Below are positions 1 to 64,000 of a stretch of 64,000 nucleotides of DNA, one piece after another; positions within the stretch are counted from its first letter, which is position 1; the number at the start of each line of letters is the position of its first letter. The DNA lies in contig CAZLKB010000001.1 in the NCBI GenBank assembly GCA_964560005.1, positions 157,216 through 221,215 of the forward strand, in the 5' to 3' direction. Made by a program: the position numbers and the translations under genes. Below the pieces are notes generated by a model, which was given only the letters and a program-made list of their open reading frames with translations, searched no databases and was not told the origin of the DNA. The DNA comes from an uncultured Gammaproteobacteria bacterium (GTDB taxonomy: Bacteria > Patescibacteriota > Patescibacteriia > Patescibacteriales > GWC2-42-12).

Positions 1-15
1 CAGCTGATTTAATAT

Positions 16-489
16 TTAGTAAAAGAGCACCGGCTGTCCGGTGGCGGCGCCATAAATATTATTAATGACGAAGTTAGCTATGATATAGGCGAACAAAATT
101 ATCACTAGGCCGATCACGCCGGCAATCAGCATCTGCTTGGCATCGCTAACCTGCTCTTCTTTGCCTCCGGCGGTCATCCACTTAAAACCGGCGTATAAAA
201 CCAAAATCATGGCCAGAATGCCCAAGAAGCCTAAAATAATTTTAATGATATCAACGACTATTTCCCTAACATCTCTGGGCTGGTCGGTGCCGTAGGCTTG
301 GCCAACCTGATTTAGGCCGCCGTCTTGCGCCGTCTGCCACCAATTGCCTGATTGAGCCGCAGCCCGGTTAACCATTATTAAGCTACCGACTCCGCAAACG
401 GCAAATACTATGGTAAATAAAATCATTATTTTGGCACTCTGCTTTGTTATTTTGAAAATAAATGTTTTTGTTTGTTTAGCCATCAGCAT
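16..489 (-). CDS. VirB2/TrbC-like (T4SS-pilin-like) small membrane protein, paralogue 1 of 11
   Basis: 157 aa; signal/TM N-terminus, then two TM helices flanking YAGFKWMTAGGKEEQVSDAKQMLIAG, the motif shared with the 9803-14250 array. Confidence 0.6.
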   Translation of the reverse strand: MLMAKQTKTFIFKITKQSAKIMILFTIVFAVCGVGSLIMVNRAAAQSGNWWQTAQDGGLNQVGQAYGTDQPRDVREIVVDIIKIILGFLGILAMILVLYAGFKWMTAGGKEEQVSDAKQMLIAGVIGLVIILFAYIIANFVINNIYGAATGQPVLFY

Positions 490-503
490 ATTATTTTGCT
501 ATA

Positions 504-598
504 ATAATTATAATGCTAATACTACAAATGAATAACGAATACTACAAATTATTTTTGTAGTATTCGCATACTATTCGTAGTATTCGCATTATAATTAT
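504..598. repeat. AT-rich ~45-nt-arm palindrome built from TACTACAAA / ATTCGTAGTA words, in a divergent promoter region
   Basis: ataattataatgctaatactacaaatgaataacgaatactacaaa / tttgtagtattcgcatactattcgtagtattcgcattataattat; lies between the starts of 16-489(-) and 631-2046(+). Confidence 0.7.
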
Positions 599-630
599 AA
601 CCAATAATCTTAAATTAAGCAAAAACAAGC

Positions 631-2046
631 ATGAATTTATCCGCTCAAGTCGCCCGCAACACCCTCATACAAATCATCGGTAAAATTATTTCAACCATCC
701 TCGGCCTGGCGGCTGTGGCTATCATGGCCAGATATTTGCGCGAGGCCGGCTTCGGCCAATATACCACTATTATAACCTTTCTTTCGTTTTTTGGAATTTT
801 CGCTGATTTTGGCCTAACCTTAATAACCTCCCAAATGATCAGCCGCCCGGACGTCAACCAGGAAGTCTTATTGAATAACCTGTTCAGCCTGCGCTTAATC
901 TCGGCAATCATCTTCTTGGGCTTAGCGCCGCTGGTTGTTTTTCTTTTTCCCTATGAACCGATTATTAAAATCGGCGTGGCTATCACCAGCCTATCCTTTT
1001 TCTTTATCGCTTTAAACCAGATTTTAGTCGGTTTTTTTCAAAAAAATCTAACTATGGCGATAGTTTCGGCCGCCGAGGTAGCCAGCCGAGCCATTCTTTT
1101 GGGCGGCATTATTTTAACCGCTTGGCTGAATTTAGGCTTATTAAATATAATGGTGGCTACGGTTGTATCCAGCGCTGTAAGCTTTTTAATGCATTATTGG
1201 TTTTCCCGGCGCTTTGTTAAAATCAAGTGGCAAATTGATTTAGCCGTTTGGAAAAAAATTATTAAAAAATCATGGCCGCTCGGGCTTACCATCTTTTTAA
1301 ACTTAATCTACCTGCGAGCCGATATTTTAATTCTATCGCTCCTAAAGAGCCAAGAAGAGGTCGGCATTTACGGCGCTACCTATAAAGTTATTGATGTCTT
1401 AACAGCTCTGCCCTTTATGTTCGCCGGATTAATTCTGCCGCTCTTAAGCCTAAGCTGGGCTAACCGCGATACCGATAAATTCAATAAAATTCTGCAAAAA
1501 TCTCTTGACGCCATGTTTCTCTTGGCCGTACCTCTAATCATCGGCGCTCAAGTAGCCGCCAAACCGCTGATGATTTTGGTGGCCGGAAATAGCTTCCGAG
1601 CGGCCGGTGATGTTTTAAAAATATTAATTTTAGCCATTGGTTTTATTTTCGTCGGCTGTTTATTAGCCCACGCGGTGATAGCTTTAGATAAGCAAAAAAA
1701 TGTAATTGGCGCCTATATTTTCACCGCTCTAACCGCTTTGGCCGGCTATTTGATTTTTATTCCGCTTTATTCGTATCACGGGGCGGCCTGGGTAACGGTC
1801 TACAGCGAACTGGCAATCGCTTTATTTTCTCTTTACATAGTCGTTAAATACAGCCGCTTCAAACCTAATTTTAATATATTATTTAAAGCCATGGCGGCTT
1901 CAATAATAATGGCATTATCCGTTTACTTACTTCTGGAAAAGCTGAATTTAATATTAATAGTCTGCTTAGCCTGCCTAATTTATTTCGTTTGCCTCTTTCT
2001 GCTGAAAGGCATAACTAAACAAGATTTAAAAAACCTGTTAAATTAA
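631..2046 (+). CDS. MOP-superfamily polysaccharide/oligosaccharide flippase (Wzx/MurJ-like)
   Basis: 471 aa, about 12-14 TM segments; N-terminus NTLIQIIGKIISTILGLAAVAIMARYL is typical of polysaccharide biosynthesis flippases. Confidence 0.7.
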   Translation: MNLSAQVARNTLIQIIGKIISTILGLAAVAIMARYLREAGFGQYTTIITFLSFFGIFADFGLTLITSQMISRPDVNQEVLLNNLFSLRLISAIIFLGLAPLVVFLFPYEPIIKIGVAITSLSFFFIALNQILVGFFQKNLTMAIVSAAEVASRAILLGGIILTAWLNLGLLNIMVATVVSSAVSFLMHYWFSRRFVKIKWQIDLAVWKKIIKKSWPLGLTIFLNLIYLRADILILSLLKSQEEVGIYGATYKVIDVLTALPFMFAGLILPLLSLSWANRDTDKFNKILQKSLDAMFLLAVPLIIGAQVAAKPLMILVAGNSFRAAGDVLKILILAIGFIFVGCLLAHAVIALDKQKNVIGAYIFTALTALAGYLIFIPLYSYHGAAWVTVYSELAIALFSLYIVVKYSRFKPNFNILFKAMAASIIMALSVYLLLEKLNLILIVCLACLIYFVCLFLLKGITKQDLKNLLN

Positions 2047-2080
2047 TTTAATTTTATAATACCTGGTTACGGGCTAAAGC

Positions 2081-2285
2081 CTGGGCATAGTTTATTAAAT
2101 TTACGAACTCGCCCCGTTAAATAGGCTTCGCCCCCCCCGCAGGGATTTAACGGGGCGAGGACTGTTTGAGCCACCACTAGCTCATGATATTCACATCTGA
2201 ACAAAGCGTAAAGAGGAAAAAACAATCATAGAATAGCTGAACGGAAGCGAATTCCGCAGAAGTAAATTTAATAAACTATGCCCAG
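2081..2285. repeat. Long locus-specific foldback with nested GC-rich hairpin
   Basis: Outer arms ctgggcatagtttattaaatttac (2081-2104) / gtaaatttaataaactatgcccag (2262-2285); inner hairpin ctcgccccgttaaat (2108-2122) / atttaacggggcgag (2145-2159). Confidence 0.75.
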
Positions 2286-2337
2286 ACTAAAATAATCAAC
2301 CCGAATAATCCATAAAAATTATTTCTATAAATTAATT

Positions 2338-3474
2338 ATGCCGGTAAAAATCCTGGTTATAAATTCTTTAGCCGAAAAAAACTGCTTGCTGGTGCAGGCT
2401 TTTAAAGAATTGGAGCAAAAAAAATGCTCTTTTAGTCTTTGGTCGTCCAAAGTTAACTTAACTCGCCAATTTCAACAAAATCACTGGCCGGCTAAAAAAA
2501 TCTTCCTAGGGCCAAGCTTAAAAAATAATCCTAATATTTTACTTTTTGTTATAATTTTATTATTTACCCGGCTCAAATTTTTTATCTCTTTGGCTAGCCT
2601 GAAAATGAAGCGCCAAGTTGATTGGATTATCTGTCTTAGTCTGAATGAAAAGCTGATTGCCACTATTCCGGCCAGACTCTTGGGCATAAAAATCCTTTGG
2701 CTGGAAGCGCCCGACTTGAATTATCGCCGGCTAAATAAATTTTTACTTTACCTATATAAAAAAAACCACAGACTAGCCAACCTAATCGCCTTTAACAGTT
2801 ACGCCAAACTGCAGCTAACCAACCTGGGTTTTAGCGAAAATAAAATCAATATTATTCCTCCGGGCATAAAACTTTACCAATACCAGGAAAATATTTTTAG
2901 TAAGCTGGCGGTTTTAGGCCAAGCGAATTTCCACCGTAAATATTTTACCGTCGGCGTTATTGCGGAATTAAGCCAAAAGCAGAAAGTTGAAACTATTTTT
3001 CAAGCCATAAAAATTTGTCTGCCGGTGATACCTAATCTTCAGTTGATTATTATCGGCGAAGGCAAAGAAAGAAAAAACCTGGTCTGGCTAACTAAAAAAA
3101 TGGGAATTGAGAATCTTGTCTGGCTGGTCGGAGAGCAGGAACAACTGAAAAGATGGCTCGGAGGCTTTGATATTTTTTTGGCTGCCAATGACGCCCCAAA
3201 GCTTGACGATTACGGCAATATTTTAGAAGCTATGGCCGCCGGACTGCCGGTGCTGGCGCCGCGCAATATCGGCCTGGAAGATTTAGTAGTTGAAAATAAA
3301 ACCGGCAGCTTAATTGAATCGGACAATAACGAAATGCTGGCGCGCCAAATTATCAAACTGCACCAAGATAAAAAACTGCGCTTATCTTTGGGAAAAAACG
3401 GCAATGAGCGGATTAACCGGCTTTTTACTTTAAACCAAATGATTGCTATGATGGAGCAAAAGTTAATAAAATAA
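2338..3474 (+). CDS. Glycosyltransferase, GT1/GT4 family
   Basis: 378 aa; C-terminal EAMAAGLPVLAPRNIGLEDLVVENKTGSL matches the GT-B E-x7-E nucleotide-sugar binding region. Confidence 0.75.
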   Translation: MPVKILVINSLAEKNCLLVQAFKELEQKKCSFSLWSSKVNLTRQFQQNHWPAKKIFLGPSLKNNPNILLFVIILLFTRLKFFISLASLKMKRQVDWIICLSLNEKLIATIPARLLGIKILWLEAPDLNYRRLNKFLLYLYKKNHRLANLIAFNSYAKLQLTNLGFSENKINIIPPGIKLYQYQENIFSKLAVLGQANFHRKYFTVGVIAELSQKQKVETIFQAIKICLPVIPNLQLIIIGEGKERKNLVWLTKKMGIENLVWLVGEQEQLKRWLGGFDIFLAANDAPKLDDYGNILEAMAAGLPVLAPRNIGLEDLVVENKTGSLIESDNNEMLARQIIKLHQDKKLRLSLGKNGNERINRLFTLNQMIAMMEQKLIK

Positions 3475-3525
3475 TCAATCTTTAAATTGAAGAATAAGCT
3501 TATATCCAAAATAACTCAATAAAAT

Positions 3526-4488
3526 ATGATCATAAAAATAACCAAAAAAAACGCCGAAATCAGATTGGATAAATTTTTAGCCGGCGCTGATTCGGCCTGG
3601 CTGAAAAGCCCGCCTTCCCGCGGCCAAATTCAAAAACTGATTGAACAGAGCCTGGTTAAAGTTAACGGCTCGCCCGCCGTTTCTCACTACAGCTTAAAAC
3701 CGGGCGACATAATTGAAATTCAAAAAAAACTTATAAAAAACAACCAACCGGTAGAAAAAAAAGGTGCTGTAGACGCGTGTTGGCAAAATATTGAAATTAT
3801 TGACGAAACTGATGAATTCTTAATCATCAATAAGCCGGCCGGACTGGCCGTGCATGGAGCCTCCGGCTATACCCTGGCCGATTGGCTTAAAGACAAATAT
3901 CCAAAAATAATAACCGTGGGCGATGATCCGGCGAGGCCGGGCATAGTCCATCGACTGGATAAAAATGTCAGCGGTCTTATGGTTATAGCTAAGACCCAAG
4001 CCGCTTTCAATTACCTGAAAAAACAATTTCAAAACCGGACCGTGATTAAGGAGTACACCGCCTTGGTCCACGGCAAAATCCAAAAAGCCGAAGCTGCGAT
4101 TAACTTCCCGATTAAGCGGGCTAAAAACGGCTATAAGATGGCCGCCGTGCCGTTTACGGTAAGAGGCGAACCTGCGGATAGCGGCCGCGCGGCGCTAACC
4201 GAGTTTAAAATTGTTGCCAGGTTGGTTAACTACACTCTATTAAAAATAAAAATCAAAACCGGGCGCACTCATCAAATCAGGGTCCATCTGGCGGCTTATG
4301 ATCACCCGGTGGTTGGCGATGATATTTATGGCACCGCCAGAGCCAGGATTCAAAACAAGAAACTTGGCTTAAACAGAATTTTCCTGATTGCCGACCACTT
4401 ATGTTTTAATGATTCAGACAATCAGCCAAAAGATTATAAAATCGGCCTGACCGAGGAATTAAAAGAAATTTTAAAACAAGTAAAATAA
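3526..4488 (+). CDS. RluA-family 23S rRNA pseudouridine synthase (RluD-like)
   Basis: N-terminal S4-like RLDKFL segment and catalytic HRLDKNVSGLMV motif. Confidence 0.85.
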   Translation: MIIKITKKNAEIRLDKFLAGADSAWLKSPPSRGQIQKLIEQSLVKVNGSPAVSHYSLKPGDIIEIQKKLIKNNQPVEKKGAVDACWQNIEIIDETDEFLIINKPAGLAVHGASGYTLADWLKDKYPKIITVGDDPARPGIVHRLDKNVSGLMVIAKTQAAFNYLKKQFQNRTVIKEYTALVHGKIQKAEAAINFPIKRAKNGYKMAAVPFTVRGEPADSGRAALTEFKIVARLVNYTLLKIKIKTGRTHQIRVHLAAYDHPVVGDDIYGTARARIQNKKLGLNRIFLIADHLCFNDSDNQPKDYKIGLTEELKEILKQVK

Positions 4489-4490
4489 TT

Positions 4491-5069
4491 ATGATAATTA
4501 CTATCAACGGCACCCCGGGATCGGGTAAAACTACTGTGTCTAAAAAATTAGCTAAAAAATTAAACTGGCCGAGATTTTATGGCGGCGGCATAAGAAGATT
4601 AAAGGCTGAAACCATGGGATTGACTTTGGCCGAATTTAATAAGCTTGGAGAAATTGACGCCAACACAGATTATGAGGTTGATAATTATTTAAAACAGATG
4701 GCCCGAAAACATAAAAACTGTATCATTGAAAGCCGTACGGCCTGGCATCTTTTGCCGCAGTCTATTAAAATTTATCTTGATGTTAAAGACGAGGTTGGCG
4801 CCAAAAGAGTTTTTAAAGAGCTGAAAAGCGGGCATAACCGAAAAAACGAAGATAGGGAGTTAACCAGTATTAAAAATATCTTGAAAAGCCATAAGAAGAG
4901 AAAATTAAGCGATTTAATTCGTTATAAAAAATATTATAATTTTAATCTTTATGATAAAAAAAATTACGATTTTATCCTAGACACCTCCGGTTTGAATAAG
5001 AAGCAAGTTTTTGACCAAGTCTATAAATATATTAAAAATAAATTCCGAAAGATTGACAAAAACCAATAA
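4491..5069 (+). CDS. P-loop nucleotide kinase, cytidylate-kinase-like
   Basis: Walker A INGTPGSGKTTVSKKLA at the N-terminus; 192 aa; substrate not determinable from sequence. Confidence 0.5.
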   Translation: MIITINGTPGSGKTTVSKKLAKKLNWPRFYGGGIRRLKAETMGLTLAEFNKLGEIDANTDYEVDNYLKQMARKHKNCIIESRTAWHLLPQSIKIYLDVKDEVGAKRVFKELKSGHNRKNEDRELTSIKNILKSHKKRKLSDLIRYKKYYNFNLYDKKNYDFILDTSGLNKKQVFDQVYKYIKNKFRKIDKNQ

Positions 5070-5151
5070 TTATTATAACATTGTTAAAGTATTAAACATT
5101 AAATCTACTTAAATAGAACGAGCTAATGTTCTATTTTTAAATTCCAAAAAT

Positions 5152-5496
5152 ATGGCAGAAAAAACATCAGGCGCAAAAGCAAACAGCCAGGAATTAAAAC
5201 CCGGCATGACTGTAAGGGTTTATCAAAAAATTAAAGAACTCAACGCCAAGGGCGAAGAAAAAGAAAGAATTCAGTATTATGAGGGCATGATTATAGCAAA
5301 AAAGCACGGCCAAGAAGCCGGTGCCACCATAACGGTCAGAAAAATATCCGACGGCGTCGGCGTGGAAAAAATCTTCCCTTTAAACTTGCCCACCATAACG
5401 AAAATTGAAATCAAAAAACAAGCTGAAGTTAGGCGGGCTAAGCTTTATTATCTCAGGAATTATAATAAAAAGCTAAAAGAAACGATAATTGCGTAA
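5152..5496 (+). CDS. rplS: 50S ribosomal protein L19
   Basis: LKPGMTVRVYQKI...ERIQYYEGMIIAKKH...ITVRKIS.GVGVEKIFPL pattern typical of L19. Confidence 0.9.
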   Translation: MAEKTSGAKANSQELKPGMTVRVYQKIKELNAKGEEKERIQYYEGMIIAKKHGQEAGATITVRKISDGVGVEKIFPLNLPTITKIEIKKQAEVRRAKLYYLRNYNKKLKETIIA

Positions 5497-5540
5497 GAGT
5501 TGCGCCGGATTCCAAGTCTGGCGATAATGCTAATACTTCG

Positions 5541-5624
5541 GCCGAGGTGGCGAAACTGGTAGACGCATCAGCTTGAGGTGCTGACGGGGGCAACCCCTTG
5601 CAGGTTCGAGTCCTGTCCTCGGCA
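5541..5624 (+). tRNA. tRNA-Leu (anticodon GAG), class II with long variable arm
   Basis: Acceptor gccgagg/cctcggc, anticodon stem tcagc/gctga with loop ttGAGgt, T-loop ttcgagt; hand-folded. Confidence 0.85.
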
Positions 5625-5652
5625 CTTTAAAGGATAACTCTATAGCCCAAAC

Positions 5653-5716
5653 TTGGAGTCCTATCGCAAAAGCAATAGAACAACCCCTAGCCCCGCCGAG
5701 GCGGGGTCCTCGGCAC
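5653..5716 (+). pseudogene. Duplicated tRNA-Leu 3' fragment interrupted by a GC-rich insert
   Basis: ttggagtcct (9/10 match to the T-loop ttcgagtcct) + ~43-nt insert containing cccctagcccc and the hairpin ccccgccgaggcgggg + gtcctcggcac (11/11 match to the tRNA 3' end). Confidence 0.45.
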
Positions 5717-5727
5717 CATCCCCGAAG

Positions 5728-5799
5728 GGACAGTTAGCTCAATGGTAGAGCACTGCGTTTACATCGCAGGTGTTGCAGGTCCGAGTCCTGCACTGTCCA
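5728..5799 (+). tRNA. tRNA-Val (anticodon TAC)
   Basis: Acceptor ggacagt/actgtcc, anticodon stem ctgcg/cgcag with loop ttTACat; abuts the tsaE start codon at 5801. Confidence 0.85.
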
Positions 5800-5800
5800 C

Positions 5801-6226
5801 ATGATTTTTCTCTCTATTTCAGCAAAGCAAACCTTTAACTTCGCCGAAAAAATTTCTAAAAAATTAACCGGGGGCGAAGTTTTTGGGCTAATCGGTAATT
5901 TGGGCGCCGGTAAAACCATTTTTACCAAAGGCTTGGCCAAAGGCCTGGGCATTAAAAAAACCATTACCAGCCCAACCTTTATACTGATGCGCCCTTACCC
6001 GGTGAAGCACCCAAAAATCAAGCAGCTGGTACATATTGACGCTTATAGAATCGCCTCGCCTCGTGATCTTCTCGCTATCGGCTTTGAAGAATTGATCGGC
6101 CGGCCGGATACTGTTACGGTGATTGAATGGGCGGATAAAATAAAAAAAATCTTGCCGAAAAAAACAAGATTTATCACCATTACTCATAAACAGGATAACA
6201 CCAGATCTATAAAATTTCAAAAGTAA
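5801..6226 (+). CDS. tsaE: tRNA t6A37 biosynthesis ATPase TsaE
   Basis: GNLGAGKTIFTKGLAKGLGI....TSPTF...Y motif set typical of TsaE/YjeE. Confidence 0.85.
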   Translation: MIFLSISAKQTFNFAEKISKKLTGGEVFGLIGNLGAGKTIFTKGLAKGLGIKKTITSPTFILMRPYPVKHPKIKQLVHIDAYRIASPRDLLAIGFEELIGRPDTVTVIEWADKIKKILPKKTRFITITHKQDNTRSIKFQK

Positions 6227-6283
6227 AAATAAATTTAGCCAAGACTTAATTGACTTGCTAGAACAATCTATTATGATCAAATA

Positions 6284-6745
6284 TCAGGCTGATCCGGCCT
6301 GTTTTTTATAGGAAAGCATAATAAACAGCATAACGCCAAGCACTATCAGTACATCAGCGATATTAAATATGGTAAAATAAGCTAAATCAAAATAATCAAC
6401 CACCCAGCCATACCGCACCCGGTCAAAAAGATTACTGCTGGCGCCAAAAATTACCAGTGATAAAGACGCCCATTCAGCATATTCTCTCTTTTGATAATAG
6501 TATATAGCGAATATTATTAAGACTATAATAATTAACCAAATTATAACCGCCAGCCAAGTACCGGCTAGCGGCAGGGAAAAAGCGATATAATCGTTTGCCT
6601 GATAATTAAATTTAAACGCCTCTCCGATTAAATTAAACTCAAGATCTTTATCAGCTGCCGCGATAATCTTTAAAAAGCGGTCCAAACCAACAAAAAAAAT
6701 GATGGCAAGATAAATCGCTATCATTTTTTTTATAGTTAAGAGCAT
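6284..6745 (-). CDS. lspA: Lipoprotein signal peptidase II
   Basis: 4 TM; NLFDRVRYGWVVDYF and FNIADVLIVLG motifs. Confidence 0.85.
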   Translation of the reverse strand: MLLTIKKMIAIYLAIIFFVGLDRFLKIIAAADKDLEFNLIGEAFKFNYQANDYIAFSLPLAGTWLAVIIWLIIIVLIIFAIYYYQKREYAEWASLSLVIFGASSNLFDRVRYGWVVDYFDLAYFTIFNIADVLIVLGVMLFIMLSYKKQAGSA

Positions 6746-6752
6746 AAGTCGT

Positions 6753-7124
6753 CTAAGCCATTTTTTGCATCTTGATTTTACAACTAATACAGGTGTTGGC
6801 TACCGGCCTGGCCAGCAAACGCTTTTCTCCGATCTCTTTTTTACAATACTTGCAGATACCATAAGTGCCTTTTTTAATTCTATCCAAGGCATTACTAATA
6901 TCCCTAAGCGTGCTTTCTAAGACTTTTTCCGTAGCCAGGTTGGTGGTGTATTCATCAATTTCCTGCACATTCTCATCGCTTTTGTCGCCGTAGTTGGGAA
7001 ACTTGGTATGATGCTCATCTTTTTCATGCGCGTCTTTTTTGGTGAAACTTTTTAAGTCCTCCTCTACCTGCTTTTTCCTGGCTAGCAGATCTTTCTTGAT
7101 TTTTTCTATTATTTTCTTATCCAT
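6753..7124 (-). CDS. DksA/TraR-family C4 zinc-finger protein
   Basis: C-terminal CKYCKKEIGEKRLLARPVANTCISCK four-Cys finger preceded by a coiled-coil region. Confidence 0.75.
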   Translation of the reverse strand: MDKKIIEKIKKDLLARKKQVEEDLKSFTKKDAHEKDEHHTKFPNYGDKSDENVQEIDEYTTNLATEKVLESTLRDISNALDRIKKGTYGICKYCKKEIGEKRLLARPVANTCISCKIKMQKMA

Positions 7125-7705
7125 ATTTTTATCCCCTAAATAAAATAAATTTCTGAACGGCAGAAATGTATTACTTCTATAATATACAGCAAATTAAACG
7201 ATTTGGCAAGCCGTTTTTTGATATTTAAAAGCGGCCCAGAACGGGCCCCTTTTTATATAAAATTATTATATAGGCCGTAACTGAGCCGCATCCCCAAAGA
7301 TTTATTTCTTCTCCATCCGGTGGATAGATAAGAAAATCCCTAGTCTTCGAGGTTGGAGCTTTAATTGTTCACTTAAAAAAAGCGATTTTCTACTGGCTAT
7401 TGGTAAACCCCCAAAATTTATCTATGAAGATCTACCGTTATTTTATTTTTGTTTTGTTTAATTGCCATGTGAACTCTGGCAGTTAAGCTAGTAGAAAATT
7501 GAAAATATTCCCCAAATATCATATCATTTTGGAAATATTTTCATATGTTATGTTGTTAACGACCTAATATAAATATACCACTAAATTTTAATTAAGTCAA
7601 TAACTTAGTTATCCCAACCTAAATCACTAATATTAAACAATTAATTAATAACTGGGTTATATAATAAAACTTAAGTCCACATTAATCTAGACTTAAGTCT
7701 GTTAT

Positions 7706-7734
7706 TTATCCACATAACTCACTGGTTATCCACA
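7706..7734 (+). promoter_or_regulatory. Two perfect consensus DnaA boxes (TTATCCACA) in direct orientation, 20 bp apart
   Basis: ttatccaca at 7706-7714 and 7726-7734, inside a 720-nt AT-rich non-coding stretch (7140-7860). Confidence 0.5.
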
Positions 7735-7853
7735 GTTTTTTTAAACTAAAGTCCACGACAGCGTAGACTTTAGTCTATTTTACATTATTGTACTAATCAA
7801 TTAGCACTAAAAGTAAAGTCTACATTATCCTGGACATAAGTAATTAATCGCTT

Positions 7854-7932
7854 TGAGGCCAGAATTGGAATTGCCAGCCTGCCTGCCGGTAGGCAGGCCC
7901 AAGGCTGGTCCGCCTCTGGCGGAAACCCATGT
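7854..7932 (-). pseudogene. Duplicated tRNA-Cys 3' half (T-arm + acceptor) split in the T-loop by a 50-nt GC-rich insert
   Basis: On the minus strand: acatgggtt[50 nt]caattccaattctggcctca versus the tRNA acatgggttcaattcccatcctggcctca (27/29). The insert is tccgccagaggcgga + ccagccttgggcctgcctaccggcaggcaggctgg. Confidence 0.6.
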
Positions 7933-7940
7933 CTTAATTG

Positions 7941-8012
7941 AGGCCAGGATGGGAATTGAACCCATGTATAAGAGTTTTGCAGACTCTCGCCTTACCGCTT
8001 GGCTACCTGGCC
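7941..8012 (-). tRNA. tRNA-Cys (anticodon GCA)
   Basis: Reverse complement is ggccaggtagccaagcggtaaggcgagagtctGCAaaactcttatacatgggttcaattcccatcctggcct; U73 discriminator. Confidence 0.85.
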
Positions 8013-8233
8013 TAATTTAACCGATAAATTATTACAATCTTAATTCAATATACCAAAGATTAACGCTAATAACAAGCTTTATCCTGTCAAATCCGCCTGC
8101 CTACCAGCAGGCGGAAATTTGCACAGCAAATTTATTTGACGGGGTGAACCACGCCAACCCCCTTTTAACAGGGTAAATAAAACACCCATTACAGGTGTGT
8201 TGGTTCAACGCTCTATGATAATCAACCAAGGGT

Positions 8234-8797
8234 TTACTCTAAAACTTCTATTTTAGCTATTTTAACGCCGAATTTTATGGCGTCCGGCTTTTCTATCATC
8301 CAAACATCAACTCTGTGAGAAAATCTCTTATTCATTCTATCGCGCACTACGAAGACTCTGTCGCCGAACAGCTCCGGAATCTTAACTTTGGCGCCAAAAG
8401 GCAAGAAATTAGCCGCAATCGTATCTTCAACCCCATTTTCGCAAACATTGAAATTGTTAGCGGTAATACAGGGGGAATCATCGGTTTGACCGGCCTCTGA
8501 ATTATAGGCGGTAACCACAAAATTCTCTGACCATTTTATAGAGGTATTATCACTTTTTGGCAATTTTCCGTTAAACTCCATAAGATCAGTCGAAACATTT
8601 TCATTCGCCATGCTTTGTGATTCGGCAATCAATCCGTTATCTTGGCTAACGACAGTTAACTCTGCGGCTTGACTTGCCATAGAAGGGATGGGAAACAGTA
8701 AAAAATCAAAAAATAAAACAAAAATCAATGCAAAAATTACTTTTTTAGCTTTTTTTAGAGAAATAATTTTTTTATGATTTTTCTTTAACGCTTCCAT
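8234..8797 (-). CDS. Secreted 3D-domain (MltA/RlpA-like double-psi beta-barrel) protein, putative peptidoglycan-active
   Basis: Signal/TM N-terminus; C-terminal TAYN...GQTDDSPCITA...VAANFLPFGAKVKIP...VVRDRMN...VDVWM resembles the 3D domain. Confidence 0.65.
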   Translation of the reverse strand: MEALKKNHKKIISLKKAKKVIFALIFVLFFDFLLFPIPSMASQAAELTVVSQDNGLIAESQSMANENVSTDLMEFNGKLPKSDNTSIKWSENFVVTAYNSEAGQTDDSPCITANNFNVCENGVEDTIAANFLPFGAKVKIPELFGDRVFVVRDRMNKRFSHRVDVWMIEKPDAIKFGVKIAKIEVLE

Positions 8798-9170
8798 ATT
8801 GGCTAGCTATAAATAATTTTCCAAATAAAAATCCCTATCCTGTCCTCCGTAGGATTATGATAGGGATTTTCTTGTCTGATAATATTAGTTTATCACAGAT
8901 AAGATCTTAAGTCAATCTTCGTAAATTAATATATCTAATATTAGCAAATTTTGTATAAAAAACCGAAAAAATAGCATAGTAAATTATAGCGAAACTTGCT
9001 TTTTTTTGCACTTTATGCTATGATATTAAATCGGTTCTTTAAAAATTTTCTTAAATTACCCTGAAAAGAAGATTATATCATCACCCTAAGCAACACATTT
9101 ATGAGATTTCGTTTCTGTAGTCTCCTGTTCGGGGTAATTTAAACAAAACAAACACAAAATAAAAAAAGTT

Positions 9171-9737
9171 ATGAAATCAAAGAATCTAATTCTTATGTTT
9201 GCCGCAGTGTCAATATTGCTCCTATTCTGTGGGTGCGCCCAGGTAGGCCCGGCAATGGTAAGCCCCGCTGTCTACAAGAGCAGCCGGGATGTCATGGTGG
9301 CTAATAACCAGGCCGCAAAACTAGACACAGAGCTTGAGAAGTCGCGCGCTAGCGCTTGGAATCAGGTGGCTTTAAATGAAATTCAGGGGAAAGCCACAGG
9401 CAACGGGAAAGACGCGGTGATCACCGCGGATGGCGTACTAGGAGGATTCTCCTGCATTTTCATTAACGACTCCCAGCAAAATAAAACGCTTACCATACAG
9501 AAAGTCGGGGGCTTTCTTAATGGGAAAAAGTTCAATTTTGAACTAACAAGCCGCGGTGGCCTGAAAAAATACAAGCTGCCGTCAGGCGACTACACCTGCC
9601 GCTGGACTACGGAATACTCGAGCCAGCGCTACCCAGTTGCTGGACCGGCACATTTCCGGGTAACGGTAGACCCCCACTTCTATTATGGAAGAACAGGGGA
9701 AAATTTCCACGGGGGATATAGGCTTTACGGCTATTAA
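9171..9737 (+). CDS. Hypothetical exported protein, possible lipoprotein
   Basis: N-terminus MKSKNLILMFAAVSILLLFCGCAQ is lipobox-like; followed by terminator 9755-9788; visibly more GC-rich than its neighbours. Confidence 0.4.
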   Translation: MKSKNLILMFAAVSILLLFCGCAQVGPAMVSPAVYKSSRDVMVANNQAAKLDTELEKSRASAWNQVALNEIQGKATGNGKDAVITADGVLGGFSCIFINDSQQNKTLTIQKVGGFLNGKKFNFELTSRGGLKKYKLPSGDYTCRWTTEYSSQRYPVAGPAHFRVTVDPHFYYGRTGENFHGGYRLYGY

Positions 9738-9754
9738 AGCCGTACTCAACTCAA

Positions 9755-9788
9755 AGGGAGCGACCTGATAGGCGCTCCCTCTTTTTTT
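9755..9788 (+). terminator. Rho-independent terminator
   Basis: agggagcg-acctgatagg-cgctccct followed by cttttttt. Confidence 0.75.
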
Positions 9789-9802
9789 AAATTAATTTTA
9801 TC

Positions 9803-10237
9803 CTACAATGGCTCACCGCCGCCGCCTCCGCTCCCGCTGCCTCCTCCCGGCAAATTGCTAAACACAAAATAAGTTATGGAATAAGCCGCGATAATAATAA
9901 TTAAACCGATAACCGCCCGAACTAAAGTATCTTTGGCCATAGTTACTTTATTTTCATCGCCCTGCGCCGTCATCCAGTTAAAACCCGCATAAATAATTAA
10001 GACCAAAAAAATTACGCCTAACAGCCCCAGAAAAGCGGTAATCGCATATTTAATTATTTCGGCTAGGGTGGTCGGCGTGGCCTGAACCCAGCCGGCCTTT
10101 AAGCCTGTTTTATTAAGCTGATCCTTTAGATCCGCCTGCGTACTGGCATCTACCGGCGATAAAAAAATTGAAAAATTAAATAAAACAATCGCTATCATTA
10201 AACCATTAAGAATAAATTTCCAATTTTTTTTAAGCAT
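9803..10237 (-). CDS. VirB2/TrbC-like pilin paralogue 2
   Basis: Signal peptide, divergent ectodomain, IYAGFNWMTAQGDENKVTMAKDTLVRAVIGL between two TM helices, Gly/Ser tail. Confidence 0.6.
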   Translation of the reverse strand: MLKKNWKFILNGLMIAIVLFNFSIFLSPVDASTQADLKDQLNKTGLKAGWVQATPTTLAEIIKYAITAFLGLLGVIFLVLIIYAGFNWMTAQGDENKVTMAKDTLVRAVIGLIIIIAAYSITYFVFSNLPGGGSGSGGGGGEPL

Positions 10238-10247
10238 ACTGAAATTT

Positions 10248-10655
10248 TTAAGTTAATATGCCGGTAGTGGTCAGTAATTTATCAAATACCCAATAGCTGA
10301 TGGCATAAGCGGCGATAATTATAATCAATCCGATAATCGCCCGCTGGATGGTTTCTTTGGCTTTATTGACCTTGTCTTCATCGCCTTGCGCGATCATCCA
10401 ATTATAGCCGGCGTATATTATATAGACCAAGAATAGCACGCCTAAAATTCCCAGCATTGCCTGAATAATCAAACCAATAATTCCAGCCAAGTCGTTTTGG
10501 CCTTCAGCTATAGGTTGGTAAGGCGCGTTGCTAAAACCCGTACCGACATTTTTTAAATTATTAGTTGATTGGCTCTCGGCTAAAACTAAGGATGGCATAA
10601 CCAGGAACGCCATTAAGCAGAAGGAAGCTATTATATGTTTTATTATTTTTTTCAT
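10248..10655 (-). CDS. VirB2/TrbC-like pilin paralogue 3 (start re-assigned to MKKIIKHII)
   Basis: IYAGYNWMIAQGDEDKVNKAKETIQRAIIGL. The first 51 codons of the ORF-track version (to 10808) run through palindromic repeat 10669-10809 and look non-coding. Confidence 0.6.
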   Translation of the reverse strand: MKKIIKHIIASFCLMAFLVMPSLVLAESQSTNNLKNVGTGFSNAPYQPIAEGQNDLAGIIGLIIQAMLGILGVLFLVYIIYAGYNWMIAQGDEDKVNKAKETIQRAIIGLIIIIAAYAISYWVFDKLLTTTGILT

Positions 10656-10668
10656 ATGGAATTTTAAT

Positions 10669-10809
10669 TTGTCATTCCCGCCCGTCTCGCCGTAGCGTAG
10701 CCGAGGCGGACGCAGGCACCCTGTTTTCTTTTTCAGCACCGAGGAGCAATCCAGGAGGTGTAGCTTAAGACATGTTTCTAGATTCCGGCTCGGAGGCCGG
10801 AATGACAAG
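10669..10809. repeat. GC-rich palindromic element bounded by TTGTCATTCC ... GGAATGACAA
   Basis: The right module gattccggctcggaggccggaatgacaag (10781-10809) recurs at 53451-53480 and 56843-56902; the left end is ttgtcattcccgcccg. Confidence 0.7.
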
Positions 10810-11250
10810 ATAAGAAATTGTCCTGCCGGCGCTCGCCCCCTTTAAGGTTCCTTTCTCCAGCCTGGACATGACGAACATGCTGATGGCGTAAGCGGCAATA
10901 ATTATAATCGCGCCCATGATCGCCCGCCTAATCGTATCCTTAGCCTTGGTAACTTTATCTTCTTCGCCCTGGGCGGTCAGCCAGTTGTAGCCGGCGTACA
11001 AAATATAAACCAAGAGCAATACGCCGATAATGCTTAAAAATATATTGATAATGGTTTGGACTAAAATTAGAGCGCTATCGTCATTACCAAGATCATACCC
11101 GGCTCTCTCGCCCACAATCCCCACGTCCACGCCTATGCCGTCTTTTACATTATTTTTTATAAGACCGGCATTAGCCTGATCGATAAAAACAAATATGGTC
11201 AAGAAAAAAGCTACAGCTAAAATTCCTATTTTTAAAAATTTTTTACGCAT
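10765..11250 (-). CDS. VirB2/TrbC-like pilin paralogue 4, C-terminus encoded by the repeat element
   Basis: LYAGYNWLTAQGEEDKVTKAKDTIRRAIMG. It has an unusually long tail ...LVIPASEPESRNMS read from the GGATTCCGGCTCGGAGGCCGGAATGACAAG element. Confidence 0.55.
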   Translation of the reverse strand: MRKKFLKIGILAVAFFLTIFVFIDQANAGLIKNNVKDGIGVDVGIVGERAGYDLGNDDSALILVQTIINIFLSIIGVLLLVYILYAGYNWLTAQGEEDKVTKAKDTIRRAIMGAIIIIAAYAISMFVMSRLEKGTLKGASAGRTISYLVIPASEPESRNMS

Positions 11251-11263
11251 ACTTTAAAAGAAA

Positions 11264-11638
11264 TTAAAACAATCTGCTGAAAACAAATCTCCAGATGGCG
11301 TAAGAGCCGACGACGATTATAAGTCCGATAATTGATCTGGTAATCGTATCCTTGGCTTTGCTGACTTTATCTTCATCGCCCTGCGCGGTCATCCAGTTAT
11401 AACCGGCGAAAATCATCAATACCAAAAAAATTATACCGATTAAGCCTAAGGCTACGCCTATTACGGTTCCAATGATTTCGTCCAGTGATAAAATAGTCGC
11501 CTGATTATAGGGTCCTTTTACGGTCGCAACATCATCTAATTCCAGTAGCGGAGGATTGGCGGCCAAAACCAACCGGGGCAATGCCAATACCGCCATTAAA
11601 CCAATTAGGGTTATTAATTTATTATACAGCTTTATCAT
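11264..11638 (-). CDS. VirB2/TrbC-like pilin paralogue 5
   Basis: IFAGYNWMTAQGDEDKVSKAKDTITRSIIGL between two TM helices. Confidence 0.6.
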   Translation of the reverse strand: MIKLYNKLITLIGLMAVLALPRLVLAANPPLLELDDVATVKGPYNQATILSLDEIIGTVIGVALGLIGIIFLVLMIFAGYNWMTAQGDEDKVSKAKDTITRSIIGLIIVVGSYAIWRFVFSRLF

Positions 11639-11664
11639 ATAATAATACTGAAAGAATTGGTAAA

Positions 11665-12153
11665 TTATTTAAACACTTTGGAACCAACTACATTAACAAC
11701 CGACCAGCTGATTACATAAGCGGCCAACACCACAATCAGCCCGATAATGGCATTGGTAATCGTCTGCTTGGCTTTTTCTACTTTCTGTTCATCGCCCCGC
11801 GCCGTCATCCAATTATAACCGCCGTAAATCGCTAAAACCAAAAAAATAATACCCATAAAGCTTAATACCATGGTTATAACCTGGCCAATGATGCTTTTAA
11901 AAGTTGCCGTGTTATTAAAGCCGGCGCCCTGGACGGCCACGGCGTCTAGCGGTGAACCTGTATTAGTATTAAAAGCATTGCCTAGTCCGGTAGTTGATGG
12001 ATTAACTCGTTTAATATAATTATCATAAGACTCGCCGCCCACCGGTTCTTGGTCTTGAGCTAACGCCGAGGTAACTAAAAACACTGAAAAAATAATCAAA
12101 AAGAACAAAATAAAAATTGATTTAACCGTCTTTATGTTGTAACGAATTGCCAT
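11665..12153 (-). CDS. VirB2/TrbC-like pilin paralogue 6
   Basis: IYGGYNWMTARGDEQKVEKAKQTITNAIIGL; overlaps the upstream paralogue by 22 nt. Confidence 0.6.
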   Translation of the reverse strand: MAIRYNIKTVKSIFILFFLIIFSVFLVTSALAQDQEPVGGESYDNYIKRVNPSTTGLGNAFNTNTGSPLDAVAVQGAGFNNTATFKSIIGQVITMVLSFMGIIFLVLAIYGGYNWMTARGDEQKVEKAKQTITNAIIGLIVVLAAYVISWSVVNVVGSKVFK

Positions 12154-12524
12154 AAGGGTATGATTAATTTAACTATCGCGTAAGCGGAAAAAATTACTAT
12201 TATTGCAATAATAGTATTGGTTATTAAGGCTTTTGCCTTCTCCACTTTCTGCTCTTCGCCCCGCGCCGTCATCCAGGTATAACCGCCATAAATTAATATC
12301 ACCATGGCGATTACGCCTATAAACACCGGCGCTAAAACCCCGCCCAGCATTTGTACGAAGAAGGCTCCGGGGTTTGACTCCGCTTTCGCTACCGGATAGC
12401 CGGCCTCTAAGCTGGTGTTCTTTAAACCGTCGGAAAATGAAGAACCGGCGGCGGCAACCGGTAAAACCTGAAAGGCGAAAACTAGTAAAACTATTAATAC
12501 AAAAAACTCGCTAACCTTTTTCAT
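12132..12524 (-). CDS. VirB2/TrbC-like pilin paralogue 7
   Basis: IYGGYTWMTARGEEQKVEKAKALITNTIIAI. Confidence 0.6.
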   Translation of the reverse strand: MKKVSEFFVLIVLLVFAFQVLPVAAAGSSFSDGLKNTSLEAGYPVAKAESNPGAFFVQMLGGVLAPVFIGVIAMVILIYGGYTWMTARGEEQKVEKAKALITNTIIAIIVIFSAYAIVKLIIPLWQFVTT

Positions 12525-12541
12525 AAAACCGGGCTTTAAAA

Positions 12542-12964
12542 TTACTTAAGCGCGTTACTGAAAACATCAGCTATAACTTTAGTAATAGCGTAAGCGCCTA
12601 AAATCACAATCAGGCCCAAGACCGAACCGATGATAGTCTCTTTGGACTTGGTAATTTTCGCTTCATCTCCCTGCGCCAGCATCCAGCCGAATCCGGCCCA
12701 GACAATCAGGCAGAAAAAAATAACTCCGACAAAGGCTAAGATCGCGCCCACGACTTTTCCGATGATGGTCGGCAGATCGGTTTGACTGGTCTGTATGCCG
12801 CCTGTATTGGCCGTATTAACCAGGCCGCTTATCGCGCTATCCACTCCGTTCGCACCGGCCGCGAAAACTACCGGCGCCATTAGTAAAAAAAATATAACAA
12901 TCATTAGGCTGCAGAAAATTATACTATATTTTGAAGTTAAAGACATAGAAAGTTTAAAATGCAA
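12542..12964 (-). CDS. VirB2/TrbC-like pilin paralogue 8
   Basis: VWAGFGWMLAQGDEAKITKSKETIIGSVLGL. Confidence 0.6.
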   Translation of the reverse strand: MHFKLSMSLTSKYSIIFCSLMIVIFFLLMAPVVFAAGANGVDSAISGLVNTANTGGIQTSQTDLPTIIGKVVGAILAFVGVIFFCLIVWAGFGWMLAQGDEAKITKSKETIIGSVLGLIVILGAYAITKVIADVFSNALK

Positions 12965-13211
12965 AAATTAAAATGAAAAATGCTAGCTCCGCTAGCACCC
13001 CGCAGATGCGGGGTCATTGCAGAGCAATGACAATGCAAAATTCAAAATTAATAAATGATTTTACATTTTGAATTGTCATTTTGATTTTTGCATTTTACAT
13101 TTTTAACTTTTATCGCTACTCTGCCCGCGAGCCCAGGCTCCCGTTCAGAGTAGCGGTCCCCAATAAATTGAGGACGCGCTTTTCTCAACACCATACCGGT
13201 ATTGAGAATGA

Positions 13212-13643
13212 TTAGGGGTTAGTAGTGGTAACATTAACGAGCTGTGTAATAACAAAGTTAGCGATAGCGTAAGCTAATATAACGATTACTAAACCAATCA
13301 GGCCGGCGATTAGCATTTTTTTAGCCGCGCCAATCTTATCTTCACTACCTCCGGCAGTCATCCATTTGAAACCGGCGATTAAAATAATAATTACTGCAAT
13401 GATACCTAAAAAGCCCATTATCCATCTTATAATAGATGTTATGGTACTATATGCATCTAGACCGCTTCCTGCCAAACCCGCATCTTCAGCAAATTGTGCC
13501 CCGTTAGGATCAGGGGTACCATTGGCATTCCAATAGTTATCAGCACTAACAGCTAAAGCTGGCAGAGAAAAAGCAAAAACCGGAGTTAGAATCAATAAGG
13601 CCATAACCAAGCCTAAACCTTTTTTCATTAATTTTTGTCTCAT
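13212..13643 (-). CDS. VirB2/TrbC-like pilin paralogue 9 (recent tandem duplicate of paralogue 10)
   Basis: LIAGFKWMTAGGSEDKIGAAKKMLIAGLIGL; GGAGGTGAAA Shine-Dalgarno sequence upstream; near-identical to 13831-14250. Confidence 0.65.
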   Translation of the reverse strand: MRQKLMKKGLGLVMALLILTPVFAFSLPALAVSADNYWNANGTPDPNGAQFAEDAGLAGSGLDAYSTITSIIRWIMGFLGIIAVIIILIAGFKWMTAGGSEDKIGAAKKMLIAGLIGLVIVILAYAIANFVITQLVNVTTTNP

Positions 13644-13830
13644 ATTTCACCTCCGATCAAAGTCAACACAAATATAACAAAAAATGATTTGTTTATACCT
13701 GTGTTAGTGAAGTTATTAAAATATCATCTTGTTTTTATCGCTACTCTGCGCGCGAGCCCAGGCTCCTGTGCAAGGTAGCGGCCCCCAAGTGATTGAGGGC
13801 TCGCTTTTCTTAATACCGGTATTAAGAATG

Positions 13831-14250
13831 TTAAGCAGCAGTAGTAGTAACATTAACGAGCTGTGTGATAACAAAATTTGCGATAGCATAAGCCATTATA
13901 ACGATCACCAAACCTATCAAACCGGATATTAATAATTTTTTAGCCGCGCCAATCTTGTCCTCGCTGCCTCCGGCAGTCATCCATTTGAAGCCGCCGATTA
14001 AGATAACAATCACCGCGATGATGCCTAAAAAGCCCATTATCCATCTTATAATAGATGTTATGGTGCTATATGCATCAAGGCCGCTTCCTGCCAAACCCGC
14101 ATCTTCAGCAAATTGTTCTCCGTTAGTATCAGGAGTACCATTGGCATTCCAAAAGTTATCAGTACCTGCAGCAAAGGCTGGCAGAGAAAAAGCAAAAACC
14201 GGAGTTAAAATCAATACAGCCATAACTAAACCCAATATTTTTTTTCTCAT
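13831..14250 (-). CDS. VirB2/TrbC-like pilin paralogue 10
   Basis: LIGGFKWMTAGGSEDKIGAAKKLLISGLIGL; GGAGGTGAAA Shine-Dalgarno sequence upstream. Confidence 0.65.
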   Translation of the reverse strand: MRKKILGLVMAVLILTPVFAFSLPAFAAGTDNFWNANGTPDTNGEQFAEDAGLAGSGLDAYSTITSIIRWIMGFLGIIAVIVILIGGFKWMTAGGSEDKIGAAKKLLISGLIGLVIVIMAYAIANFVITQLVNVTTTAA

Positions 14251-14482
14251 GTTTCACCTCCCTTCTAAATAACGAATATAATGCAAATTAATCAAAAATT
14301 TATACGAACTTATAAAATGAAAATATAAAATTCGTATTAATTTTATTTAATTCGCGTGTTTATCCGTTTTAATTCGCTTTTAATTCGTAATTAACTTATC
14401 AACCTTAATTATATTTTACCATAAAAGCCAAAAACTACCAATACCCCATATCTTATTATTGCCAACAATCCGCCCAATTCAG

Positions 14483-16051
14483 CTATTTCATCTCGTAAAT
14501 CAACAATTTCTCATTTTTAAAAACCAGCTCAACCTCTTTATGCAGATTATTTAAAGTCTTAACTAAACGATTGTTTTCATAATTAGACACCACTGCATAT
14601 TTGGCGCGAAAAACGGTCTTAATAGCCAGGGGAACATACTTTATCTGCTCGGCCGGACTTAAATTTAGGCAAGGCTTTGGCTGATCGCAATACAGGCCTT
14701 GAGCGCTGATATTTCGCCAAAGCCAATAGGCCTGCGGGTCGTATTCATACGATAAAGTCGGGTCCATGCCAATAATATAATGATTATAATCATTATAGAA
14801 AAACATCATCGGCCACATATCCCATCTATCATAAAATACCATTGAATCCTCTTTCGTATTAGCTTTTAGCCAATTATTAGCCTGTTCGAAATTCGCGCCA
14901 ATCTTATCCGTGTCGTTATAATAAAAATAATATAAAACATTGCTTAAATTATAAAAAATAATAACAGCCAGCATGCCAACTAAAAAAAAGCCGATGATCT
15001 TAAAATTTATTTTATTGGCTAGCCAATTCTTAATATACACAAATTCTCGGCTGGCCGAAAAATCTCTAAACATAACCGCGGCGAAAATAAAAGTTAGCGG
15101 CAGCCAATATTCTACTCCGCGCTGCACCAATAAGGCCAGTGGAAACCACAGGCTGGAATATAAAAACAAAAAATTGCCGGTGGTTGAATTTTTAATATGC
15201 TTCTTTGATGACAAAAATAAAACTACGGCTAAGATATAAAACGACAGAGCTAAAAAATTATTTAATAAAAAGTCAGGGAAGTCCATCAATCTTATTTCGC
15301 CGCCGACATTTAAATTAACGCCGGTTAATTTAAGGTAAAAAATCTTAAAAGATACGATAATCATCACATATATATAATTCAAACTGCCCGGATGGATTAC
15401 TATACCGGCTAAAATTCCGCCGGCAGAAGCGATCAGTGGCTTTAAATTAACCCGATTATTAGCGTAAGCGTCTGCCATCGTATAAATCAAAGCCATCAGT
15501 ATTATCAATGGCGCTAAGTGATAACAGAGGGCGTATAATACGGTTAAAATAAACAGCAACCGATTCTTGCCCTTAACTAAAAATAAAAAAGCCAACGGAA
15601 AAACTATCATTGATAGCAGATGCGGCCTTCCAAATAATAATCTATAACTGAAGATAACTGAAGAAGAAAACAAAAAAAGAGTCCAAACTAATGGATATTT
15701 TACCTTTAAACTACGCAAAACTAAATAAAAGACTAAAAAGATTAAAGCGGCTAAAAAGCTAACGAAGACCTTAGCCCCGGCCATTAGACCGAACCAGTGG
15801 ATAAACAAAGCCATAGCTAAATGAAAGCCCCACCAAATATCGGTCGGCGCGTAATTTAAAAAGTGAAACTCCAACCACGGTTTTACTAAATTAAGCTGGC
15901 CGCTTTGCTCTATTAAAAAAGCGTGCTTGGCGTGATAATACGGATCATCGGTAGAGGTAAAGCCCGTTATTGAAAAGTGGGCTAGAAAAAAAATAGAGAA
16001 AAATACTATAAAAATTAAAAATGATTTTATGATTTTATTATTGAAAATCAT
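14483..16051 (-). CDS. Polytopic GT-C-fold glycosyltransferase with STT3/AglB-like motifs (function unproven)
   Basis: 522 aa, about 11-13 TM. The first loop carries TSTDDPYYH (aa 32-40). After the last TM comes ANNWLKANTKEDSMVFYDRWDMW (aa 391-413), resembling the STT3 ..WLxxNTxxDaxVxsWWDYG region. Confidence 0.5.
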   Translation of the reverse strand: MIFNNKIIKSFLIFIVFFSIFFLAHFSITGFTSTDDPYYHAKHAFLIEQSGQLNLVKPWLEFHFLNYAPTDIWWGFHLAMALFIHWFGLMAGAKVFVSFLAALIFLVFYLVLRSLKVKYPLVWTLFLFSSSVIFSYRLLFGRPHLLSMIVFPLAFLFLVKGKNRLLFILTVLYALCYHLAPLIILMALIYTMADAYANNRVNLKPLIASAGGILAGIVIHPGSLNYIYVMIIVSFKIFYLKLTGVNLNVGGEIRLMDFPDFLLNNFLALSFYILAVVLFLSSKKHIKNSTTGNFLFLYSSLWFPLALLVQRGVEYWLPLTFIFAAVMFRDFSASREFVYIKNWLANKINFKIIGFFLVGMLAVIIFYNLSNVLYYFYYNDTDKIGANFEQANNWLKANTKEDSMVFYDRWDMWPMMFFYNDYNHYIIGMDPTLSYEYDPQAYWLWRNISAQGLYCDQPKPCLNLSPAEQIKYVPLAIKTVFRAKYAVVSNYENNRLVKTLNNLHKEVELVFKNEKLLIYEMK

Positions 16052-16055
16052 AATT

Positions 16056-16724
16056 TTAAAACAGTCTTTTATAAAAAATCCAAGCTAGATTTTTAATGCC
16101 GTCTACCCATTTGTTTAGCTTTACTTCGCCCAATCTTTCGTGGTATAAAATTCCGATCTCCGCAAATTTATATTTATTTTTTATTACTTCTATTTTTATC
16201 TCTTGAGAAAAAGCCATGCCATCGCTTTTTAGTTTAATTTTTTCCAAGATTGCCTTTCTAAATACCCACATGCCAGACTGAGAATCTTCTAAAGACTTTA
16301 AAAACAACAATTTCATTATTTTAGTCAAAATTATATTACCTAAATAATTAATTTTTTTCATGGTCTTCGGACGGCCATTACCTAGGCGGTTAGCGGAAAT
16401 AAAATCCAAATTCCTATCCTCTAAAATTCCAACTAATCTCCTTATTTCCAACACTGGATAAGTATTGTCGCCATCAATGGCAACAATAATTTCATTAGTA
16501 ACATTTTTAAATCCCTTTTTATAGGCGGCGCCATAGCCTTTTTTTTTCTCCTCAACGACTCGGCAACCATAACTTTCAGCAATTTTAATCGTATTATCAG
16601 TACAATTATTATCAACCACGATAATTTCATCTATGTATGACAAATCATTTTTAAAAAGTTCGGCCAAGCCAGCTTCCTCGTTATAACAAGGAACAACTAA
16701 TGAAATTTTTTTATTATTTATCAT
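16056..16724 (-). CDS. GT2 glycosyltransferase, Dpm1/GtrB-like polyprenyl-phosphate sugar transferase
   Basis: ISLVVPCYNEEAGL, VVDNNCTDNT and AIDGDNTYP (DxD) motifs. Confidence 0.75.
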   Translation of the reverse strand: MINNKKISLVVPCYNEEAGLAELFKNDLSYIDEIIVVDNNCTDNTIKIAESYGCRVVEEKKKGYGAAYKKGFKNVTNEIIVAIDGDNTYPVLEIRRLVGILEDRNLDFISANRLGNGRPKTMKKINYLGNIILTKIMKLLFLKSLEDSQSGMWVFRKAILEKIKLKSDGMAFSQEIKIEVIKNKYKFAEIGILYHERLGEVKLNKWVDGIKNLAWIFYKRLF

Positions 16725-16752
16725 CTGAATAATTTAATATTAATCAAAAATG

Positions 16753-17247
16753 TTATTTATGTTCTAAAACAGCTAACTGATTAAATCCGAATTGGAATTT
16801 TTTATACTTCTTGATAACCAAACCGTTTTTTTCCGCTAAGGCGTAAATTTCTTTTTTGCGCCAATAATGCTTATGATCCGCTATGTTTTCTTTATAAATA
16901 ACTCCCACAAACGCCATCAATTCTAAGATTGACTTAGCCGTTCTAGTCGGAGTAGTTAAAAAAATTCTGCCGTTTTTTTTTAAAATATTTTTAAATTTTT
17001 TAAAAATTTCAAAAACTTCGGGCAAATCAATATGTTCAATCACTGCCAAACAGACAATGGTATCATATCCGGCACTCTCCATTGTCGAGTGATCATAATT
17101 TACTGCCGAATATTTCCCCTTAACATATTTACCCAACTCACCCCGGTTTCCGCCGAAATCTAAAACATCACCTAATAAAAACGGCCTGACTTGTTTAAAA
17201 CGGTAATTCTGTAAAAATTTATCAATTAATTTTGAGGTGTCCAACAT
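16753..17247 (-). CDS. Class I SAM-dependent methyltransferase
   Basis: VLDFGGNRGELG (motif I-like), DTIVCLAVIEHI, GRIFLTTP. Confidence 0.65.
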   Translation of the reverse strand: MLDTSKLIDKFLQNYRFKQVRPFLLGDVLDFGGNRGELGKYVKGKYSAVNYDHSTMESAGYDTIVCLAVIEHIDLPEVFEIFKKFKNILKKNGRIFLTTPTRTAKSILELMAFVGVIYKENIADHKHYWRKKEIYALAEKNGLVIKKYKKFQFGFNQLAVLEHK

Positions 17248-17411
17248 AAATCTTCCTTAATTTTATCATTAAATGATTTATTTTACTACTTGCCAAAATC
17301 GTTCAAAGACAAAAATTGATTTTTCCCTTAATTCTTGTTATAATTTTTTATATATTTCACCATATTTACATTCGGATAATCGGCATTCGCAGGTGCCGAG
17401 CCTAATTTTCT

Positions 17412-20354
17412 ATGACTATTTCCTATTCTTCCCGCAATATCAAATCGCCCCAAGAGTGGCGCCTAACCAAAAAAAAATATTTTTTAAATAAAAGAAGAAA
17501 AGCTTCGGCCGGTTTTAGTACCGGCGGAAAAATTAAAGAATACTCGGGTAAAAACCATAAGCCATTCAATCGAGCCAAGCTGGCTAAAATATTGTTTTAT
17601 GGATCCTTGGTTTTTATTCTTTTCTGCTTCGGCGCCTATCTTCAACTGACCCGCGACCTGCCCGACCCTAACCGCCTGATTGAGCGCCAAGTGGCTCAAA
17701 GCACAAAAATTTACGACCGCTCCGGCCAAACCGTGCTCTATGACATCCACGGGGCGGAAAAACGCACTATCATCAGCCTGAAAGATGTTCCGGATAACTT
17801 AAAAAACGCCACTATTTCCATAGAGGACAAAGATTTCTATAAACATGGCGGCTTCAGCCCTTGGGCGATTTTTAGAACCCTGGTAACCAATGTGCTCTTC
17901 GGCAAAAAAGCCGGCGGCTCCACCCTGACCCAGCAATTCATAAAAAATTCCATTCTAACCACGGAAAAACTTTATACCAGAAAAATCAAAGAAATTATTT
18001 TAGCCTACCGCTTGGAAAAAAAGTTTTCCAAAGATGAAATTCTGCAGATGTACTTTAACGAAATACCCTACGGCTCAACCGCTTACGGCGTAGAGGCGGC
18101 CAGCCAAAGATATTTCGGCAAAGCGGCGAGCGATTTAAATTTAGCCGAAGCCGCGGTCTTAGCCGCCATTCCCCAGGCGCCCAGCCGCTATTCGCCTTAC
18201 GGGCCGAATAAAGACCTGCTGATCGCGCGCCAGCAATATATTTTGGACTTAATGGTAAAATACGGCTATATTACCAAAGACCAAGCCGAAGAAGCGAAAC
18301 GGACGGAGCTCGCCTTTAAGACGCCGTCCGATAATATGCTGGCGCCGCATTTTGTCATGTACATTAAAGAAATGCTGTCGGATAAATACGGAGAAAAAAT
18401 GCTGGAACAGGGCGGCTTAAAAATTTACACCACCTTGGATTTGTATAAGCAAAATATCGCCGAAGAAGTTATTAAAGAAAAAACCGAACTTAACGAAAAA
18501 AATTATCAAGCCGCTAACGCGGCTTTGGTTTCCCTTGATCCGAAGACCGGACAAGTCTTGGCCATGGTCGGCTCGCGGGATTATTTTAATAATGAAATTG
18601 ACGGCCAGGTAAATGTGGCGCTTCAGCCGCGCCAGCCGGGCTCGTCTTTTAAGCCAATCGTCTACGCCGCTTCGTTCATAAAAGGCTATACGCCGGACAC
18701 CGTGCTTTATGATGTGGTGACCAATTTTTCTACCGACCCGGCCAAGCCCTATGAGCCGCATAACTATGATTCCAAAGAGCACGGCCCGGTAACGATTAGG
18801 CAGGCCTTGGCCGGATCCTTAAATATCCCGGCGGTCAAAACCATTTATTTAACCGGCATTGATAATGTCATCAGCCTGGCGCAAAATTTAGGCTATACAA
18901 CGCTTAACGACAAAAACCGCTTCGGCCTATCCCTGGTCTTGGGCGGCGGCGAAGTAAAGCTTATAGAGCACGCCAACGCTTTCAGCGCTTTCGCGCGCGA
19001 AGGCATTAAACACCCGCTGGCCTTTATTTTAAAAGTGGAAGACAAGGATGGTAAAATCCTGGAAGAATTTAAAAATCAAGACGAGAAAGTCTTAAACGGC
19101 AATACCGCGCGCCAAATTAACAGCGTTCTATCGGATAATAACGCCCGCGCTTATGTTTTCGGCGCCAACAACTCCCTAACGCTCGGCTCCAGGCCGGTAG
19201 CGGCCAAAACCGGCACCACCAACGACTACCGCGACGCCTGGACCATAGGCTATACCCCGTCAATCGTTACCGGCGTCTGGGTGGGCAATAACGACAATAC
19301 GGCGATGAAGCGCGGCGCCGACGGCTCAGTGGTGGCGGCGCCGATCTGGCATGATTATATGAACCGCGTTCTGGGCAATACGCCGATTGAATATTTCAAC
19401 GCGCCTGAATCGGCAAAAACCGGCAAGCCTGTATTGGACGGCGTGATTGACCCGGACACTACCGTAAAAATTGACAAATTCTCCGGATATTTAGCCAATG
19501 AATTTACGCCGCCGAGCGCTATCGTGGAAAAACAATTTAAACAAGTCCATAGTATCCTTTATTATATTGATAAGGATAATCCCGCCGGACCGGCGCCGGC
19601 CGATCCTAAAACCGATCCGCAATTTGACTTATGGGAAAACGCGGTTTCCGCCTGGGCGAAAAAGCAGGGCATAGTTAATTCCGCGCCGCCGACAGAGTTT
19701 GACAATATTCACCGGCCGCAATACCAGCCTATTGTCTCAATAGACTACCCGGCTAATAATCAGACCGTTGAAAATAAAACCCTGGAAGTCAGAATCAGCG
19801 CTCTGGCGACCAGCGGCGTCAGTCGGGCGGAATATTATATTGACGGTTATTTATTTGACACCATAACCGCCTCCCCTTTTAATCTTAGTAAATCCGTAAG
19901 TTTCTTGAATAACGGTTTTCACGGCTTAACCGTCAGGGTTTGCGACGCGGTAGATAATTGCAGCGAACAAAAAATTGAATTTAATTTAACCCAGAATACT
20001 AAGCCGGAAAAAACCGGTATTGGCATTGCTTTAACTCAACCCGCGGCCAACGCCAGTTTTATTAAATATGATTTTCCCTTATTACTAAAAGCCACTCTAA
20101 CCAATCCGGAACAAACCGCCGGCGTTACTTTCTTCTTGCGCGAAGCTTCGGACAATATTAAAACGATCGGGCAAGCCCAGCTTAAAGACGGCTCCGCCCT
20201 TGGCTGGCTTAACGAAATTTTAACTCCCGGCGCTTATAAGCTTTACGCCGAAGCCCACGGCTGGCAGGGCCAAACCGCCAAGAGTAAAGAGATTAATATA
20301 ACCATTAAAGACATGCCGGCAACCGCTACCACCACGCCTGCAATCGCCCAATAG
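17412..20354 (+). CDS. Class A penicillin-binding protein (PBP1A-type transglycosylase/transpeptidase) with C-terminal Ig-like domains
   Basis: GT51 motifs EDKDFYKHGG and GGSTLTQQ; transpeptidase motifs SSFKP, SLN and KTGTT; start codon uncertain. Confidence 0.9.
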   Translation: MTISYSSRNIKSPQEWRLTKKKYFLNKRRKASAGFSTGGKIKEYSGKNHKPFNRAKLAKILFYGSLVFILFCFGAYLQLTRDLPDPNRLIERQVAQSTKIYDRSGQTVLYDIHGAEKRTIISLKDVPDNLKNATISIEDKDFYKHGGFSPWAIFRTLVTNVLFGKKAGGSTLTQQFIKNSILTTEKLYTRKIKEIILAYRLEKKFSKDEILQMYFNEIPYGSTAYGVEAASQRYFGKAASDLNLAEAAVLAAIPQAPSRYSPYGPNKDLLIARQQYILDLMVKYGYITKDQAEEAKRTELAFKTPSDNMLAPHFVMYIKEMLSDKYGEKMLEQGGLKIYTTLDLYKQNIAEEVIKEKTELNEKNYQAANAALVSLDPKTGQVLAMVGSRDYFNNEIDGQVNVALQPRQPGSSFKPIVYAASFIKGYTPDTVLYDVVTNFSTDPAKPYEPHNYDSKEHGPVTIRQALAGSLNIPAVKTIYLTGIDNVISLAQNLGYTTLNDKNRFGLSLVLGGGEVKLIEHANAFSAFAREGIKHPLAFILKVEDKDGKILEEFKNQDEKVLNGNTARQINSVLSDNNARAYVFGANNSLTLGSRPVAAKTGTTNDYRDAWTIGYTPSIVTGVWVGNNDNTAMKRGADGSVVAAPIWHDYMNRVLGNTPIEYFNAPESAKTGKPVLDGVIDPDTTVKIDKFSGYLANEFTPPSAIVEKQFKQVHSILYYIDKDNPAGPAPADPKTDPQFDLWENAVSAWAKKQGIVNSAPPTEFDNIHRPQYQPIVSIDYPANNQTVENKTLEVRISALATSGVSRAEYYIDGYLFDTITASPFNLSKSVSFLNNGFHGLTVRVCDAVDNCSEQKIEFNLTQNTKPEKTGIGIALTQPAANASFIKYDFPLLLKATLTNPEQTAGVTFFLREASDNIKTIGQAQLKDGSALGWLNEILTPGAYKLYAEAHGWQGQTAKSKEINITIKDMPATATTTPAIAQ

Positions 20355-20385
20355 CAAGCATTACCCCTTTGACAAAGGAGGAAAA

Positions 20386-20422
20386 ACAAAAAACCGCCCA
20401 ATCAATCTCGGCGGTTTTTTGT
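20386..20422. terminator. Bidirectional terminator between the convergent PBP1A and dnaN genes
   Basis: acaaaaaaccgcc-caatcaatctc-ggcggttttttgt. Confidence 0.75.
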
Positions 20423-20430
20423 TTATGAAC

Positions 20431-21633
20431 TTATTGCTTTATGGGCATTATAATATACAAATAGCTTTCGTCTTGTTCCGGCCGAATTAGGCAGGGAGTG
20501 TTGCCGTCTATTACTTCAATTTTAACCATCTCTTTTTCAATATTGCTTAATCCCTCAAGCAAGTAGCGATAATTAACCACCATGCTGTTTTCTTCGCCCG
20601 CCACCTTGGCCTGTAAATTAGTGATATTTTCTCCGGTTTGGCCGGAGACCGAGGATATTACCACCTGGTTTTTCCCGGCCGGAAAGTCCAGGTTTATATC
20701 ATTAATACCCGCTTTGGAAAACAAAGAAGCCATTTTTACCGCGCGAATCAATTCTTGGCGGTCAATTATAATTTTAGTCTTGCAATTAGTTGGAATAATT
20801 TGCTTATAATCCGGGTATTGGCCTTCAATCAGGCGAGAAACCAGCTCAACCGAGCCGTAAGTAAATAAAATCTGGTTGTCTGAAATATAAAATTTTATTT
20901 CCCGGCTGTTTTCCTCTACCTCGTCTTCCAGATTTATAGATAAAATTCTTAATAGCTCCTGCAGGGTTTTAGCCGGTACGATAATATTTTTTTCTTCTTG
21001 GCCGCCCGCCTGTGCCGGCGGGTTGGATTTATCCGGCGCTTTCTCTTGGGTGGCGCTGGATTTAATTTGGATTTTTTTCTCTGCCAAGCGATAACTGTCG
21101 GTGGCGGCCAGGGTTAAATAATCACCGGAAAACATAAATAAAACACCGGACAACTCCAGCCTGGTTTCGTTTAACGGAGCGGCAAAGATTACTTGGGAAA
21201 TCGCGTCTTTTAAGGCCGCGGCCTGGGCGCTGAAATAATTCTTCTTTTCCACTTCGGGAATTAAAGGAAAATCTTCAGCCGATTGCCCTTTAATTTTAGC
21301 TTGATAGTTTTCACAGTCAACCAAAATCTCGTTTTCTTTTTGGTTTAATCCTATTTTTTTATTCGGCAGCAAACTTATGCAATCTAAAATAATCTTTGAA
21401 TTAACCGTGAATACGCCCTCGGCCTCAATTTTCCCCCTAACCGCGCTGATTATGCCTATTTCTAAATTGGTCGCGGCTAGTTTTATTTTCCCCTCATCCA
21501 CTTTAATTAAGATATTGTTTAAAATCGGCAAGTTTACATTTTTTCCGGCTATATGGCTTACCAGCGCCAAGCCTTGTTTTAAATTTTCCTGCAAGCTGAA
21601 TATTTTAATTCCGTTAGATTTTTCGTTGTTCAT
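20431..21633 (-). CDS. dnaN: DNA polymerase III beta sliding clamp, with GC-rich in-frame insert
   Basis: 400 aa; LATNLEIGI, SGDYLTLAATDSYRLA, LIEGQYPDYKQIIP and C-terminal YLYIIMPI; extra segment SSATQEKAPDKSNPPAQAGGQEEK. Confidence 0.9.
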   Translation of the reverse strand: MNNEKSNGIKIFSLQENLKQGLALVSHIAGKNVNLPILNNILIKVDEGKIKLAATNLEIGIISAVRGKIEAEGVFTVNSKIILDCISLLPNKKIGLNQKENEILVDCENYQAKIKGQSAEDFPLIPEVEKKNYFSAQAAALKDAISQVIFAAPLNETRLELSGVLFMFSGDYLTLAATDSYRLAEKKIQIKSSATQEKAPDKSNPPAQAGGQEEKNIIVPAKTLQELLRILSINLEDEVEENSREIKFYISDNQILFTYGSVELVSRLIEGQYPDYKQIIPTNCKTKIIIDRQELIRAVKMASLFSKAGINDINLDFPAGKNQVVISSVSGQTGENITNLQAKVAGEENSMVVNYRYLLEGLSNIEKEMVKIEVIDGNTPCLIRPEQDESYLYIIMPIKQ

Positions 21634-21914
21634 ATTTTTTGCCCGCGTAGATTTAAAATCTTAATCTTACGGTTTTATTTTTATTAATTTAAATTAATAA
21701 TATAAATATAAATAAATGATAACAATAATATGCGGGTTGATGGGTTATTATTTAGATAAATTTTAGCTAAAATTATTATTAATTTTTATTTATTGGCTGT
21801 GTTTTGGTTGTTGAAAAGTAAATCAATTTAATGGGCAGAGGGTGTATAAAAACGTGGTTATAAAAATAAAAAATTAAACCTTCAACAACCTAACCACCGC
21901 CAATCACCAAATTA

Positions 21915-23273
21915 TTAACCGTTATAAATCAATTGTTTTATTGAATTGATGTTTTGCTTGGTGCGTTCATCTTCTTCGTATTCTTTAACGACTTTATTAT
22001 AGGCGTGCATGGCGGTAGTATGATCGCGGCCTCCGAGTTCCTGGCCGATTGAAGGATAAGACGAGTTTATTTCTTTTCTCATCAAAAACATGGCGATTTG
22101 CCTGGGGACCACCAATTCTTTTTTTCGGCTTTGCCCGACAATATCTTTTATATTAATATCAAAAAATTTGGAAACCGCTTCAATTATGGTTTTCGCTGTT
22201 GTAGATTTTGATTGAAAATTGGAAATAATGCCGGCCAAAACATTCTTGGTTGAGTCAATTGAAGGTAAAGAATTATTAAATTCATAATAGGCGATTAATC
22301 TATTAAGCGCCCCCTCAAGTTCGCGTATATTACTGGTAATATTATTAGCAATATAAGCCAAAATTTCTTTATCAAGCTTATAATTTTTTTCCTTGCACTT
22401 GGTTTCTAAAATTGCGATTCTGGTTTCAACATCCGGGGCGCCGATATCGGCGATCATGCCCCACTCAAAGCGCGAAAGCAGCCTTTTTTCCAGAGCCGGA
22501 ATAGCTTTGGGCGGGCGATCGGAAGAAATTACAATTTGACGGTTAGTTTGGTGCAGATCATTAAAAGTATGGAAAAATTCTTCTTGCGTGCCGTCTTTGC
22601 CGCCCATAAAATGGATATCGTCAATTAAAAGCAAATCAACATTGCGATAGCGGTCTTTAAAATCTTTGGCTTGGCCGTTTCTGACGGCTTGGATATAATC
22701 GTTGGTGAATTTTTCACAAGAAACATATAATATTTTTTCCGTTTTTTTGGACAATTCATGGCCGATCGCTTGGAGCAAGTGGGTCTTGCCCAAACCAACC
22801 CCGCCATAAATAAAAAGCGGGTTATAGGCGTGCCCGGGGTTGGCCGCCACCGCCTGGCTGGCCGCGTGAGCCAGCTCGTTATTTTTCCCCACGATAAAGC
22901 TGTCGAAAATATAGCGGTTATTTAAGCCAAAGCGGTTGATGGTTTTTGGCTTATTTTCAACGATATTTTCAGTTTTGGCATTTTTAATAAAACTACCGGG
23001 CAAGGCTTCTTTTCTAACCTCAACCTTGTATAAAATTTCTTTTACTTCCAGAGAACTAAGGTTCTTAAAGGCATTGGCAATTTCTTTGTGGTATTTTTTT
23101 TCTAGCCAGGCTTTAGTGAAAGTGTTGGGCACGCAAATAATTATTTGGCCGCCTTCATGGGAAGAGATAAAGGTGTTTTTAAACCAAGTGGTAAAATTAG
23201 CCTTAGATAAGGTTAGCTCGATTTCGCCTAAAACAGCTTGCCAAAGCTGTTCGTTGTTCATAATTTGGGGCAT
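21915..23273 (-). CDS. dnaA: Chromosomal replication initiator DnaA
   Basis: Walker A GGVGLGKTHL, LLIDDIHF, and C-terminal HTH region RDHTTAMHAYNKV. Confidence 0.95.
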   Translation of the reverse strand: MPQIMNNEQLWQAVLGEIELTLSKANFTTWFKNTFISSHEGGQIIICVPNTFTKAWLEKKYHKEIANAFKNLSSLEVKEILYKVEVRKEALPGSFIKNAKTENIVENKPKTINRFGLNNRYIFDSFIVGKNNELAHAASQAVAANPGHAYNPLFIYGGVGLGKTHLLQAIGHELSKKTEKILYVSCEKFTNDYIQAVRNGQAKDFKDRYRNVDLLLIDDIHFMGGKDGTQEEFFHTFNDLHQTNRQIVISSDRPPKAIPALEKRLLSRFEWGMIADIGAPDVETRIAILETKCKEKNYKLDKEILAYIANNITSNIRELEGALNRLIAYYEFNNSLPSIDSTKNVLAGIISNFQSKSTTAKTIIEAVSKFFDINIKDIVGQSRKKELVVPRQIAMFLMRKEINSSYPSIGQELGGRDHTTAMHAYNKVVKEYEEDERTKQNINSIKQLIYNG

Positions 23274-23289
23274 TATGATTGAATGTTAG

Positions 23290-23706
23290 CCAGCCTGGCT
23301 TTAAATATTTTTTCGGCAAAGGACATGTCTTGCCAAGTAAAAAATAAGAATATCGCCTGACTAGATCTATTTAAAAGTAACGAGAAAGCGTTTAATAATA
23401 TAATATTAAGATTTGGTTATTATAACAGTAATAAAAAAAATATCAAACAGTGGATAGTGTTTATAAGCTGTGAATAAATAGTGTAAAAAAACCAATAATA
23501 AATTAATCGGTTAAAAAAACCGGAGAATACTCCCCCGGTTTGACTTAAGGTGTTTTAAATGTTATGTTTTATTACAGAGATGAAAATTTATTATTTGCTT
23601 AAATTCAAATTCAGCATAGAAAAATAATAAATTAATTTCCTTCCGGCGATTAATATATTCCGCCGACTTTTTAGAGCGGATTTATTTAATAAGAACGAAC
23701 TTATCT
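23290..23706. other. Candidate oriC by position (dnaA | rpmH spacer); only degenerate DnaA boxes seen
   Basis: Divergent dnaA(-)/rpmH(+) junction; AT-rich; agtggatag (23449-23457) and tgtgaataa (23469-23477) each deviate from TGTGGATAA. The AT-rich dnaA-dnaN spacer 21634-21914 is an alternative. Confidence 0.3.
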
Positions 23707-23844
23707 ATGCCAAAAAGAACTTATCAGCCGAACAAAAAAAGAGCCAAAAGAAAACACGGCTTTAGAAGACGCATGCTCTCTAAAAACGGGCGGGCGGTTT
23801 TAAAAAGAAGAAAAGCGCGGGGCAGGAAGAGGCTGACTAAATAA
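23707..23844 (+). CDS. rpmH: 50S ribosomal protein L34 (not in the ORF track, 45 aa)
   Basis: Hand translation gives [45 protein letters not shown]; sits directly upstream of rnpA. Confidence 0.9.
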
Positions 23845-23845
23845 T

Positions 23846-24193
23846 ATGCTTGCCAAGCAATATCGTTTAAGTAAAGAAAAAGATTTTGAAAAAGTTTTTA
23901 AACGCGGCAGAGCTAATTATACCGGGCAGATAGGCGTAAAGACCATAGCCAACCAGTTTAGACATAATCGTTTTGGTATTATAGTAAGCGCTAAAGTCAG
24001 CAAAAAAGCAACGGAAAGGAACAGAATAAAACGGCGAATTAGGCAGGCGCTTAGGCAATTGGATAAAAAGTTAATCGGTGGTTATGACGTTGTAATTATA
24101 GCCTTGCCCGGCCTATTAAACTTGGATTATCAAGCCGTTAAAGGTGGGCTGGAAAGAGTTTTTATAAAATTAAAACTTTTTATTGATCGTTAA
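23846..24193 (+). CDS. rnpA: RNase P protein component
   Basis: [28 protein letters not shown] motif; rpmH-rnpA-yidD-yidC synteny. Confidence 0.9.
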
Positions 24194-24446
24194 GACCATG
24201 CTTAAATATTATCCCAGGTTTATCGCGGTAAAATTAATAAGGGTATATCAAAAAACGCTTTCCTTTGATCATGGCGTTTTTAAATTTTTTTACCCAAACG
24301 GTTTTTGCCGGTTTAATCCGACCTGCTCGGAGTACGCGATTCAGGCGTTAGAAAAGTACGGGTTTATAAGAGGGGGTTTTAAGGCGCTTTGGCGCGTCTT
24401 GCGCTGCAACCCGTTTAATCAAGGCGGTTTTGACCCATTAAAATAA
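24183..24446 (+). CDS. yidD: Membrane protein insertion efficiency factor YidD
   Basis: YQKTLS...[19 protein letters not shown]; the start may instead be the Met at 24198. Confidence 0.85.
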
Positions 24447-24464
24447 AGACAACTTATAATTATT

Positions 24465-24610
24465 GTTGGGCGGGAAGATTGGTTTTAAGAGCATGCAAAA
24501 TTGTAACTATTTTTCTCTCAAAATTACTCAATCCAAGTTTAATGGTTAATAATTTTGAGAGAAAAATACACAAATTTTGTCTAAACGAAAAACCAATCTT
24601 CCCGCCCAAC
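24465..24610. repeat. Foldback element family, copy A (inverted relative to B and C)
   Basis: Perfect 22-bp outer stem gttgggcgggaagattggtttt/aaaaccaatcttcccgcccaac; conserved core gcatgcaaaattgt (24491-24504) and caaattttgtctaaacgaa. Confidence 0.75.
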
Positions 24611-24631
24611 TACTTTTAATTAAGCTAATCT

Positions 24632-25348
24632 ATGTTCCAAATTTTCCATCTAGTTTTTTATCAGCCTATCTTAAATTTGCTGGTTTTTTTATATAACATT
24701 ATCCCCGGGCATGATATTGGCTTGGCTATTATCGCCATGACCGTAATTATCAAGTTGATTTTATTGCCCTTATCCAAACAATCCATCAAATCGCAAAAAT
24801 CCTTGCAGACTTTACAGCCTAAAATAGACGAGTTAAAGAAAAAATACGCCAACAATAAGGAAGAATTGGGCCGAGCCATGATGCAGCTGTATAAGCAGGA
24901 AAAAGTAAATCCATTTTCTTCCTGTCTGCCGCTCTTAATCCAACTTCCCTTTCTCTGGGCGGTATTCATAGTTTTTAGGGATGGATTAAACAACCAGGCG
25001 TTGTCCAATATCTATTCCTTTATCAGTAATCCCGGCGTGATTCACCCGATTTCTCTGGGTCTGGTTGATTTGTCAAAGCCCAATATTGTTTTAGCGGTTT
25101 TAGCCGGAGCCGCTCAATTTTGGCAAGCCAAAATGATGGTAACTAAGCGTCCGGAGGTTAAGAGCGCTGGCGCCAAGGACGAAAATATGATGGCCATGAT
25201 GAATAAGCAGATGCTTTATATGATGCCGATTTTAACCGTGGTTATTGGTATGACTTTCCCCGGCGGCCTGGCTCTCTATTGGTTGGTAACTACGGTTTTA
25301 ACCGCCTTGCAGCAGTTGTATTTATTTAAGCAGAAAGATAAAGTATAA
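24632..25348 (+). CDS. yidC: Membrane protein insertase YidC (short form)
   Basis: KLILLPLSKQSIKS, MQLYKQEKVNPFSSCLPLLIQLP, GLALYW. Confidence 0.9.
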   Translation: MFQIFHLVFYQPILNLLVFLYNIIPGHDIGLAIIAMTVIIKLILLPLSKQSIKSQKSLQTLQPKIDELKKKYANNKEELGRAMMQLYKQEKVNPFSSCLPLLIQLPFLWAVFIVFRDGLNNQALSNIYSFISNPGVIHPISLGLVDLSKPNIVLAVLAGAAQFWQAKMMVTKRPEVKSAGAKDENMMAMMNKQMLYMMPILTVVIGMTFPGGLALYWLVTTVLTALQQLYLFKQKDKV

Positions 25349-25383
25349 AACACCCCCTCAGCTAAAGTCTGTGGCTTTTCCGG

Positions 25384-25559
25384 TTAGTAAAAAGCCTTAG
25401 ATTTATTGCTCACTCGAGAAAAATTTAGGGATTTGGCCTAAAATTTCCAACAAAATTTTTATCTGAAACGGCCGAAAGAAAATATTTGTAAGGTAATTTT
25501 AGACCAAATCTAATCCTAAATTTTTCTATGCTCGCAATAAAGCTAAGGCTTTTTACTAA
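25384..25559. repeat. Long (~65-nt arms) locus-specific foldback
   Basis: ttagtaaaaagccttagatttattgc... pairs with ...gcaataaagctaaggctttttactaa; lies between yidC(+) and 25576-26325(-). Confidence 0.7.
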
Positions 25560-25575
25560 TTGTAATTTGTATAGT

Positions 25576-26325
25576 TTAAAAATTTCTATTTTTACCTACG
25601 ATAACATTTAAAGCTTGCTTAACAACCGTAACTTCTACCGGCGCGGGAATAGAGATCGCTCCGTCAAGAATTAACGAAGACCAGGGATTATCAATGGTAA
25701 CTTTTTCAATTTTAAAAATTGATCGGTCGTCTTGCTTAGAAAAAATTTTTTTATTTCCCCGGGCGTTAATGGCTAATTCTAAAATTCCATCATCAGGCGA
25801 AACTTTAACCCCCGGCGGTAAGCTGATGGCCGGGCTGGCTAAATTAAAAATATGAATTAAACCATTTTTTGTAGCCTCAACCGTATAGTCGTTGCTCATG
25901 TTGATTACCGTGCCTTGATTTTCTATGGAAGCATTACCCAAAAAATAGGTATGCTTAGCCAAACCTAGATCCAGTCTGGCTAAGAGTCTGGCCGCTAAGA
26001 CATCGCAGGCGCCATCAGTTGATTCAATACCCAGACTCTTTGCGATATCGTTATTTTCCTCCCCTATCGGTATTATGCCGAGCGGCACGGAATTGCCGAC
26101 CAGAGAATTTATTATCTGATTAACAATTTTGTTGTTGCCAACCGCGATTACGGTTTTAGCCCCCCGCTTTAGTTCATTAATAACGATATCATCTACCTTC
26201 CTGGTTAAACTAAGCCTAGAAATTTTTCCGTTTAAACCCAGGTCGGTTATTCTGGTCTCTATCCGCGCCAGCAGCCGGTCATATTTTTTATGATTCAAAA
26301 AAGAATCGTATATAAAAACATTCAT
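25576..26325 (-). CDS. Diacylglycerol/lipid kinase-family protein (YegS/BmrU-like)
   Basis: DAGK catalytic-domain pattern: VIAVGNNKIVNQIINSL...PLGIIPIGEENNDIAKSLGI. Confidence 0.65.
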   Translation of the reverse strand: MNVFIYDSFLNHKKYDRLLARIETRITDLGLNGKISRLSLTRKVDDIVINELKRGAKTVIAVGNNKIVNQIINSLVGNSVPLGIIPIGEENNDIAKSLGIESTDGACDVLAARLLARLDLGLAKHTYFLGNASIENQGTVINMSNDYTVEATKNGLIHIFNLASPAISLPPGVKVSPDDGILELAINARGNKKIFSKQDDRSIFKIEKVTIDNPWSSLILDGAISIPAPVEVTVVKQALNVIVGKNRNF

Positions 26326-26356
26326 TAGTAGTCGTATAGATATTTAAGTCTTAATT

Positions 26357-26743
26357 TTATTTATCTTTTACTGTTTTTTTAATATCTTCCACCCCGGCCG
26401 GCATAATGCATTTGCCGTTGAAAGCTGCACCTCGCTCAATAGAAAGGCTGGCGGCTTCAATATCGCCAAAAATTTTGGCCGCCGCGGTAATTTCTAAAAA
26501 ACCTTTAATTTTAATATTGCCATTTATTTGGCCGCCGATTTTAGCTTCTCTGGCTTCTACATTAGCAGTAACTCTGGCTTTTTCTCCTACCTCCAGGCTG
26601 CCGGCGGTTTTTAGATTACCGTCGACCATGCCTTCAACTATAATATTGCCTTGAGCATTAAAATCCCCCTTTACCTTGACCGATGGTCCAATCACGGTTT
26701 CAAATTCGCTTGTTGCCCCTCCTTGATTTGGCTTGTTAAACAT
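26357..26743 (-). CDS. Bactofilin (polymer-forming cytoskeletal protein)
   Basis: Repetitive beta-helix pattern: IGPSVKVKGDFNAQGNIIVEGMVDGNL...VTANVEAREAKIGGQINGNIKIKG. Confidence 0.8.
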   Translation of the reverse strand: MFNKPNQGGATSEFETVIGPSVKVKGDFNAQGNIIVEGMVDGNLKTAGSLEVGEKARVTANVEAREAKIGGQINGNIKIKGFLEITAAAKIFGDIEAASLSIERGAAFNGKCIMPAGVEDIKKTVKDK

Positions 26744-27047
26744 AGAATATATAAGATTATTGTTAAATCGCTAAAAATTTATAATTAACTCGCGAAACTT
26801 AGCTATATTTATTCTAGGCGAGTCTTCGGGGTTTGTCAAAATAAAATAATTAAGATATTATAAATAGATGCAAATTAAATGCCGATTGCTGGGGTATATT
26901 TGTAATTAAATTTGCGGCTTGTTTAGCAGGCGACCTAAGAGCTTAGGAGTGGGTTGTTTGCTGAATTATTGGCCTTGCCGGCGCAAATCAGTGGTATTAA
27001 TTATTAGAACAGTTAAATTCGGCCATGGGGTCTAATATAAGATAATG

Positions 27048-27122
27048 CCCTCGTAGTTCAGTGGATAGAACAAGGGACTCCTAAGCCCTAGACAGAAGTT
27101 CGATTCTTCTCGAGGGCACCAT
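27048..27122 (+). tRNA. tRNA-Arg (anticodon CCT), CCA encoded
   Basis: gccctcg...cgagggcacca; anticodon loop ctCCTaa. Confidence 0.8.
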
Positions 27123-27233
27123 TAAATTTACGCTAATATTAAATAAAATAGTTAAATTCTGGCTAATATTAAATAAAATATTTTGGCTAAGGTTAGAAAT
27201 AATCTTGTTCTATAGGGAACATTGAAAATAATT

Positions 27234-27306
27234 GGGCCGTTAGCGCAGTTGGTAGCGCGCTTCCATGGCATGGAAGAGGTCACCGGTTCAAATCCGGTAC
27301 GGTCCA
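27234..27306 (+). tRNA. tRNA-Ala (anticodon GGC)
   Basis: Acceptor gggccgt/acggtcc with the G3:U70 identity pair; anticodon loop atGGCat. Confidence 0.85.
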
Positions 27307-27410
27307 CATAGTATTAAAATTTAATTAAGAAATTGTGCTAGCAGGTCAATTTAACAAAGACCATAAAAATTAACTCGCACAAATAATATCGTTCTATATA
27401 AAACAAACAT

Positions 27411-27725
27411 ATGATATTAAACAAAGACAATTTTAAGCAAGAAGTTGAGAATAGTGTTGGTTTAGTGTTGGTTGATTTTTTTGCAAATTGGTGCGGACCA
27501 TGCCAGATGATGCTACCGATAGTAGAGGAAATGATCAAAGAAAATAAAGACCAGAATGTTAAGATTGGCAAACTTAATATAGATGAAGCCCAAGATGTTG
27601 CTGTAAAATATAATGTAATGAGCATACCTACCTTTTTATTATTTAAAAGCGGTAAAGAGGTGAGTCGGATACAGGGTTATTGCGCCAAAGAAGATTTACT
27701 ACAATTGATTGAAAAGTACAAATAA
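27411..27725 (+). CDS. trxA: Thioredoxin
   Basis: WCGPC active site in FFANWCGPCQMM. Confidence 0.9.
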   Translation: MILNKDNFKQEVENSVGLVLVDFFANWCGPCQMMLPIVEEMIKENKDQNVKIGKLNIDEAQDVAVKYNVMSIPTFLLFKSGKEVSRIQGYCAKEDLLQLIEKYK

Positions 27726-27797
27726 GTTAAGTCTACAATATCGTGGACTTAACTTATTTTTATTTTAGTGGATAAGTCCACAAGAATGTGGACTTTA
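27721..27797 (+). terminator. Two AAGTC[CT]AC-type hairpins after trxA (probable terminators; same family as 7671-7842)
   Basis: aataagttaagtctac-aatatc-gtggacttaacttatt (16 bp, one G.U on the + strand) then taagtccaca-agaa-tgtggacttt followed by a T-run. Confidence 0.6.
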
Positions 27798-27912
27798 CTT
27801 TTTAAGTTATTTAATTTTAGCCAAAATAGTTTAGGGTAAGAATTGGGGATAAAATAAGGTGAAAACCAAAAGAAATTAGATTCAGATTATTTATAATAAC
27901 TATAAAAATTTT

Positions 27913-28821
27913 ATGTTTGATACAATAATTATTGGCGCAGGACCCACAGGCTTAACCGCAGCTATTTATGCTTCCAGACGAATGATGAAGACATTGGTTA
28001 TAACCAAGAATATTGGCGGCCAGATTATCTGGACATCAGATATTGAGAATTACCCCGGTATCAAGTCAACCAAGGGGCCGAATTTAGCTAATATTATGCA
28101 AGAACAAGCAAAAAGTTTTGGCGTAGAAATCAAGATTGATGAAGTAAAAAAAATTACTCAAAAAGGTAATGGTGATTTTACGGTTGAAACCGATAAGATA
28201 AAATATGAGGCAAAAACCGTAATTATTGCTATGGGATTGGCGCCGAAATCTTTGGATTTAACCAACGAGAAAAAATTAATCGGCAAGGGGATCAGCTATT
28301 GCGCTAATTGCGATGGGTTGTTCTTTAAAGGAAAAACCGTGGCCGTAGTGGGAGGCGGCAACGCGGCTTTAGACGCGGCTCGGGTTATGTCGAAAATAGC
28401 CAGCCAAGTATATTTGATATATAGAAAATCTGAATTAAAAGGTTTTGAGATTATGGCTGCCAGGGTTAAGGAGCAAAAAAACATTGAAATTATGTTAAAT
28501 AGTGAAATTACGGAAATTTTAGGAGAAAATAAGCTAGAAAAGATTAAAGTAATCAGTAAAATTGATAAGGCGGTTAGAGAATTAAATGTAGCCGGTTTAT
28601 TCGTGGAGATTGGCCATGAAGCCAGAACTGATTTGGTGGCGGATTTAGTTAAAAGGGATAGTAAAGGGCAGGTTCTTGTGGACTTAAGTGGCAAAACCAG
28701 CCTTAACGGCATGTTCGCGGCCGGGGATGTAACGCAAAGCGAATTTAAGCAAATTGTGGTTGGCTGCGGCCAGGGCGCGGTGGCGGCTCTATCGGCTTAT
28801 AAGTATTTGCAAGAAAAATAA
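27913..28821 (+). CDS. trxB: Thioredoxin-disulfide reductase
   Basis: IIGAGPTGLTAA FAD motif, redox CANCDG, VVGGGNAALD NADPH motif, C-terminal GDV. Confidence 0.9.
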   Translation: MFDTIIIGAGPTGLTAAIYASRRMMKTLVITKNIGGQIIWTSDIENYPGIKSTKGPNLANIMQEQAKSFGVEIKIDEVKKITQKGNGDFTVETDKIKYEAKTVIIAMGLAPKSLDLTNEKKLIGKGISYCANCDGLFFKGKTVAVVGGGNAALDAARVMSKIASQVYLIYRKSELKGFEIMAARVKEQKNIEIMLNSEITEILGENKLEKIKVISKIDKAVRELNVAGLFVEIGHEARTDLVADLVKRDSKGQVLVDLSGKTSLNGMFAAGDVTQSEFKQIVVGCGQGAVAALSAYKYLQEK

Positions 28822-28824
28822 GAT

Positions 28825-29439
28825 ATGCTTATGCTGGATTTGGCTGAAGAGAAAAAAATATTTTGCCGTAATTATGATATAATCGGTGGTTTGGATGAAG
28901 CCGGGCGCGGACCATTGGCCGGACCGGTGGTCGCGGCTTGTGTAATGATTAAGGCTAATTTTAGCATAAATAATGAGATTTCAGAGATCAATGATTCAAA
29001 AAAATTAACCGCAGAAAAAAGAGAATTATTATTTGAACTAATAAAAAAGCATTTCATTGAGGTCGGCGTCGGCATCTGCGATCATCAAACGATTGATCGG
29101 ATAAATATTTTACAGGCTACTTTTTTGGCCATGAAAAAAGCCATTAGTTCTATAAAAAATAAACCGCGGTTTTTGCTGGTTGATGGGTCAATAAAGATAC
29201 CTAATTGCTCAATACCTCAAGAAACCTTTGTCCGCGGCGATGGGAGAATTTTTACCATTGCCGCGGCTTCAATTATCGCCAAAGTAACCAGAGACAGAAT
29301 TATGCTAGAAATGGATAAATTATATCCTGATTATGGCTTTAAGGAGCATAAGGGCTACGGCACTAAACAACATTTGGAAAAATTAAAGCAATACGGCCCT
29401 TGCGCGATTCATCGTTTGAGCTTCAATCGGGTTAAATAG
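28825..29439 (+). CDS. rnhB: Ribonuclease HII
   Basis: GLDEAGRGPLAGPVV and DSKKL motifs. Confidence 0.9.
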   Translation: MLMLDLAEEKKIFCRNYDIIGGLDEAGRGPLAGPVVAACVMIKANFSINNEISEINDSKKLTAEKRELLFELIKKHFIEVGVGICDHQTIDRINILQATFLAMKKAISSIKNKPRFLLVDGSIKIPNCSIPQETFVRGDGRIFTIAAASIIAKVTRDRIMLEMDKLYPDYGFKEHKGYGTKQHLEKLKQYGPCAIHRLSFNRVK

Positions 29440-29554
29440 TTTTTGGGGCAATAGTAAATTATTAGCAAGGCAAAAAACCAAGCCACCCCTTTTTAAAAAC
29501 TTGTTAAAAAGTAAAAAGTATTTTATAATTAGCTTGCGGTATTAATTTTATTAT

Positions 29555-30109
29555 ATGTTAGAACCAATAGGGGGAAGTTCCCTGGTTAATGTAAGTTTAA
29601 TTTTAAGCAAGGCTCAAGTTAAAGAAAAGACCAAGGTAGCTGATTTGGGTTGCGGCTCATCTGGGCATTTTATTTTTCCTTCGGCAAAATTAGTAGGAAA
29701 AAACGGAATGGTGTACGCGGTTGATATATTAAGAACCGTTTTAGAAACCGTTAAGAGGCGCGCGCGTGCTGAAAATTTGCCTAATATTAAAATAATTTGG
29801 AGTAATCTGGAAGTCTTCGGCGCTACGGCTATAGAGGCCGGCAGCCTGGATGTTGCCATGCTGATTAATACTCTATATCAATCGCATAAACGGTCGGAGA
29901 TTTTGAGAGAGTCGATCAGACTGTTAAAGAAGAATGGCAGGTTGGTTATTGTGGAGTGGAAAGATGTAGCGGCGCCGTTCGGACCTCCGCCGGAGGAAAG
30001 GGTTAATAAGGAATTAATTGACAATAGCGTTAAAAAGTACGGTTTGCGTCCTGATGAAGAATTTGAAGCCGGACAATATCATTATGGCTTAATTTATATT
30101 AAGCTATGA
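29555..30109 (+). CDS. Class I SAM-dependent methyltransferase
   Basis: VADLGCGSSGH (motif I), GRLVIVEW; ends in TGA. Confidence 0.65.
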   Translation: MLEPIGGSSLVNVSLILSKAQVKEKTKVADLGCGSSGHFIFPSAKLVGKNGMVYAVDILRTVLETVKRRARAENLPNIKIIWSNLEVFGATAIEAGSLDVAMLINTLYQSHKRSEILRESIRLLKKNGRLVIVEWKDVAAPFGPPPEERVNKELIDNSVKKYGLRPDEEFEAGQYHYGLIYIKL

Positions 30110-30117
30110 AGTGAAGT

Positions 30118-30275
30118 TGAGGCAAAGATATTAGTTTATCCACCCGCTTTCGCGAGTGCTAAAGGCCGGCAAAATTTGTGTATTTTTTCTTAAAATTATA
30201 TTATATTGGGTCTGGATAATTTTAAGAAAAAATAATACAATTTTGCATGCGCTCTAAACTAATATCTTTGCCTCA
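30118..30275. repeat. Foldback element family, copy B
   Basis: Perfect 21-bp outer stem tgaggcaaagatattagttta/taaactaatatctttgcctca; apical attgggtctggataatttta (30205-30224); acaattttgcatgc (30237-30250). Confidence 0.75.
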
Positions 30276-30300
30276 GATTAAAAAAAATAATTAATAAGAT

Positions 30301-30690
30301 ATGGGTAATTTTTTAACTTTAAATTTTTGGTTTAATCTTAGGCCTAATGTTTTTTTGGCCTCTTCTTTTAAAATTATTTTAGGTTTTATTCTTTTCTTTA
30401 TAGTTTTAGCGATTATCTCCGCTATCGGTAAGAAAAGATGGGCTAAAGGCCTGTACGCGGTATTGTGGAATAACTTATATTATTTCTTCTTAACCAATGC
30501 TATCATCGGGCTGGTATTAACTTTTTTTAGTTACGAAACGGTTCCTTTTTTGTCGGCGCGTTTTTGGTTTTTACTTTGGGTTTTGAGCATGGCGGTTTGG
30601 CTGGTTTTTATTTATAGGCTGATGGCAAAAATACCAAAAAAGAAAGCGCAGTTGGAAAAAGAAAAAGAATTTAAAAAATATATACCATAA
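30301..30690 (+). CDS. Hypothetical 4-TM membrane protein
   Basis: 129 aa, hydrophobic segments, Lys-rich tail; no recognisable motif. Confidence 0.4.
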   Translation: MGNFLTLNFWFNLRPNVFLASSFKIILGFILFFIVLAIISAIGKKRWAKGLYAVLWNNLYYFFLTNAIIGLVLTFFSYETVPFLSARFWFLLWVLSMAVWLVFIYRLMAKIPKKKAQLEKEKEFKKYIP

Positions 30691-30756
30691 TAAATTTAGC
30701 CAAGACTATTACAGTTAACCAGTAAGATAATGGGTTTTTCAGCCCATTTATTTTTT

Positions 30757-31116
30757 ATGAGCCATAATCAAGAAATCGGAAAATTCGGTGAGACCTTAGC
30801 TAAAAATTACTTAATTAGGCATGGCTATAAGGTGATTGATGCCAATATTAAGCTTAGTTATCAGGAGCTTGATTTAGTGGCGTTAAAACATGGGCTGACT
30901 GTTTTTATTGAAGTAAAAACCAGAATCAGCCAATATTATGGTTCGGCTGAAGAGGCTTTCGGTTTTAGTAAATCCGAACGGTTTAGGCGGGGGATTGAGA
31001 TGTTTATTAAAAATAAAAGAATTTCTGCGGACGATATCAGGGCGGATCTTATCACGGTGGATATCAATACTTTAAAAAAAACGGCAAAAATTAAGCATTT
31101 TAAAGATATTATTTAA
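30757..31116 (+). CDS. YraN-family (UPF0102) endonuclease-like protein
   Basis: GKFGETLAKNYLIRHGYKVIDAN......ELDLVA....LVFIEVKTR; start moved to MSHNQEIG. Confidence 0.75.
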   Translation: MSHNQEIGKFGETLAKNYLIRHGYKVIDANIKLSYQELDLVALKHGLTVFIEVKTRISQYYGSAEEAFGFSKSERFRRGIEMFIKNKRISADDIRADLITVDINTLKKTAKIKHFKDII

Positions 31117-31367
31117 CGGCCTAATTTTATCCCCCGTTTTTACACCGCTTTATTAACAAGTTGTTCCAGGTATATCAATATTTTATAAACCCATTATACA
31201 CTTGACGCCTTTTCAAGTTAACAGCTAGACTAAAGTTACTGCAAATATAGCAGTAATTTTTAAAAAGTTTTCTTGTAGGGCTCGTGGGAAAAATCGGCTT
31301 GCTTGATTTAACCCCTTTAGCCCTACTAAAGAAAAATTAATTCACCAGGAGGCGCTAAGCTTATCAC

Positions 31368-32891
31368 ATGTCTAAAGGGATAAAGAATTTATTAAGCATC
31401 GTCTTGGTTTTATTTTTCATCGTATTTTTTTCAGCCCAAGCCAAAGCCGAAGTTGAGGCGCCGAAAATAATTAAACTAACCGCGCAAAATTTTCTTTCGT
31501 TAAACGGTACGTCTCCGGTTAACAGTGAAGTTCTAATTTATCTTGATGGCAGTTTGATCGGCCAAGCCGAAGCTTCGGCTCTGGATCAGACTACCGCAGG
31601 CTTAGCTTGCCCGGTTTCAGCTGATTCGGCGGCTTTCTGTCGGTCGAGTTGGCATTTCCAATATAATCCAAACCCGAGATTTTCCGATGGCACTCATTCG
31701 GTTATGGCGGTAGCCAAAGATAAAACTTCTTTAGTTTTGTCGGCGCCGACCGAGGAAATAAAATTCGCGATTAATGCCGTGCCGGCGCCGACCCTGATCG
31801 CGCCCAACGAAAAAACCGTTACGGCCGACCCGCGGCCATTGATAGTCGGGCTGACCAGGGACAATACTTTAGTAAAGATTTTTATAGATGGCGTTTTGAA
31901 TGGCGAAACCGTCAGATTAAGAGATGATAGCGGAACGGCAGATTTTTCTTTAAGACCACCTCAGAATTTAAGCCGCGGTTTTCATAAAATCAGCGCGGTC
32001 GCGGAGGATGACGCCGGGCTGTCCAGTTCCGAGTCAGAGGTTTTAACTTTTAAGATTGAGCTGCCTTTCCCGGCGCCAACGATTTTCAACCCTGTAATCA
32101 ATCAGGATACTTCCTTAAGCCGTCCTTTTATAGTCGGTTTGGCAAAAAACGATTCTAAAATCAAGGTCTATATAGATGAAAAATATAACGGTGAATTAAC
32201 GGTAAAAAACCACTCTAGCGGTACGGCGAATTTCGCCTATAAGCCTAAAGCGGCTTTAGCCAGGGGCGTTCATAAGGTTTATACCGTGGCGGTAGACAAG
32301 CGCGGCAAGGCCAGTATTCAATCAAATCAAGTAAGTTTTTCCACTAAAAATGCCGCTATTTCAGAATCAGTTCAAGAAGAAAGAAAAGATGTGGTGGTAA
32401 ATATAAGAGAGCCGGAACAGTCTACGATAATTGAGCCGAATTCCATAATTATTTCCAGCAGTTCGGGCGCGGTGGTACAAGAGTCCGGCGAAGAGATAGC
32501 CGGGGAAGTCAAGCAACCGGCGCCGGCAGAATTAAAAACCGAGTCAATTAATGATAACGATCTGACCGAGAAACAAGACGCCATTAAACGGTTATTGGCG
32601 GATCAAGAAAAGGCAGCCTCGGAAAAAGTAAGCGGTTTAATCGGCGAGGACCGGGCGAATTCCGAAAACGATGGAGGCATGGTTAATGAAGACAAGCAGA
32701 ATCAGGGTAGGCTTAAACTAAGTGTTATTTTATTTATTTTATTTTTAGTCGGCGTAGTTGCTTGGCTGTTATGGGTTAATCGGGAATTGGTTAAGGAGAG
32801 GCGGGCGCAAAATGAAGCCGAGGAAAAGGCTAAAGATAATAAAAATACTACGCCAACTCCAGGCGGAGAACAAAAGGATAAATTATTATAA
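31368..32891 (+). CDS. Surface protein with three Ig-like repeats, acidic linker and C-terminal TM anchor
   Basis: Signal peptide; ~95-aa repeats (..P.IVGL...(D/N)..(V/I)K(I/V)(F/Y)IDG/E...G.....SGTA(D/N)F...P...L.RG.HK(I/V)..VA.D..G..S); C-terminal LSVILFILFLVGVVAWLLWV. Confidence 0.6.
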   Translation: MSKGIKNLLSIVLVLFFIVFFSAQAKAEVEAPKIIKLTAQNFLSLNGTSPVNSEVLIYLDGSLIGQAEASALDQTTAGLACPVSADSAAFCRSSWHFQYNPNPRFSDGTHSVMAVAKDKTSLVLSAPTEEIKFAINAVPAPTLIAPNEKTVTADPRPLIVGLTRDNTLVKIFIDGVLNGETVRLRDDSGTADFSLRPPQNLSRGFHKISAVAEDDAGLSSSESEVLTFKIELPFPAPTIFNPVINQDTSLSRPFIVGLAKNDSKIKVYIDEKYNGELTVKNHSSGTANFAYKPKAALARGVHKVYTVAVDKRGKASIQSNQVSFSTKNAAISESVQEERKDVVVNIREPEQSTIIEPNSIIISSSSGAVVQESGEEIAGEVKQPAPAELKTESINDNDLTEKQDAIKRLLADQEKAASEKVSGLIGEDRANSENDGGMVNEDKQNQGRLKLSVILFILFLVGVVAWLLWVNRELVKERRAQNEAEEKAKDNKNTTPTPGGEQKDKLL

Positions 32892-32983
32892 TATAATAGA
32901 CAGATTGTGCTGGTCATAGTCGTAGAGTCTTGGCTAAATTTATAAGTAGATATTATAGATAGTTCCCAGAACGGGCCCCTTCT

Positions 32984-33025
32984 GCGCCCCTCGCCACATA
33001 GTGGCGAGGGGCGCTGCCTTTTTAT
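32984..33025 (+). terminator. Strong rho-independent terminator
   Basis: gcgcccctcgccac-ata-gtggcgaggggcgc then ctgcctttttatt; preceded by the 16-mer cccagaacgggcccct, also found at 7236-7251. Confidence 0.8.
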
Positions 33026-33127
33026 TATTGTTTATTCGGTCTGGTTTTTTTATATTTTTGTGTTATTATGAATATGCAGTTTCAGCTGCGGCTAAATCAA
33101 GAAAAAAATTCAAAACCGGAGGTAATA

Positions 33128-33310
33128 ATGAAAATATCAGCTGGTTTGGTTTCAGTCGCCGTCTTTTATCTAGCAGCGCTTGCGGTAAAGCTCTTTATCA
33201 AACACGACATGCCTGTCTTTTTTGCCTTCTTTTGGGCGACCATACTGTCAGGCATGGCCCTGTCCGGCATTAAATGGTCCGGCAAGCATAGTCAGCGCAA
33301 GGCTTCGTAG
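33128..33310 (+). CDS. Hypothetical small 2-TM membrane protein
   Basis: GGAGGT 7 nt upstream of ATG; MKISAGLVSVAVFYLAALAV...FFAFFWATILSGMAL. Confidence 0.45.
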   Translation: MKISAGLVSVAVFYLAALAVKLFIKHDMPVFFAFFWATILSGMALSGIKWSGKHSQRKAS

Positions 33311-33485
33311 AAAACGAGGCCTCTTTTTTTAAAAATATTCACAACTTGACAAAAATATTAGGTATGGTATAATTTAGATAGTTGTCTAAATATCTAACTA
33401 TACGAATTACGAATTTTGTACGAATTTACAAAAAAATAATATGAATTGTACCAGTAAGCCATAAAGTTTTTGTTAAATTTATTAT

Positions 33486-33755
33486 ATGACACTAAATATA
33501 ACCTTGCAGGCTTTATCCGATCCGACCAGGCGTAAAATTCTGGAGCTTTTGAAAAAGAAAGATTTGGCGGCCGGTGAAATCGCCAAGAATTTTGCTATAA
33601 CCCTGCCTTCGCTGTCGCACCATTTAAATGTTTTAAAGCAAGCTGATTTGGTAACCAGCCAAAGGCAGGGCCAGGAGATAATTTATTCGTTGAATTTAAG
33701 CGTGTTTGAGGAAATCGCGGAAAAACTGGTAAAATTTTTTAAAAATAAATCATAG
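33486..33755 (+). CDS. ArsR/SmtB-family transcriptional regulator (SdpR-like)
   Basis: LSDPTRRKILELL....L.AGEIA..F.ITLPSLSHHLNVLKQADLV winged-HTH pattern. Confidence 0.85.
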   Translation: MTLNITLQALSDPTRRKILELLKKKDLAAGEIAKNFAITLPSLSHHLNVLKQADLVTSQRQGQEIIYSLNLSVFEEIAEKLVKFFKNKS

Positions 33756-33764
33756 CGGTTATTA

Positions 33765-33955
33765 TTAAGGGCAGTTGCTTAAAATTATAAATTTTTTCAC
33801 TGCGGAACTCGCCCACACCATTTTTTATGTTCCCTTTGAAAAGTATTTCTAAAGCTAAAGGATGAAAATAATAATAACCTGGGACATGGGACAAAAATGG
33901 TGGGGGCTCGAACAATCCTCGTTTCAAAAATTTATAATTATAAGCAACTGCCTAA
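33765..33955. repeat. Locus-specific foldback inserted between the SdpR-like and SdpI-like genes
   Basis: ttaagggcagttgcttaaaattataaattttt ... aaaaatttataattataagcaactgcctaa with a ~130-nt partly GC-rich interior. Confidence 0.7.
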
Positions 33956-33971
33956 TGTAAACCTTAAACTT

Positions 33972-34646
33972 ATGTCTAATCCAATCAAGTCAACCATAAA
34001 AACCGAATTTATTCCTTTGGCCTTAATTATTTTAATGGCCGTATCAGCTGTTTATTTCTATAATAATTTGCCGGCTCGCGTAGCTACGCACTGGAATATC
34101 GCCGGCCAGGTTGACGGCTACGGTTCGGGTCAAGCGCAGGCATTGGCTTTGCCCTTAGTGGCCGTTGGCATGTATCTATTGTTCCTATTACTGCCTTATT
34201 TAGACCCGAAGAAGGATCGTTATGAGCAATTCAGCAAGGTTTATCACACCTTTAAGGCTATAATTTTGGCTTTATTGACTGTGATTTATTTTATTATCGC
34301 CTTAAACGGTTTGGGTTATAATTTGCCGGTAGGCATAATCATGCCCGGATTAATCGGCCTGTTATTTATTATCATCATAGGGAACTATATGGGCAAGATA
34401 AAAATGAATTGGTTTATGGGAATACGCACGCCCTGGACTTTGTCCAGCGAAAATGTTTGGAATAAAACCCATCGTTTTGGCGGCAAGATGTTTATTCTGG
34501 CCGGCTTGCTGATGATTGCGGAAATCGTTTTACCGATAAGCTGGAAATTACCGATTTTCATAATTATGATGGTTATGCTATTGTTCGGAACAATAGGCTA
34601 TTCTTATATTGTGTATTTACAGGAGAAGAGAAATAAGGGTTTATAA
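33972..34646 (+). CDS. SdpI/YhfL-family membrane protein (DUF1648 + SdpI domains)
   Basis: LPARVATHWNIAGQVDGYGS, then GNYMGKIKMNWFMGIRTPWTLSSENVWNKTHRFGGK; start moved to MSNPIKST. Confidence 0.75.
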   Translation: MSNPIKSTIKTEFIPLALIILMAVSAVYFYNNLPARVATHWNIAGQVDGYGSGQAQALALPLVAVGMYLLFLLLPYLDPKKDRYEQFSKVYHTFKAIILALLTVIYFIIALNGLGYNLPVGIIMPGLIGLLFIIIIGNYMGKIKMNWFMGIRTPWTLSSENVWNKTHRFGGKMFILAGLLMIAEIVLPISWKLPIFIIMMVMLLFGTIGYSYIVYLQEKRNKGL

Positions 34647-34687
34647 AGTTTGTAAAGTTTAATTATTTTGATAACTTTGAAAATGAA

Positions 34688-34831
34688 GCAGTCTGACAGG
34701 AGAATTAATTTTTCGCTTAGACAAAATTTGGGTGTTTTTTATTAAAATTAAAATAAATTGGGTCTGGATAATTTTAATAAAAAACACTACAATTTTGCAT
34801 GCGCAAAAAATTAATTCTCCTGTCAGACTGC
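34688..34831. repeat. Foldback element family, copy C
   Basis: Perfect 26-bp outer stem gcagtctgacaggagaattaattttt/aaaaattaattctcctgtcagactgc; apical attgggtctggataatttta (34757-34776); acaattttgcatgc (34789-34802). Confidence 0.75.
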
Positions 34832-34851
34832 TCGAGTTTATATAAAAAAAT

Positions 34852-35640
34852 ATGTCTATAAAAATAGAAAGTTTGGCTAATGAAAAAATTAAAAATATAG
34901 TTAAACTGCGAGAATCAAGCCGCGAGCGGAAAGCGCAGGGGCTATTTTTAATTGAGGGGCATAGGGAAATAACTCTGGCTCAACAGGGCGGCGTCGAACT
35001 GGAAAGTTTAATCTATTGCCCGGAATATATCAAAAGGGAAATGACGATTGATATTGACGAAGAAAAAATTTTCGAAGTTACGGAGAAAGTTTTTAATAAA
35101 ATTTCTTACCGGGAAAATCCGGACGGTCTTTTGGCAGTGGCGAAAATCAGGAAATTTGAGCTCGAAGATATTGAACTTAGCGCCGATCCTCTGATTATAG
35201 TTTTAGAAGCGGTGGAGAAACCCGGGAATTTAGGAGCAATTTTGCGAACGGCCGATGCCGCGGCAGTTGATATGGTGATCATCAATGATTCTAAAACCGA
35301 TATTTATAACCCCAATGTAATCCGGGCCAGCCAGGGCGCGGTTTTCACCATAAACGTGGTTTTAAGTACATTTGAGGAAACGTTGGATTTTTGCAAAAAA
35401 AATAAACTTAGAATTTTCGCCTCAACCCCCGAGGCAAAAATAAATTATACCGAGGCAGATTACGGGCCGGGCTGCGCCATAGTCATGGGCGCCGAGGACA
35501 AGGGATTAAGCCAGGCCTGGCTGATCGAGGCGGATGAAAAAATAAAAATTGGCATGAGAGGAAAGATTGACTCTTTGAACGTATCGGTTAGCGCGGCCAT
35601 AATTTTATTCGAGGCTTTAAGGCAACGAAAGATTGGGTAA
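34852..35640 (+). CDS. TrmH/SpoU-family RNA 2'-O-methyltransferase
   Basis: VEKPGNLGAILRTADAAAV, GAEDKGLS, IPM-like MRGKIDSLNVSVSAAIILFE. Confidence 0.85.
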   Translation: MSIKIESLANEKIKNIVKLRESSRERKAQGLFLIEGHREITLAQQGGVELESLIYCPEYIKREMTIDIDEEKIFEVTEKVFNKISYRENPDGLLAVAKIRKFELEDIELSADPLIIVLEAVEKPGNLGAILRTADAAAVDMVIINDSKTDIYNPNVIRASQGAVFTINVVLSTFEETLDFCKKNKLRIFASTPEAKINYTEADYGPGCAIVMGAEDKGLSQAWLIEADEKIKIGMRGKIDSLNVSVSAAIILFEALRQRKIG

Positions 35641-35759
35641 CAAGGACAGGGGGTTAGAAATAAAGCACAATTGACTTAGGTAAGGTTTTTTGTTAGGATA
35701 ATTTTATCTCGGTAAGAGATTTTTTGTTATAGAATTTATTATTACCCAACTAAACAGTT

Positions 35760-35833
35760 GGGGTGGTAGCTCAATTGGTTAGAGCGCTGCCCTGTCACGG
35801 CAGAGGTCGCGGGTTCGAGTCCCGTCCATCCCG
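35760..35833 (+). tRNA. tRNA-Asp (anticodon GTC)
   Basis: ggggtggtagctcaattggttagagcgctgccctGTCacggcagaggtcgcgggttcgagtcccgtccatcccg. Confidence 0.85.
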
Positions 35834-35836
35834 CAA

Positions 35837-35872
35837 AAAAGATAAAGCCCCCTTCGGGGCTTTATCTTTTTT
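35837..35872. terminator. Terminator hairpin after tRNA-Asp
   Basis: aaaagataaagcccc-ttcg-ggggctttatctttttt. Confidence 0.75.
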
Positions 35873-35883
35873 ATGAGATAGAA

Positions 35884-35986
35884 GACGGGACGAGAACGCC
35901 GGACCCCGCATTTGCGGGGGAGGCGGTGGCTAGGCCGAGGAGGCGGCAGCCGACGAGAGCCGAAGCCGAGTCCCGTCCATCCCGCA
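35884..35986 (+). pseudogene. Duplicated tRNA-Asp 3' end with ~70-nt GC-rich insert (att-like)
   Basis: cgagtcccgtccatcccgca at 35967-35986 is a 20/20 direct repeat of 35816-35835; preceded by gacgggacgaga and GC-rich hairpins (ccccgcatttgcgggg). Confidence 0.6.
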
Positions 35987-36131
35987 TTTTTTGGAAAACA
36001 GAGCTAGAGCTCTGTTTTTTTGATAGTTAATTGAAAAGGGCAGGAACGCTTTACAGATATTACTTAATATGATATTGTTTCAAGACGGTAAATATGTAAC
36101 ACTATACTTCAATACACCGCCCCATTAATTT

Positions 36132-36317
36132 ATGAGAATGCCAGATGACCCAAGACCAGACACAGTACCAGGTAACAGACAATATGCAGCGCTCGCTGCT
36201 GCTGCATTGCTTGGCGACGAGGCCGCTGCTAGAGTGCTCCTTGAAATTGACAAGAGAGGACAGGCGGATGTCGAGAAACCGCCACAAAGAAAAGAAGACG
36301 GGGTTGCAAACTCGTAA
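36132..36317 (+). CDS. Hypothetical small Ala/Pro-rich protein (frame choice uncertain)
   Basis: GC-rich patch with four overlapping ORFs; this one ends 10 nt before the + strand terminator 36328-36367. Confidence 0.3.
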   Translation: MRMPDDPRPDTVPGNRQYAALAAAALLGDEAAARVLLEIDKRGQADVEKPPQRKEDGVANS

Positions 36318-36327
36318 CCCACCATCA

Positions 36328-36367
36328 AGAGACCGACTGCTATGGATTATCGGTCTCTCTTTTTTTA
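36328..36367 (+). terminator. Rho-independent terminator
   Basis: agagaccg-actgctatggattat-cggtctct then cttttttt. Confidence 0.75.
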
Positions 36368-36402
36368 TTTAATTATATATGGTATATAATAATATCCCTT
36401 TA

Positions 36403-36444
36403 ATTCCCTGAAAAAGGTTATAATCTGGTCCACTTGCTCCCGCA
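36403..36444 (+). repeat. Degenerate tRNA-Asp 3'-end-like direct repeat, copy 2
   Basis: tccctgaaaaaggttataatctggtccacttgctcccgca; compare the tRNA ggttcgagtcccgtccatcccgca. Confidence 0.55.
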
Positions 36445-36570
36445 AACGGAACGAGGTCATAAAACGGCTTCGTTTTTATTTTAGGTTAGGCAATTAATTT
36501 GGTTGTAGTGGTTGTGGTTTGGGCGTGGAAGTGGTAAAATAGAGGCATAATTTTTAAGTAATAAAAATAT

Positions 36571-37380
36571 ATGCATAAGAGAAAATATTTGATAATTTTA
36601 GTTGTTATTTTTTTCATAATTATTGGAAGTTATATTTGTGTCCAATATATTTTAAATAGTATACCGCGAAACGACAGTCAAGCACCGAGAACATTCGCCT
36701 GGTTTTATAAAAATTCTGATGTTATTAGCTATGTGGAGATATTAGCAGTAGATGTAAATGTTGTTCCGTCTGACAAATTGGCTCCTCCTGGCAGCTGGGT
36801 TCTTCACCCCAAACAAGCCGTCAAAGTAAAATTGCTAAAAGTTTTAAAAGGGTCAAAACAAAACGGAGAGACATTAGAAGTCTTGAAACCAAGTTCATAT
36901 TTTTATTTTACGCCAGGACAAAAACTGGTAGTTTATCTGAAGAGACACGGAAAGAGTTATCAAGCCTTAGTTGATAGTGGCGAATGGAGGTTGGCATTTG
37001 TTATGGCAGAACTTAATATCTTAAAAGGAAAAGCTAATGGAGGAATTGTAGCGTCAGCCATTGAAGATGGGAGCGATGTTCCTCGGACTATCTATGTTCT
37101 AAGTGGCAGACAAAAAGCCCCGATGATTTTTAATAGCCAACAATGGAATGATGCTTTTATAACCCAAGGTCAAATCGACCAAAGTAATGTGGCAGAGATT
37201 CCTCTTGACCCGGGTTCTTATACAATTTTATTAGGTAAAACGGTAGAAATCCCTCTCGACTCCGATTTACTCGGGCAAGCTGTTGCCCTATATCCGTTTA
37301 ACAGGCTTGTTGATGAATATTATCCTTATATCACTTTAGATAAATATCGTCCGTGGCGACCGATTGTCTTCAGCCAATAA
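36571..37380 (+). CDS. Hypothetical N-terminally membrane-anchored protein (cassette between direct repeats)
   Basis: 269 aa; TM LIILVVIFFIIIGSYICV; no recognisable motif. Confidence 0.45.
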   Translation: MHKRKYLIILVVIFFIIIGSYICVQYILNSIPRNDSQAPRTFAWFYKNSDVISYVEILAVDVNVVPSDKLAPPGSWVLHPKQAVKVKLLKVLKGSKQNGETLEVLKPSSYFYFTPGQKLVVYLKRHGKSYQALVDSGEWRLAFVMAELNILKGKANGGIVASAIEDGSDVPRTIYVLSGRQKAPMIFNSQQWNDAFITQGQIDQSNVAEIPLDPGSYTILLGKTVEIPLDSDLLGQAVALYPFNRLVDEYYPYITLDKYRPWRPIVFSQ

Positions 37381-37445
37381 TTTATTAGATATTAACATTT
37401 AAATTTTAGACTTAAATAAGATTTTAGGAATATAATAATCAGTAT

Positions 37446-37487
37446 TTTCCTTAAAAAAGGTGATAATCCCGTCCACTTGCTCCCGCA
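37446..37487 (+). repeat. Degenerate tRNA-Asp 3'-end-like direct repeat, copy 3
   Basis: ttccttaaaaaaggtgataatcccgtccacttgctcccgca; 1043 nt downstream of copy 2. Confidence 0.55.
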
Positions 37488-37504
37488 TTAAATATTTCAT
37501 TATT

Positions 37505-37544
37505 AAAACAAAACACCTCGCCGGATGGCGAGGTGTTTTGTTTT
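37505..37544. terminator. Bidirectional terminator (18-bp stem)
   Basis: aaaacaaaacacctcgcc-ggat-ggcgaggtgttttgtttt between convergent genes. Confidence 0.8.
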
Positions 37545-37570
37545 TGCTTTTTCTCTGATTCCTTTGCCTT

Positions 37571-38893
37571 TTAATAGGATCCTGAAACGATCACAATCGT
37601 ATCTGCCGCTACTGTATTTTGATTATTATTCGCTATTCCGCGAATTCGTACAACGTTGCCGACCATAAGATCGCTCCAGTTGCCAAGTCTGCCGTTTATA
37701 TAAATGGTTGTTGAATTATTGGTATTGACGGTCCAGGTTTTATCAGAATTGTCGGTTTTTAACAGCGTGATTCTTAAGGTTTTGGCCGTATTGTCAATGG
37801 ATGTAACCGAACCTAAACGATGCGCCACGCCCAGACGCTGGATGGATTCATCCTTTATCACTCTGGCTACCAGGTGACCGGTGGTTTCATCCCGTCGGCC
37901 GATGATGCGGATGGAATCACCCTCGCTTAGTTCGTTTAAAAGCGCTTTGCCGTAGTATCTTCGTACCAGCATGGTGTCGGCAGAGATATCAATCATTATT
38001 TTCGTTCCCGGAGCGCCAATCAGGTTATTGACATCGTTTTTTTCGTAAAATTTTGAATCATTTACCGAGGCTTCGATTGTAATTGGCACGGCCAGGTTTT
38101 GCGGTACCAAAGTTATAGTCGCGGGCACTACCCATCTCGTGACGCGCATAAACAGGGTTTCGCCGCGGCGCAGGACGACCAGAATGCTGGTGTTCCAGGT
38201 AAGCTTGCTGCCGTCGTTATCATCGGTAACTCGCGCGCGAACGCGATCATTAATTTGCAAATCATTGATGCTCGCCGGATTCTTGAGACCGGCGACCATA
38301 TTCGCGTTGTCTAAGTTTAGCGTATAGATAACATTATTACTCCAGAGTACGTCAATTTTATTGGCGTCAGTATTTATGGCCCTAATCCAGCCGTTGATTC
38401 CCGTATGTCCGGGCTTAAAAGAGGTATTTACGAGCCGAGTCGCCAGCAACGTATCGCTATTTATAAAGTGCCGCGCCGTGAAGGCGATAGAGTCTCCGGC
38501 GATCCAATCGCTCAGATTTGCCTGCGCGCCGCCGTTGGTGGCCAGCCTGGTATTATTATCAATTTCAAAGGTGCGATCTTCGGAAACTCCGCTCAAGGTG
38601 GTCGTTCGAATAATAATCGTCGTATTCTTTGCTGTCGTATTGCCGATTTCAATCAAGGCGCCGCTGCCGGACACGGTTTCAGTGGCTTCAGAGGTTGCTT
38701 CATTTACAGTGTTTTCTTTCGCCCCCAGCATCTCCGCCCTAACATCAATATTTACATCGGTGCTGATATGCTCGCCGATCCTCAAATGTTCATAGAAATC
38801 CAAACCCAAGGCTCGGGTCGTCATCGGCGGATAAGCGATCGCCAGCAGGCCGAATAGAAGGAGCGCGGTTTTCATTTTTTTTAATTTTTTCAT
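37571..38893 (-). CDS. Secreted repeat protein (four or more beta-rich repeats ending G(D/N)x(I/V)R(I/A)xG)
   Basis: Signal peptide MKKLKKMKTALLLFGLLAIA; repeats around IAGDSIAF, INDRVRARV, EGDSIRIIG, VGNVVRIRG; GC-richer than the surroundings. Confidence 0.5.
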   Translation of the reverse strand: MKKLKKMKTALLLFGLLAIAYPPMTTRALGLDFYEHLRIGEHISTDVNIDVRAEMLGAKENTVNEATSEATETVSGSGALIEIGNTTAKNTTIIIRTTTLSGVSEDRTFEIDNNTRLATNGGAQANLSDWIAGDSIAFTARHFINSDTLLATRLVNTSFKPGHTGINGWIRAINTDANKIDVLWSNNVIYTLNLDNANMVAGLKNPASINDLQINDRVRARVTDDNDGSKLTWNTSILVVLRRGETLFMRVTRWVVPATITLVPQNLAVPITIEASVNDSKFYEKNDVNNLIGAPGTKIMIDISADTMLVRRYYGKALLNELSEGDSIRIIGRRDETTGHLVARVIKDESIQRLGVAHRLGSVTSIDNTAKTLRITLLKTDNSDKTWTVNTNNSTTIYINGRLGNWSDLMVGNVVRIRGIANNNQNTVAADTIVIVSGSY

Positions 38894-39137
38894 ATGCGTT
38901 TTAGTTAACTACGGATAGTAGTCTGGTTATATTAAGATCTTATATTAAGGTGGTTGTAAAACTATTCCTGGCGATAATTCGCTATTTTAGACCAAAACAT
39001 CGTTTGACTGGCGCTAAATGATTTTTTTCGTAATTATTTACTGTTAAAATCATTTAGTTTGTCTTTTTTGCTTGGTCAATAAATATCTAATTTAGCCATG
39101 AAATAGTTTTATAACCACCTCATGATTTTTAAATTTC

Positions 39138-39386
39138 TTAACGCCGCAGAATTCCGACAATCCAGACAAGAATCACGGCTCCGAGTAGCGCCACCAGAAA
39201 GCTGTAAAAATTAAAACCGCTGACGCCGCCCCGGCCAAATAAGTTCATAATCCAGCCGCCTAATAACGCGCCGACAATCCCGACGATAATGTTCAGTATA
39301 ATGCCCTGCTGAGCGTCGGTCTTCATAATTAGAGACGCGACCCAGCCCACTAAACCTCCGAAGATGATCCAGATAATAATGTCCAT
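39138..39386 (-). CDS. GlsB/YeaQ/YmgE-family (transglycosylase-associated) stress membrane protein
   Basis: 82 aa; IIWIIFGGLVGWVASLIM......GIILNIIVGIVGALLGGWI. Confidence 0.8.
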   Translation of the reverse strand: MDIIIWIIFGGLVGWVASLIMKTDAQQGIILNIIVGIVGALLGGWIMNLFGRGGVSGFNFYSFLVALLGAVILVWIVGILRR

Positions 39387-39455
39387 ATAGTTTTATTAAA
39401 TTAATTATTTCCTCTGTTAAATTCGCCCTAGGCGAATTTATTTAATAGGGTTTAC

Positions 39456-39893
39456 TTAATTTTGGCTATCCAGCTTAGTATGCGCCTCCTGATCCGAGAC
39501 AGGTTTGCTCATAACCAGTAGTTTAACCGCCCCCCAGGCGATAAGCGCGTAGATAATCATGGCCAAGAGGATGGACCAGTCAAAAATGCTTCTGCCGACT
39601 TGCGAAGGATTCACCACATTTACGAACGACCCGGCCAGAGGGGAAGATATAACATAAATAAATTGGGTGAAGCCGGCCGACATATTAGCGCCGATGAATT
39701 TTAGAACAAAGCGCAGAGCCAAGAGTATTTCAATCACTCCCAATATGTACCAAACGATTTGCGAGCTTCTGAAGCGAAGCCTAATCGGACTGACGACTGA
39801 CTGCGCGTTTATGGGTTTTGCGCCTATAGTGGGTTCGCCGTTCCGCTCATTCGGCATTACCGAATTAGGCTGTTCTCTAGTTATTGTTTCCAT
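39456..39893 (-). CDS. YggT-like membrane protein
   Basis: IVWYILGVIEILLALRFVLKFIGAN...F.QFIY.IS.PL pattern; moderate resemblance only. Confidence 0.45.
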   Translation of the reverse strand: METITREQPNSVMPNERNGEPTIGAKPINAQSVVSPIRLRFRSSQIVWYILGVIEILLALRFVLKFIGANMSAGFTQFIYVISSPLAGSFVNVVNPSQVGRSIFDWSILLAMIIYALIAWGAVKLLVMSKPVSDQEAHTKLDSQN

Positions 39894-39904
39894 AGTAATG
39901 TTAG

Positions 39905-40522
39905 TTATATTTTTTTAATATTTTTTTCAGTTGAAGATTTTTTCAATTCGTTTATTTCATTCTCTAATTTTCCAATACGAACTTCCTGGCTATGCAGCCG
40001 TTCCGCCGCCCTGGCCGTAGGCTGATTGGCGCGGCTGGCCAGCGTTTCGGCGACAAGCATTATTTCCGTGACATCTTCCATGGCCAAAAGGATAATGGGC
40101 GGGAACAATTCCGCAGTAGTGTCTTCTTTAAAATGAATCTGGCGGGCATTTAAGATCATTATTTTGCGTCCGACAAAAGGAAACTCGTGAGCCACTTCAA
40201 ACCCTTTGAAAAAGGTATTTTTGGGCAAAATATCTTCCAGTAATTTCCGTAAGGCGGGAATATTCCATTGGCCGTTGCCGAGTTCATAAACGACCTTGCC
40301 TTCGGTGTCATTCGGTTCTACTTGGAATGTCTGATAGAAAGGCTTATTGGCCGCCATTATGCGAAGATCCTTATCTAGGACCAAGACCGGTTCTCGGATG
40401 ATATCTACCACGGTCTTAATATAGGTCCAGCTTTTTTCCCATAAATGCTCAACGAAATCTTTTCCTAAAGGCTTAGCGGTTCGTGGCAGGCTTTTATTAC
40501 TATCCTTATTATTTATTTTCAT
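39905..40522 (-). CDS. Stand-alone PAS-domain protein with C-terminal coiled coil
   Basis: EPVLVLDKDLRIMAANKPFYQTFQVEPNDTEGKVVYELGNGQWNIPALRKLLEDIL...ILNARQI resembles the PAS domains of CheR/CheB fusion proteins. Confidence 0.6.
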   Translation of the reverse strand: MKINNKDSNKSLPRTAKPLGKDFVEHLWEKSWTYIKTVVDIIREPVLVLDKDLRIMAANKPFYQTFQVEPNDTEGKVVYELGNGQWNIPALRKLLEDILPKNTFFKGFEVAHEFPFVGRKIMILNARQIHFKEDTTAELFPPIILLAMEDVTEIMLVAETLASRANQPTARAAERLHSQEVRIGKLENEINELKKSSTEKNIKKI

Positions 40523-40630
40523 ATTTATTGTTTTAACGGCATAAATGATTTAGGCATAAAATTTAGGCGTTATCTTTTCTCATCGGCGATATTAATATTA
40601 TCTCGTTATTATTAAGATCCGGTTAAGAAG

Positions 40631-40870
40631 CTATGGCGCAAGCTTATAAGACGCCCGGTTAAACGACCGCAAAGCCGTGCCATCGTTGGTAAAATCAGTC
40701 TTGTTTTTAGAGAGGCTGGTGTCAGTTTGAAATTCCGTCAATCCGCTCTGATTCGCGATTATGGTGTTCGTTTCGTTAACCGGTGCGGCCCGGTCTTTAA
40801 TTATAAAAAATATTCCACCGACTATGATTGCTAGGGCAACTAGGCTGATGATGATATTTTTGTTTATCAT
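40631..40870 (-). CDS. Hypothetical small membrane-anchored protein
   Basis: 79 aa, single N-terminal TM IIISLVALAIIVGGIFFII. Confidence 0.35.
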   Translation of the reverse strand: MINKNIIISLVALAIIVGGIFFIIKDRAAPVNETNTIIANQSGLTEFQTDTSLSKNKTDFTNDGTALRSFNRASYKLAP

Positions 40871-41542
40871 ACGATTTGACTTTATATAAACAAAGCCGTT
40901 GGGAAAGGCGAATTATTACATGCCAACGCGCTTGCCCGTCCGGCCTCTAGGCAGAGTCGAGCAAAAAATAATTAAAGCCAAATAGTGAGTTATAACACAA
41001 ACCCGTCCGGCTTTATGCGGGACGAGCTTTGTGTTATAGCTAGAAGCAGTTCATTTCTAAGAGCGATTAAGCATCCCCATGCTTGTTGATATTTATCAAT
41101 TATTAACTATTAACTTAAAGATGAAAGCTGTAAAATCCGGTTATCCGTTTCAGCTTTCTTTTTAATTTTATAATTTTGATTTTGAAAAAAAATATTCTGG
41201 TTTTTAAGCACATATTTTCAAGGTTAAAAAACGCTCTTAATGAAAAATTAATATACCTTCTATATGCTTGCCAAGCCAGTCTTTCAGCCATTTCTTGTTA
41301 GCCTAATAAATATTAAGCCGTTTAAGAGACCGAATTATTACACATTGCTATTTAAATGATAGGGGTGTATACTTATGGCTCAAGCGCTTTCTCAACGGCA
41401 GAATAGATTTGTAGCGCCGGTGTAATTAAATCAAGCTGATATGGGCGTTATTTTTGTGCTAAATATAGCGATAATAACCTTGCTATTATATTTAAAATGT
41501 AATATCAGTGTAATATAACACCGCTCCGCACGGCTTCTATTT

Positions 41543-42067
41543 ATGGCCCATATTTTACTCCCGAAACAAATTACGTCTCTACAAGAAACTTTGGCCGCGG
41601 CGCATCACGACTACGAGAAAGGTCTTAACGCACGCTCATTTTTCAAGGTACCCGACCGTGCTATCAGTGAAGACTTGGTACAAGAAACTTTTATGAAAAC
41701 CTGGCGCTACCTCGTTAGAGGCGGCAAAATTGACATAATGAAGGCCTTTCTCTATCACATTTTGAATAACTTGATCGTTGATGAATATCGCAAGCGCAAA
41801 ACCGTCTCGCTGGATATTCTTAGCGAAAAAGGCTTTATACCGAGCCACGATCATTCCGTGCGCTTGATAAATGTTTTGGACGGGAAGGCGGCATTACTCT
41901 TGATTCAAGACCTGCCCGAAAAATATAAAAAGGTGATGTGCATGCGGTATGTGCAAAATTTGTCGCTCAAAGAAATGTCTCTTATAACCGGACAGTCAAA
42001 AAACGCCATCGCCGTGCAGGCCCATAGAGGACTCGTAAAGCTTAAATTATTGTATCATCAAGCATAA
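41543..42067 (+). CDS. ECF-type sigma-70 family RNA polymerase sigma factor
   Basis: Region 2 DLVQETFMKTWRYL...LYHILNNLIVDEYRKRK; region 4 LPEKYKKVMCMRYVQNLSLKEMSLITGQSKNAIAVQAHRGLVKLK. Confidence 0.8.
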   Translation: MAHILLPKQITSLQETLAAAHHDYEKGLNARSFFKVPDRAISEDLVQETFMKTWRYLVRGGKIDIMKAFLYHILNNLIVDEYRKRKTVSLDILSEKGFIPSHDHSVRLINVLDGKAALLLIQDLPEKYKKVMCMRYVQNLSLKEMSLITGQSKNAIAVQAHRGLVKLKLLYHQA

Positions 42068-42204
42068 ATGAAAATCGCCGGCCTGTGCCCGCGGTTTTTT
42101 TTAAATAAAAAAAGCCGCGTTCTTATTGACGCGGCTGTGTTTTTATTTGTTATCAGCTCGGGGTTGATTAGTATTGGGGAACGAAGACGACCCTTCTTAT
42201 GCCA

Positions 42205-43755
42205 TCAATGTCGGAAATGCCGGAAGCCGGTAAAGACCATGGCCATGTCACGGTTATTAGCGGCGGCAATAACTTCGTCATCGCGCACCGAACCGCCGGG
42301 TTGAATGGCCGCGGTGGCGCCGGCCTCGGCGGCGGCAATCAGGCCGTCAGGGAAGGGGAAGAAGGCGTCGCTCGCTACCACACTGCCTTTAAGCGACAGC
42401 CCGGCTTTGCCCGCTTTCCAGACCGCGATTTCACTGGAGTCAACGCGGCTCATCTGGCCGGCACCGATGCCCAGCGTGCGGTCTTCGCCCGCGTATACGA
42501 TAGCGTTAGACTTTACATGCTTCACCACCCGCCAGCCAAAAAGCATGGCCCTAAGTTCCGCCGATGTCGGACGGCGCACGGTCGCATATTTTACATTTTC
42601 AGAGGTGGTGAAGTGTAGGTCATTCTCCTGGAGTAGGAAGGAATCCGCGCCTACGCTGCGAAGGTTCCGGGCCAGGGATTCGCGCATGGGCCGGAGCAGT
42701 TCTATCAATCGTAGATGTTTCTTCTTCCGCAGGATTTCTAGAGCGTCCGGCGTAAAACCCGGCGCTACGATAACCTCGGAGAAAATCTCGCTGATCGCCT
42801 CGGCACAGTCGGCGTCGAGCGGTTTGTTGACCGCGATGATGCCCCCGTAAGGCGCTTGCTGGTCGGTGGCGTACGCCTTATCCCAAGCTTCACGCAGAGT
42901 ACCGGCACGGCCGACGCCGCAGGGATTGGTGTGTTTTAAAATTACCAAGGTCGGCCCGTCGTAGGCGAATTCGCCGATGAGCCCAGCCGCGGAGGTGAGA
43001 TCCAGGATGTTGTTGTAGGAAAGTTCTTTGCCATGGAGTTGCTTAAAGAACGAACTAAATCGGCCGTACAGAGCGGCCTTCTGGTGCGGATTCTCTCCAT
43101 AGCGCAGGGGTTGAACTAGCGGAGCTTGGATGAACAGATGATTTGGCAGATCCCTTGATGCGTTACGGAAGGTTCGGCCGAGATATTCGGCGATGGCGCC
43201 GTCGTAGGCGGCGGTGCGCTCAAATACTTTCGCGGCCAGCTGGCGGCGCAGTTCCAGGGTGGTTTCACCGGTCGCCTTAATTTGTTCCGCGACCTCGGCG
43301 TAATCGGCCGGATCCACTACCACCGTGACGCTTTCATGGTTTTTGGCCGCGCTTCGAAGCATGGCCGGACCGCCGATGTCAATGTTTTCAATGGCTTTGG
43401 CCAGAGTGGCGTCTGGGTTGGCAATGGTCTGTTCAAAGGGATAGAGGTTGACCACCACCAGATCAATCGGCAGAATGCCGTGTTCCTTGGCGACGGCCTC
43501 ATGTTGGGGATTGCCGCGAATAAAGAGCAGGCCGCCATGCGCTTTGGGGTGGAGTGTTTTGACGCGGCCGCCCAGTATTTCCGGAAAGCCGGTATAAGCG
43601 CTAAGATCCGTGACCGTCAGGCCGGCCTCGCGCAGGGCTTTGGCAGTACCGCCGGTGGAAATGATTTCTATGCCAGCTTCGATTAATGCCTTGGCAAGGG
43701 GTAGTAAGCCGGTTTTATCGGAAACCGAAAGAAGTGCTCGTAATATTCTGTTCAT
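42205..43755 (-). CDS. purH: Bifunctional AICAR transformylase / IMP cyclohydrolase
   Basis: [12 protein letters not shown]...STGGTAKAL...[13 protein letters not shown]...VVVNLYPF; C-terminal FFPFPDG; conspicuously GC-rich. Confidence 0.9.
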
Positions 43756-43862
43756 GCTGTATCTCCGTTGTTGATGTTTGTTGATGTTTTATGAGGAATG
43801 ACTTGTTTTAAGGTACATCCTCCCGTGCGGTAAGATTAGAAAAAATCAACCATAAAGTCAAG

Positions 43863-43972
43863 TTAATCTCGTAACTCGCAACTCGTAACTCGCAACTCAT
43901 CTTTTTCGGTGTGCAGATTATCTAATTACGCATTTGAGTTATGAGCTATGGGTTACGAGTTGCGAGATAATT
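43863..43972. repeat. Word-repeat palindrome (AACTCG/TAACTCG units) in the purH/ychF divergent region
   Basis: ttaatctcgtaactcgcaactcgtaactcgcaactcat ... atgagctatgggttacgagttgcgagataatt. Confidence 0.65.
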
Positions 43973-44031
43973 AAATCTCTGCTAAATTCAAGATAGAATA
44001 ATAATATGGATTGCACTAGTTAATGATTATA

Positions 44032-44144
44032 GTTTTGGCTAAATTCATTTATTTTTTCGCTGCGGATCAAATTCATTATGTGCCGGCCGGTCATTCCGTT
44101 CGGCTGAGCTCACGACGAAGCCTCGCTTCAAAAATAAATGAATT
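44032..44144. repeat. Locus-specific foldback with GC-rich interior
   Basis: gttttggctaaattcatttattttt / aaaaataaatgaatttagccaaaac (25-bp arms); the interior contains ccggtcattccg. Confidence 0.7.
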
Positions 44145-44232
44145 TAGCCAAAACTTTACGATTGCAACTCGCATTATTTATAATAATATAACCTCCCCTA
44201 GCCCCTCCTTGTCATGAGGGGAACCATAATTT

Positions 44233-45363
44233 ATGTCTTTATCCATCGGCATTGTGGGTTTGCCTAATGTGGGCAAATCAACTCTATTTAACGCTTTAAC
44301 CAAGAAAAATGTGGAAGCGTCCAATTATCCTTTTTGCACCATTGATCCGAATGTGGGCGTGGTTAAAGTACCCGACGAGAGACTGGAGAAGCTGGCGGCA
44401 ATATCCAAGCCTAAAAAGATAATTCCGACCTATATTGAATTCGTGGATATCGCCGGCTTGGTTAAGGGCGCGTCGGAAGGCGAAGGCCTGGGCAACAAAT
44501 TTTTATCCCATATCCGGGAATGCGACGCCATCTTAGAAGTAGTTCGGGAATTTAAAGATGACAATATTATTCATGTTAACGGAAAAATTGACCCGGACTC
44601 TGACAGAGAAACGATTAATCTGGAATTGATTTTGGCCGATCTGGCCACGGTGGAAAAAAGATTGGAGAAAGTAATAAAGGAGGCTAAGAGCGGCAATAAA
44701 GAAATGATCGTTTTAAAAAATTTGCTGGAGAAAATAAAAATACAACTGGAAGCCGGCAAGGCGGTGCGCGAGATGAGTTTAACTGAAGATGAAACTAGAG
44801 AAGTTAAAATTTTAGGATTATTGACGGTAAAACCGATTATTTATGTGCTGAATACTAAGGGAGAAAACCCCCTTTCCGCCGAAGGCGGATCCGCCCCTGT
44901 GGGAAGCCCCCCTCCGCCAGAGGCGGACAAATTTATCAAGGGGGCTGAAAATACTCGGAATGGAAAAGTTATAAAGATTGACGCCAAGATTGAAGCGGAA
45001 ATCGCCGGTTTGCCCGAAGCCGAACAGGCGGAATATATTAAAGAATTAGGTTTAAACCAAAGCGGTTTGGATAAATTAATAAAAGCGTCTTATGAAATTT
45101 TGGGCTTGATAACTTTTTTAACCACCGGAGCGGACGAAACCCGCGCCTGGACGATAAAACGCGGGACTAAGGCACCCGAAGCCGCCGGCGTGATTCACAC
45201 GGACTTCGCTAAAGGCTTTATCCGCGCCGAAGTGATAGATTGGCGGAAGTTTATTGAAGCCGGAAGCGAGGCTAAAGCGCGCGAGCTAGGGTGGATGAGA
45301 ACCGAAGGCAAGAATTACATCATGCAGGATGGGGATGTATGTAATTTTTTGATTAATAGCTAA
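44233..45363 (+). CDS. ychF: Ribosome-binding ATPase YchF, with in-frame GC-rich palindromic insert
   Basis: [44 protein letters not shown]-terminal TGS region; extra [18 protein letters not shown]. Confidence 0.9.
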
Positions 45364-45700
45364 CACTCCGCTTGGGCCCTCCGGGCAGGGCAAAATCCGG
45401 GGTGGTTATAAAATATAATAAAAAAGCCATCAGCGCCGGAAGGCGTTTTATTATTGTTAAAAATGTGCTGTACTAAGAGTATAAACTAATCACTCTAACA
45501 TTAAATATAATCAAAGCTCTAAGCCAAAATGGTTGCATATTTCTCTTTTTGCCGTTTTAGTGGCTTTCTTTACTGTCGTTTCAATCCGCCGGTCGGCTGA
45601 TTGAAACGGCAAGCAAGCAGGCGGTCGATCATCAAGCCGGCAAAATTATCGCTTAGCGAACGCAACTTAAAATTATTTAGAGTTTTGCGAAAAAAAACTT

Positions 45701-46825
45701 ATGAAAAAAGTATTATTTATCTGCCTGCTGGCGGTTTTTACCTTCAGCCTAGCCGGCAGCGCCTCGGCGGCGGTTACTAATGCCAGTATTACTATTCCTG
45801 CTGATCAGGAGCTGAATTACCAGACGACAAAAGCTATTACTTGGACATATACCGGCGGGGTTACTGCGCCTAAATTTAATATTTCCATGGTCTCTCAGGC
45901 TACCCCCGCTACCGAATTGCCGATCGCGCAAGTTTTGTGCAGAGCTCCCGGCGTCGACGATCCTTGCACTTTCTCATGGAAAGTAGGCAGTCTTAAAAGC
46001 GGCCGTTTTTTGATGGGAGTAAATTATAAAATCAGAGTTTGTCGAGCAGGCGCAGATCCGACAGATCTGACAGAATGCGATGATAGCCCAACCGATTTCA
46101 CAATTATACCTCCGGAGTTAAAAACTCAACAACAAGTTTTTGATCTCTTCAAAACAGCTATTGGCAATCGTTATAATGACTTAGATAAGAATAATAATTC
46201 AGGCCTAGCCGGCGTTCGAGATTTTATAACGGTGAACACGGCGGCAGCCGACGAAGCCCCAGCTTATAGAATTAGCAAGGATATGGTTAACCAAGCAAAG
46301 GCGTATAAACTGACTGGTAAAGATCTATTGGACTGGTTTAAGGATAAATTTACATCCACACCAAGCGGAGCATTCTTGAATGAGAGAGACAGGAGCGGAA
46401 TCACATATGCTATGACAAACAGATATAAAGATTTGTGCGCTAATAAATTTAATTCAGATGTAAATAATATAAAAGTATATTATAATATAGCTACAGCTAA
46501 AGCCGAGAAAGCAAAACAAGCGGCTATAAAAGTATGTAATGATACTTATAAAGTATCTATAGCCGAAGTCAAAAATATGGCAGAGCCCAACCTCTTTATA
46601 AAAGCTATACAGCAGTTTATTGCGAAAGAGAAGGCCAGACTGATTAAAGATAGTTGCGTTAATATGGCCTATAACAGCTATTATAATAATGCTAAAACTC
46701 ATGCCACCCCCGGCGTTTTAGCGCTTCAAGTAAAATTAGAGTTTGATGACTATCCAGTCAAAAAAACCAACTATACTGATTGTTTAAGTGATGTGGATGA
46801 TTTGACTTGGCAATATACTAATTAG
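45701..46825 (+). CDS. Hypothetical secreted protein
   Basis: Signal peptide MKKVLFICLLAVFTFSLAGSASA; Cys-containing N-terminal beta-type domain; no firm family call. Confidence 0.45.
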   Translation: MKKVLFICLLAVFTFSLAGSASAAVTNASITIPADQELNYQTTKAITWTYTGGVTAPKFNISMVSQATPATELPIAQVLCRAPGVDDPCTFSWKVGSLKSGRFLMGVNYKIRVCRAGADPTDLTECDDSPTDFTIIPPELKTQQQVFDLFKTAIGNRYNDLDKNNNSGLAGVRDFITVNTAAADEAPAYRISKDMVNQAKAYKLTGKDLLDWFKDKFTSTPSGAFLNERDRSGITYAMTNRYKDLCANKFNSDVNNIKVYYNIATAKAEKAKQAAIKVCNDTYKVSIAEVKNMAEPNLFIKAIQQFIAKEKARLIKDSCVNMAYNSYYNNAKTHATPGVLALQVKLEFDDYPVKKTNYTDCLSDVDDLTWQYTN

Positions 46826-46910
46826 TATCATTCACATTTAAGAAAAAATAAGGTTGGTTGGTTGCGTATTTTATTGGTGATTTTGGGGTCTAATAAAGAG
46901 AACTTAGTAT

Positions 46911-46947
46911 TATAAAACATCCTTGGTTAAGCCAAGGATGTTTTATA
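46911..46947. terminator. Bidirectional terminator
   Basis: tataaaacatccttgg-ttaag-ccaaggatgttttata between convergent genes. Confidence 0.8.
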
Positions 46948-46999
46948 AATATTATTTTATAGATGAACTAAATATTTTTTTCTATTTTTATCTGGCAAA

Positions 47000-48313
47000 T
47001 TAAGTTTGTACTTCTCTTTCCATCACCACTATCTCCCGCCAAACCTTTTGCAGTTCGCGGCCGTAAATAATTGTGTCGCGACCGGTTAGTTTTACAAAAA
47101 TATTAGTTCTTAAATTTTCCGGAATCGGATTAATAATTTTTAGGCCGGCCAAGTTAGGATTAAGAAAAATATTTTTTCGTTTGCTATAGAACGACGGCCA
47201 GACTATGACGATTCTGCCGCCGGGTTTTAAGATTTTTTTAAATTCAGACAAGCTTTTTGTATAAAGATTTTCTAAGTCGCTCACGGTTTTATTTATATCA
47301 AACCAGCCTCGCTGCGGACCTAAGTAGGGTTCGGTGATGATGGCGTCAACAAAATTTGGTGCGATATGCTCCGAAATTTGAGTTGCATCCGCTTTCAGTA
47401 ATTGAAAATTGAAAATTGCTTGTCCCCGGATGGGGGAAAATTGAAAATTTTTCTTGGTCCACTCAATATTAATTTTAGTGTTTTCAATCGCCTTATTTGA
47501 GATGTCTGAGCCGATAATGTGTTCGTAGCCCATAAGCATGGCCTCGGTTAAAATAGTGCCGGAACCGCAGAAGGGGTCTAGGATAATCTTTTCGCCTCTT
47601 TCCTTAATATTTTTTTCGTCCAGAGAATTTAACCCCCCTAGCCCCTCCGCCTCGGCAAGCCCAAGGCGAGACGGGCCCTTACAAGGGGGGTAGAGAGACG
47701 GAGCAACCGCTAAGTTTATCATTATTTGCGCCAGTTTGGGCGGCAGCATGCCGGAGCGGTCGTCGCGCGCCGGGCGGCCGTAATCGCGGAACGACAATTC
47801 TTTAAAAGGCTGGACGGCTAAGGTCTTACCCAGAAGCAGTTTATTGTTAAATTCAATAATTACGATCTCAACTCCCCTATCAGAGGTTAATTTGTTTTGT
47901 TCCACCACTACGCTGGACAGGGTCGGCTCCCGGCTTATGACCCAGCGGCTGTTAATACCGGATTGTTTTAACATTTTTTTAAATTCCATGGCTAATGCCT
48001 TAATGTTGGTTTTACTTTTCCCGTAATTGGAAATGCCGAACATGAATTTTTTTTCGCTTGAATCAGGCTTGGCGAAATTCGTCACGGCGTTTAAAATACC
48101 ACTTGTGCTATGAGAATTTATTTCGTCGTAGATTAGGCCGAATTTAACCGTACCGCCGATTTTATTAATAATATTAGGCGATATTTCCCGGTTGGTTTCT
48201 AAAATTGCGATATTGGTTTGGATTAAAGATAGTTTGTCCTCATAGCTAAAAACAGCCGATAATTCGGCTAAAGATAGGGTAGGGTTAGAGCCTAGAATAA
48301 AGAAGTATTGCAT
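47000..48313 (-). CDS. SAM-dependent RNA/DNA methyltransferase (UPF0020/Trm11-RlmL-like), with GC-rich in-frame block
   Basis: ILDPFCGSGTIL (motif I) and ITEPYLGP (motif IV-like); N-terminal THUMP-like region is plausible. Confidence 0.65.
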   Translation of the reverse strand: MQYFFILGSNPTLSLAELSAVFSYEDKLSLIQTNIAILETNREISPNIINKIGGTVKFGLIYDEINSHSTSGILNAVTNFAKPDSSEKKFMFGISNYGKSKTNIKALAMEFKKMLKQSGINSRWVISREPTLSSVVVEQNKLTSDRGVEIVIIEFNNKLLLGKTLAVQPFKELSFRDYGRPARDDRSGMLPPKLAQIMINLAVAPSLYPPCKGPSRLGLAEAEGLGGLNSLDEKNIKERGEKIILDPFCGSGTILTEAMLMGYEHIIGSDISNKAIENTKINIEWTKKNFQFSPIRGQAIFNFQLLKADATQISEHIAPNFVDAIITEPYLGPQRGWFDINKTVSDLENLYTKSLSEFKKILKPGGRIVIVWPSFYSKRKNIFLNPNLAGLKIINPIPENLRTNIFVKLTGRDTIIYGRELQKVWREIVVMEREVQT

Positions 48314-48322
48314 ATGTATTTA

Positions 48323-48456
48323 CCCACAAATCTACAAATTAGCTACAAATATTACGAATAAGTATAATGCGAATACTGCAAATTATCTGCCGGCTAGTTG
48401 GGCGAATGCCGCAAATAGTATTTGTAGTATTTGTAGCTAATTTGTAGATTTGTGGG
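48323..48456. repeat. 134-nt AT-rich word palindrome (CTACAAAT words) immediately upstream of the 47000-48313 start
   Basis: cccacaaatctacaaattagctacaaatattacgaata ... tatttgtagtatttgtagctaatttgtagatttgtggg. Confidence 0.7.
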
Positions 48457-48801
48457 AATGTTTTCAATTAAACCTTAGCATAAGAACACGGCTCTTGCAA
48501 TTTTATAGCCGGCATGTTAAAGTTAAAACACAATTTAATCTTTAACCTTTTCCAGGCCCTTTGTCAAAGAGGGGTGGCTCCGATGTAATGTTGGGGCTAA
48601 AGGTATTCTCAATCCCGATACTATCCCGAATTTTTCGGGAATCAGAGAATATCCGGGATTTTTTTAACCCTTTGAAAACTTTTTCAAAAAAAGTTTTCAA
48701 TACTTTCCCCCTCCGGGGATAAACAAAAATTATAATGTATTAAATAAAATTTTATAGCGGGCAAAGCCCTACGGCCATAAAATTTTATTTAATTATAAAC
48801 T

Positions 48802-49335
48802 ATGTCAAAGGTAAAATCATCAGATCCGCCTCATTACGAATTGCTATACTTAGTCTCCAATAAGTTTAGCGAAACCGAAGTCAAGCCGATTATTGAGAAA
48901 GTGAACTCCTTAATTACCGGCAATCAAGGAAAAATTACCCAAAGCCTTGAGCTGGGGAAAAAAAGATTGGCTTACGCGATCAAGGGCTTTCGCTTCGGCT
49001 ATTATAATTTAGTGGAGTTTGATATGCCCGGAGCGAACCTGGCTAATGTTGACCACGCTTTGCGCATGATGAGCGAAGTATTAAGGCAGCAAATTGTTTT
49101 AAAACAGCTGAAAACAGAAGAGCAAATCAAGCAGGATAAAAGAATCGCGGAAAAAATCGCGGCTAAAAATCTTCAGGCGGAAAAATTGGCGCAAGAAAAA
49201 AACACCGCTAAGAGCCCGGCGCCTAATAAGCCGGCGGCAATTTCCGGCGCTAAAGCGGCCGACCAAGACAAAGTAGATCTGAAAGATTTGGACGAAAAGC
49301 TGGATAAGATTTTAGAAACAGATAATTTATTATAA
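48802..49335 (+). CDS. rpsF: 30S ribosomal protein S6 with Lys/Ala-rich C-terminal extension
   Basis: HYELLYLVS...E.....IEKV..LI....G.I......GKKRLAY.I.....GYY.L..F. Confidence 0.85.
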   Translation: MSKVKSSDPPHYELLYLVSNKFSETEVKPIIEKVNSLITGNQGKITQSLELGKKRLAYAIKGFRFGYYNLVEFDMPGANLANVDHALRMMSEVLRQQIVLKQLKTEEQIKQDKRIAEKIAAKNLQAEKLAQEKNTAKSPAPNKPAAISGAKAADQDKVDLKDLDEKLDKILETDNLL

Positions 49336-49407
49336 TTTTTATAATTTAAGTTTTAATAAATTTACCGTCATTTTGCCCTATGCTAAATGACGGTGAAGAC
49401 GGTATTT

Positions 49408-49866
49408 ATGAATTTAAACAAAGCCATGATCATTGGCAATTTGACCAGAGATCCGGAAATTAGAACTACGCCGACTGGCAAGACGGTAGCTTCTTTTTCC
49501 GTGGCTACCAATTTCGTTTGGACGGATCAATCGGGCCAAAAGCGGGAAAAAGCCGAATTTCATAATATTGTTGCCTGGGCGAGGTTGGCGGAAATTTGCG
49601 GCCAGTATTTAAAAAAGGGAGCTAAAATTTACCTGGAAGGCAGACTGCAGACCCGTGACTGGGTCGGCCAGGATAATGTTAAGCGCTACCGCACGGAGAT
49701 TATCGCCGAGAATATGATTATGCTTGATCGCGCCGGCAGTTCGGCCAGCCGCAATGAACAGCCGCCTATGCCAAGCGAGCCGGTAATAAATGTTGAAGAG
49801 GCTGCCAGCGCGCCGGAAGAGGGCGCCAGCGAAGAAGAAATCAGAGTAGAAAATATACCGTTTTAA
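49408..49866 (+). CDS. ssb: Single-stranded DNA-binding protein
   Basis: MNLNKAMIIGNLTRDPEIRTTPTGKTVASFSVATN...FHNIVAWARLAE; acidic tail EEEIRVENIPF; start moved from 49387. Confidence 0.9.
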   Translation: MNLNKAMIIGNLTRDPEIRTTPTGKTVASFSVATNFVWTDQSGQKREKAEFHNIVAWARLAEICGQYLKKGAKIYLEGRLQTRDWVGQDNVKRYRTEIIAENMIMLDRAGSSASRNEQPPMPSEPVINVEEAASAPEEGASEEEIRVENIPF

Positions 49867-49875
49867 TAATTATAA

Positions 49876-49950
49876 TTCAAATACTACAAAAAATAATGCC
49901 AATACTACAAATATTCGTAGTATTCGTGTGCCATTTGTAGAATTCGTATT
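49876..49950. repeat. TACTACAAA-word palindrome inside the rpsF-ssb-rpsR cluster
   Basis: caaatactacaaaaaataatgccaatactacaaatattcgtagtattcgtgtgccatttgtagaattcgtatt; same word family as 504-598. Confidence 0.65.
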
Positions 49951-49958
49951 ACAGGACT

Positions 49959-50180
49959 ATGGAAGAAACAATAAAAAAAGAAAAACAATGTTATTTTTGC
50001 GTCAATAATTTAAAAGAGGTGGATTATAAAGACGCGAATTTTTTGCGCCGGTTTATTAATTCTTACGGAAAGATTTTGCCGAAGAAAAGAGTCGGCACTT
50101 GCTCTAAACATCAGCGCAAATTAGCCATCGCCGTTAAACGAGCTCGGGTGATGGCTATATTGCCTTTCGTCAACAAATAA
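49959..50180 (+). CDS. rpsR: 30S ribosomal protein S18
   Basis: CYFC.....VDYKD...LRRFI...GKILP.R.TG.C.KHQRKLA.AVKRAR..A.LPF. Confidence 0.9.
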   Translation: MEETIKKEKQCYFCVNNLKEVDYKDANFLRRFINSYGKILPKKRVGTCSKHQRKLAIAVKRARVMAILPFVNK

Positions 50181-50251
50181 TCAATCGGTTAGCGTTAGTA
50201 AAATAATAAAGAGCTTGGCTTCGCGGCCAGATTGCGAAAAAGTTTAATGTT

Positions 50252-50812
50252 ATGATGTTAAATCAAGGAGAAATAAAGGTTGGCATATTGGTTCAAATTA
50301 ATAATGAGCCTTATATGGTGATCAAAACAGATCATAATAAGACGGCGCAGCGCCGGGCGGTTTTAAAAACCAAGTTAAAGAATTTGGTTAATGGCAGTAT
50401 CTTAGAAAAGTCTTTTCAGCAGGGCGAAAAAATTGAAGAAGCGGAAACCGAAACCAAGGCGGCTAATTATCAGTATAAGACCGAAACCGAAGCCTCGTTT
50501 ATGGATAATAAAACTTTTGAACAATCCAGCTTGCCGTTAGAGCAGATCGGCGATAAAATCAAGTATTTAAAAGAAGGCACGGATGTGGATATTTTGTATT
50601 TTCAAAATCAACCGGTGGCTTTGAAACTGCCGATTAAGATCGCTTTAAAAGTGGTGAGCGCTCCCCCGGGGGTTAAAGGCAATTCAGCCGGTAATGTTAC
50701 TAAAGTGGTTGAGTTGGAAACCGGACTGCAAATCAGCGTGCCCATGTTTATTAGCGAAGGTGAAATGGTTATAATGAATACTGATACCGGAGAATATGTC
50801 GGCCGGGCGTAG
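50252..50812 (+). CDS. efp: Elongation factor P (atypical modification loop)
   Basis: Three-domain EF-P pattern; the loop reads HNKTAQRRA where HVKPGKG is usual. Confidence 0.85.
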   Translation: MMLNQGEIKVGILVQINNEPYMVIKTDHNKTAQRRAVLKTKLKNLVNGSILEKSFQQGEKIEEAETETKAANYQYKTETEASFMDNKTFEQSSLPLEQIGDKIKYLKEGTDVDILYFQNQPVALKLPIKIALKVVSAPPGVKGNSAGNVTKVVELETGLQISVPMFISEGEMVIMNTDTGEYVGRA

Positions 50813-50851
50813 TCTTGCGGGTACTAGAAAATTAAAATAAATTTAGCGAAT

Positions 50852-50887
50852 AAAAAAATGGCTCCGGAATAACGGAGTCATTTTTTT
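50852..50887. terminator. Bidirectional terminator between efp and recA
   Basis: aaaaaaatggctccg-gaataa-cggagtcattttttt. Confidence 0.75.
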
Positions 50888-50928
50888 GTATGATTTACAG
50901 TGATTTTATTGAGGTAGGTTTTATTTTA

Positions 50929-51960
50929 CTATTCCTCCACTTCTTTAGCTTTAGCTTCGCTTAAAATGCGTTTTCTCAATTCTTTCATTAATTTTTTATC
51001 GGCGCGCAAGAATCGCTTGGCGTTTTCCCGGCCAACCCCCAGCTTAATCTCGCCGTAACTGTATGAGTTGCCGGATTTGTTTATAACATTCATGCTGGCG
51101 CCCAGATCCAAGAGGTCGCCGGAGATGGAAATGCCTTCATTATACATAATATCAAATTCGCAGGAGCGGAAAGGCGCGGCTACTTTATTTTTTACTATTT
51201 TGCATTTTACCCGATTGCCGATTATTTTATCGCCTTGTTTTATTTGCGCCGCCCGCCTAACTTCAATTCTAACCGAAGAATAAAATTTTAAAGCCGTGCC
51301 GCCGGTGGTGGTTTCCGGATTGCCGAAAAAGACGCCGATTTTCATCCTGATTTGGTTTATGAAAATAACCACAGTCTTGGTTTTTGAAATTATGCCGGTT
51401 AATTTGCGCAAAGCCTGGCTCATCAGGCGCGCCTGCAGCCCCATATGCGAATCGCCCATATCGCCTTCAATTTCTTTTTGCGGTACCAGCGCCGCCACGG
51501 AATCAACCACTACTACATCAACCGCGTTGGAGCGAACCAAGGTTTCCAGAATTTCCAAGGCCTGTTCTCCCGTGTCCGGCTGGCTGATCAAGAGTTCTTT
51601 AATATTTATGCCTATTCTGGAAGCGTATTCAGGATCAAGCGCGTGCTCGGCGTCAATAAACGCCGCGATGCCGCCCATTTTTTGCACCTCGGCTATAATA
51701 TGCTGGGCCAGAGTGGTCTTGCCCGATGCTTCGGGGCCGAAAATTTCTATAATCCTGCCTCGCGGTACGCCGTTTATTCCCAGGGCGATATCAACCGATA
51801 GGCAGCCGGTCGGTACGGCGTCAACATCGGACTTTACGGCATCGCCGAATTTCATTATCGCGCCATCGCCGAATTTAGTCTTGATTTGTTCCACGGCGGA
51901 CATGGCAGCCTGCATTTTTTCTTCGGATTCGTTTTTATCTTGGTCGGTTTTATTGTCCAT
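50929..51960 (-). CDS. recA: Recombinase RecA
   Basis: [14 protein letters not shown] Walker [32 protein letters not shown]. Confidence 0.95.
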
Positions 51961-52072
51961 AAAAAATAAATTAAAAAAGGTTATAATTAACCTCCTGATT
52001 ATTTATATCATAGACTATTATTTTCCACCTGGCAAGCCTGCCTGCCCGCAGGCAAGAGGGGCAAAATCTTCA

Positions 52073-52744
52073 TTATTTTACCAAAATTTGCCTTAAAACA
52101 GTATTACTGCGGCCGTATTTTCTGCTGGCGGTTATGGTAATAAGATTAAGGCCGTTTTTTAAGTTAACCAGTTTTGAAAAATTTCCGTTTTTATCGCTTA
52201 AAACGCTTTCTTGGTTGATTAATAAGTTAGCTTCGGCTTCGGTTTTTCCCGAAACTAACAGAGAAGTTTGGCTAGTAATTAAATCTACGCCCGGGTTGTT
52301 CACCAGTAAAATCGGCGGCGAGATTATTTTATTTATACGGAAGCCTAAATAAACAAAGCAGACGGAAATCACCAAAAAAATTAAAACATTTCTAAGGATT
52401 TTTGGCACCGCCCAGAGGTAGCGGCTTCTTATCACTTGCTTGGAAAAGATTTCTTTTTGCCTCTTGGGCTCTAAAATAGTTATTTCGGCTTCGTAGTCTT
52501 TGACCAGCTGTTTGTAGTCCAAACCTAAAAAAAGCGCGTATTCGCGCAAAAAGTTCTTTCCGTAGACGCCGTGGGGCAGTTGGTTATATTCGCCTTTTTC
52601 CAGCAAAGCCAGATATTTTTCGTTGATATTAAGTTTTTTAGCAACCTCTTTCAGTTTAAGATTTTTGCTCTGGCGGCTGGAGCGAAGTTGTTCGGCCACG
52701 GTTTTTGAGTCCAGATAAATTTTATTGGATTTAAAAAGATTCAT
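52073..52744 (-). CDS. RodZ-like HTH (XRE-type) membrane protein
   Basis: LRSSRQSKNLKLKEVAKKLNINEKYLALLEKGEYNQLP..VYGKNFLREYALFLGLD followed by a TM segment. Confidence 0.7.
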   Translation of the reverse strand: MNLFKSNKIYLDSKTVAEQLRSSRQSKNLKLKEVAKKLNINEKYLALLEKGEYNQLPHGVYGKNFLREYALFLGLDYKQLVKDYEAEITILEPKRQKEIFSKQVIRSRYLWAVPKILRNVLIFLVISVCFVYLGFRINKIISPPILLVNNPGVDLITSQTSLLVSGKTEAEANLLINQESVLSDKNGNFSKLVNLKNGLNLITITASRKYGRSNTVLRQILVK

Positions 52745-52793
52745 GGTTGGCTGGTGATTTGAGTTTTAGAACATTTTTGAGTTAGATGGATGA

Positions 52794-53312
52794 TTAATTA
52801 GGTCCTTCCCACCCCTGCGGAAATGATGAGTTGTTTGACGATGATGAGCCATTATCTTTAAACCAATTAATTGTTGCCCATTTTCCCGCTTGTCCCGCGT
52901 CAATGCCCAATACCGTGAAAACCAGTTGAATAATCATATAACTGGTGAAAACTATGACCAGGCCAACGACTGCTCCGGTAATCGCTTTTTTACCTATGTC
53001 TACACGCTCGGCGCTGCCGGCTGAAATCAGCCACATAACACCTCCATAAATAAAAGCCAATAAAGCCAACGAGCCGACTATGCCTAGAATAAAGTTAGAT
53101 GCGACTATTGCCACGCCGACTATTTCATTCAAGGTATAATTTCCGCAATTGCTGCTAGTACAGCCTTCGGGCGGAGGAGTACTTGGATTTTGTAATATTG
53201 GTACGCCCGGTTGAGTGGATGCTGGATCCGCCGCATATACGGTAAATACAGAAATAGAAAAGACGATAAATAAAAGTAAGGTTATAATTGATAATTTTAT
53301 TAATTTTGGCAT
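52794..53312 (-). CDS. VirB2/TrbC-like pilin paralogue 11 (isolated copy, long Ser/Asn tail)
   Basis: IYGGVMWLISAGSAERVDIGKKAITGAVVGL between two TM helices; tail ...KDNGSSSSNNSSFPQGWEGPN. Confidence 0.55.
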   Translation of the reverse strand: MPKLIKLSIITLLLFIVFSISVFTVYAADPASTQPGVPILQNPSTPPPEGCTSSNCGNYTLNEIVGVAIVASNFILGIVGSLALLAFIYGGVMWLISAGSAERVDIGKKAITGAVVGLVIVFTSYMIIQLVFTVLGIDAGQAGKWATINWFKDNGSSSSNNSSFPQGWEGPN

Positions 53313-53321
53313 ATTGTGTTA

Positions 53322-53480
53322 TTGTCATTGCGGGCTTGACCCGCAATCTAGGTGTAAGAAGTAAATAATTAAAAAATATAATAAAAAAATTAGCAAGTGA
53401 AATAGTTTAAAGCGTTTTTCGATAATTTATAATTTGTACTGTTTGCTCCTGGATTCCGGCTCGGTGGCCGGAATGACAAA
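53322..53480. repeat. GC-rich-ended palindromic element filling the whole spacer (TTGTCATT...AATGACAA)
   Basis: Left end ttgtcattgcgggcttgacccgcaat (53322-53347); right end ggattccggctcggtggccggaatgacaaa (53451-53480). Confidence 0.7.
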
Positions 53481-53489
53481 TAAGGCTCT

Positions 53490-54896
53490 TTATTGATTCA
53501 CCGTCTGCTGGACTTTGCTGGCGGCCAGATTAATCAGGTTTTGGGTTTTATCCTGGCTTAGGACCGCGGCATCAATCATTTCAGCGAAGAATTTTTCCGC
53601 AGCCGCCGAATCAAAACCTTCGTACCAGCTCTTAGCGGTTAGCACTTGCTCGGCGAAAACACCGATTTCGGGATCGCTGATTTGCTCATTGACCAGGGCG
53701 CGCAAAGCCGTGGGTTTTTTAGCTTTAGCCAGATAAGTTTTTGCCTGCTCGGCTTTTGTCATAAATTGGACAAAATCCCAAGCTTCATCGGCGTATTTGC
53801 TCTTGCTGGACACGGTTTCCACCCAGTAGTTGGCGAAATTAACCGGCGTATTGCCTTCAATTTGCGGCAGTTTGACAATGCTAAAATTTAATTTAGGCGC
53901 TTGCGCCATGATAGTGGGCAGATGATAAGAGTAGCCCAGCATAATCGCCAGCTTGCCTTGAATGAATAGGGTTAAAGAATTTTCCAGATCGCTGTTCCAC
54001 GAATATACTTCTTTAGACGGATTGGCGAAATCGCTGTAAAAATGAAGCGCTTCCAGCCCGGGATTGTATTTTTGATCTTTGAAGATTGATGGAATTTGGT
54101 TAAACATAACATTATTTCCGTCCATCATTATGGCCCCGTTCTGCATCATTAGAATTGATAAAATATCGCTGTAACGGTCAATATTTTTTGAACCGCCCAA
54201 GGCTATGCCGGATTGAATGATTTCTCCTTGGCTGTTCTGCTTGGTGGTTTTTTTTACGTCCTGCAGCATCTCGCTGTTCCAATAAACCGGAGGCTGAACT
54301 ATGCTGGCGTTATTGAATAAATCCTTATTATAGTACATTGCCAGAGTGTCCACGAATAAAGGCAGGCCGTAGACTTTTTCTTCGTTTTTTTTGGTTTTTT
54401 CGTCATATTTCAAGTCAACAACATCTTTATAAACTATGTCGACAAAATTATTTTTTACATCTTTTAAACTAATGCTCGAGGTGGTTCTTAACTCCGGTAT
54501 GACTTCTTTTTTAAGCGAGCCGCGGACAATCGGGTAAGCCATAGTGATGGTCGGCGGCATAGGGGTAATTTTATTTTTATATTTTTTTATCCAGGTATTA
54601 TGGATGGAAAAAATATCCGGCGCGCGGTCTTCGGCCAGAGCGTTTAAAAGTTCGCTTTCATACTCTTCATAGCGGAGTTTACGGTAGTTTATTGTGATAA
54701 AGGGGTGGAGGCTTTTGTAGGCGGCAAAAATTTCGTCAAAAGTATCCGAACCGTCCCAAACTCGCCAATAATTCAAGGTTATGGGCTTCATGGCTTCTTG
54801 AGTTTTTGTATCCACTAATTTACAGCCAAAGCCGGAGGTGAAGAGAAAGGCGAATATTAGTGATAAAATTATGACTTTGCTTTTTATGTTATCCAT
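53490..54896 (-). CDS. ABC transporter extracellular solute-binding protein (family 1, sugar-type)
   Basis: 468 aa; lipobox-like LFTSGFGC; typical SBP_bac_1 layout; no permease or ATPase gene adjacent. Confidence 0.7.
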   Translation of the reverse strand: MDNIKSKVIILSLIFAFLFTSGFGCKLVDTKTQEAMKPITLNYWRVWDGSDTFDEIFAAYKSLHPFITINYRKLRYEEYESELLNALAEDRAPDIFSIHNTWIKKYKNKITPMPPTITMAYPIVRGSLKKEVIPELRTTSSISLKDVKNNFVDIVYKDVVDLKYDEKTKKNEEKVYGLPLFVDTLAMYYNKDLFNNASIVQPPVYWNSEMLQDVKKTTKQNSQGEIIQSGIALGGSKNIDRYSDILSILMMQNGAIMMDGNNVMFNQIPSIFKDQKYNPGLEALHFYSDFANPSKEVYSWNSDLENSLTLFIQGKLAIMLGYSYHLPTIMAQAPKLNFSIVKLPQIEGNTPVNFANYWVETVSSKSKYADEAWDFVQFMTKAEQAKTYLAKAKKPTALRALVNEQISDPEIGVFAEQVLTAKSWYEGFDSAAAEKFFAEMIDAAVLSQDKTQNLINLAASKVQQTVNQ

Positions 54897-54909
54897 AAAT
54901 TTTTTGTCA

Positions 54910-55007
54910 AAAGTTCAAAATGTAAAAATCAAAATGTAAAATGACAATGTAAAATTAAAAATTATTAATTTGACATTTTTAACTGTCATTTTTAACTTTG
55001 AACTTTA
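54910..55007. repeat. AT-rich word palindrome (AAAATGTAAAAT / TGACA words)
   Basis: aaagttcaaaatgtaaaaatcaaaatgtaaaatgacaatgtaaaatt ... aatttgacatttttaactgtcatttttaactttgaacttt; related words occur at 13025-13100. Confidence 0.6.
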
Positions 55008-55079
55008 AATTTTAAATTAAATTAAGTTGAAGATAATAATATTATAACACAAATCACATTATAAAAGAAATGTCTATTA

Positions 55080-56597
55080 TTATTCCACCCTCGGCCGATA
55101 CTGCAGGGCTTCGGCGATATGGCTGGTCAGGATTTTTTCCTCGCCGCCCAAATCGGCAATGGTTCTGGCCAGTTTAAGGACGCGAAAATAGCCGCGAGCT
55201 GATAAATGCATTTGATCAACGGCCCGGTGGAGCAAACCGGTTGAGGTATTGTCAACTTGGCAGAAATGCTTAATCGCTTCGGATGACATTTCCGAGTTGG
55301 TTATAAATTCGGTGTCTTTAAAACGCTCGGTTTGCAGGAGCCTGGCATTTTCCACTCGCAGTTTTATATTTTCCGAACTCTCCCCGTTAATATTGGAAGC
55401 TAGTTTATCAAATTTGATCCTCGGCACTTCTATATGCAAGTCAATGCGATCCAGAATCGGCCCGGAAATTTTTTTCTTGTAATTGATAATCTGTGAGCTG
55501 GAGCAAATGCAATTTTTTTCCTGATCATTATAATAACCGCAGGGGCAGGGATTGGTCGCGGCGATTAAAACGAATTTAGCCGGAAAGCTTAAGTTTGAGG
55601 CGGCGCGGCTGATATGAATTACGCCGTCTTCTAAAGGCTGCCTTAAATTTTCCAGCACTTGGCGAGTAAATTCGGCGAATTCATCAAGAAATAACACCCC
55701 GCGATGGGCTAAAGAAATTTCTCCCGGCCGTGGCCAGGCGCCGCCGCCGACTAGCGCCACGCCCGAAGCCGTATGGTGAGGCGATCTAAAAGGGCGAGAG
55801 GTCATTAAGGGGGTTTCCGGCGGCAGTTCTCCGGCTACGCTGTAAATCTTAGTAATTTCCAAAGCTTCTTTTAGCGACAGGTTGGGCAGGATTGAAGGCA
55901 TGGTACGGGCGATTAGGGTTTTTCCCGAACCGGGCGGGCCGCTCATCAGCATATTATGCGCGCCGGCGGCCGCGATTTCCATGGCGCGCTTAACATGCTC
56001 TTGGCCTTTAATGTGCGCCATATCAAAATTTATTTTAGCGTTGGAAAAATTGAATTCCGCATAAGCCGCTCCCGGGATTATTTTAGCGCCCTCCAGATGA
56101 CTGACCAGTTCAATCAAGTTATTTATCGGTATGACTTCAATATCTTTAACCAATTTAGCCTCGGCCGCGTTGGCCTGAGGCACGAACATAGTGGTAATAC
56201 CGCTAAGCTTGGCTTTAATCGCAATCGGCAATAACCCGTTAACCGGCCTGAGTTCTCCGTTTAAAGCCAGTTCGCCGACGAATAATAAATTATCAAAATT
56301 ATCACGGTTGATTTTTTTAGTGGTGGCTAAAATACTTATGGCAATCGGCAAGTCATAGCTGGGCCCTTGTTTCTTTAAATCGGCCGGCGCCAGATTAACC
56401 GTTACTTTTCTTTTGGGAAAATAAAAGCCGGAATTTTTTATAGCGCTTCTAACGCGTTCGCGCGATTCCGATACGGCCGTATCCGGCAAACCGACGATAA
56501 TAAAAGCGCCCAGCGGGGCGTTTAAAATATCCGCCTCAACTTCAACCAGTTCGGCATCAAGGCCGACCACGGCGGCCGAGAGAATTTTTGAGGACAT
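55080..56597 (-). CDS. comM: YifB/ComM-family Mg-chelatase-like AAA+ ATPase
   Basis: N-terminal Lon-protease-like domain, Walker A MSGPPGSGKTLIA, LFLDEF, C-terminal HTH. Confidence 0.9.
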   Translation of the reverse strand: MSSKILSAAVVGLDAELVEVEADILNAPLGAFIIVGLPDTAVSESRERVRSAIKNSGFYFPKRKVTVNLAPADLKKQGPSYDLPIAISILATTKKINRDNFDNLLFVGELALNGELRPVNGLLPIAIKAKLSGITTMFVPQANAAEAKLVKDIEVIPINNLIELVSHLEGAKIIPGAAYAEFNFSNAKINFDMAHIKGQEHVKRAMEIAAAGAHNMLMSGPPGSGKTLIARTMPSILPNLSLKEALEITKIYSVAGELPPETPLMTSRPFRSPHHTASGVALVGGGAWPRPGEISLAHRGVLFLDEFAEFTRQVLENLRQPLEDGVIHISRAASNLSFPAKFVLIAATNPCPCGYYNDQEKNCICSSSQIINYKKKISGPILDRIDLHIEVPRIKFDKLASNINGESSENIKLRVENARLLQTERFKDTEFITNSEMSSEAIKHFCQVDNTSTGLLHRAVDQMHLSARGYFRVLKLARTIADLGGEEKILTSHIAEALQYRPRVE

Positions 56598-56632
56598 AGA
56601 ATAAAAATTTTCAAATTCTAATGACTAATTTT

Positions 56633-56662
56633 TCCGCCAGAGGCGGATCCGCCCTTGGCGGA
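56633..56662. repeat. Tandem GC hairpin modules TCCGCCAGAGGCGGA + TCCGCCCTTGGCGGA
   Basis: The first 15-mer is identical to 44913-44927 (inside ychF) and is the reverse complement of 7909-7923. Confidence 0.75.
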
Positions 56663-56842
56663 CAAACAATTTTCAATGATTAAATTTTTCAATTTTTAAT
56701 AAGTTAATTACTTGAACGCCAACCATTCTAGTTAATTTCATTATAACACAAAATAAAAAACCGCCTAAGGCGGTCGGCTATGGTTCAATGGCTTAAATGG
56801 CGACTGCTTGCCTGAAAACTTAAGTGGGAATGGAAAATAAAT

Positions 56843-56902
56843 GGATTCCGGCTCGCCTCCCGCCCGAGGCGGGCAGGTCGGCTTTAAGGCCGGAACGACA
56901 AA
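56843..56902. repeat. GGATTCCGGCTCG...GGCCGGAACGACAAA element with a nested GC insert, just 3' of smc
   Basis: ggattccggctcg[cctcccgcccgaggcgggcagg]tcggctttaaggccggaacgacaaa. Confidence 0.65.
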
Positions 56903-56912
56903 TTGGGGATGG

Positions 56913-59567
56913 TTAATTCTTAATTACCGCCTTAGCGTCGTCCAGCTTAATACTTAATAGTTTTGATATCCCGTTTTCTTCCATGGCTACACCGTAAAGA
57001 ATATTGGCTCGGCGCATGGAAGCGCGGTTGTGAGTGATGATGATAAATTGAGTTTTATGCGATAAGTCATCTAAAATTTTTGCCAGCCTCTCTGAATTAG
57101 ATTCATCAAGCGAAGCGTCAACCTCGTCTAAGACTACGAACGGCGCCGGATTGCAGCTGATAATGGCGCAGATTAGGGCGATAGCGGTTAAGGCGCGTTC
57201 CCCTCCGGATAGCATGGTAATTGATTTAATTTTTTTGCCGGGCGGCGTAGCTAAAATTTCTATGCCGGCCAAGCCGGTAGCGTTATATTTTTGTAAATAT
57301 TTTATCCTTTTTAAATTACTATTGCATTTATCTTCAATTACTTGGGTTTCGGCCGCCGGTTCAATCGCTTGGGTTTCGGTTTTATCCTCGTTTTTTTCGT
57401 CAGCCGCGCTATCGGTGATTACTTTCATAATTTTTGCTTGCCCGCCGTTAAATAAAATTTTAAAATATTCTTCAAATTTCACGGAAATATTTTTAAACTC
57501 CTTGTCAAAACGATCTTTGATTATAATATCCAGCTCTTTAATGATTTTTTCCAAAGAACCGATGGCTTTATTTAAATCATTGGTTTGCCCGTCCAAATAG
57601 TCAAACCGTTCTTTGGTTTCTTTGTATTCTTTTTCTATTTCCGGATCAATACCGCCGATTTGATCGATCTGCCGTTTAAGCGAATTGATTTTTTCTTTAG
57701 CCGATTCAGTGTCGGCCGGCCCCTCAGTCTTAGTTTCCATAACTTCTTTAAGCTTTACGGAATTGTTCCTAATCTCGGTTTCTAAATCCTCCAGTCTGGT
57801 CTCGTAGCGGGTAGAATTAATCTTTAACTCGTTTAGCTGATTGTTTAATCCGTTAATTTCCTGTTGCAGGGATTGTAAGTTTTTTTGCAGGGCAAAAAGT
57901 TTGGCTCTTTGTTCGCTTTCTTTGGCGCTTTGTGAATTTATTTTTTCTTTTAAGTGGTTTATTTTTGCGTTAATTTCAGCCAGGCTGTTTTTTAAATCAG
58001 TCTGATTTTTTTTGTTGCCGGCCGAGTTGATCGTTTGCTGGTCTTGTTTTAATCTTGTTTCTATATTTTTAGATTCTTTGATAAGCTGTATTTCTTTTTC
58101 TTTGATAAGCTTAACCCTTTCCGATCTGGCGGAAATGCGGAAATTACTTTCATTAATTTTTCCCATTACCGCTTCCTTTTCGTGTATATGCGACATTAAT
58201 TGCTCTTGGGTTTGTTTTAGATTTTCTCGCTCCAAAGCAACGGTAGAAAGGCCTAAAATCAATTTTACTTTCAGATGGATTTTGTTTAATATGATTTTAA
58301 TATTAGCCAAGTTTTCCGTTGATACAGAGTCTTCCAGCAGTTGGTTTAAACTTTTTAACTCTAAATTAATTTTACCTAAACCCTGGCCGTCGCTACCGGC
58401 GCCGTGTTTAAGCAGGTCATTATTCAGGAGGTTGACTTTAGAGTTGATCTCGTTTTTTTCTCTTTCCAAATCAATCAGGATTTTTTTCTCCTGTTCAATG
58501 TTTTTTTCCAGTCCGGTCGCCTCTTCAATAATATTGTTCAGTTCTATTTTTATTTCGTTATTTTTGCCGTAGAGCCAAGATAAGTCAAATTTTCCATTAA
58601 CTTCAAGTTTCACCTCTAATTCCGCTTCCAGTTTGGCTAATTGTTTGTTTAAAATTTCTTTTTGGCTTTGCAGTTCATTTAATTCTTTTTGCCAAGCGAG
58701 GAATTCATCATTATTTTGATTTTGTTTTTCCAATAAGCTTAATTCCCGATTTAACTGGGAGCTTCTTTTTTCTTTTTCAGCTTTTATTTTTTCTATGCCT
58801 AAAAAATTTTTATTATAGTCTTTAAATTTTTCGTTAATTTCATGCCAAATTTTTGCATAATAGTTTTTTTGCAGATCCTTCAACTCAGTTTCTATTTCAT
58901 CTCGTTTTTTAAGCTTATTTACCTGTCTGGTCAGGCTTTTTAAGCGCGGCTCGATTTCCGATAAAAGCATCAAGGCTTGATTCAAGTTTTCGTAGCTATG
59001 AATCAGCTTATTCAGCGAGTCGTCGCGTTTTATTTGAAATTGTTTAACTCCCGTAGCTTCGTCGAAAAATTCTTTCCTTTCAGAGAGCGTGGTATTTAAA
59101 AAGCCCTCCACCATGCCCTGGCCGATGACGCTGTAAGTTTTTTGGCCGAAGTTTGATTTAGCCAGCATGATTTGGACATCGCTCAAACGGACCCGCGACT
59201 GGTTGATGGCATATTCGCTTTCGCCGTCGCGGTAAAGCCGGCGGGTCAAGACAAGCTGAGAATAGTCTATATCCGCTTGGTGATCTTCGTTATTCAGAAA
59301 CAGCGATACTTCGGCCATACTCGATCTGCCCTTTTTATCCGAACCGGAAAAGATTATATCTTCGCTTTTTTTCCCTCTTAAAGTTTTCATGCTTTGCTCG
59401 CCCAGAGCCCAGCGCACCGCGTCGGCGATGTTTGATTTGCCCGAGCCGTTGGGGCCGACGATGGAAGTAATGCCATGAAGACCCTTGCCCAGCATGCCGG
59501 GGAAGATTAAGATATTTTTATTGGCAAAAGATTTAAAGCCTTGAATTTCCAGCTTTTCTAAGTACAT
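56913..59567 (-). CDS. smc: SMC chromosome segregation ATPase (short, 884 aa)
   Basis: N-terminal GPNGSGKSNI, long coiled coils, signature LSGGERALTAIAL, Walker B FVVLDEVDASLD. Confidence 0.9.
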   Translation of the reverse strand: MYLEKLEIQGFKSFANKNILIFPGMLGKGLHGITSIVGPNGSGKSNIADAVRWALGEQSMKTLRGKKSEDIIFSGSDKKGRSSMAEVSLFLNNEDHQADIDYSQLVLTRRLYRDGESEYAINQSRVRLSDVQIMLAKSNFGQKTYSVIGQGMVEGFLNTTLSERKEFFDEATGVKQFQIKRDDSLNKLIHSYENLNQALMLLSEIEPRLKSLTRQVNKLKKRDEIETELKDLQKNYYAKIWHEINEKFKDYNKNFLGIEKIKAEKEKRSSQLNRELSLLEKQNQNNDEFLAWQKELNELQSQKEILNKQLAKLEAELEVKLEVNGKFDLSWLYGKNNEIKIELNNIIEEATGLEKNIEQEKKILIDLEREKNEINSKVNLLNNDLLKHGAGSDGQGLGKINLELKSLNQLLEDSVSTENLANIKIILNKIHLKVKLILGLSTVALERENLKQTQEQLMSHIHEKEAVMGKINESNFRISARSERVKLIKEKEIQLIKESKNIETRLKQDQQTINSAGNKKNQTDLKNSLAEINAKINHLKEKINSQSAKESEQRAKLFALQKNLQSLQQEINGLNNQLNELKINSTRYETRLEDLETEIRNNSVKLKEVMETKTEGPADTESAKEKINSLKRQIDQIGGIDPEIEKEYKETKERFDYLDGQTNDLNKAIGSLEKIIKELDIIIKDRFDKEFKNISVKFEEYFKILFNGGQAKIMKVITDSAADEKNEDKTETQAIEPAAETQVIEDKCNSNLKRIKYLQKYNATGLAGIEILATPPGKKIKSITMLSGGERALTAIALICAIISCNPAPFVVLDEVDASLDESNSERLAKILDDLSHKTQFIIITHNRASMRRANILYGVAMEENGISKLLSIKLDDAKAVIKN

Positions 59568-59703
59568 AAAAAATTATGTTAAAACTCAAAATTCAAAACT
59601 CAAAACTAAAATTTAAATTCAAAAAGATATGGCGGGTTTTGCTGGTTTTGAACTTAGTGTTTCTCGTTTTGAGTTTATGTTTATATTATACAACATTTTA
59701 ATC

Positions 59704-59748
59704 AAAACAAAAACACCGCATCGTTGAGTCCGGCGGCGTTTTTGTTTT
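59704..59748. terminator. Long hairpin, probable terminator of the upstream minus-strand operon
   Basis: aaaacaaaaacaccgc-atcgttgagtccg-gcggcgtttttgtttt. Confidence 0.6.
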
Positions 59749-60070
59749 CCCCATGCTTGCCCTACCATAGTAGGGACTTTCACCGAATGCCTGTTCGGTT
59801 TAAATTTCCAAATTATGGAAATTTATTCTTGAAAGAGCGTCCGGTGGCAGTCCCCCTGATAAAGCAGGAAAGGGAGCTGTGTTAATTATGCAATTTTTTT
59901 GATTGTATTTTTTTTTATGTTTTCTCTAACCAACACAGCTTCTTTTTATGTTTTTTATGACATATTTTTTTATTATTTTTCCTCCTGGTATTTAGTTGTT
60001 AAGGTACGCTTTTTTGCGGTCGATATTTGTTTTAGGCCGCAATTTATATATAAATTTATATTTACATTCT

Positions 60071-60268
60071 TTAATCGACGATAATTGCTTGGTTGATAAA
60101 ATTGAGAGCAGAGGCGCTGATTATGACAATAAAAAAAGCAATGGACAGGCTAGTTAAGAGTCCAGACCAGCTGAACTCCTGCTCCATTGCTTTTTTTCTG
60201 ATTGAATTGTATGTCCAGCCAATTCGCTTCAAATTGAGGCTTTTGGCTTGATTTTTCAGTGATGACAT
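60071..60268 (-). CDS. Hypothetical small membrane protein (weak)
   Basis: 65 aa with one TM LLTSLSIAFFIVIISASAL; no other support. Confidence 0.25.
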   Translation of the reverse strand: MSSLKNQAKSLNLKRIGWTYNSIRKKAMEQEFSWSGLLTSLSIAFFIVIISASALNFINQAIIVD

Positions 60269-60396
60269 TTTTATTTTTGTTTTTTGCCGTAGTTTTTAGC
60301 TATGGCGGATTTATTTTTGAGGAAGTTAATTTTTTTTACTCCCTATCTACATTCTAGCAAAAATCTGGTAATTTGTCAATGTGCAAAAGAAAAAAT

Positions 60397-61860
60397 TTAT
60401 TTTTTATGAAGTAATTTTTTATAAAGTTTTAAATATTCTTTGGCTGATTTATTCCAGGAAAAATCTTGTTTCATGCCATTAAGTTGAAGCCGGCGCCAGA
60501 TCTTTGGCTGCTGATAAAAAATATTAAGCGCCTTAGTTAAAGTTTTATTGAGTTCGCCAGGTTTAAATTTATTAAAAGTAAAACCCGTTGTTTGGTTAAC
60601 CGTGTCTTTCAGTCCGCCGGTAGCGCGGACAATCGGCACGCTGGCGTAGCGCATAGCTATCATTTGCGTCAGGCCGCAAGGCTCAAAACGCGATGGCACC
60701 AAAAAAATATCGGAACCGGCATAGATTTCGTGCGCCAATTTTTCATCAAATTTAATTTGTACATTCAATTTTTTAGGATATTTTTTTGCCAATTTAAGCA
60801 AATATTCTTCGTATCGTTTTTCTCCCGACCCCAGAAAAACAAATTGACAGTCTGATTGTAAAAATTTTTCAGTAATTAGGCTTAGGCCTTTTTGCCGGAC
60901 AAAACGGGTAACAATGCCAACCAGAGCGACTTTTTTATTTAGCGGCCAGCCGAGTTTTTTTTGCAAAGTTAGTTTATTATCCGGTTTTTTTTGCAAAGTT
61001 TTTTGGGAAAATCTTTTGGCAATTAATTTATCAATTTTTGGATTAAAGAAGTCGGTGTCAATGCCGTTAAGAATTCCGAATAGCTGTTTTTTTCTCAAGG
61101 CTAGCACCCTTGATAAGCCGGCGCCGTATTCTTTTGTTAAAATTTCTTTAGCATAAGTCGGGCTAACCGTATTAATCAGATCAGAAGCTAAGATGCCCTG
61201 AACCATCATTACCAGGTCGTGATTCTTTAGATCGTTTTTAACAGTGATTAAATTCTGGTCTATGCCGGTGAGATTAATAATTTTTGGAGAGGCTAAGCCT
61301 TGGTTAGCCAGGTTATGAATGGTAAAAAGAGTTTTAATGTTATTAAAAAAACAATCGTGCTTTTTCAAAGTATCAATAAAATCAGCCGCCAGGCCGATGT
61401 GCCAATCGTTGGCGTGGACTATATCGGGCGGGAAATTCAGTGTTTTAGCGATTTGGAGCGAAGCGCGGGTGAAAAAAGAAAACCTTTGCAAATCGGTCAT
61501 CCCCCTTGAGTATTTATTTTTGCTGGTCGACCTGGCTGTCTGATAAATTTTTTGGCCGGAGAAATAGCGATGTTCAATTAAATATATAGGTATATTAGTG
61601 TTCGGCAGAGTGGTTTTCCATAGATTAATTTTTTCCACCTTATTATTAAATGGTACGGCGATATTACCGATTATTTTTTTTACTTTATATTTATTTCGGT
61701 CAATTAGGCCGTAGAAAGGCAGGCATAACCTAATGTCAACGCCTAATAATGATAGAGCTTTTGGCAAAGCCCCGGCGACATCGCCTAAACCGCCGAGCTT
61801 AGCGATCGGCGTAACTTCGGCTGAGAGGAATAAAACATTTATTATTTTATTATTTTTCAT
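60397..61860 (-). CDS. glgA: Glycogen/starch synthase (GT5, GlgA-like)
   Basis: N-terminal VLFLSAEVTPIAKLGGLGDV (KxGGL motif); HANDWH; C-terminal PSRFEPCGL.QM.AMRYG-like region. Confidence 0.85.
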   Translation of the reverse strand: MKNNKIINVLFLSAEVTPIAKLGGLGDVAGALPKALSLLGVDIRLCLPFYGLIDRNKYKVKKIIGNIAVPFNNKVEKINLWKTTLPNTNIPIYLIEHRYFSGQKIYQTARSTSKNKYSRGMTDLQRFSFFTRASLQIAKTLNFPPDIVHANDWHIGLAADFIDTLKKHDCFFNNIKTLFTIHNLANQGLASPKIINLTGIDQNLITVKNDLKNHDLVMMVQGILASDLINTVSPTYAKEILTKEYGAGLSRVLALRKKQLFGILNGIDTDFFNPKIDKLIAKRFSQKTLQKKPDNKLTLQKKLGWPLNKKVALVGIVTRFVRQKGLSLITEKFLQSDCQFVFLGSGEKRYEEYLLKLAKKYPKKLNVQIKFDEKLAHEIYAGSDIFLVPSRFEPCGLTQMIAMRYASVPIVRATGGLKDTVNQTTGFTFNKFKPGELNKTLTKALNIFYQQPKIWRRLQLNGMKQDFSWNKSAKEYLKLYKKLLHKK

Positions 61861-62422
61861 GGATCCAAGTTAAAATTTTATTAGTTAAATTCTTATCCGG
61901 CAACTTTTGGGTTTCAATGATTAAATAGGGCAGGCTGGTTTTTTTTATTTCTTTAATGTACTCCCGTTGTTGTTTAATATACCATTCCGGTTGGCGCAAA
62001 ATCCTCTTATAATGCGGGTAGAGTTTTAAACGGTCATTAATTCTGGCTTTAAGTATTTTTTTATCAGGCGGAAAAGCGATTAGGATAATCTTAAATCCCA
62101 ATTTCTTCAATTGCCGCTCAATGTTCTTAAAATTAATTTCTTGGTTTCGATTCAGGCGGTTGTAGATAATATCGGATAAATGGAATTTTTCCACCAGCAG
62201 GTTTCGGCCTCTTAGCTCTTTGAACATTTCTAAATACGACGTTATAACCGGCTTGCCATGCTTCGTGCCATAAACGCCAATATCGCAATTAAACCAATGG
62301 CAGCCGTCGAGCAAGTAATTGCTGGTTCTGTATTTAGGCTCCAAGTAGCTGTAAATTTGAGACATTAGCCAGCTCTTACCGGACAATTCCGCACCTTCAA
62401 AAATTAAATGATGTTTTTTCAT
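61850..62422 (-). CDS. Hypothetical P-loop kinase-like protein
   Basis: Walker A-like FEGAELSGKSW; size and layout resemble dNK/thymidylate-kinase folds; overlaps glgA by 11 nt. Confidence 0.4.
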   Translation of the reverse strand: MKKHHLIFEGAELSGKSWLMSQIYSYLEPKYRTSNYLLDGCHWFNCDIGVYGTKHGKPVITSYLEMFKELRGRNLLVEKFHLSDIIYNRLNRNQEINFKNIERQLKKLGFKIILIAFPPDKKILKARINDRLKLYPHYKRILRQPEWYIKQQREYIKEIKKTSLPYLIIETQKLPDKNLTNKILTWIHEK

Positions 62423-62423
62423 A

Positions 62424-63287
62424 TCAGCCGATAATTTTATTTATGCCGTTTAAATATTTTGACTCAACTCTGAAATAAGCGTAAGCATTTTTAATAGTCG
62501 TAGCCCCGCCCTCATCAAGATGATAATCCGAGCTGCCGGTCATGATCAATTTAAAGCGCCTGGCCAAGTGCTCAAGCTGCATAACCGCGCCGATGCTATG
62601 ATGCGGCGATATTACTTCAACGCCATCAAAGCCTAATTTCTTAATTTTAGCGATAAAACCATTATCAATGCGCCCGAATTTGCCCGGATGGTTTAAAATG
62701 ATTTGTCCGCCGATCTTTTTTCTGAGTTTAAAAATATGGTCAAGATTGATATAACATTCTTCAAGTTTATTAATCTCCCTGTTTTTAAAGAAATGTTTTA
62801 TGATTTCGTCCAGACGCGGACTATCGGCGCCGAGCCTTTCGGCGATTTTGCTTCTATTGTGGGAGATTCCGCGGATATCTTCTATGATATGGTTTAAGGG
62901 AATATAATGGCCGTATTTATCTAAAATTTTATTTTCGTCAATAAGCAAACCTATTTTTTTTAATTTTTGCAAGGCTCGTCTCATTTGATGGCGTCTTCTG
63001 CCCTGGCTTAATCGTAAAAATTTATGGAGGTCGGAATCTTGGTAGTTGAAATTATACCAGAGTAGATTGAATTTTTTACGATTTAATTTCGCATAAATCT
63101 CAATACCGGGGACGGCTTTAATATGATTTTTTTTGCAGGCCAGCATAAATTCATCTAAACCTCCTACGGTGTTATGATCGGTCAAGGCTGCCACTTTAAC
63201 TTTATTGGTCAACAAAAAGTCGGCTAGGGCGGTTGGCGTTAGATAACCGTCAGAGTAGGTAGAATGCAGTTGTAGGTCAATTAGCAT
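62424..63287 (-). CDS. PHP-domain metal-dependent phosphoesterase
   Basis: IDLQLHSTYSDG....A.TDHNTVGG at the N-terminus; later HP...G and SDYH. Confidence 0.75.
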   Translation of the reverse strand: MLIDLQLHSTYSDGYLTPTALADFLLTNKVKVAALTDHNTVGGLDEFMLACKKNHIKAVPGIEIYAKLNRKKFNLLWYNFNYQDSDLHKFLRLSQGRRRHQMRRALQKLKKIGLLIDENKILDKYGHYIPLNHIIEDIRGISHNRSKIAERLGADSPRLDEIIKHFFKNREINKLEECYINLDHIFKLRKKIGGQIILNHPGKFGRIDNGFIAKIKKLGFDGVEVISPHHSIGAVMQLEHLARRFKLIMTGSSDYHLDEGGATTIKNAYAYFRVESKYLNGINKIIG

Positions 63288-63304
63288 AGGGTTATTAAAT
63301 AAAA

Positions 63305-64000
63305 TTAGAACTCGGCTTTTATTTTAAGGTTTCTACAGATTTTTATGAGCAATTTACGGGCCCTGGCCGGTTCGGGTCTGACTTTAAGCAGAAAGAAAGT
63401 GGCTGTGCGCAGGGCTGTCCAATTATAATAGTTATTAATCCTTTTTTTCGTAGAGCCATCAATTTTAATTTTAGAGTGAAGTTGGTAGTTTTTTATGAAT
63501 ATTTTTTTGATTTTTTCAATGTAAGCCTGATCTTTGATTTTTTCCGAACCCATAAAATCAAGCTGCTGTAAAAACGAGCCCAGGTCTCGGGTAAAATCGG
63601 CTAAGCACATATCGGTGTAGTCAATGATGGCAATTTTGTTTTCGTTTATTTTTATGACATTTTTCGCGTGGGCGTCGCCATGGATTAAAAATAATTTTTT
63701 TTGTCGGCTATAATATTCCGACTCTTTTTTATTGATTATTTCATAAATTTTTTTGTACGATTGATAGTAAGTCGGATAGGCGCGTTCGATTTTTTTCAGA
63801 ATTTTTTTTAAACCCGGAATGGTGGTTCTAATTCGGCTGTTGGCCGGGTTGAAATTTTTAAATCCGCCCGTCGGCAAACCATGAAGTTTGGCGAACCAGG
63901 CCGCGGTTTTGGCCACCACTTTTTCAATAACTTCGTAATTCTTTTTGCACAGGTAGTAATAGAGGGTTTGGCCTTGGACGCCGCGGTAAAAATAGCCGTT
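63305..64000 (-). CDS. APH/choline-kinase-fold phosphotransferase (5' end beyond the window)
   Basis: Brenner-type LIHGDAHAKNVI and IDYTD motifs; the frame stays open upstream to position 64000. Confidence 0.65.
   Translation of the reverse strand, partial: NGYFYRGVQGQTLYYYLCKKNYEVIEKVVAKTAAWFAKLHGLPTGGFKNFNPANSRIRTTIPGLKKILKKIERAYPTYYQSYKKIYEIINKKESEYYSRQKKLFLIHGDAHAKNVIKINENKIAIIDYTDMCLADFTRDLGSFLQQLDFMGSEKIKDQAYIEKIKKIFIKNYQLHSKIKIDGSTKKRINNYYNWTALRTATFFLLKVRPEPARARKLLIKICRNLKIKAEF

Follow-up and report, generated by a model that had tools for sequence, protein, structure and literature searches.

A Split Copy of the tRNA-Cys 3′ End in a Patescibacterial Genome and Its Possible Origin by Nuclease-Linked tRNA Overwriting

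Introduction

In the mitochondrial genome of Allomyces macrogynus, a mobile element (atp6-ORF360), reportedly described by Paquin et al. in PNAS in 1994, carries an endonuclease and brings in a substitute 3′ part for the gene that it interrupts, while the native 3′ part stays downstream, unused. The same genome is said to contain GC-rich double-hairpin elements with compensatory changes in their stems, an observation attributed to Paquin, Laforest and Lang in Mol Biol Evol in 2000. In tRNA genes, the T loop is reportedly among the sublocations used by integrases, as listed by Williams in Nucleic Acids Research in 2002.

SegB of phage T4 is described as a site-specific GIY-YIG endonuclease encoded in the T4 tRNA cluster, where it drives preferred inheritance of the cluster region (PMC2330249). 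In Patescibacteria, group I introns have been reported at position 35/36 of tRNAs, in a study that is silent on tRNA fragments, hairpins and GIY-YIG proteins (PMC13011429). The literature that we searched held no account of GIY-YIG/tRNA cassettes or of 15-nt hairpin units in Patescibacteria. Here we analyse a 64-kb stretch of DNA from a Falkowbacteria-like patescibacterium (the window), in which the tRNA-Cys gene is trailed by an interrupted copy of its own 3′ end, and compare it with related loci (L and P numbers).

A Split Copy Downstream of tRNA-Cys

Without its insert, the downstream copy matches the last 27 nt of tRNA-Cys plus 2 flanking nt at 27/29 positions, and the interruption falls in the T loop, between GGGTT and CAATT (Table 1). 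The left piece covers the variable region, the 5′ strand of the T stem and the first two T-loop bases, while the right piece comprises the 3′ part of the T loop, the 3′ strands of the T and acceptor stems and the discriminator followed by CA, with substitutions at two positions, one of them disrupting the T stem. With the split point left free and gaps of 0-100 nt permitted in the 300 nt downstream, 300 Markov shuffles gave 17.6 ± 0.9 matches (maximum 22), so that the observed 27/29 with its 50-nt gap stands at z ~10. The split repeat and its insert, first reported in an earlier note on this DNA that had asked for such a comparison with shuffled sequence, are thus real. An assembly artefact is unlikely, since an independent Logan assembly is 100% identical across positions 488-9856 of the window. 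Only 6 nt lie between the two copies. The second copy lacks tRNA positions 1-46 and a promoter of its own; the promoter-like site of tRNA-Cys is located within ancestral sequence common to the relatives, where the CTTGTTTTAAG...TTGGTATATT promoter block aligns in L003, L005, L009, L011, L013 and L015. The window tRNA-Cys is identical in sequence to that of L005, and the 3′ 40 nt of the functional gene are 100% identical to the tRNA-Cys relic of L004.

Table 1. Coordinates of the tRNA pieces, inserts and hairpin units in the window.
Feature	Position	Strand	Basis or remark
tRNA-Cys(GCA), functional gene	7940..8012	-	ARAGORN; Rfam RF00005, 68.9 bits at 8012..7941
Last 18-20 nt of tRNA-Cys (from C56)		-	read as part of the inserted patch
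Spacer ATTAAG, from functional 3′ end to relic	7933..7938	-	inserted-block sequence; missing at empty-site relatives
Relic, left piece ACATGGGTT	7924..7932	-	9/9 identical to tRNA-Cys
Insert in relic, 50 nt	7923..7874		between left and right relic pieces
Relic, right piece CAATTCCAATTCTGGCCTCA	7854..7873	-	18/20 identical to tRNA-Cys
Promoter-like site of tRNA-Cys, TTGTTA-17-TATATT with TG	8047..8075	-	consensus scan
Hairpin unit 1 TCCGCCAGAGGCGGA, TCCGCC-AGA-GGCGGA	7909..7923	.	fold; 15-nt TCnnnn-NNN-nnnnGA family
Hairpin unit 2, 15-nt CCAGCC-TTG-GGCTGG	7874..7908	.	fold; hairpin scan
Extended related hairpin TCCGCCTGC-CTACCA-GCAGGCGGA	8092..8115	.	interval from 3D-domain gene to tRNA-Cys promoter
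Insert after tRNA-Leu(GAG)	5626..5705	+	spacer, TTGGAGTCCT, two hairpins
Relic of tRNA-Leu 3′ end GTCCTCGGCAC	5706..5716	+	exact 11-mer; ancestral distance to tRNA-Val
Insert after tRNA-Asp	35835..35966	+	terminator hairpin (~35836-35872), inverted T-arm copy, GC/purine-rich filler
Inverted T-arm copy GACGGGACGAGAAC	35884-35897		within tRNA-Asp insert
Relic of tRNA-Asp 3′ end CGAGTCCCGTCCATCCCGCA	35967..35986	+	exact 20-mer; starts at T-loop C56
YchF-gene hairpin units TCCGCCGAAGGCGGA, TCCGCCCCTGTGGGA, then 8-nt gap and TCCGCCAGAGGCGGA	44875..44927	.	ORF stays open
Intergenic double hairpin TCCGCCAGAGGCGGA TCCGCCCTTGGCGGA, then CAAAC	56633..56662	.	

The earlier note had also seen this architecture at tRNA-Asp and, more weakly, at tRNA-Leu. 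The recurrence holds, but the module at tRNA-Asp is a different one, in which the segment taken for the start of the copy is better read as an inverted T arm, with GACGGGAC facing GTCCCGTC. In the same split-match test tRNA-Asp scores 26/29 (z = 8.6). Its filler aligns with the module downstream of a GIY-YIG-linked tRNA-Val in the Magasanikbacteria locus L099, and the insert is homologous to the right end of that GIY-YIG/tRNA-Val element; the same layout is present at the tRNA-Gly of L065, L067 and L077 and at the tRNA-Leu of L092. Further downstream, 3′-end-like repeats (..GTCCACTTGCTCCCGCA) occur at 36427-36444 and 37468-37487, with a 56-nt conserved arm ahead of them and an ORF enclosed. 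A metagenome scan for orthologous tRNA-Asp loci with the neighbouring SpoU methylase returned only three distant loci, which carry no tRNAs.

At tRNA-Leu, TTGGAGTCCT (5653-5662), which resembles TTCGAGTCCT of the tRNA-Leu T loop and stem, is followed after 43 nt by GTCCTCGGCAC, and the hairpins of the insert are CTATCGC-AAAA-GCAATAG and CCCCGCC..GGCGGGG. The split score of 21/29 (z = 3.6) equals the null maximum and is weak alone; it gains support because the Leu-Val spacer measures 102 nt in the window, compared with 4-8 nt in nine of the 15 relatives listed (L006, L009, L010, L012, L015, L016, L020, L021 and L030).

Empty Sites and Displaced tRNA Ends in Relatives

The comparison with related genomes for which the earlier note had called reveals empty sites: the six relatives that share the promoter block align with the window on both flanks of the tRNA-Cys locus and lack an 85-nt block. 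The right piece of the window relic directly adjoins the ancestral flank TGTCCAGGATAATGTAGACTTTAC, common to L005, L009 and L013, which identifies the downstream copy as the displaced original end. The polarity of such copies was counted with terminal 16-mers (up to 3 mismatches) of 143 tRNAs from 81 sources. The 3′-terminal 16-mers recur downstream in nine cases and never upstream or on the opposite strand, and the 5′-terminal 16-mers recur upstream in eight cases and never downstream or on the opposite strand; two of these eight (L038 and L072) are false positives in coding sequence. Since 3′-end copies occur only downstream and 5′-end copies only upstream, pieces of old genes flank newer ones.

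The tRNA-Cys relics of L004, L010 and L014 read AGTCTG, double hairpin, CAAAAC and onward to the 3′ end, and that of L006 is a decayed version of this type, while the relic of L017 (GGGGCGGGG followed by CGATTCC) is broken at 55/56. At the tRNA-Val of L016, GGGTTC and GAATCC are separated by two 21-nt hairpins between native flanks, with no nuclease; here CCA is encoded in the new tRNA end but not in the relic. A foreign origin of the substitute end can be demonstrated in L016 but not in the window, where just 2 nt distinguish the substitute end from the relic. In all relics seen, the 5′ boundary has hairpins within 5-15 nt, and no uninterrupted relic was found. Nested tRNA-Val inserts at 35/36 are present in L007, L014 and L028. 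Among the closer relatives P0002, P0006, P0011 and P0015, one has a different tRNA-Cys allele and no relic, and two contigs end inside tRNA-Cys. The double hairpin was also considered as an intron of a sole tRNA-Cys gene, and this was rejected: at loci without an ARAGORN tRNA (including L002 and L008), tRNA-Cys is absent or the contig ends.

GIY-YIG/tRNA Cassettes

In relatives, an ORF for a GIY-YIG nuclease of ~80 aa is fused to a complete tRNA (Cys, Val or Ala) and placed between pieces of an old tRNA, with junctions in the D, anticodon or T loops that carry covarying 15-nt hairpin units (TCnnnn-NNN-nnnnGA). Two of these ORFs match PF01541 (E = 1e-13 and 3e-14). In every context fetched (L004, L010, L014, L032, L085, L087, L089, L091, L092, L099 and L100) the ORF lies directly upstream of a complete tRNA or overlaps it, and an endonuclease ORF beside an interrupted target gene is found in L004, L010, L014, L032, L085-L095, L099 and L100. 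The proteins form two families, with 139 and 154 members found, and all hits bearing a source name come from Patescibacteria/CPR lineages or are labelled only “bacterium.” A phage vector was considered and rejected: viral contigs matched neither the double-hairpin/anticodon pattern nor the GIY-YIG protein.

L014 and L015 provide a pair of filled and empty alleles, whose flanks are 91-95% identical. L015 lacks any equivalent of about 309 nt of L014, most of which is the GIY-YIG ORF; beyond the new tRNA and the double hairpin, the two loci become closely homologous again (95%) near tRNA position 34/35. As in the comparison of the window with the six empty sites, the junction is precise and lies inside the target gene, and the flank and polarity evidence indicates that the displaced gene part is supplied while the native part is kept as a pseudogene. 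L006 has lost an internal part of the GIY-YIG ORF, but retains the new tRNA, the hairpin and the relic. In the 64-kb window, tblastn and jackhmmer with two relatives’ ORFs found no GIY-YIG gene, so that the window can only represent a nuclease-less derivative.

Because the ~80-aa proteins consist of the bare catalytic domain and have no DNA-binding domain, we can only assume that they home to specific sites. The cassette tRNA of several elements has the same anticodon loop as its target, which counts against overwriting, as self-cleavage would have to be avoided.

A Possible Overwriting Mechanism

The split copy is best read as a non-functional relic, namely the 3′ terminus that the resident tRNA-Cys gene once had, running from about position 47 to the discriminator and CA. 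On this reading, an 85-nt block would have been set into the T loop at the GGGTT/CAATT boundary, bringing in the order of transcription a substitute 3′ end (CAATTCCCATCCTGGCCTCA), the spacer ATTAAG, ACATGGGTT and the double hairpin. Transcription from the resident promoter through the 5′ part would then run into the substitute end to give a working tRNA-Cys, and the old end would be left trailing with the hairpins before it. The block may have been copied from a donor genome through repair of a double-strand break, by homing-like gene conversion or recombination, the donor being a tRNA-overwriting element of the kind found in relatives. Such a donor would carry on its left an old tRNA 5′ piece with hairpins, the ~80-aa GIY-YIG ORF and a complete new tRNA, and on its right a spacer, a few nucleotides of old tRNA with hairpins and the old tRNA 3′ piece. 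If, after presumed cleavage of the tRNA gene by the nuclease, the broken left end of the resident paired with the new tRNA of the donor rather than with the 5′ relic, only the right-hand module would be copied and the nuclease gene left behind, yielding the pattern at tRNA-Cys, tRNA-Leu and tRNA-Asp. That the scars at these three genes are nuclease-less by-products of homing-like overwriting is a proposition we would back and doubt in equal measure, and both the repair pathway and the order of events are our reconstruction. No donor with ATTAAG-ACATGGGTT-hairpin came to light, and the first origin of the repeated architecture (a few nucleotides, double hairpin and 3′ part) is left unaccounted for by overwriting.

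Of the three explanations offered in the earlier note, the one in which a new 3′ half took the place of a disrupted original comes closest, since the downstream copy adjoins the ancestral flank and the functional 3′ end lies within the 85-nt block missing in the empty-site relatives. Another had a module striking a live T loop, followed by repair through duplication; this needs a lethal intermediate, and no tRNA-Cys with only an interrupted copy was found. The remaining one, att scars colonised by GC modules, is well supported as regards the modules, of which unit 1 recurs exactly at two more places in the window and which form a dispersed covarying family, but an att scar has little in its favour, given the 6-nt distance, the lack of an element body or of an integrase among the ORFs scanned and, in relatives, a GIY-YIG nuclease rather than a recombinase.

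Hairpin Units and the Order of Events

The 50-nt insert folds into a pair of adjoining hairpins (as DNA, -23.5 kcal/mol, z = -3.7, with none of 200 shuffles as good), and a 20-nt hairpin, GCCTGCC-TACC-GGCAGGC (~7877-7898), is nested in the loop of unit 2; CCTGCC...GGCAGG hairpins are present too in L006, L012 and L024. These hairpins belong to a dispersed, structure-conserved, covarying family of 15-nt units, in which pairing extends to 97% of cells and compensatory changes are seen at 6 of 12 pairs; paired fraction, doubly changed cells and covariation score were each reached by 0/500 shuffles, and perfect units number 53, compared with 9-20 in controls. The family is multicopy and polymorphic, being absent from the relatives’ tRNA-Cys site. 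The in-frame copies lie in an ORF identified by Pfam as YchF, which has 12 extra residues relative to the H. influenzae YchF structure 1jal. The segment with the extended hairpin upstream of the promoter does not align to relatives. In dead tRNA pieces, units occupy the D loop (L087 and L092), the anticodon loop (L004, L010, L014, L085, L087, L089, L091 and L092) and the T loop (L091, besides the two 21-nt hairpins of L016). The hairpins may interrupt the target site of the nuclease; alternatively, they may represent a mobile family with hairpin loops as its insertion sites. They do not derive from palindromic fill-in of flanks (P-nucleotide-like), as the stems are not copies of flanking tRNA sequence, nor from target-site duplication by a transposase, given that the flanking repeats range in length from 5 to 21 nt and that the second copy contains the hairpins.

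The recurrence of the units gives weight to the strongest competing account, which we regard as unlikely but well short of negligible. It separates two independent steps: a short duplication of the 3′ end by another route (slippage, illegitimate recombination during transformation, or a decayed element), and the later entry of a hairpin module, which would prefer DNA hairpin loops, into the dead T loop, where it is harmless. Unit 1 is found exactly at 44913-44927 and 56633-56647, with kin units in frame in the YchF ORF and in intergenic DNA; given its identity to these two copies, later colonisation fits no worse than arrival with the patch. Pointing the same way are the nested hairpin in unit 2, the L091 relic, whose T loop houses another double hairpin besides the one at the junction, and L013, where a solitary hairpin has inserted between duplicated copies of TTTAC within the intergenic region that holds the tRNA-Cys site. 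Against two separate steps stands the constant position of the hairpins near the 5′ boundary of every relic. Likewise, the D-loop hairpin CCCGCCCG...CGGGCGGG is conserved within the GIY-YIG elements of L032, L099 and L100, and the spacer and, in L016, the encoded CCA indicate that the upstream end was imported and is not a local tandem copy. Under the overwriting reading, by comparison, the hairpins could have come either with the patch or afterwards.

Other Explanations

A classical att scar is improbable. Here a tyrosine-recombinase element would have integrated in the T-loop sublocation of tRNA-Cys, supplied a substitute 3′ end and lost its body, leaving attL and attR nearly adjacent, with the GC insert acquired later in attR. 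The direct repeat of the tRNA 3′ segment does begin at or near the T loop (27/29 for tRNA-Cys, an exact 20-mer for tRNA-Asp), where integrases also act, and the GTCCACTTGCTCCCGCA repeats past tRNA-Asp resemble the tandem accretion of islands. However, 50 nt divide the repeat at the centre of the T loop, so that a contiguous attR core is missing; only 6 nt separate the two repeats, and near-total loss of an element would be needed at each of three of the six tRNAs. NCBIfam and Pfam scans of 20 ORFs around the three tRNAs revealed neither an integrase nor an element body, whether beside the repeats or between them, and no recombinase gene was seen beside the tRNA relics examined in L002-L081 when the sequence around them was read directly; a serine recombinase gene adjoins the tRNA-Ala relic of L100, but at a neighbouring tRNA-Ser. 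The gene inside the nested tRNA pieces of relatives is the GIY-YIG nuclease.

Less probable still is a function of the downstream piece, as a 3′ trailer that stabilises or terminates the transcript, as a nuclease decoy, or as the 3′ half of a split or intron-containing tRNA: covariation of the stems across genomes suggests that the structure is maintained, and the relic is probably co-transcribed with tRNA-Cys because no terminator lies between them, but it lacks positions 1-46, carries the substitution that breaks the T stem and has no Rfam family beyond tRNA, close relatives manage without it, homologous relics such as that of L006 decay, and an intact tRNA-Cys lies 8 nt upstream. This intact gene and the missing promoter of the relic also exclude a split tRNA gene of the Nanoarchaeota type, while a group I, bulge-helix-bulge or other intron is rejected, as the split copy lacks the 5′ part of the tRNA and Rfam detects only tRNA, and no intron family, in the window and 12 related loci.

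Implications and Comparison With Known Systems

Extending the overwriting reading to the phylum, we tentatively suggest, with somewhat more doubt than confidence, that Patescibacteria harbour an undescribed class of selfish elements, in which a ~80-aa GIY-YIG gene and a replacement tRNA are bounded by 15-nt double hairpins. Such an element would break a loop of the resident tRNA gene and supply the sole working copy; nuclease-less partial conversions, of which the window would hold three, would be its common footprints, and the same nuclease may mobilise the hairpins. If this is true, nuclease-plus-tRNA cassettes repeatedly overwrite the tRNA genes of these ultra-small bacteria, which would explain the rapid turnover and horizontal transfer of tRNA alleles in these lineages, account for stray tRNA fragments that confuse annotation, and draw attention to a set of very small nucleases, with tRNA-gene sequence or hairpin DNA as their possible targets of recognition. 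It would also define a 15-nt hairpin repeat family whose units enter essential proteins in frame as well.

Short GC-rich hairpins in an AT-richer genome are familiar from REP/BIME/REPIN sequences, Rickettsia palindromic elements, mitochondrial GC clusters and repetitive hairpin-forming elements (PMC4478555, PMC2800124). Like these, the present units are multicopy, variable between relatives, tolerated in frame (YchF) and subject to compensatory stem changes. By contrast, they measure only 15 nt (6-3-6), have invariant TC...GA ends, usually occur as tandem pairs, and are located in the loops of dead tRNA pieces and at the flanks of GIY-YIG/tRNA cassettes. The present units have no known RAYT-like transposase. 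The group I introns share the phylum and the use of tRNA anticodon loops as insertion sites, but the present inserts are hairpins of 30-130 nt or whole tRNAs with a nuclease ORF, give no group I match and interrupt incomplete copies. With the tRNA att sites of tyrosine recombinases the locus shares a duplicated 3′ segment starting in the T or anticodon loop and a functional gene completed by imported sequence; it differs in having no integrase among the ORFs scanned, no element body and a repeat interrupted at its centre, and relatives also bear upstream 5′ relics, which att duplication does not produce.

The SegB system resembles the cassettes of the relatives in that a GIY-YIG gene lies in or beside tRNA genes, and in that their spread would involve cleavage of naive alleles and co-conversion of flanking markers. 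SegB is a phage system, however, while the present one is cellular; the ORF of the relatives is a bare, predicted catalytic domain of 80 aa fused to a complete replacement tRNA, the resident tRNA gene is physically split into pieces that persist, with structured double hairpins at the junctions, and the window itself has no nuclease gene. The Allomyces elements share the endonuclease insert with a substitute 3′ part, the stranded native end and the GC-rich elements of two stem-loops, but in the present case the target is a tRNA gene and not a protein gene, the host is a bacterium and not a fungal mitochondrion, and the hairpins lie exactly at the junctions, in tRNA loops.

The displaced tRNA-Cys 3′ end

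Downstream of tRNA-Cys(GCA) the window carries what the earlier note described as a copy of the tRNA 3′ half split in the T loop by a GC-rich insert, and this structure is real. With the insert removed, the copy agrees with the final 29 nt of the gene region in 27 positions, and it is broken between GGGTT and CAATT. When the split point was left free and gaps of up to 100 nt were allowed, 300 shuffles gave 17.6 ± 0.9 matches with a maximum of 22, so that the observed 27/29 with a 50-nt gap is significant (z ~10). The insert forms two hairpins that abut each other (DNA folding energy −23.5 kcal/mol; none of 200 shuffles folded as well), and one of the two substitutions in the copy breaks the T stem. 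Over 9.4 kb that include this locus, the window is identical to a Logan contig from a separate assembly; given this independent assembly and analogous structures across many unrelated MAGs, an assembly artefact is unlikely. Two other Logan contigs from close relatives (L096, L098) stop within tRNA-Cys, one near position 31 and the other at position 46; assembly may have broken there through strain heterogeneity or through repeats located in the gene's 3′ half.

The neighbouring 3D-domain protein has hundreds of homologues with 64-76% identity, the named ones belonging to Patescibacteria, Parcubacteria or Falkowbacteria. A scan of species-representative genomes yielded 80 syntenic loci (L002-L081), usually in the order 3D gene, tRNA-Cys and, 2-3 kb on, tRNA-Val and tRNA-Leu(GAG). 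The window is colinear with six of these relatives (L003, L005, L009, L011, L013, L015) over the promoter block CTTGTTTTAAG...TTGGTATATT, which includes a promoter-like site, the tRNA and the downstream flank TGTCYAGGATAATGTGGACTTTAC..., and only the window has an extra block of ~85 nt; empty sites, which the earlier note had suggested looking for in related genomes, are present. Since nothing separates the copy from the ancestral downstream flank, the copy is the original end that was displaced, hereafter the relic, and the last 20 nt of the working tRNA-Cys are part of the inserted block.

Further downstream, three palindromes and two DnaA-box-like motifs are kept in nearly all related loci; judged from sequence, it could serve as a second site of DnaA binding or belong to a split origin, although dnaN and a probable dnaA are found at 20.4-23.3 kb and the cumulative GC-skew minimum lies near 21 kb. 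For the array of small ORFs at 9800-14250, the syntenic genes upstream of the 3D-domain gene in one relative's contig match the Pfam T4SS_pilin family.

Features of the window and of nested tRNA-Val genes in related loci
Feature	Position	Strand	Basis
Three palindromes AAGTCCAC...GTGGACTT, two DnaA-box-like TGTGGATAA motifs	7640-7830		
Relic right piece, CAATTCCAATTCTGGCCTCA	7873..7854	minus	sequence
50-nt GC-rich insert splitting the relic	7923..7874	read on minus	sequence
Relic left piece, ACATGGGTT	7932..7924	minus	sequence
Spacer ATTAAG after tRNA-Cys	7938..7933	minus	sequence
tRNA-Cys(GCA)	8012..7940	minus	ARAGORN; Rfam 68.9 bits
3D-domain protein gene	8234-8797	minus	
Array of ~8 paralogous small ORFs (repeat families D1-D3)	9800-14250	minus	
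dnaN and probable dnaA	20.4-23.3 kb		
tRNA-Arg(CCT)	27047-27121		
tRNA-Asp insert: terminator, inverted T-arm copy, GC/purine-rich filler	35835-35966		
tRNA-Asp 3′ piece, exact 20-mer	35967-35986		
56-nt repeat, two copies	36389-36444, 37432-37487		
Unannotatable 269-aa ORF	36571-37380		
YchF gene	44233-45363		
TCCGCC...GGCGGA family units within YchF	44866-44930		
Exact repeats of insert unit 1	44913-44927, 56633-56647		
Nested tRNA-Val, L014	10197-10360		
Nested tRNA-Val, L007	about 5530-5720		
Nested tRNA-Val, L028	about 9060-9260		

Relics and GIY-YIG cassettes in related loci

The pattern extends to other tRNA genes, as the earlier note had supposed. Among 143 tRNAs of the window and L002-L081, copies of the 3′-terminal 16-mer (up to three mismatches) occur downstream in nine and never upstream or on the opposite strand, while copies of the 5′-terminal 16-mer occur upstream in eight, two of them coding-sequence coincidences, and never downstream or on the opposite strand. 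This strict polarity, with which the old pieces persist, is the mark left by new genes or gene parts lodged within older ones.

The resident genes are split at loops, and a complete or partial substitute is supplied. In L004, L010 and L014, tRNA-Cys is broken within the anticodon (AGTCTG, two 15-nt hairpins, then CAAAACTC... to the 3′ end), and L006 holds a decayed version of this arrangement; L017 has a 5′ piece with CCCCGCCCC upstream and, downstream, GGGGCGGGG, the break and CGATTCC.... Two 21-nt hairpins separate GGGTTC from GAATCC... at tRNA-Val of L016, where CCA is encoded by the new end and not by the relic, and tRNA-Val of L010 has a comparable relic. In L007, L014 and L028 a whole tRNA-Val is nested at 35/36 of an older tRNA-Val, between stems (TTCA-CCCnnn.../...nnnGGG-CAAG) whose sequences covary between genomes; neither a nuclease ORF nor a match to group I introns is present in these inserts, 35/36 being the site reported for group I introns in Patescibacteria tRNAs (PMC13011429). 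As for encoded CCA, it is found in tRNA-Arg(CCT) and in none of the other five tRNAs of the window, and in relatives often on newer, imported copies (tRNA-Val of L007 and L016, tRNA-Cys of L017).

In L004, L010 and L014 an ORF of ~81 aa with a Pfam GIY-YIG match (E = 1e-13) extends from just after the ancestral tRNA promoter to the new tRNA-Cys, and a second GIY-YIG family precedes tRNA-Val in L032 (E = 3e-14). Only four intact ORFs of the two families exist among the 80 loci, and all four abut a tRNA; in L006 the ORF is internally deleted, with new tRNA, hairpin and relic all retained. Close relatives include both filled and empty alleles: L014 and L015 have flanks 91-95% identical and differ by the cassette, with close homology restarting near tRNA position 34/35, and by the nested tRNA-Val. 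The window's functional tRNA-Cys allele represents the resident type that gets overwritten, since it is 100% identical over 40 nt to the L004 relic.

GIY-YIG ORFs occupy the interior of split tRNA genes in many genomes. The two families comprise 139 and 154 proteins, those with a source name being from Portnoy-, Wolfe-, Magasanik-, Pacebacteria and other Patescibacteria groups. Every context retrieved, from five distinct genomes in the Cys family and two in the Val/Ala family, has the ORF fused to a tRNA with old pieces alongside. In L085, L087, L089, L091 and L092 old tRNA-Cys 1-34 is followed by a double hairpin, CAAAAC..., the ORF and the new tRNA-Cys; to the right, L087, L089 and L091 continue with a few nt (..GTCTG), a double hairpin and old 35-73, the old 3′ part is decayed in L092, and no 3′ relic is visible after the new tRNA-Cys of L085. 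L099 and L100 consist of old 1-33 with a D-loop hairpin (CCCGCCCG...CGGGCGGG), ORF, new tRNA, terminator, inverted T-arm copy, GC-rich filler and the old 3′ end from 57. Beside the GIY-YIG/tRNA-Ala element of L100, a large serine recombinase gene (Resolvase/Recombinase/Zn_ribbon_recom; 1676-2640) abuts tRNA-Ser; tRNA clusters in such genomes are also used by recombinase-type elements.

The junction hairpins

The hairpins at the junctions form a structure-conserved family of 15-nt units with a 6-bp stem, a 3-nt loop and invariant TC...GA ends, mostly in tandem pairs. When 14 doublets from nine genomes are aligned, 97% is paired, with compensatory changes in 6 of the 12 pairs; neither the observed paired fraction nor the covariation score was reached by any of 500 shuffles, and slid controls are 23-51% paired. 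Perfect units number 53 in 882 kb, compared with 9-20 in Markov controls. Within dead tRNA pieces, units lie in D, anticodon and T loops. The stem sequences tend to be specific to a genome, which suggests local propagation or homogenisation. Units also lie in the YchF gene, whose ORF they keep open, adding ~12 residues relative to H. influenzae YchF (1jal), like Rickettsia palindromic elements inside proteins. Elsewhere, a solitary GC hairpin (CCCCACACCAC...GTGGTGTGGGG; L013, about 3950-4000) is inserted with a TTTAC duplication and a double hairpin lies between AATCCCCCT repeats (L034, 1900-1960); therefore, at least some hairpin insertions make short target duplications.

In the tRNA-Cys insert, unit 1 (TCCGCCAGAGGCGGA) fits the consensus, and the loop of unit 2 (CCAGCC-TTG-GGCTGG) encloses a nested hairpin of 20 nt. 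These hairpins may have arrived together with the patch or at a later time. The exact copies of unit 1 elsewhere in this genome keep alive the explanation that a pre-existing duplicate was colonised later by hairpins, which we consider possible, if rather unlikely.

Inserts at tRNA-Asp and tRNA-Leu

The recurrence at tRNA-Asp that the earlier note had claimed is borne out by an exact 20-mer (split score z = 8.6), whereas at tRNA-Leu the split match is weak alone (z = 3.6) and gains its backing from the Leu-Val spacer, which measures 102 nt in the window and 4-8 nt in nine relatives; the extra Leu 3′-end copy adjoins tRNA-Val, its ancestral position. In the Asp insert the inverted T-arm copy places GACGGGAC... 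facing ...GTCCCGTC, and the filler aligns with a module downstream of the GIY-YIG-linked tRNA-Val in the Magasanikbacteria locus L099, sharing the motif GAACGCCGGA...GAGGCGGTGGCyAGsCCGAGGAGGCGGmAGCCGACrAGAGsCGArGC. The same layout follows tRNA-Gly in L065, L067 and L077 (L079 is empty) and tRNA-Leu(TAA) in L092 and L093. Because of this alignment and the shared layout, the Asp insert is identified as the right-end module of a GIY-YIG/tRNA type element, lacking the nuclease part. The near-identical strains L092 and L093 part directly after the tRNA-Leu(TAA) 3′-end relic, L093 having ~237 extra nt as estimated from called gene positions, and this displaced end may be a still active insertion point.

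Beyond tRNA-Asp, a 56-nt repeat occurs twice (79% identity between the copies). Both copies have a promoter-like GGTTATAAT inside and end in (C)CGTCCACTTGCTCCCGCA, a sequence similar to the 3′ end of tRNA-Asp but with 5 nt inserted, and together they bracket the unannotatable ORF; stacked insertions may have left them as additional displaced ends of tRNA-Asp. Such relic-like ends enclosing an ORF resemble island accretion and speak for an integrase att scar, an improbable origin for the tRNA-Cys structure, where scans of 20 ORFs near the tRNAs gave no integrase, no element body is present and the core is interrupted. That the copy serves as a functional trailer, decoy or split gene is very improbable.

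Proposed mechanism

For the insertion of new genes or gene parts into older tRNA genes, we propose that the GIY-YIG nuclease, whose activity is predicted, breaks a naive tRNA gene and that break repair would copy the element from a donor. The broken left end could pair with either of two donor partners, the 5′ relic or the intact new tRNA. In the latter case only the substitute 3′ part, spacer, few nt and hairpins would be copied, which could yield the nuclease-less products (Cys, Leu and Asp in the window, tRNA-Val in L016 and L010, tRNA-Gly in L065, L067 and L077). A donor for the tRNA-Cys patch was searched for and none was found. The relic hairpins may break up the recognition site, much as an intron does with the target of the endonuclease it encodes, or they may instead be mobile units with a preference for hairpin loops.

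Relation to known systems

The Allomyces atp6-ORF360 element, reportedly associated with double-hairpin elements, is among the closest systems, as are tRNA att sites. In the literature searched on GIY-YIG with Patescibacteria or tRNA genes, no account of such cassettes or hairpins was found. Group I introns at 35/36 of Patescibacteria tRNAs (PMC13011429) are a known phenomenon distinct from the window feature. Also among the closest systems are T4 SegB, a GIY-YIG enzyme that acts within a tRNA cluster (PMC2330249), and small palindromic repeats such as REP, RPE, mitochondrial GC clusters and hairpin elements (PMC4478555, PMC2800124).

Follow-up and report, generated by a model that had tools for sequence, protein, structure and literature searches.

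Oriented DNA hairpins at gene ends in a Patescibacteria genome, probably members of the NTS/SRM repeat class

Introduction

A short palindromic module recurs at the ends of three minus-strand genes in a 64,000-nt stretch of DNA from a member of the Patescibacteria (Parcubacteria/Falkowbacteria-like), hereafter called the window, and in one of these genes, encoding a pilin, it is translated as the end of the protein. The question raised by this locus is what kind of element the module represents: a signal that acts in RNA, the end of a small transposable unit or a DNA repeat of some other class with its own enzyme.

A system with a comparable repeat was recently described in Neisseria (Chenal et al., Nat Commun 2025, PMC11893778). 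The Neisseria Transformation Sequence (NTS), CGTCATTCCCGCGMAVGCGGGAATCYRG, is a hairpin of defined orientation and includes the older dRS3 repeat, and in both Neisseria and Wolbachia such hairpins are bound as ssDNA by small single-domain GIY-YIG nucleases of the Ssn type (PMC11893778). SsnA, a single-domain GIY-YIG protein of 94 aa, binds the NTS hairpin solely as ssDNA, with neither RNA nor dsDNA serving as a substrate, and cuts a few nucleotides upstream (5′) of the hairpin head (PMC11893778). The GTC that makes up the three nucleotides before the palindrome is most important for cleavage and the C directly after the palindrome is most important for binding, while altering the palindrome with its structure kept abolished the activity of SsnA from Neisseria meningitidis (Nm) (PMC11893778). 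Related hairpins, the Ssn-related motifs (SRMs), lie beside 71% of the ssn homologues, which come from various phyla, and the authors liken this layout to that of an insertion sequence (PMC11893778). The word "Patescibacteria", the group to which the host of the window belongs, is absent from the main text of that paper.

Results

Oriented hairpins in the window

The three copies of the module described in the original prediction are real, with copies 1 and 2 each displaced by one base from the positions first given, and their siting was also seen correctly: copy 1 overlaps the stop codon of its minus-strand gene and copies 2 and 3 lie shortly past theirs (Table 1). On the plus strand, the module reads AGATTCCGGCTCGGAGGCCGGAATGACAA in copy 1 (10780-10808) and GGATTCCGGCTCGGTGGCCGGAATGACAA in copy 2 (53451-53479), while copy 3 (56843-56902) has a GC-rich nested insert and GGAACGACAA, its loop containing a second GC-rich hairpin, CCTGCCCGCCTCGGGCGGGAGG. 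Read on the gene strand, each copy has the form TTGTCATTCCGGCC-loop-GGCCGGAATC(Y)AG and the stem, originally given as 7 bp, actually has 8 bp (ATTCCGGC/GCCGGAAT). No T-run follows any of the copies on the gene strand, in agreement with the earlier description of a stem lacking a U-tract. The inverted left ends proposed for the spacers of copies 1 and 2 exist as well, one of them as a complete hairpin whose stem differs (copy 4, 53322-53351) and the other, at 10669, as a head with a decayed 3′ half.

Table 1 Hairpins and adjoining genes in the window.
Feature	Positions	Strand	Remarks
Copy 1, SRM/NTS-like hairpin TTGTCATTCCGGCCTCCGAGCCGGAATCTAG	10778-10808	-	Within 3′ end of pilin CDS
Copy 2, SRM/NTS-like hairpin TTGTCATTCCGGCCACCGAGCCGGAATCCAG	53449-53479	-	10 nt past stop of SBP gene
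Copy 3, SRM/NTS-like hairpin TTGTCGTTCCGGCC...GAGCCGGAATCCAT	56841-56902	-	10-11 nt past stop of smc
Copy 4, different-stem SRM/NTS-like hairpin TTGTCATTGCGGGCTTGACCCGCAATCTAG	53322-53351	+	Complete; inverted partner of copy 2
Decayed inverted partner of copy 1	10669-10720	+	Head TTGTCATTCCCGCC, then long/nested GC-rich loop; 3′ half decayed
Atypical related palindrome GTCATTGC-AGA-GCAATGAC	13016-13035	.	Perfect; without 3′ C on either strand
T4SS_pilin (PF18895) paralogue 4	10765-11250	-	Overlapped by copy 1
Solute-binding protein, SBP (PF01547)	53490-54896	-	Stop 10 nt before copy 2
smc (PF02463)	56913-59567	-	Stop 10-11 nt before copy 3
Next T4SS_pilin gene	52794-53312		ATG 9 nt from head of 53322-53351 hairpin

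Copies 1, 2 and 4 share the head TTGTCATT and copy 3 has TTGTCGTT instead; the feet are AATC-TAG in copies 1 and 4, AATC-CAG in copy 2 and AATC-CAT in copy 3, the last base of which departs from YRG. The loop of copy 4, GGGCTTGACCC, recurs in a Parcubacteria locus (L125). Just four clear hairpin copies were found in the 64 kb. A pattern restricted to the conserved outer positions, GTC[AG]TT[CG]C..G[CG]AATC[CT][AG][GT], had four matches in the window, at those four sites only, whereas 300 dinucleotide shuffles yielded 0.013 matches on average and never more than 1, and the 29-mer had no match in 100 shuffles; chance palindromes were considered and rejected. With DNA parameters, the hairpins with the 8-bp stem were predicted to fold with -8.0 to -16.9 kcal/mol. 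In separate folds, the hairpin at 53322-53351 gave z = -5.2, and in a 148-nt fold of the copy 1 spacer both ends paired with each other (z = -3.15). The window contains oriC, relative to which the strand of the four copies was not consistent.

GTCATT/AATGAC had also been reported to flank hairpins at two further sites, and both turned out to be weaker cases. The palindrome at 13016-13035 is perfect without having the 3′ C, and is possibly a collapsed doublet. Site 44088 has the GTCATTCC head only.

Copy 1 and its decayed partner stand at the two ends of a 140-bp spacer with their heads outward, and both window spacers are bounded by such heads-outward inverted pairs, with gaps longer than usual. 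Direct reading of the sequences revealed no relation between the interior of one spacer and that of the other and no definable target-site duplication at their flanks, and nothing detectable was shared between these interiors and either Ssn cassettes or the orthologous spacers of relatives. The original view of the spacers as MITE/REP-like units of 140-160 bp thus holds for their REP-like character and inverted bounds and fails for the classical MITE, given the unrelated interiors and the lack of a definable duplication. The repeated unit is an oriented hairpin of about 30 nt, GTCAT-stem-loop-stem-ATC, typically arranged as a heads-outward inverted pair.

Relationship to NTS and SRM hairpins

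The window copies have the GTCAT(T) head, the GC-rich palindrome and the 3′ C of NTS/SRM hairpins, and the outer NTS positions are kept, namely GTCATTCC, GGAATC and then Y-R-G, the last base of copy 3 excepted. Likeness to Neisseria NTS/dRS3 and to SRMs extends to the similar size of the palindrome, its defined orientation, its mostly intergenic location, its clustering around genes and, in other organisms, its position directly flanking small GIY-YIG genes. The inner stem is different: where NTS has CCCGCG-MAV-GCGGG, the window has CCGGCC/GGCCGG (or GCGGG/CCCGC) and a loop of 5-6 nt, and its copies match neither the NTS consensus nor the SRM search string. The published string, HGTCWYN(0-2)YYVSBRHN(0-5)WNVSBRGN(0-2)RNCYNB, had 0 matches in the window; the regular expression used recognised both NTS and the GAAA-loop variant. 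Because all six-nt-loop variants taken from genome loci (13/13) also failed this string, the failure is confined to loop and inner-stem positions. Judged by its sequence, the module would be a stem-loop variant that the published SRM census would have missed.

With its GTCAT head, GC-rich palindrome and ATC(YRG) foot, the module probably belongs to the NTS/SRM class and is, on this assignment, a DNA-level repeat of the Ssn type. Since Nm SsnA is inactive on an altered palindrome, a cognate enzyme with matching specificity would be needed for the window hairpins. No ssn/GIY-YIG gene or remnant was found in the 64-kb window with a motif regex, phmmer with three probes, an HMM built from the neighbour genes described below or tblastn.

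The same hairpin beside Ssn-type genes in other genomes

A scan of one genome per species with the pattern GGATTCCGGC-N(3-33)-GCCGGAAYGACAA returned at least 120 loci, and the taxa listed included Gamma-, Beta-, Alpha- and Deltaproteobacteria, Bacteroidota, Ignavibacteria, Chloroflexi, Nitrospirota, Gemmatimonadota, Omnitrophota and Fibrobacter, as well as, among Patescibacteria, Wolfe-, Davies- and Doudnabacteria, Parcubacteria and Saccharibacteria. One Fibrobacter, one Daviesbacteria and one Parcubacteria assembly contained an exact match to the copy 1 29-mer. In a metagenome scan, the exact 26-mer with a 6-nt loop occurred on at least 120 contigs and, both scans taken together, the 26-29-mer was found on at least 240 contigs from many phyla.

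Ssn-type GIY-YIG (PF01541) genes directly adjoin the hairpin in L043, L056, L219, L162, L177 and L212. The adjoining hairpin is the exact 26-mer in the last four of these loci and the GAAA-loop form in L043 and L056, where the gene lies between two hairpins with their heads outward. In L219 and L162, 8 nt separate the end of the hairpin from the ATG of the Ssn-type gene that follows, and the L219 hairpin is identical to copy 1 at 34/34 nt (window 10808-10775). The neighbour genes encode proteins of the type …VYILAS.RNGTLYIGVTS.L..R..EHK…GFT..Y…LV…REKQLK.W.R.WK..LIE..NP.W.DL, and Y8, Y19 and E66 of the L219 protein have the spacing of the catalytic Y6, Y17 and E64 of Nm SsnA. Their architecture and this residue spacing suggest that the hairpin-adjoining GIY-YIG genes are members of cd10448; NCBIfam assigned them no specific name. 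None of the Ssn-bearing contigs was assigned to Patescibacteria: a pilin HMM, taken as a marker for CPR (Patescibacteria), matched none of them, and a search with the Ssn profile yielded more than 8000 near-identical environmental matches without taxonomic signal.

Two further candidates were discarded. The GIY-YIG genes of L124 and L185, which lie beside tRNA genes and have no flanking hairpins, were set apart as a second GIY-YIG subfamily and rejected as Ssn. The notion that the window spacer is a deletion derivative of an ssn cassette was also rejected for lack of evidence, with cassette homology ending at the hairpin plus TCTAGAAA.

Doublet architecture and genomic placement

The arrangement of the hairpins was surveyed in 1.6 Mb of fetched loci containing 526 hairpins with perfect stems, neighbouring pairs being counted when at most 400 nt apart. 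Heads-outward pairs (GTCAT…ATC then GAT…ATGAC) numbered 135 and had a median gap of 27 nt, against 22, 16 and 14 pairs in the three other orientations (median gaps of 48, 96 and 93 nt, respectively). According to a crude ORF map, 77% of the 526 hairpins were intergenic and 2% overlapped the 3′ end of an ORF. Among hairpins located up to 60 nt past a stop, 81 were in sense and 19 in antisense orientation, a bias that the geometry itself predicts because the doublets are heads-out. In Deltaproteobacterial assemblies, the doublet is enclosed in an element of about 130 nt with outer inverted repeats (TGAT..TCGTAAAAAGTC / GACTTTTTACGA..TCAA) that occurs in many genomes. Nesting of one hairpin within another was also observed in L212, L103 and L058, and copy 3 is of the same kind. 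The original prediction is borne out in that the module represents a genuine repeat family of REP-like palindromes sited at gene ends.

Filled and empty sites in relatives

The gene order smc-comM-SBP-pilin-HTH-recA is kept in relatives that share 71-79% identity with the window in their SBP. In the window, the SBP-pilin spacer measures 177 nt and carries the heads-out doublet, and the smc-comM spacer measures 315 nt and carries copy 3. The same two spacers have 8 nt and 17 nt in L247, and 104 nt (with unrelated hairpins) and 20 nt in L248 and L249. A heads-out doublet with GTCATTGCGAG…GCAATC stems is present at the SBP-pilin junction of L250 and L251, where, as in the window, 8-9 nt separate the right-hand head from the pilin ATG; the smc-comM spacer has 6 nt in L250, and this junction is not on the contig of L251. 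When the three SBP-pilin doublets (window, L250 and L251) were compared, their heads alone aligned. At this junction, the doublet persists and its stems are exchanged. The short junctions in relatives and the alignment of heads alone indicate that the elements were added to junctions that are compact without them.

The pilin gene tail

The hairpin and its 3′ flank provide the last 13 codons of pilin paralogue 4 (VIPASEPESRNMS) and its stop (10765-10806). The claim that one copy supplies the C-terminus of this pilin was therefore right, as was the translation ...LVIPASEPESRNMS* given for its end, the C-terminal peptide of the window pilin being ...ISYLVIPASEPESR. The tail that had been attributed to the element is nevertheless element-derived only in these last 13 residues, most of it (..EKGTLKGASAGRTIS) being native to the orthogroup: an alignment with 17 orthologues indicated that ..SRLEKGTLKGASAGRTI is orthogroup-native and is followed by a short variable tail in each species.

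The orthologue P0003 (L003; 68% identical) is collinear with the window pilin through a decayed copy of the hairpin, TTGTTATTCCGGCCTCTGCTTCGGAATTTAG, and has its stop at the same position (..VIPASASEFRDIF*). The original prediction had considered that orthologous pilins might carry the tail without the repeat, and in P0003 the homologous tail comes together with the decayed repeat, which implies that the insertion at the gene end is old and tolerated. The stop of P0007 (L004) lies inside a variant with a CCCGC stem (..TVIPA*). The closest orthologue, P0002 (L005; 74% identical), has a tail of its own, with a doublet of GCGAG-stem hairpins starting 40 nt past the stop. Comparison of the pilin orthologues gave no sign of a function for the added residues, and the tail appears to be a tolerated by-product and not a designed function.

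Discussion

The window hairpins are best compared with NTS and SRMs, and under this assignment a history of the locus may be proposed. The copies would have entered the spacers by insertion, singly or as doublets, and would since have been inherited, have decayed or have been turned over. Copy 1 would have landed in the variable last codons of the pilin gene, whose place would have been taken by a new stop and 13 residues encoded by the element. Should the genome contain an ssn gene, its product may recognise the hairpins when the DNA is single-stranded, as in replication, DNA uptake or conjugative transfer, and its action on them would affect ssDNA recombination nearby rather than transcription.

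An element acting at the RNA level, whether as a terminator without a U-tract, a 3′-end stabiliser against exonucleases or a 5′-UTR stem-loop, as E. coli REPs can act, would account for several of the observations. All three CCGGC copies are sense-oriented and start 0-11 nt past a stop, the inverted partners lie 9-13 nt before the next start codon with a spacing that recurs in L250 and L251 despite different stems, stable stems are predicted with RNA parameters and, elsewhere, 81/100 hairpins just past a stop are sense. The last of these points loses its weight with heads-out doublets, from which a sense bias arises automatically, and the conserved parts of the hairpin are its unpaired oriented flanks (GTC and C-YRG), for which an RNA stem has no need. 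Identical 26-34-mers occur across phyla and beside ssn genes, and the close relative L247 manages with spacers of 8 nt and 17 nt at the same junctions. A terminator-like role has no support: the hairpins lack a U-tract and their sites were left uncalled in a terminator scan, whereas canonical hairpin-plus-T-run terminators exist in the window at 9754-9790, 12977-13001, 20395-20425, 35845-35875 and 37512-37545. Rfam had no match to the hairpins (tRNAs only), and we regard an RNA-level element as improbable, although the regular placement of the hairpins, 8-13 nt before starts and about 10 nt past stops, lends it some weight.

Transposition of the spacers themselves as classical MITEs, each 140-160-bp spacer being a non-autonomous transposon with TIRs moved by a DDE or other transposase, is hard to reconcile with two interiors that are unrelated to each other and have nothing in common with the orthologous spacers of L250 and L251, with the lack of a definable target-site duplication and with copy 3, a singleton. 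The conserved unit is, moreover, a single oriented hairpin, and no transposase was detected among the 35 window proteins scanned. This reading, which draws on the outward inverted ends TTGTCATT[CG]C ... G[CG]AATGACAA of both spacers, on sites that carry the elements in the window and lack them in a relative, and on the Deltaproteobacterial doublet with its own outer inverted repeats in a widespread element of about 130 nt, is in our view quite unlikely. Least probable of all, to the point of being barely credible, are REP/REPIN elements served by a RAYT, an IS200/IS605-like Y1 transposase. The general anatomy is shared with the REP/REPIN-RAYT systems of E. coli and Pseudomonas, in which an oriented extragenic short palindrome with a conserved unpaired head commonly forms inverted doublets and a single-gene nuclease or transposase is flanked by its own repeats, but the head of the window hairpins is GTCAT and not the GTAG of REPs, and the enzyme, HUH-Y1 in those systems, is of the GIY-YIG type for SRMs. 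The genes beside identical hairpins are accordingly GIY-YIG genes and not Y1 transposases, of which none appeared in Pfam scans of the window proteins. Integron attC sites, imperfect palindromes between R''/R' core sites of the form RYYYAAC ... GTTRRRY, were rejected as well, as the ends are TTGTCAT / ATGACAA or AATCYAG and the GTTRRRY core is missing.

Two other repeat families invite comparison. Neisseria intergenic mosaic elements (NIMEs), RS units bounded by inverted dRS3, are mosaic or nested intergenic blocks of 50-150 bp with inverted hairpin copies at their ends, and the window spacers may be likened to them, except that no repetition is seen in the window interiors. Rickettsia palindromic elements (RPE), of 100-150 bp, are inserted in frame in the interiors of genes and resemble copy 1 as palindromic repeats that lie inside a coding gene, are translated and are tolerated, but the 30-nt hairpin of copy 1 replaces only the last few pilin codons and supplies the stop. 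The consequence for the pilin gene itself is probably minor. For annotation, the case illustrates how repeats of this kind lead to gene calls with added C-terminal stretches (VIPASEPESRNMS-type peptides), whether spurious or real.

If the class assignment is right, a hairpin/nuclease system described only in 2025 is now extended to Patescibacteria and to a stem-loop variant. To our knowledge, no mobility of SRMs has been demonstrated so far, and the preference for heads-outward doublets, the filled and empty orthologous sites and the turnover of stems at a conserved position all bear on this matter. We tentatively entertain, as a speculation that we do not favour, that the heads-outward SRM doublet and not the single hairpin might be the propagating unit, derived from the hairpin-ssn-hairpin cassette as a REPIN-like, non-autonomous element. 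If so, Ssn would be an enzyme of the GIY-YIG type with the ability to mobilise DNA across phyla, also into the reduced genomes of Patescibacteria. In this lineage, doublets would have settled between genes as fixed modules on both sides of the promoter region, which would explain why three diverged genomes retain the doublet at the SBP-pilin junction despite the exchange of its stems.

A composite element in Deltaproteobacteria

In Deltaproteobacteria/Desulfobacterales, the SRM doublet, an inverted pair of SRM hairpins with outward-facing GTCAT heads, lies inside an element of ~130 nt bounded by the outer inverted repeats TGAT..TCGTAAAAAGTC and GACTTTTTACGA..TCAA (loci L007, L018, L019, L036, L044, L048, L063, L064, L066, L077, L085, L103 and L117). 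The element is kept across many genomes, with two copies in one chromosome (CP070694). With the doublet at its core, it makes up a composite MITE-like family.

Other repeats and the replication origin

Two further GC-rich hairpin families recur in the window, one consisting of TCCGCC-N4-GGCGGA hairpins in tandem and the other of CCTGCCTGCC…GGCAGGCAGG-type hairpins, the latter also found in the pilin-orthologue locus L005 within the loop of a GTCATTG-type hairpin. Both resemble the insert (CCTGCCCGCCTCGGGCGGGAGG) nested in copy 3, the SRM hairpin of the smc-comM spacer.

The window contains the chromosomal replication origin region, with two AT-rich spacers and the minimum of cumulative GC skew at 20-24 kb. 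Long AT-rich inverted repeats of one family occupy three intergenic regions, all to the right of the origin; they have arms of up to 71 nt, 85% complementary, and AAAATTTG(T/G)GT…TTTTGCATGCGC in common. In three spacers on the promoter side, short AT-rich repeats (TACTACAAAT / TAGTATTCG type) are arrayed as imperfect palindromes, and these arrays may be operator sites of a single regulator.

Features of the window (positions in nt)
Feature	Position	Strand	Remark
GC-rich hairpins	7871-7925, 8090-8116, 44873-44904, 52025-52060, 56631-56662		two families
Long inverted repeats	24465-24610, 30170-30263, 34680-34839		AT-rich
Short repeat arrays	500-600, 48320-48460, 49864-49950		AT-rich
Origin region	20431-24632
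AT-rich spacers	21634-21914, 23274-23845		origin region
dnaN	20431-21633	-	origin region
dnaA	21915-23273	-	origin region
rnpA	23846-24193	+	origin region
yidC	24632-25348	+	origin region
Gene block	50929-59567		bracketed by SRM hairpins
343-aa ORF	50929-51960		at the place taken by recA (343-346 aa) in relatives L247-L251
comM	55080-56597		Mg-chelatase-like

tRNA-associated fragments and a second GIY-YIG subfamily

A tRNA 3' end (GAGTCCCGTCCATCCCGCA, 35815-35833) recurs ~135 nt downstream, beyond a GC-rich insert, and CCCGTCCACTTGCTCCCGCA, a fragment similar to this tRNA 3' end, lies on both sides of the ORF at 36571-37380 (~36430 and ~37473). Judging by their appearance, these repeated fragments (35760-35990 and 36430-37487) were left behind by integration events at tRNA genes.

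Directly after a tRNA gene in L124 (6850-7280) and L185 (~950-1315), we found a second small GIY-YIG subfamily (…YVYV…FYIGQT…REKQLKS…). In L124, the 3' half of the tRNA appears once more behind it, as an interrupted second copy. Flanking SRM hairpins were absent at these two loci, and this subfamily therefore probably represents GIY-YIG elements of another kind.

The SRM-bracketed gene block

In L248 and L249 (5343-5364), from a GWC2_42_12-like relative, the smc-comM spacer is only 20 nt long and empty except for TTTGTCATT, the element head, which occupies the site of copy 3 in the window. Its presence there may be due to chance (roughly 4e-4, a figure that we estimated ourselves from approximate base frequencies and not with a tool), or it may be a footprint or a preferred target.

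Bracketed by SRM hairpins, the window holds a conserved block of DNA-transaction genes comprising smc, comM, the solute-binding protein gene, a pilin gene and the 343-aa ORF. Because NTS/SsnA has a published role in transformation (PMC11893778), this arrangement, which may be coincidental, is suggestive.

Follow-up and report, generated by a model that had tools for sequence, protein, structure and literature searches.

The three foldback elements that occupy intergenic spacers of this DNA, here called copies A, B and C, are probably mobile non-coding repeats, in which the whole hairpin moves as a unit and is required at the DNA level, most likely serving an enzyme provided in trans as its substrate, in folded single-stranded or cruciform form. 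They belong to a previously undescribed non-coding repeat of ~140-160 bp that is dispersed in Falkowbacteria-like CPR bacteria. Copies of this family are found at unrelated loci, their outer arms move together with the core, Watson-Crick pairing is strictly kept up, arms and apical parts are combined in a mosaic fashion, and there is no target duplication. In the literature, we found no description of palindromic repeats or MITEs of such a type in CPR, Patescibacteria or Parcubacteria.

The window, by which we mean the whole 64-kb stretch of DNA that was analysed, contains the dnaN-dnaA region and has its cumulative GC-skew minimum at ~20-22 kb; it adjoins the replication origin. Judged by the names that homologues carry, the host appears to be a Falkowbacteria-like CPR/Patescibacteria genome. 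An Rfam search of the whole window returned 6 tRNAs only. The genes of interest here are arranged in three strings, namely rnpA, yidD, copy A, yidC, a further foldback (F4) and a diacylglycerol-kinase gene; trxB, rnhB, a methyltransferase gene, copy B, the gene for a 129-aa membrane protein and yraN; and an HTH gene, another foldback (F6), an SdpI-like gene, copy C and a SpoU-methylase gene. Relatives keep the gene order around A, F4, B, F6 and C, and the neighbours of A, B and C are housekeeping genes in conserved synteny (rnpA-yidD-yidC, trxB-rnhB and others). The three copies and the parts of copy B are as follows.

Copy A, 24465-24610, minus strand: 146-nt foldback in the yidD/yidC spacer, with 22-bp perfect arms GTTGGGCGGGAAGATTGGTTTT.
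Copy B, 30118-30275, plus strand: 158-nt foldback in the spacer between the SAM-methyltransferase gene and the 129-aa membrane-protein gene.
Left outer arm of B, 30118-30138, plus strand: TGAGGCAAAGATATTAGTTTA, pairing perfectly with 30255-30275.
Side hairpin of B, 30141-30158, plus strand: small, GC-rich hairpin CACCCGCTTTCGCGAGTG, seen in alignment and fold and present in B only.
Conserved core of B, 30169-30252, plus strand: helix 2 (CAAAATT/AATTTTG), internal loops, covarying inner helix, apex and the invariant TACAATTTTG.
Apex 20-mer of B, 30205-30224, plus strand: lies inside the conserved core.
Right outer arm of B, 30255-30275, plus strand: TAAACTAATATCTTTGCCTCA.
Copy C, 34687-34832, plus strand: 146-nt foldback in the spacer from the SdpI-like to the SpoU-methylase gene; perfect arms of 27 bp.

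All three are rod-like hairpins with a common core of ~100 nt and perfect outer arms of 21-27 bp, and they nearly fill their spacers, the gap to the stop codon upstream being 8-40 nt and that to the following start codon 19-25 nt. In an independent inverted-repeat scan, the perfect outer arms of A, B and C measured 22, 21 and 27 bp, respectively, and perfect 19-bp inner stems were recovered as well. RNA folding gives a single rod for each copy at -60 to -74 kcal/mol (z -12.6 to -16.7 against shuffles); folded as DNA, copy B reaches -42 kcal/mol (z -10.8). An earlier note, made from the letters of the window, had described these foldbacks, and the sequences it quoted for them are present at the positions it gave. 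Exact matches to the 20-mer ATTGGGTCTGGATAATTTTA occur in B and in C only, with 0.05 chance matches expected, and ACAATTTTGCATGC is exact in 3 of 3 copies, on the minus strand in A. All three copies do lie in spacers between plus-strand genes, and their inner stems differ between copies and are complementary within each, as described. Its statement on the outer arms holds for their perfect pairing and fails for their maximum length of 26 bp, which copy C exceeds by one. The core of copy A is antisense to its flanking genes. The side hairpin of B takes the place of part of the left junction, where the other copies have TCGCTTAGA, and looks like a nested insertion. The variant GCATGC is specific to the window; most copies have GTATGC.

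The earlier note had further proposed to search more widely for copies with a covariance model, to compare the elements with Rfam and to compare orthologous spacers for presence or absence, and all three checks were run. A metagenome scan with the pattern CAAAATTTGNGNNTTTTTN{35,65}TACAATTTTG found 16 loci beyond the window, 12 of them distinct and all of them with the full architecture. A covariance model was then built from an alignment of 16 distinct copies, which it scores at 98-155 bits (A 142.5, B 127.6 and C 147.7 bits); it added three copies, L017 2419-2567, L018 2006-2104 and L006 10958-11071 (L numbers denote the collected loci). The copy in L018 is incomplete, its contig ending there, and that in L006 is a short form of 114 nt. 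The family thus comprises more than 16 distinct copies, of 137-158 bp, and the flanks of 10 loci are mutually non-homologous. A scan of a collection of genome contigs with a narrow, window-type pattern, CAAAATTTGN{55,85}ACAATTTTGCATGC, gave two chance matches only, and viral contigs and phage records gave no matches to the family. In Rfam, no family reached its gathering score with the A/B/C elements; a permissive search of 33700-34900 returned generic plant miRNA hairpin models only, all of them sub-threshold, with a best score of 45.7 bits against a gathering score of 71.

The consensus structure of the 16-copy alignment is a rod. From base to tip, it is composed of a GC-rich clamp; an AT-rich basal stem that ends in T4-5:A4-5, the basal helix comprising ~23 bp; a small loop of mismatched pyrimidines; a mini-helix of 2-3 bp (CGC:GCG) that covaries; an asymmetric but conserved internal loop in which TTAGA faces YAT; the near-invariant helix CAAAATT/AATTTTG; a second internal loop; a covarying inner helix; and a variable apex. 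Conservation peaks in the middle of the stem (TTAGACAAAATTTG ... TACAATTTTGYATGC), and the outer ends are the least conserved part of the element. Standard pairs fill 95.5% of the cells of the 16-sequence alignment, as opposed to 77.5% after shuffling and at most 57.6% with the pairing partners slid. Cells in which both partners have changed number 127 against 38.7 expected, and in 0 of 500 shuffles were the observed values reached. Changes on both sides are seen at 21 of the 23 pairs of the basal helix, and even the near-invariant helix 2 is double-changed, from CA..TG to TG..CA in L006 10958 and from C..G to T..A in L017 2419. The covariation that the earlier note had pointed out is thus borne out more strongly than it was stated, helix 2 included, and the pairing statistics substantiate its notion of a family in which the core is conserved, the stems covary and the basal helix is free in sequence but paired. 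The TTAGA/YAT loop was also inspected as a candidate K-turn or other named RNA motif, whose consensus it does not match.

Strong covariation in every helix, along with the conservation of the asymmetric internal loops in all copies, would also be expected of a structured RNA with a function for the host, be it an operon-transcribed RNase III processing site, an mRNA-stability element or a small RNA, whose helices and loops are kept by selection at the RNA level. The position of the copies within apparently co-transcribed gene strings agrees with such a function, as does a core that is 88% identical at the C site of two genomes. We nevertheless consider it unlikely, if worth keeping in mind, as several observations speak against it. 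Over ~390 bp of basal helix in 16 distinct copies there are 8 mismatches (3 G-T, 4 A-C and 1 T-C), and an alignment-based count is similar, with roughly 5 G-U and 8 A-C; G-U is thus not enriched over A-C on either strand. Since every A-C mismatch reads as G-U on the opposite strand, neither of the two exhibits the wobble tolerance expected of an RNA helix. Relative to co-directional genes, 9 copies are in sense and 4 in antisense orientation, and most sites are occupied in one lineage only. No Rfam family matches above threshold, and no U-run follows the hairpin: intrinsic terminators were not called at A, B or C, whose downstream sequences TACTTTTAAT, GATTAAAAAA and CGAGTTTATA have no T-run. 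Taken together, the lack of a wobble preference, the occurrence in both orientations and the high turnover between relatives favour a mobile element at the DNA level. Of the structured RNA family put forward in the earlier note, the conserved and paired family stands, its RNA nature being the less likely reading.

The core also contains an invariant TACAAT that resembles a -10 box, with a weak TGGATA 17 nt upstream in B and C. As a promoter, with TACAAT as -10 and TAGACA or TGGATA as -35, this arrangement was rejected, the mean best -35 score over 18 copies being 2.9 against a background of 2.5; this lack of a conserved -35 upstream of TACAAT also counts against an RNA with a host function. 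These motifs would be the basis for an invertible switch, in which an asymmetric, promoter-bearing core is flipped by the arms, which as inverted repeats are kept identical by recombining with each other. Both orientations do exist, and recombining inverted repeats are expected to homogenise. We hold such a switch to be extremely unlikely, however, given that the -35 is not conserved across copies and that the interior is itself a continuous hairpin, which a switch does not need. Moreover, each locus that was seen in several samples has a single orientation (L006/L007/L008/L019/L023; L017/L024; L011/L013), and the pairs that share a site, C and its counterpart in L004 (L004C), F6 and its counterpart in L004, and L009 and L013, agree in orientation.

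What can be learned from the outer arms about the unit that moves? According to the earlier note, the arms of A, B and C are completely unrelated to each other, which is contradicted by a family consensus and by arms that are 80-95% identical at unrelated loci. From the 16 distinct copies, a loose outer-arm consensus of 22 nt, GCCGGRCAAAGATTTTAGTTTTT, was derived, to which all arm types align; the arms of B and A fit it loosely. The copies L015, L021, L018, L022, L006 and L004C have arms that are 74-95% identical although their loci are unrelated, and the B arm falls in this group. The A arm is similar to that of L009, and the arms of L016, L020 and L017 9261 (L017a) constitute a separate type; between copies, arm identity may be as low as ~21-45%. 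The three copies of the window simply represent three diverged arm types. Because the same arms are found at loci without flank homology, the arms travel with the element. The earlier argument that the reverse pattern is to be expected of a transposon therefore does not hold, the arms being a part of the moving unit that diverges quickly.

Arms and apical parts have not diverged in concert. L015 and L021 have 92% identical arms with loops of 41% identity, copy C and L015 have 45% identical arms with loops of 91%, and L010 and L014 have ~55% identical arms with loops of 97%. Likewise, L017a and the copy at L017 2419 (L017b), which reside on one contig, have near-identical cores and different arms. 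As this discordance runs in both directions, we infer that copies have recombined or undergone gene conversion with each other across the conserved segments of the core. The pairs L010/L014 and L017a/L017b, taken on their own, would also be compatible with a mobile core whose outer stem is made locally, by an inverted duplication of the target at insertion or by a later outgrowth of the palindrome through template switching. A second feature in line with local origin is that pairing extends by 2-3 locus-specific bp beyond the conserved GCCGG terminus of the arm (AAT/ATT, TT/AA, ACT/AGT, GTT/AAC) in 4 of 6 consensus-arm copies, a small sample for which the chance estimate is ~6% per copy. Yet local arms are very unlikely to be the explanation: the full 22-nt arm is common to six copies at unrelated loci, one loose consensus fits all arm types, empty orthologous spacers hold no convincing homologue of a single arm, and discordance both ways fits recombination between copies better than arms made anew. 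The earlier suggestion of a mechanism that creates inverted duplications of the target is at odds with the same ~22-nt arms in L015, L018, L021, L022, L004 and L006.

The pairing of the arms is kept through their divergence. In close arm pairs, compensated double changes dominate over uncompensated ones by 5:1, 3:1 and 2:0, ratios which independent point mutation cannot yield. In L009/L013, the one clear ortholog pair, the arm changes are all uncompensated, so that symmetrisation in place is not general; for resident copies, this pattern favours selection for well-paired copies over a correction of the arms.

The comparison of orthologous spacers puts this dispersal into an evolutionary context. 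The A, B and F4 sites are occupied in the window only and are short in the relatives, with 8-24 nt at the A site, 27-59 nt at the F4 site, and at the B site 1 nt in L025, 3 nt in L027 and L006, 29 nt in L004 and 33 nt in a JGI contig, the two closest relatives having 1-3 nt. Conversely, the diacylglycerol-kinase/bactofilin spacer and the spacer between the 129-aa gene and yraN are occupied only in L006 and empty in the window. Gain and loss of copies takes place in the short spacers that separate housekeeping genes. The B-site spacer of L004 was considered as a footprint or single-arm homologue, and the similarity proved too weak in AT-rich sequence. A search for target-site duplications, with boundary shifts allowed, found no direct repeat of 4 nt or more at 17 copies, the outcome being equal to that of a mismatched-flank control. 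A near-identical pair of filled and empty strains was not found, the homologues of the glycosyltransferase gene flanking L015 having at most 77% identity.

Two sites are occupied in more than one genome. The C site also holds a copy of the same family in L004 (6632-6781), which is 88% identical to C in the core, 58% in the arms and 52% in the loop; one explanation is that C or L004C was replaced or converted once the two had split, the other that their arms evolved at an unusually high rate. The F6 site is likewise occupied in L004 (5730-5912), with 89% identical arms, an alignable interior and three compensated arm changes, and the two look orthologous. The persistence of a conserved core and loops at these apparently orthologous sites could reflect selection at the host level, for example for an RNA function.

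The empty spacers also bear on the proposal of the earlier note that the loops of existing palindromes or terminators serve as insertion sites for the element. The genome does have perfect terminator hairpins of 17-18 bp with loops of 4-5 nt, found in the window at 35835-35872, 37505-37544 and 46910-46948. These ordinary terminators, however, have a GC-rich apex and A/T runs on the outside, a polarity that is the reverse of that of the foldback arms. Furthermore, the orthologous A, B and F4 spacers, at 1-59 nt and mostly below 35 nt, hold no palindrome and are too short for one of 42-54 nt, and the arms are common to different loci. An insertion of the core into standing palindromes is therefore already contradicted, and we give it practically no chance.

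A mobile hairpin thus remains our preferred reading, and its mechanism may be envisaged as follows. The unit that multiplies and moves would be the entire hairpin, outer arms included, with a putative structure-specific transposase or recombinase acting in trans on its single-stranded or cruciform form. If well-paired copies alone keep multiplying, this would constitute selection at the level of the element; alternatively or in addition, arm-to-arm conversion, template switching or hairpin repair may keep the arms matched. Quasipalindrome correction and palindrome arm conversion are established processes. If the elements affect the host at all, for instance through the cutting of operon transcripts by RNase III or a change in mRNA stability, this would be a secondary consequence. 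Among the 20 window ORFs scanned, none was found to encode a transposase or recombinase, and no defined termini were found for the A/B/C family; the sequence considered comprised 64 kb of this genome and ~150 kb of related loci.

Copies A, B and C are not the only foldbacks of the window. In total, it has nine with arms of 21-29 bp, belonging to at least four families and accounting for 1,416 nt or 2.2% of its length, although CPR/Patescibacteria genomes are small and tightly packed; the spacers that they occupy measure 1-59 nt in relatives. The other six are the following.

F1, 2081-2285, minus strand: 205-nt foldback with 24-bp perfect arms and F6-family motifs inside on the minus strand (CTGCGGAATTCGC, GGCTCAAACAGTCCTCGC).
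F2, 12955-13097, no strand and no family assigned: 22-bp arms closing a multi-branch interior of small GC-rich hairpins.
F4, 25384-25559, plus strand: 176-nt foldback between the convergent yidC and diacylglycerol-kinase genes.
F6, 33770-33952, plus strand: second family, T5-TCRCTGCGGAACTCGCC ... GGCTCAAACARTCCTCGYTTC-A5, with 27-bp arms.
F8, 44031-44155, plus strand: junction as in F6 (TTTTTTCGCTGCGGA ... CCTCGCTTCAAAAA), with 26-bp perfect arms.
F9, 48323-48456, no strand assigned: another family, with conserved arms made of CTACRAAT repeats.

F4 is distantly related to the A/B/C core (TCACTCGAGAAAAATTTAGGGATTT ... CCTAAATTTTTCTATGCTC; 53.9 bits, E 2.6e-9) and has a sister copy at L017 6413-6614, the homologous core of the two being TCRCTNRAGAAAAATTTAGGGATTT ... 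CCTAAATTTTTCWATGCTC. F9 has a near-identical arm pair at L025 1689-1768. The second family consists of F6, F8 and F1 with further copies in L004, L006, L011, L015 and L021, and its arms covary as well; a strict F6-motif pattern scan of the collected loci gave no matches. The A/B/C and the F6 family both have a T-run and a TCRCT junction, along with a mini-helix of 2-3 bp that covaries, and this resemblance in sequence suggests that they may share a basal module that bears different apical parts. Taking this further, A/B/C, F4 and F6/F8/F1 could form a single superfamily on a 'hairpin chassis', made up of a basal stem whose sequence is free, a mismatch junction that is conserved (T5-TCRCT ... 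CTC/TTC-A5, together with the covarying 2-3 bp mini-helix) and an exchangeable apical cargo. Such a chassis would be moved in a folded, single-stranded DNA form, and the putative CPR enzyme would recognise it by structure and unpaired bases instead of by terminal sequence; the arms of the chassis would be matched by regenerating or correcting one from the other. We offer this as a speculation that is quite doubtful.

The foldbacks indicate that selfish or semi-domesticated DNA is active in bacteria that are streamlined and uncultivated. The family is a clean natural case of a DNA hairpin that stays perfectly paired despite sequence drift and the reassortment of its modules. In practical terms, the elements are useful as strain-typing markers, and they account for some assembly breaks, one Logan contig ending inside copy B. 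The mobilising enzyme, if found, could embody a new structure-guided DNA-insertion activity.

How does the family compare with known systems? Among the closest are the REPINs, with which it has in common the form of non-coding hairpin repeats of ~100 nt with many extragenic copies in both orientations, and the absence of classical terminal inverted repeats and target-site duplications. In REPINs, compensatory changes keep the hairpin paired (PMC3116915), and the same maintenance by compensatory change is found in the A/B/C family; REPINs are thought to act as single-stranded DNA hairpins. The two differ in that REPINs have conserved ends, the REP 16- to 25-mers, and a variable spacer, whereas here the ends are variable and the mid-stem is conserved. 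In addition, REPINs are mobilised by RAYT transposases, encoded by a single-copy gene that the repeats flank, and no RAYT or Y1 (HUH) transposase was found among the ORFs scanned in the 64-kb window; the host, moreover, belongs to the CPR and not to the proteobacteria.

The ERIC or IRU elements of enterobacteria are imperfect palindromes of ~127 bp that lie in transcribed intergenic regions in either orientation; their presence at orthologous sites varies between species, their central inverted repeat is best conserved, and ERIC-like repeats in Yersinia duplicate a TA target. The A/B/C family resembles them in its conserved centre, its two orientations and its variable occupancy, and it differs from them in having no sequence similarity and no target duplication; moreover, the arms of ERIC are not kept perfectly Watson-Crick paired. 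Classical bacterial MITEs such as Correia/NEMIS, RUP and Nezha are similarly small, non-coding, multi-copy and intergenic, form long hairpins and may be co-transcribed with their neighbours. Their terminal inverted repeats are conserved and correspond to those of an insertion sequence, and they have target-site duplications (PMC11602168), while the arms of A/B/C are inverted within a copy and not conserved between copies, and the 17 copies searched lack target-site duplications.

The attC sites of integrons, finally, are hairpins of the recombination type that measure 60-150 nt and lie between co-directional genes; in them, as here, structure and a few unpaired bases outweigh the sequence of the stem and the apical part is variable. 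In their case, the base is formed by RYYYAAC/GTTRRRY boxes, as opposed to a base consensus of GCCGGRC...GYCCGGC in our family, and they stand in cassette arrays beside an integrase gene (intI), as opposed to syntenic housekeeping genes. Copy A, which ends in GTTGGGC...GCCCAAC, was considered as an attC site and rejected, the order being reversed with respect to attC and the motif being absent from the other copies. In the hairpin-chassis proposal, it is the recognition logic of attC that would have been transferred to a dispersed transposable element. On the best reading, then, the family is similar to MITE, REPIN or ERIC elements, and its general kind, the bacterial intergenic palindromic repeat, is already known; what is notable in it is the fast-evolving yet perfectly paired basal stem, the modular reassortment and the unexpected abundance in a streamlined CPR genome.

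Four of the six copies that share the consensus outer arms of ~22 nt, a small sample, extend their pairing by 2-3 bp outside the conserved terminus GCCGG, where the sequence is specific to the locus (AAT/ATT, TT/AA, ACT/AGT and GTT/AAC). These four lie outside the window, in related contigs:

L015, 1239-1388
L021, 1422-1576
L004, 6629-6783
L022, 1645-1797

The additional pairs could reflect either insertion into short palindromic targets or a palindrome that grows outward.

The larger, AT-rich foldbacks contain nested GC-rich mini-hairpins of ~15-20 nt each, located in the window at:

2100-2160
12981-13030, in the foldback F2 (GCTAGCTCCGCTAGC, CCCCGCAGATGCGGGG and TCATTGCAGAGCAATGA)
30141-30158, in copy B of the ~145-base foldback family (CACCCGCTTTCGCGAGTG)

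Similar mini-hairpins are found in the related contigs L011 and L017, and all of these may be one more class of inserted palindromes, tiny in size.

Short-read assemblies are probably broken by the foldbacks. The only other assembly with the exact methyltransferase protein of the window, the Logan contig SRR12133404_43014 (L001, 2987 nt), stops within element B, 127 nt past the methyltransferase gene.

The window also holds ordinary hairpins of the terminator type, in which a perfectly paired stem of 15-18 bp closes a loop of 4-13 nt and an A-run and a T-run stand on opposite sides, a bidirectional design; a further foldback between genes may be an old, decayed element:

35835-35872, terminator-type hairpin, directly preceded by a tRNA gene (35760-35833)
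37505-37544, terminator-type hairpin
46910-46948, terminator-type hairpin
59704-59748, terminator-type hairpin
38948-39120, imperfect foldback of 173 nt between two minus-strand genes, its 40-nt arms 75% complementary

The region 20431-23845 is the probable replication origin region, where the cumulative GC-skew reaches its minimum and gene orientation switches at the same place (~20-22 kb), since beyond dnaN and dnaA come the plus-strand genes rnpA, yidD and yidC:

20431-21633, minus strand, dnaN
21785-21911, imperfect foldback in the dnaN/dnaA spacer, 81% complementary
21915-23273, minus strand, dnaA

Against a window average of ~0.40, G+C rises clearly, to 0.49 at 18001-20000 and to 0.54 at 42001-44000, and these two stretches coincide in position with the gene for the penicillin-binding protein and with purH (AICARFT/IMPCHase).

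CTACRAAT / ATTYGTAG units in inverted arrays make up a separate repeat family. The window has 12 matches, where 4.4 are expected, grouped at three places, and the family recurs in the related contig L025:

504-598
48323-48456
49866-49940
L025, 1689-1768

The window and L025, where the locus is a different one, carry almost the same arms of this family, and in this the family of copies A, B and C differs from it.
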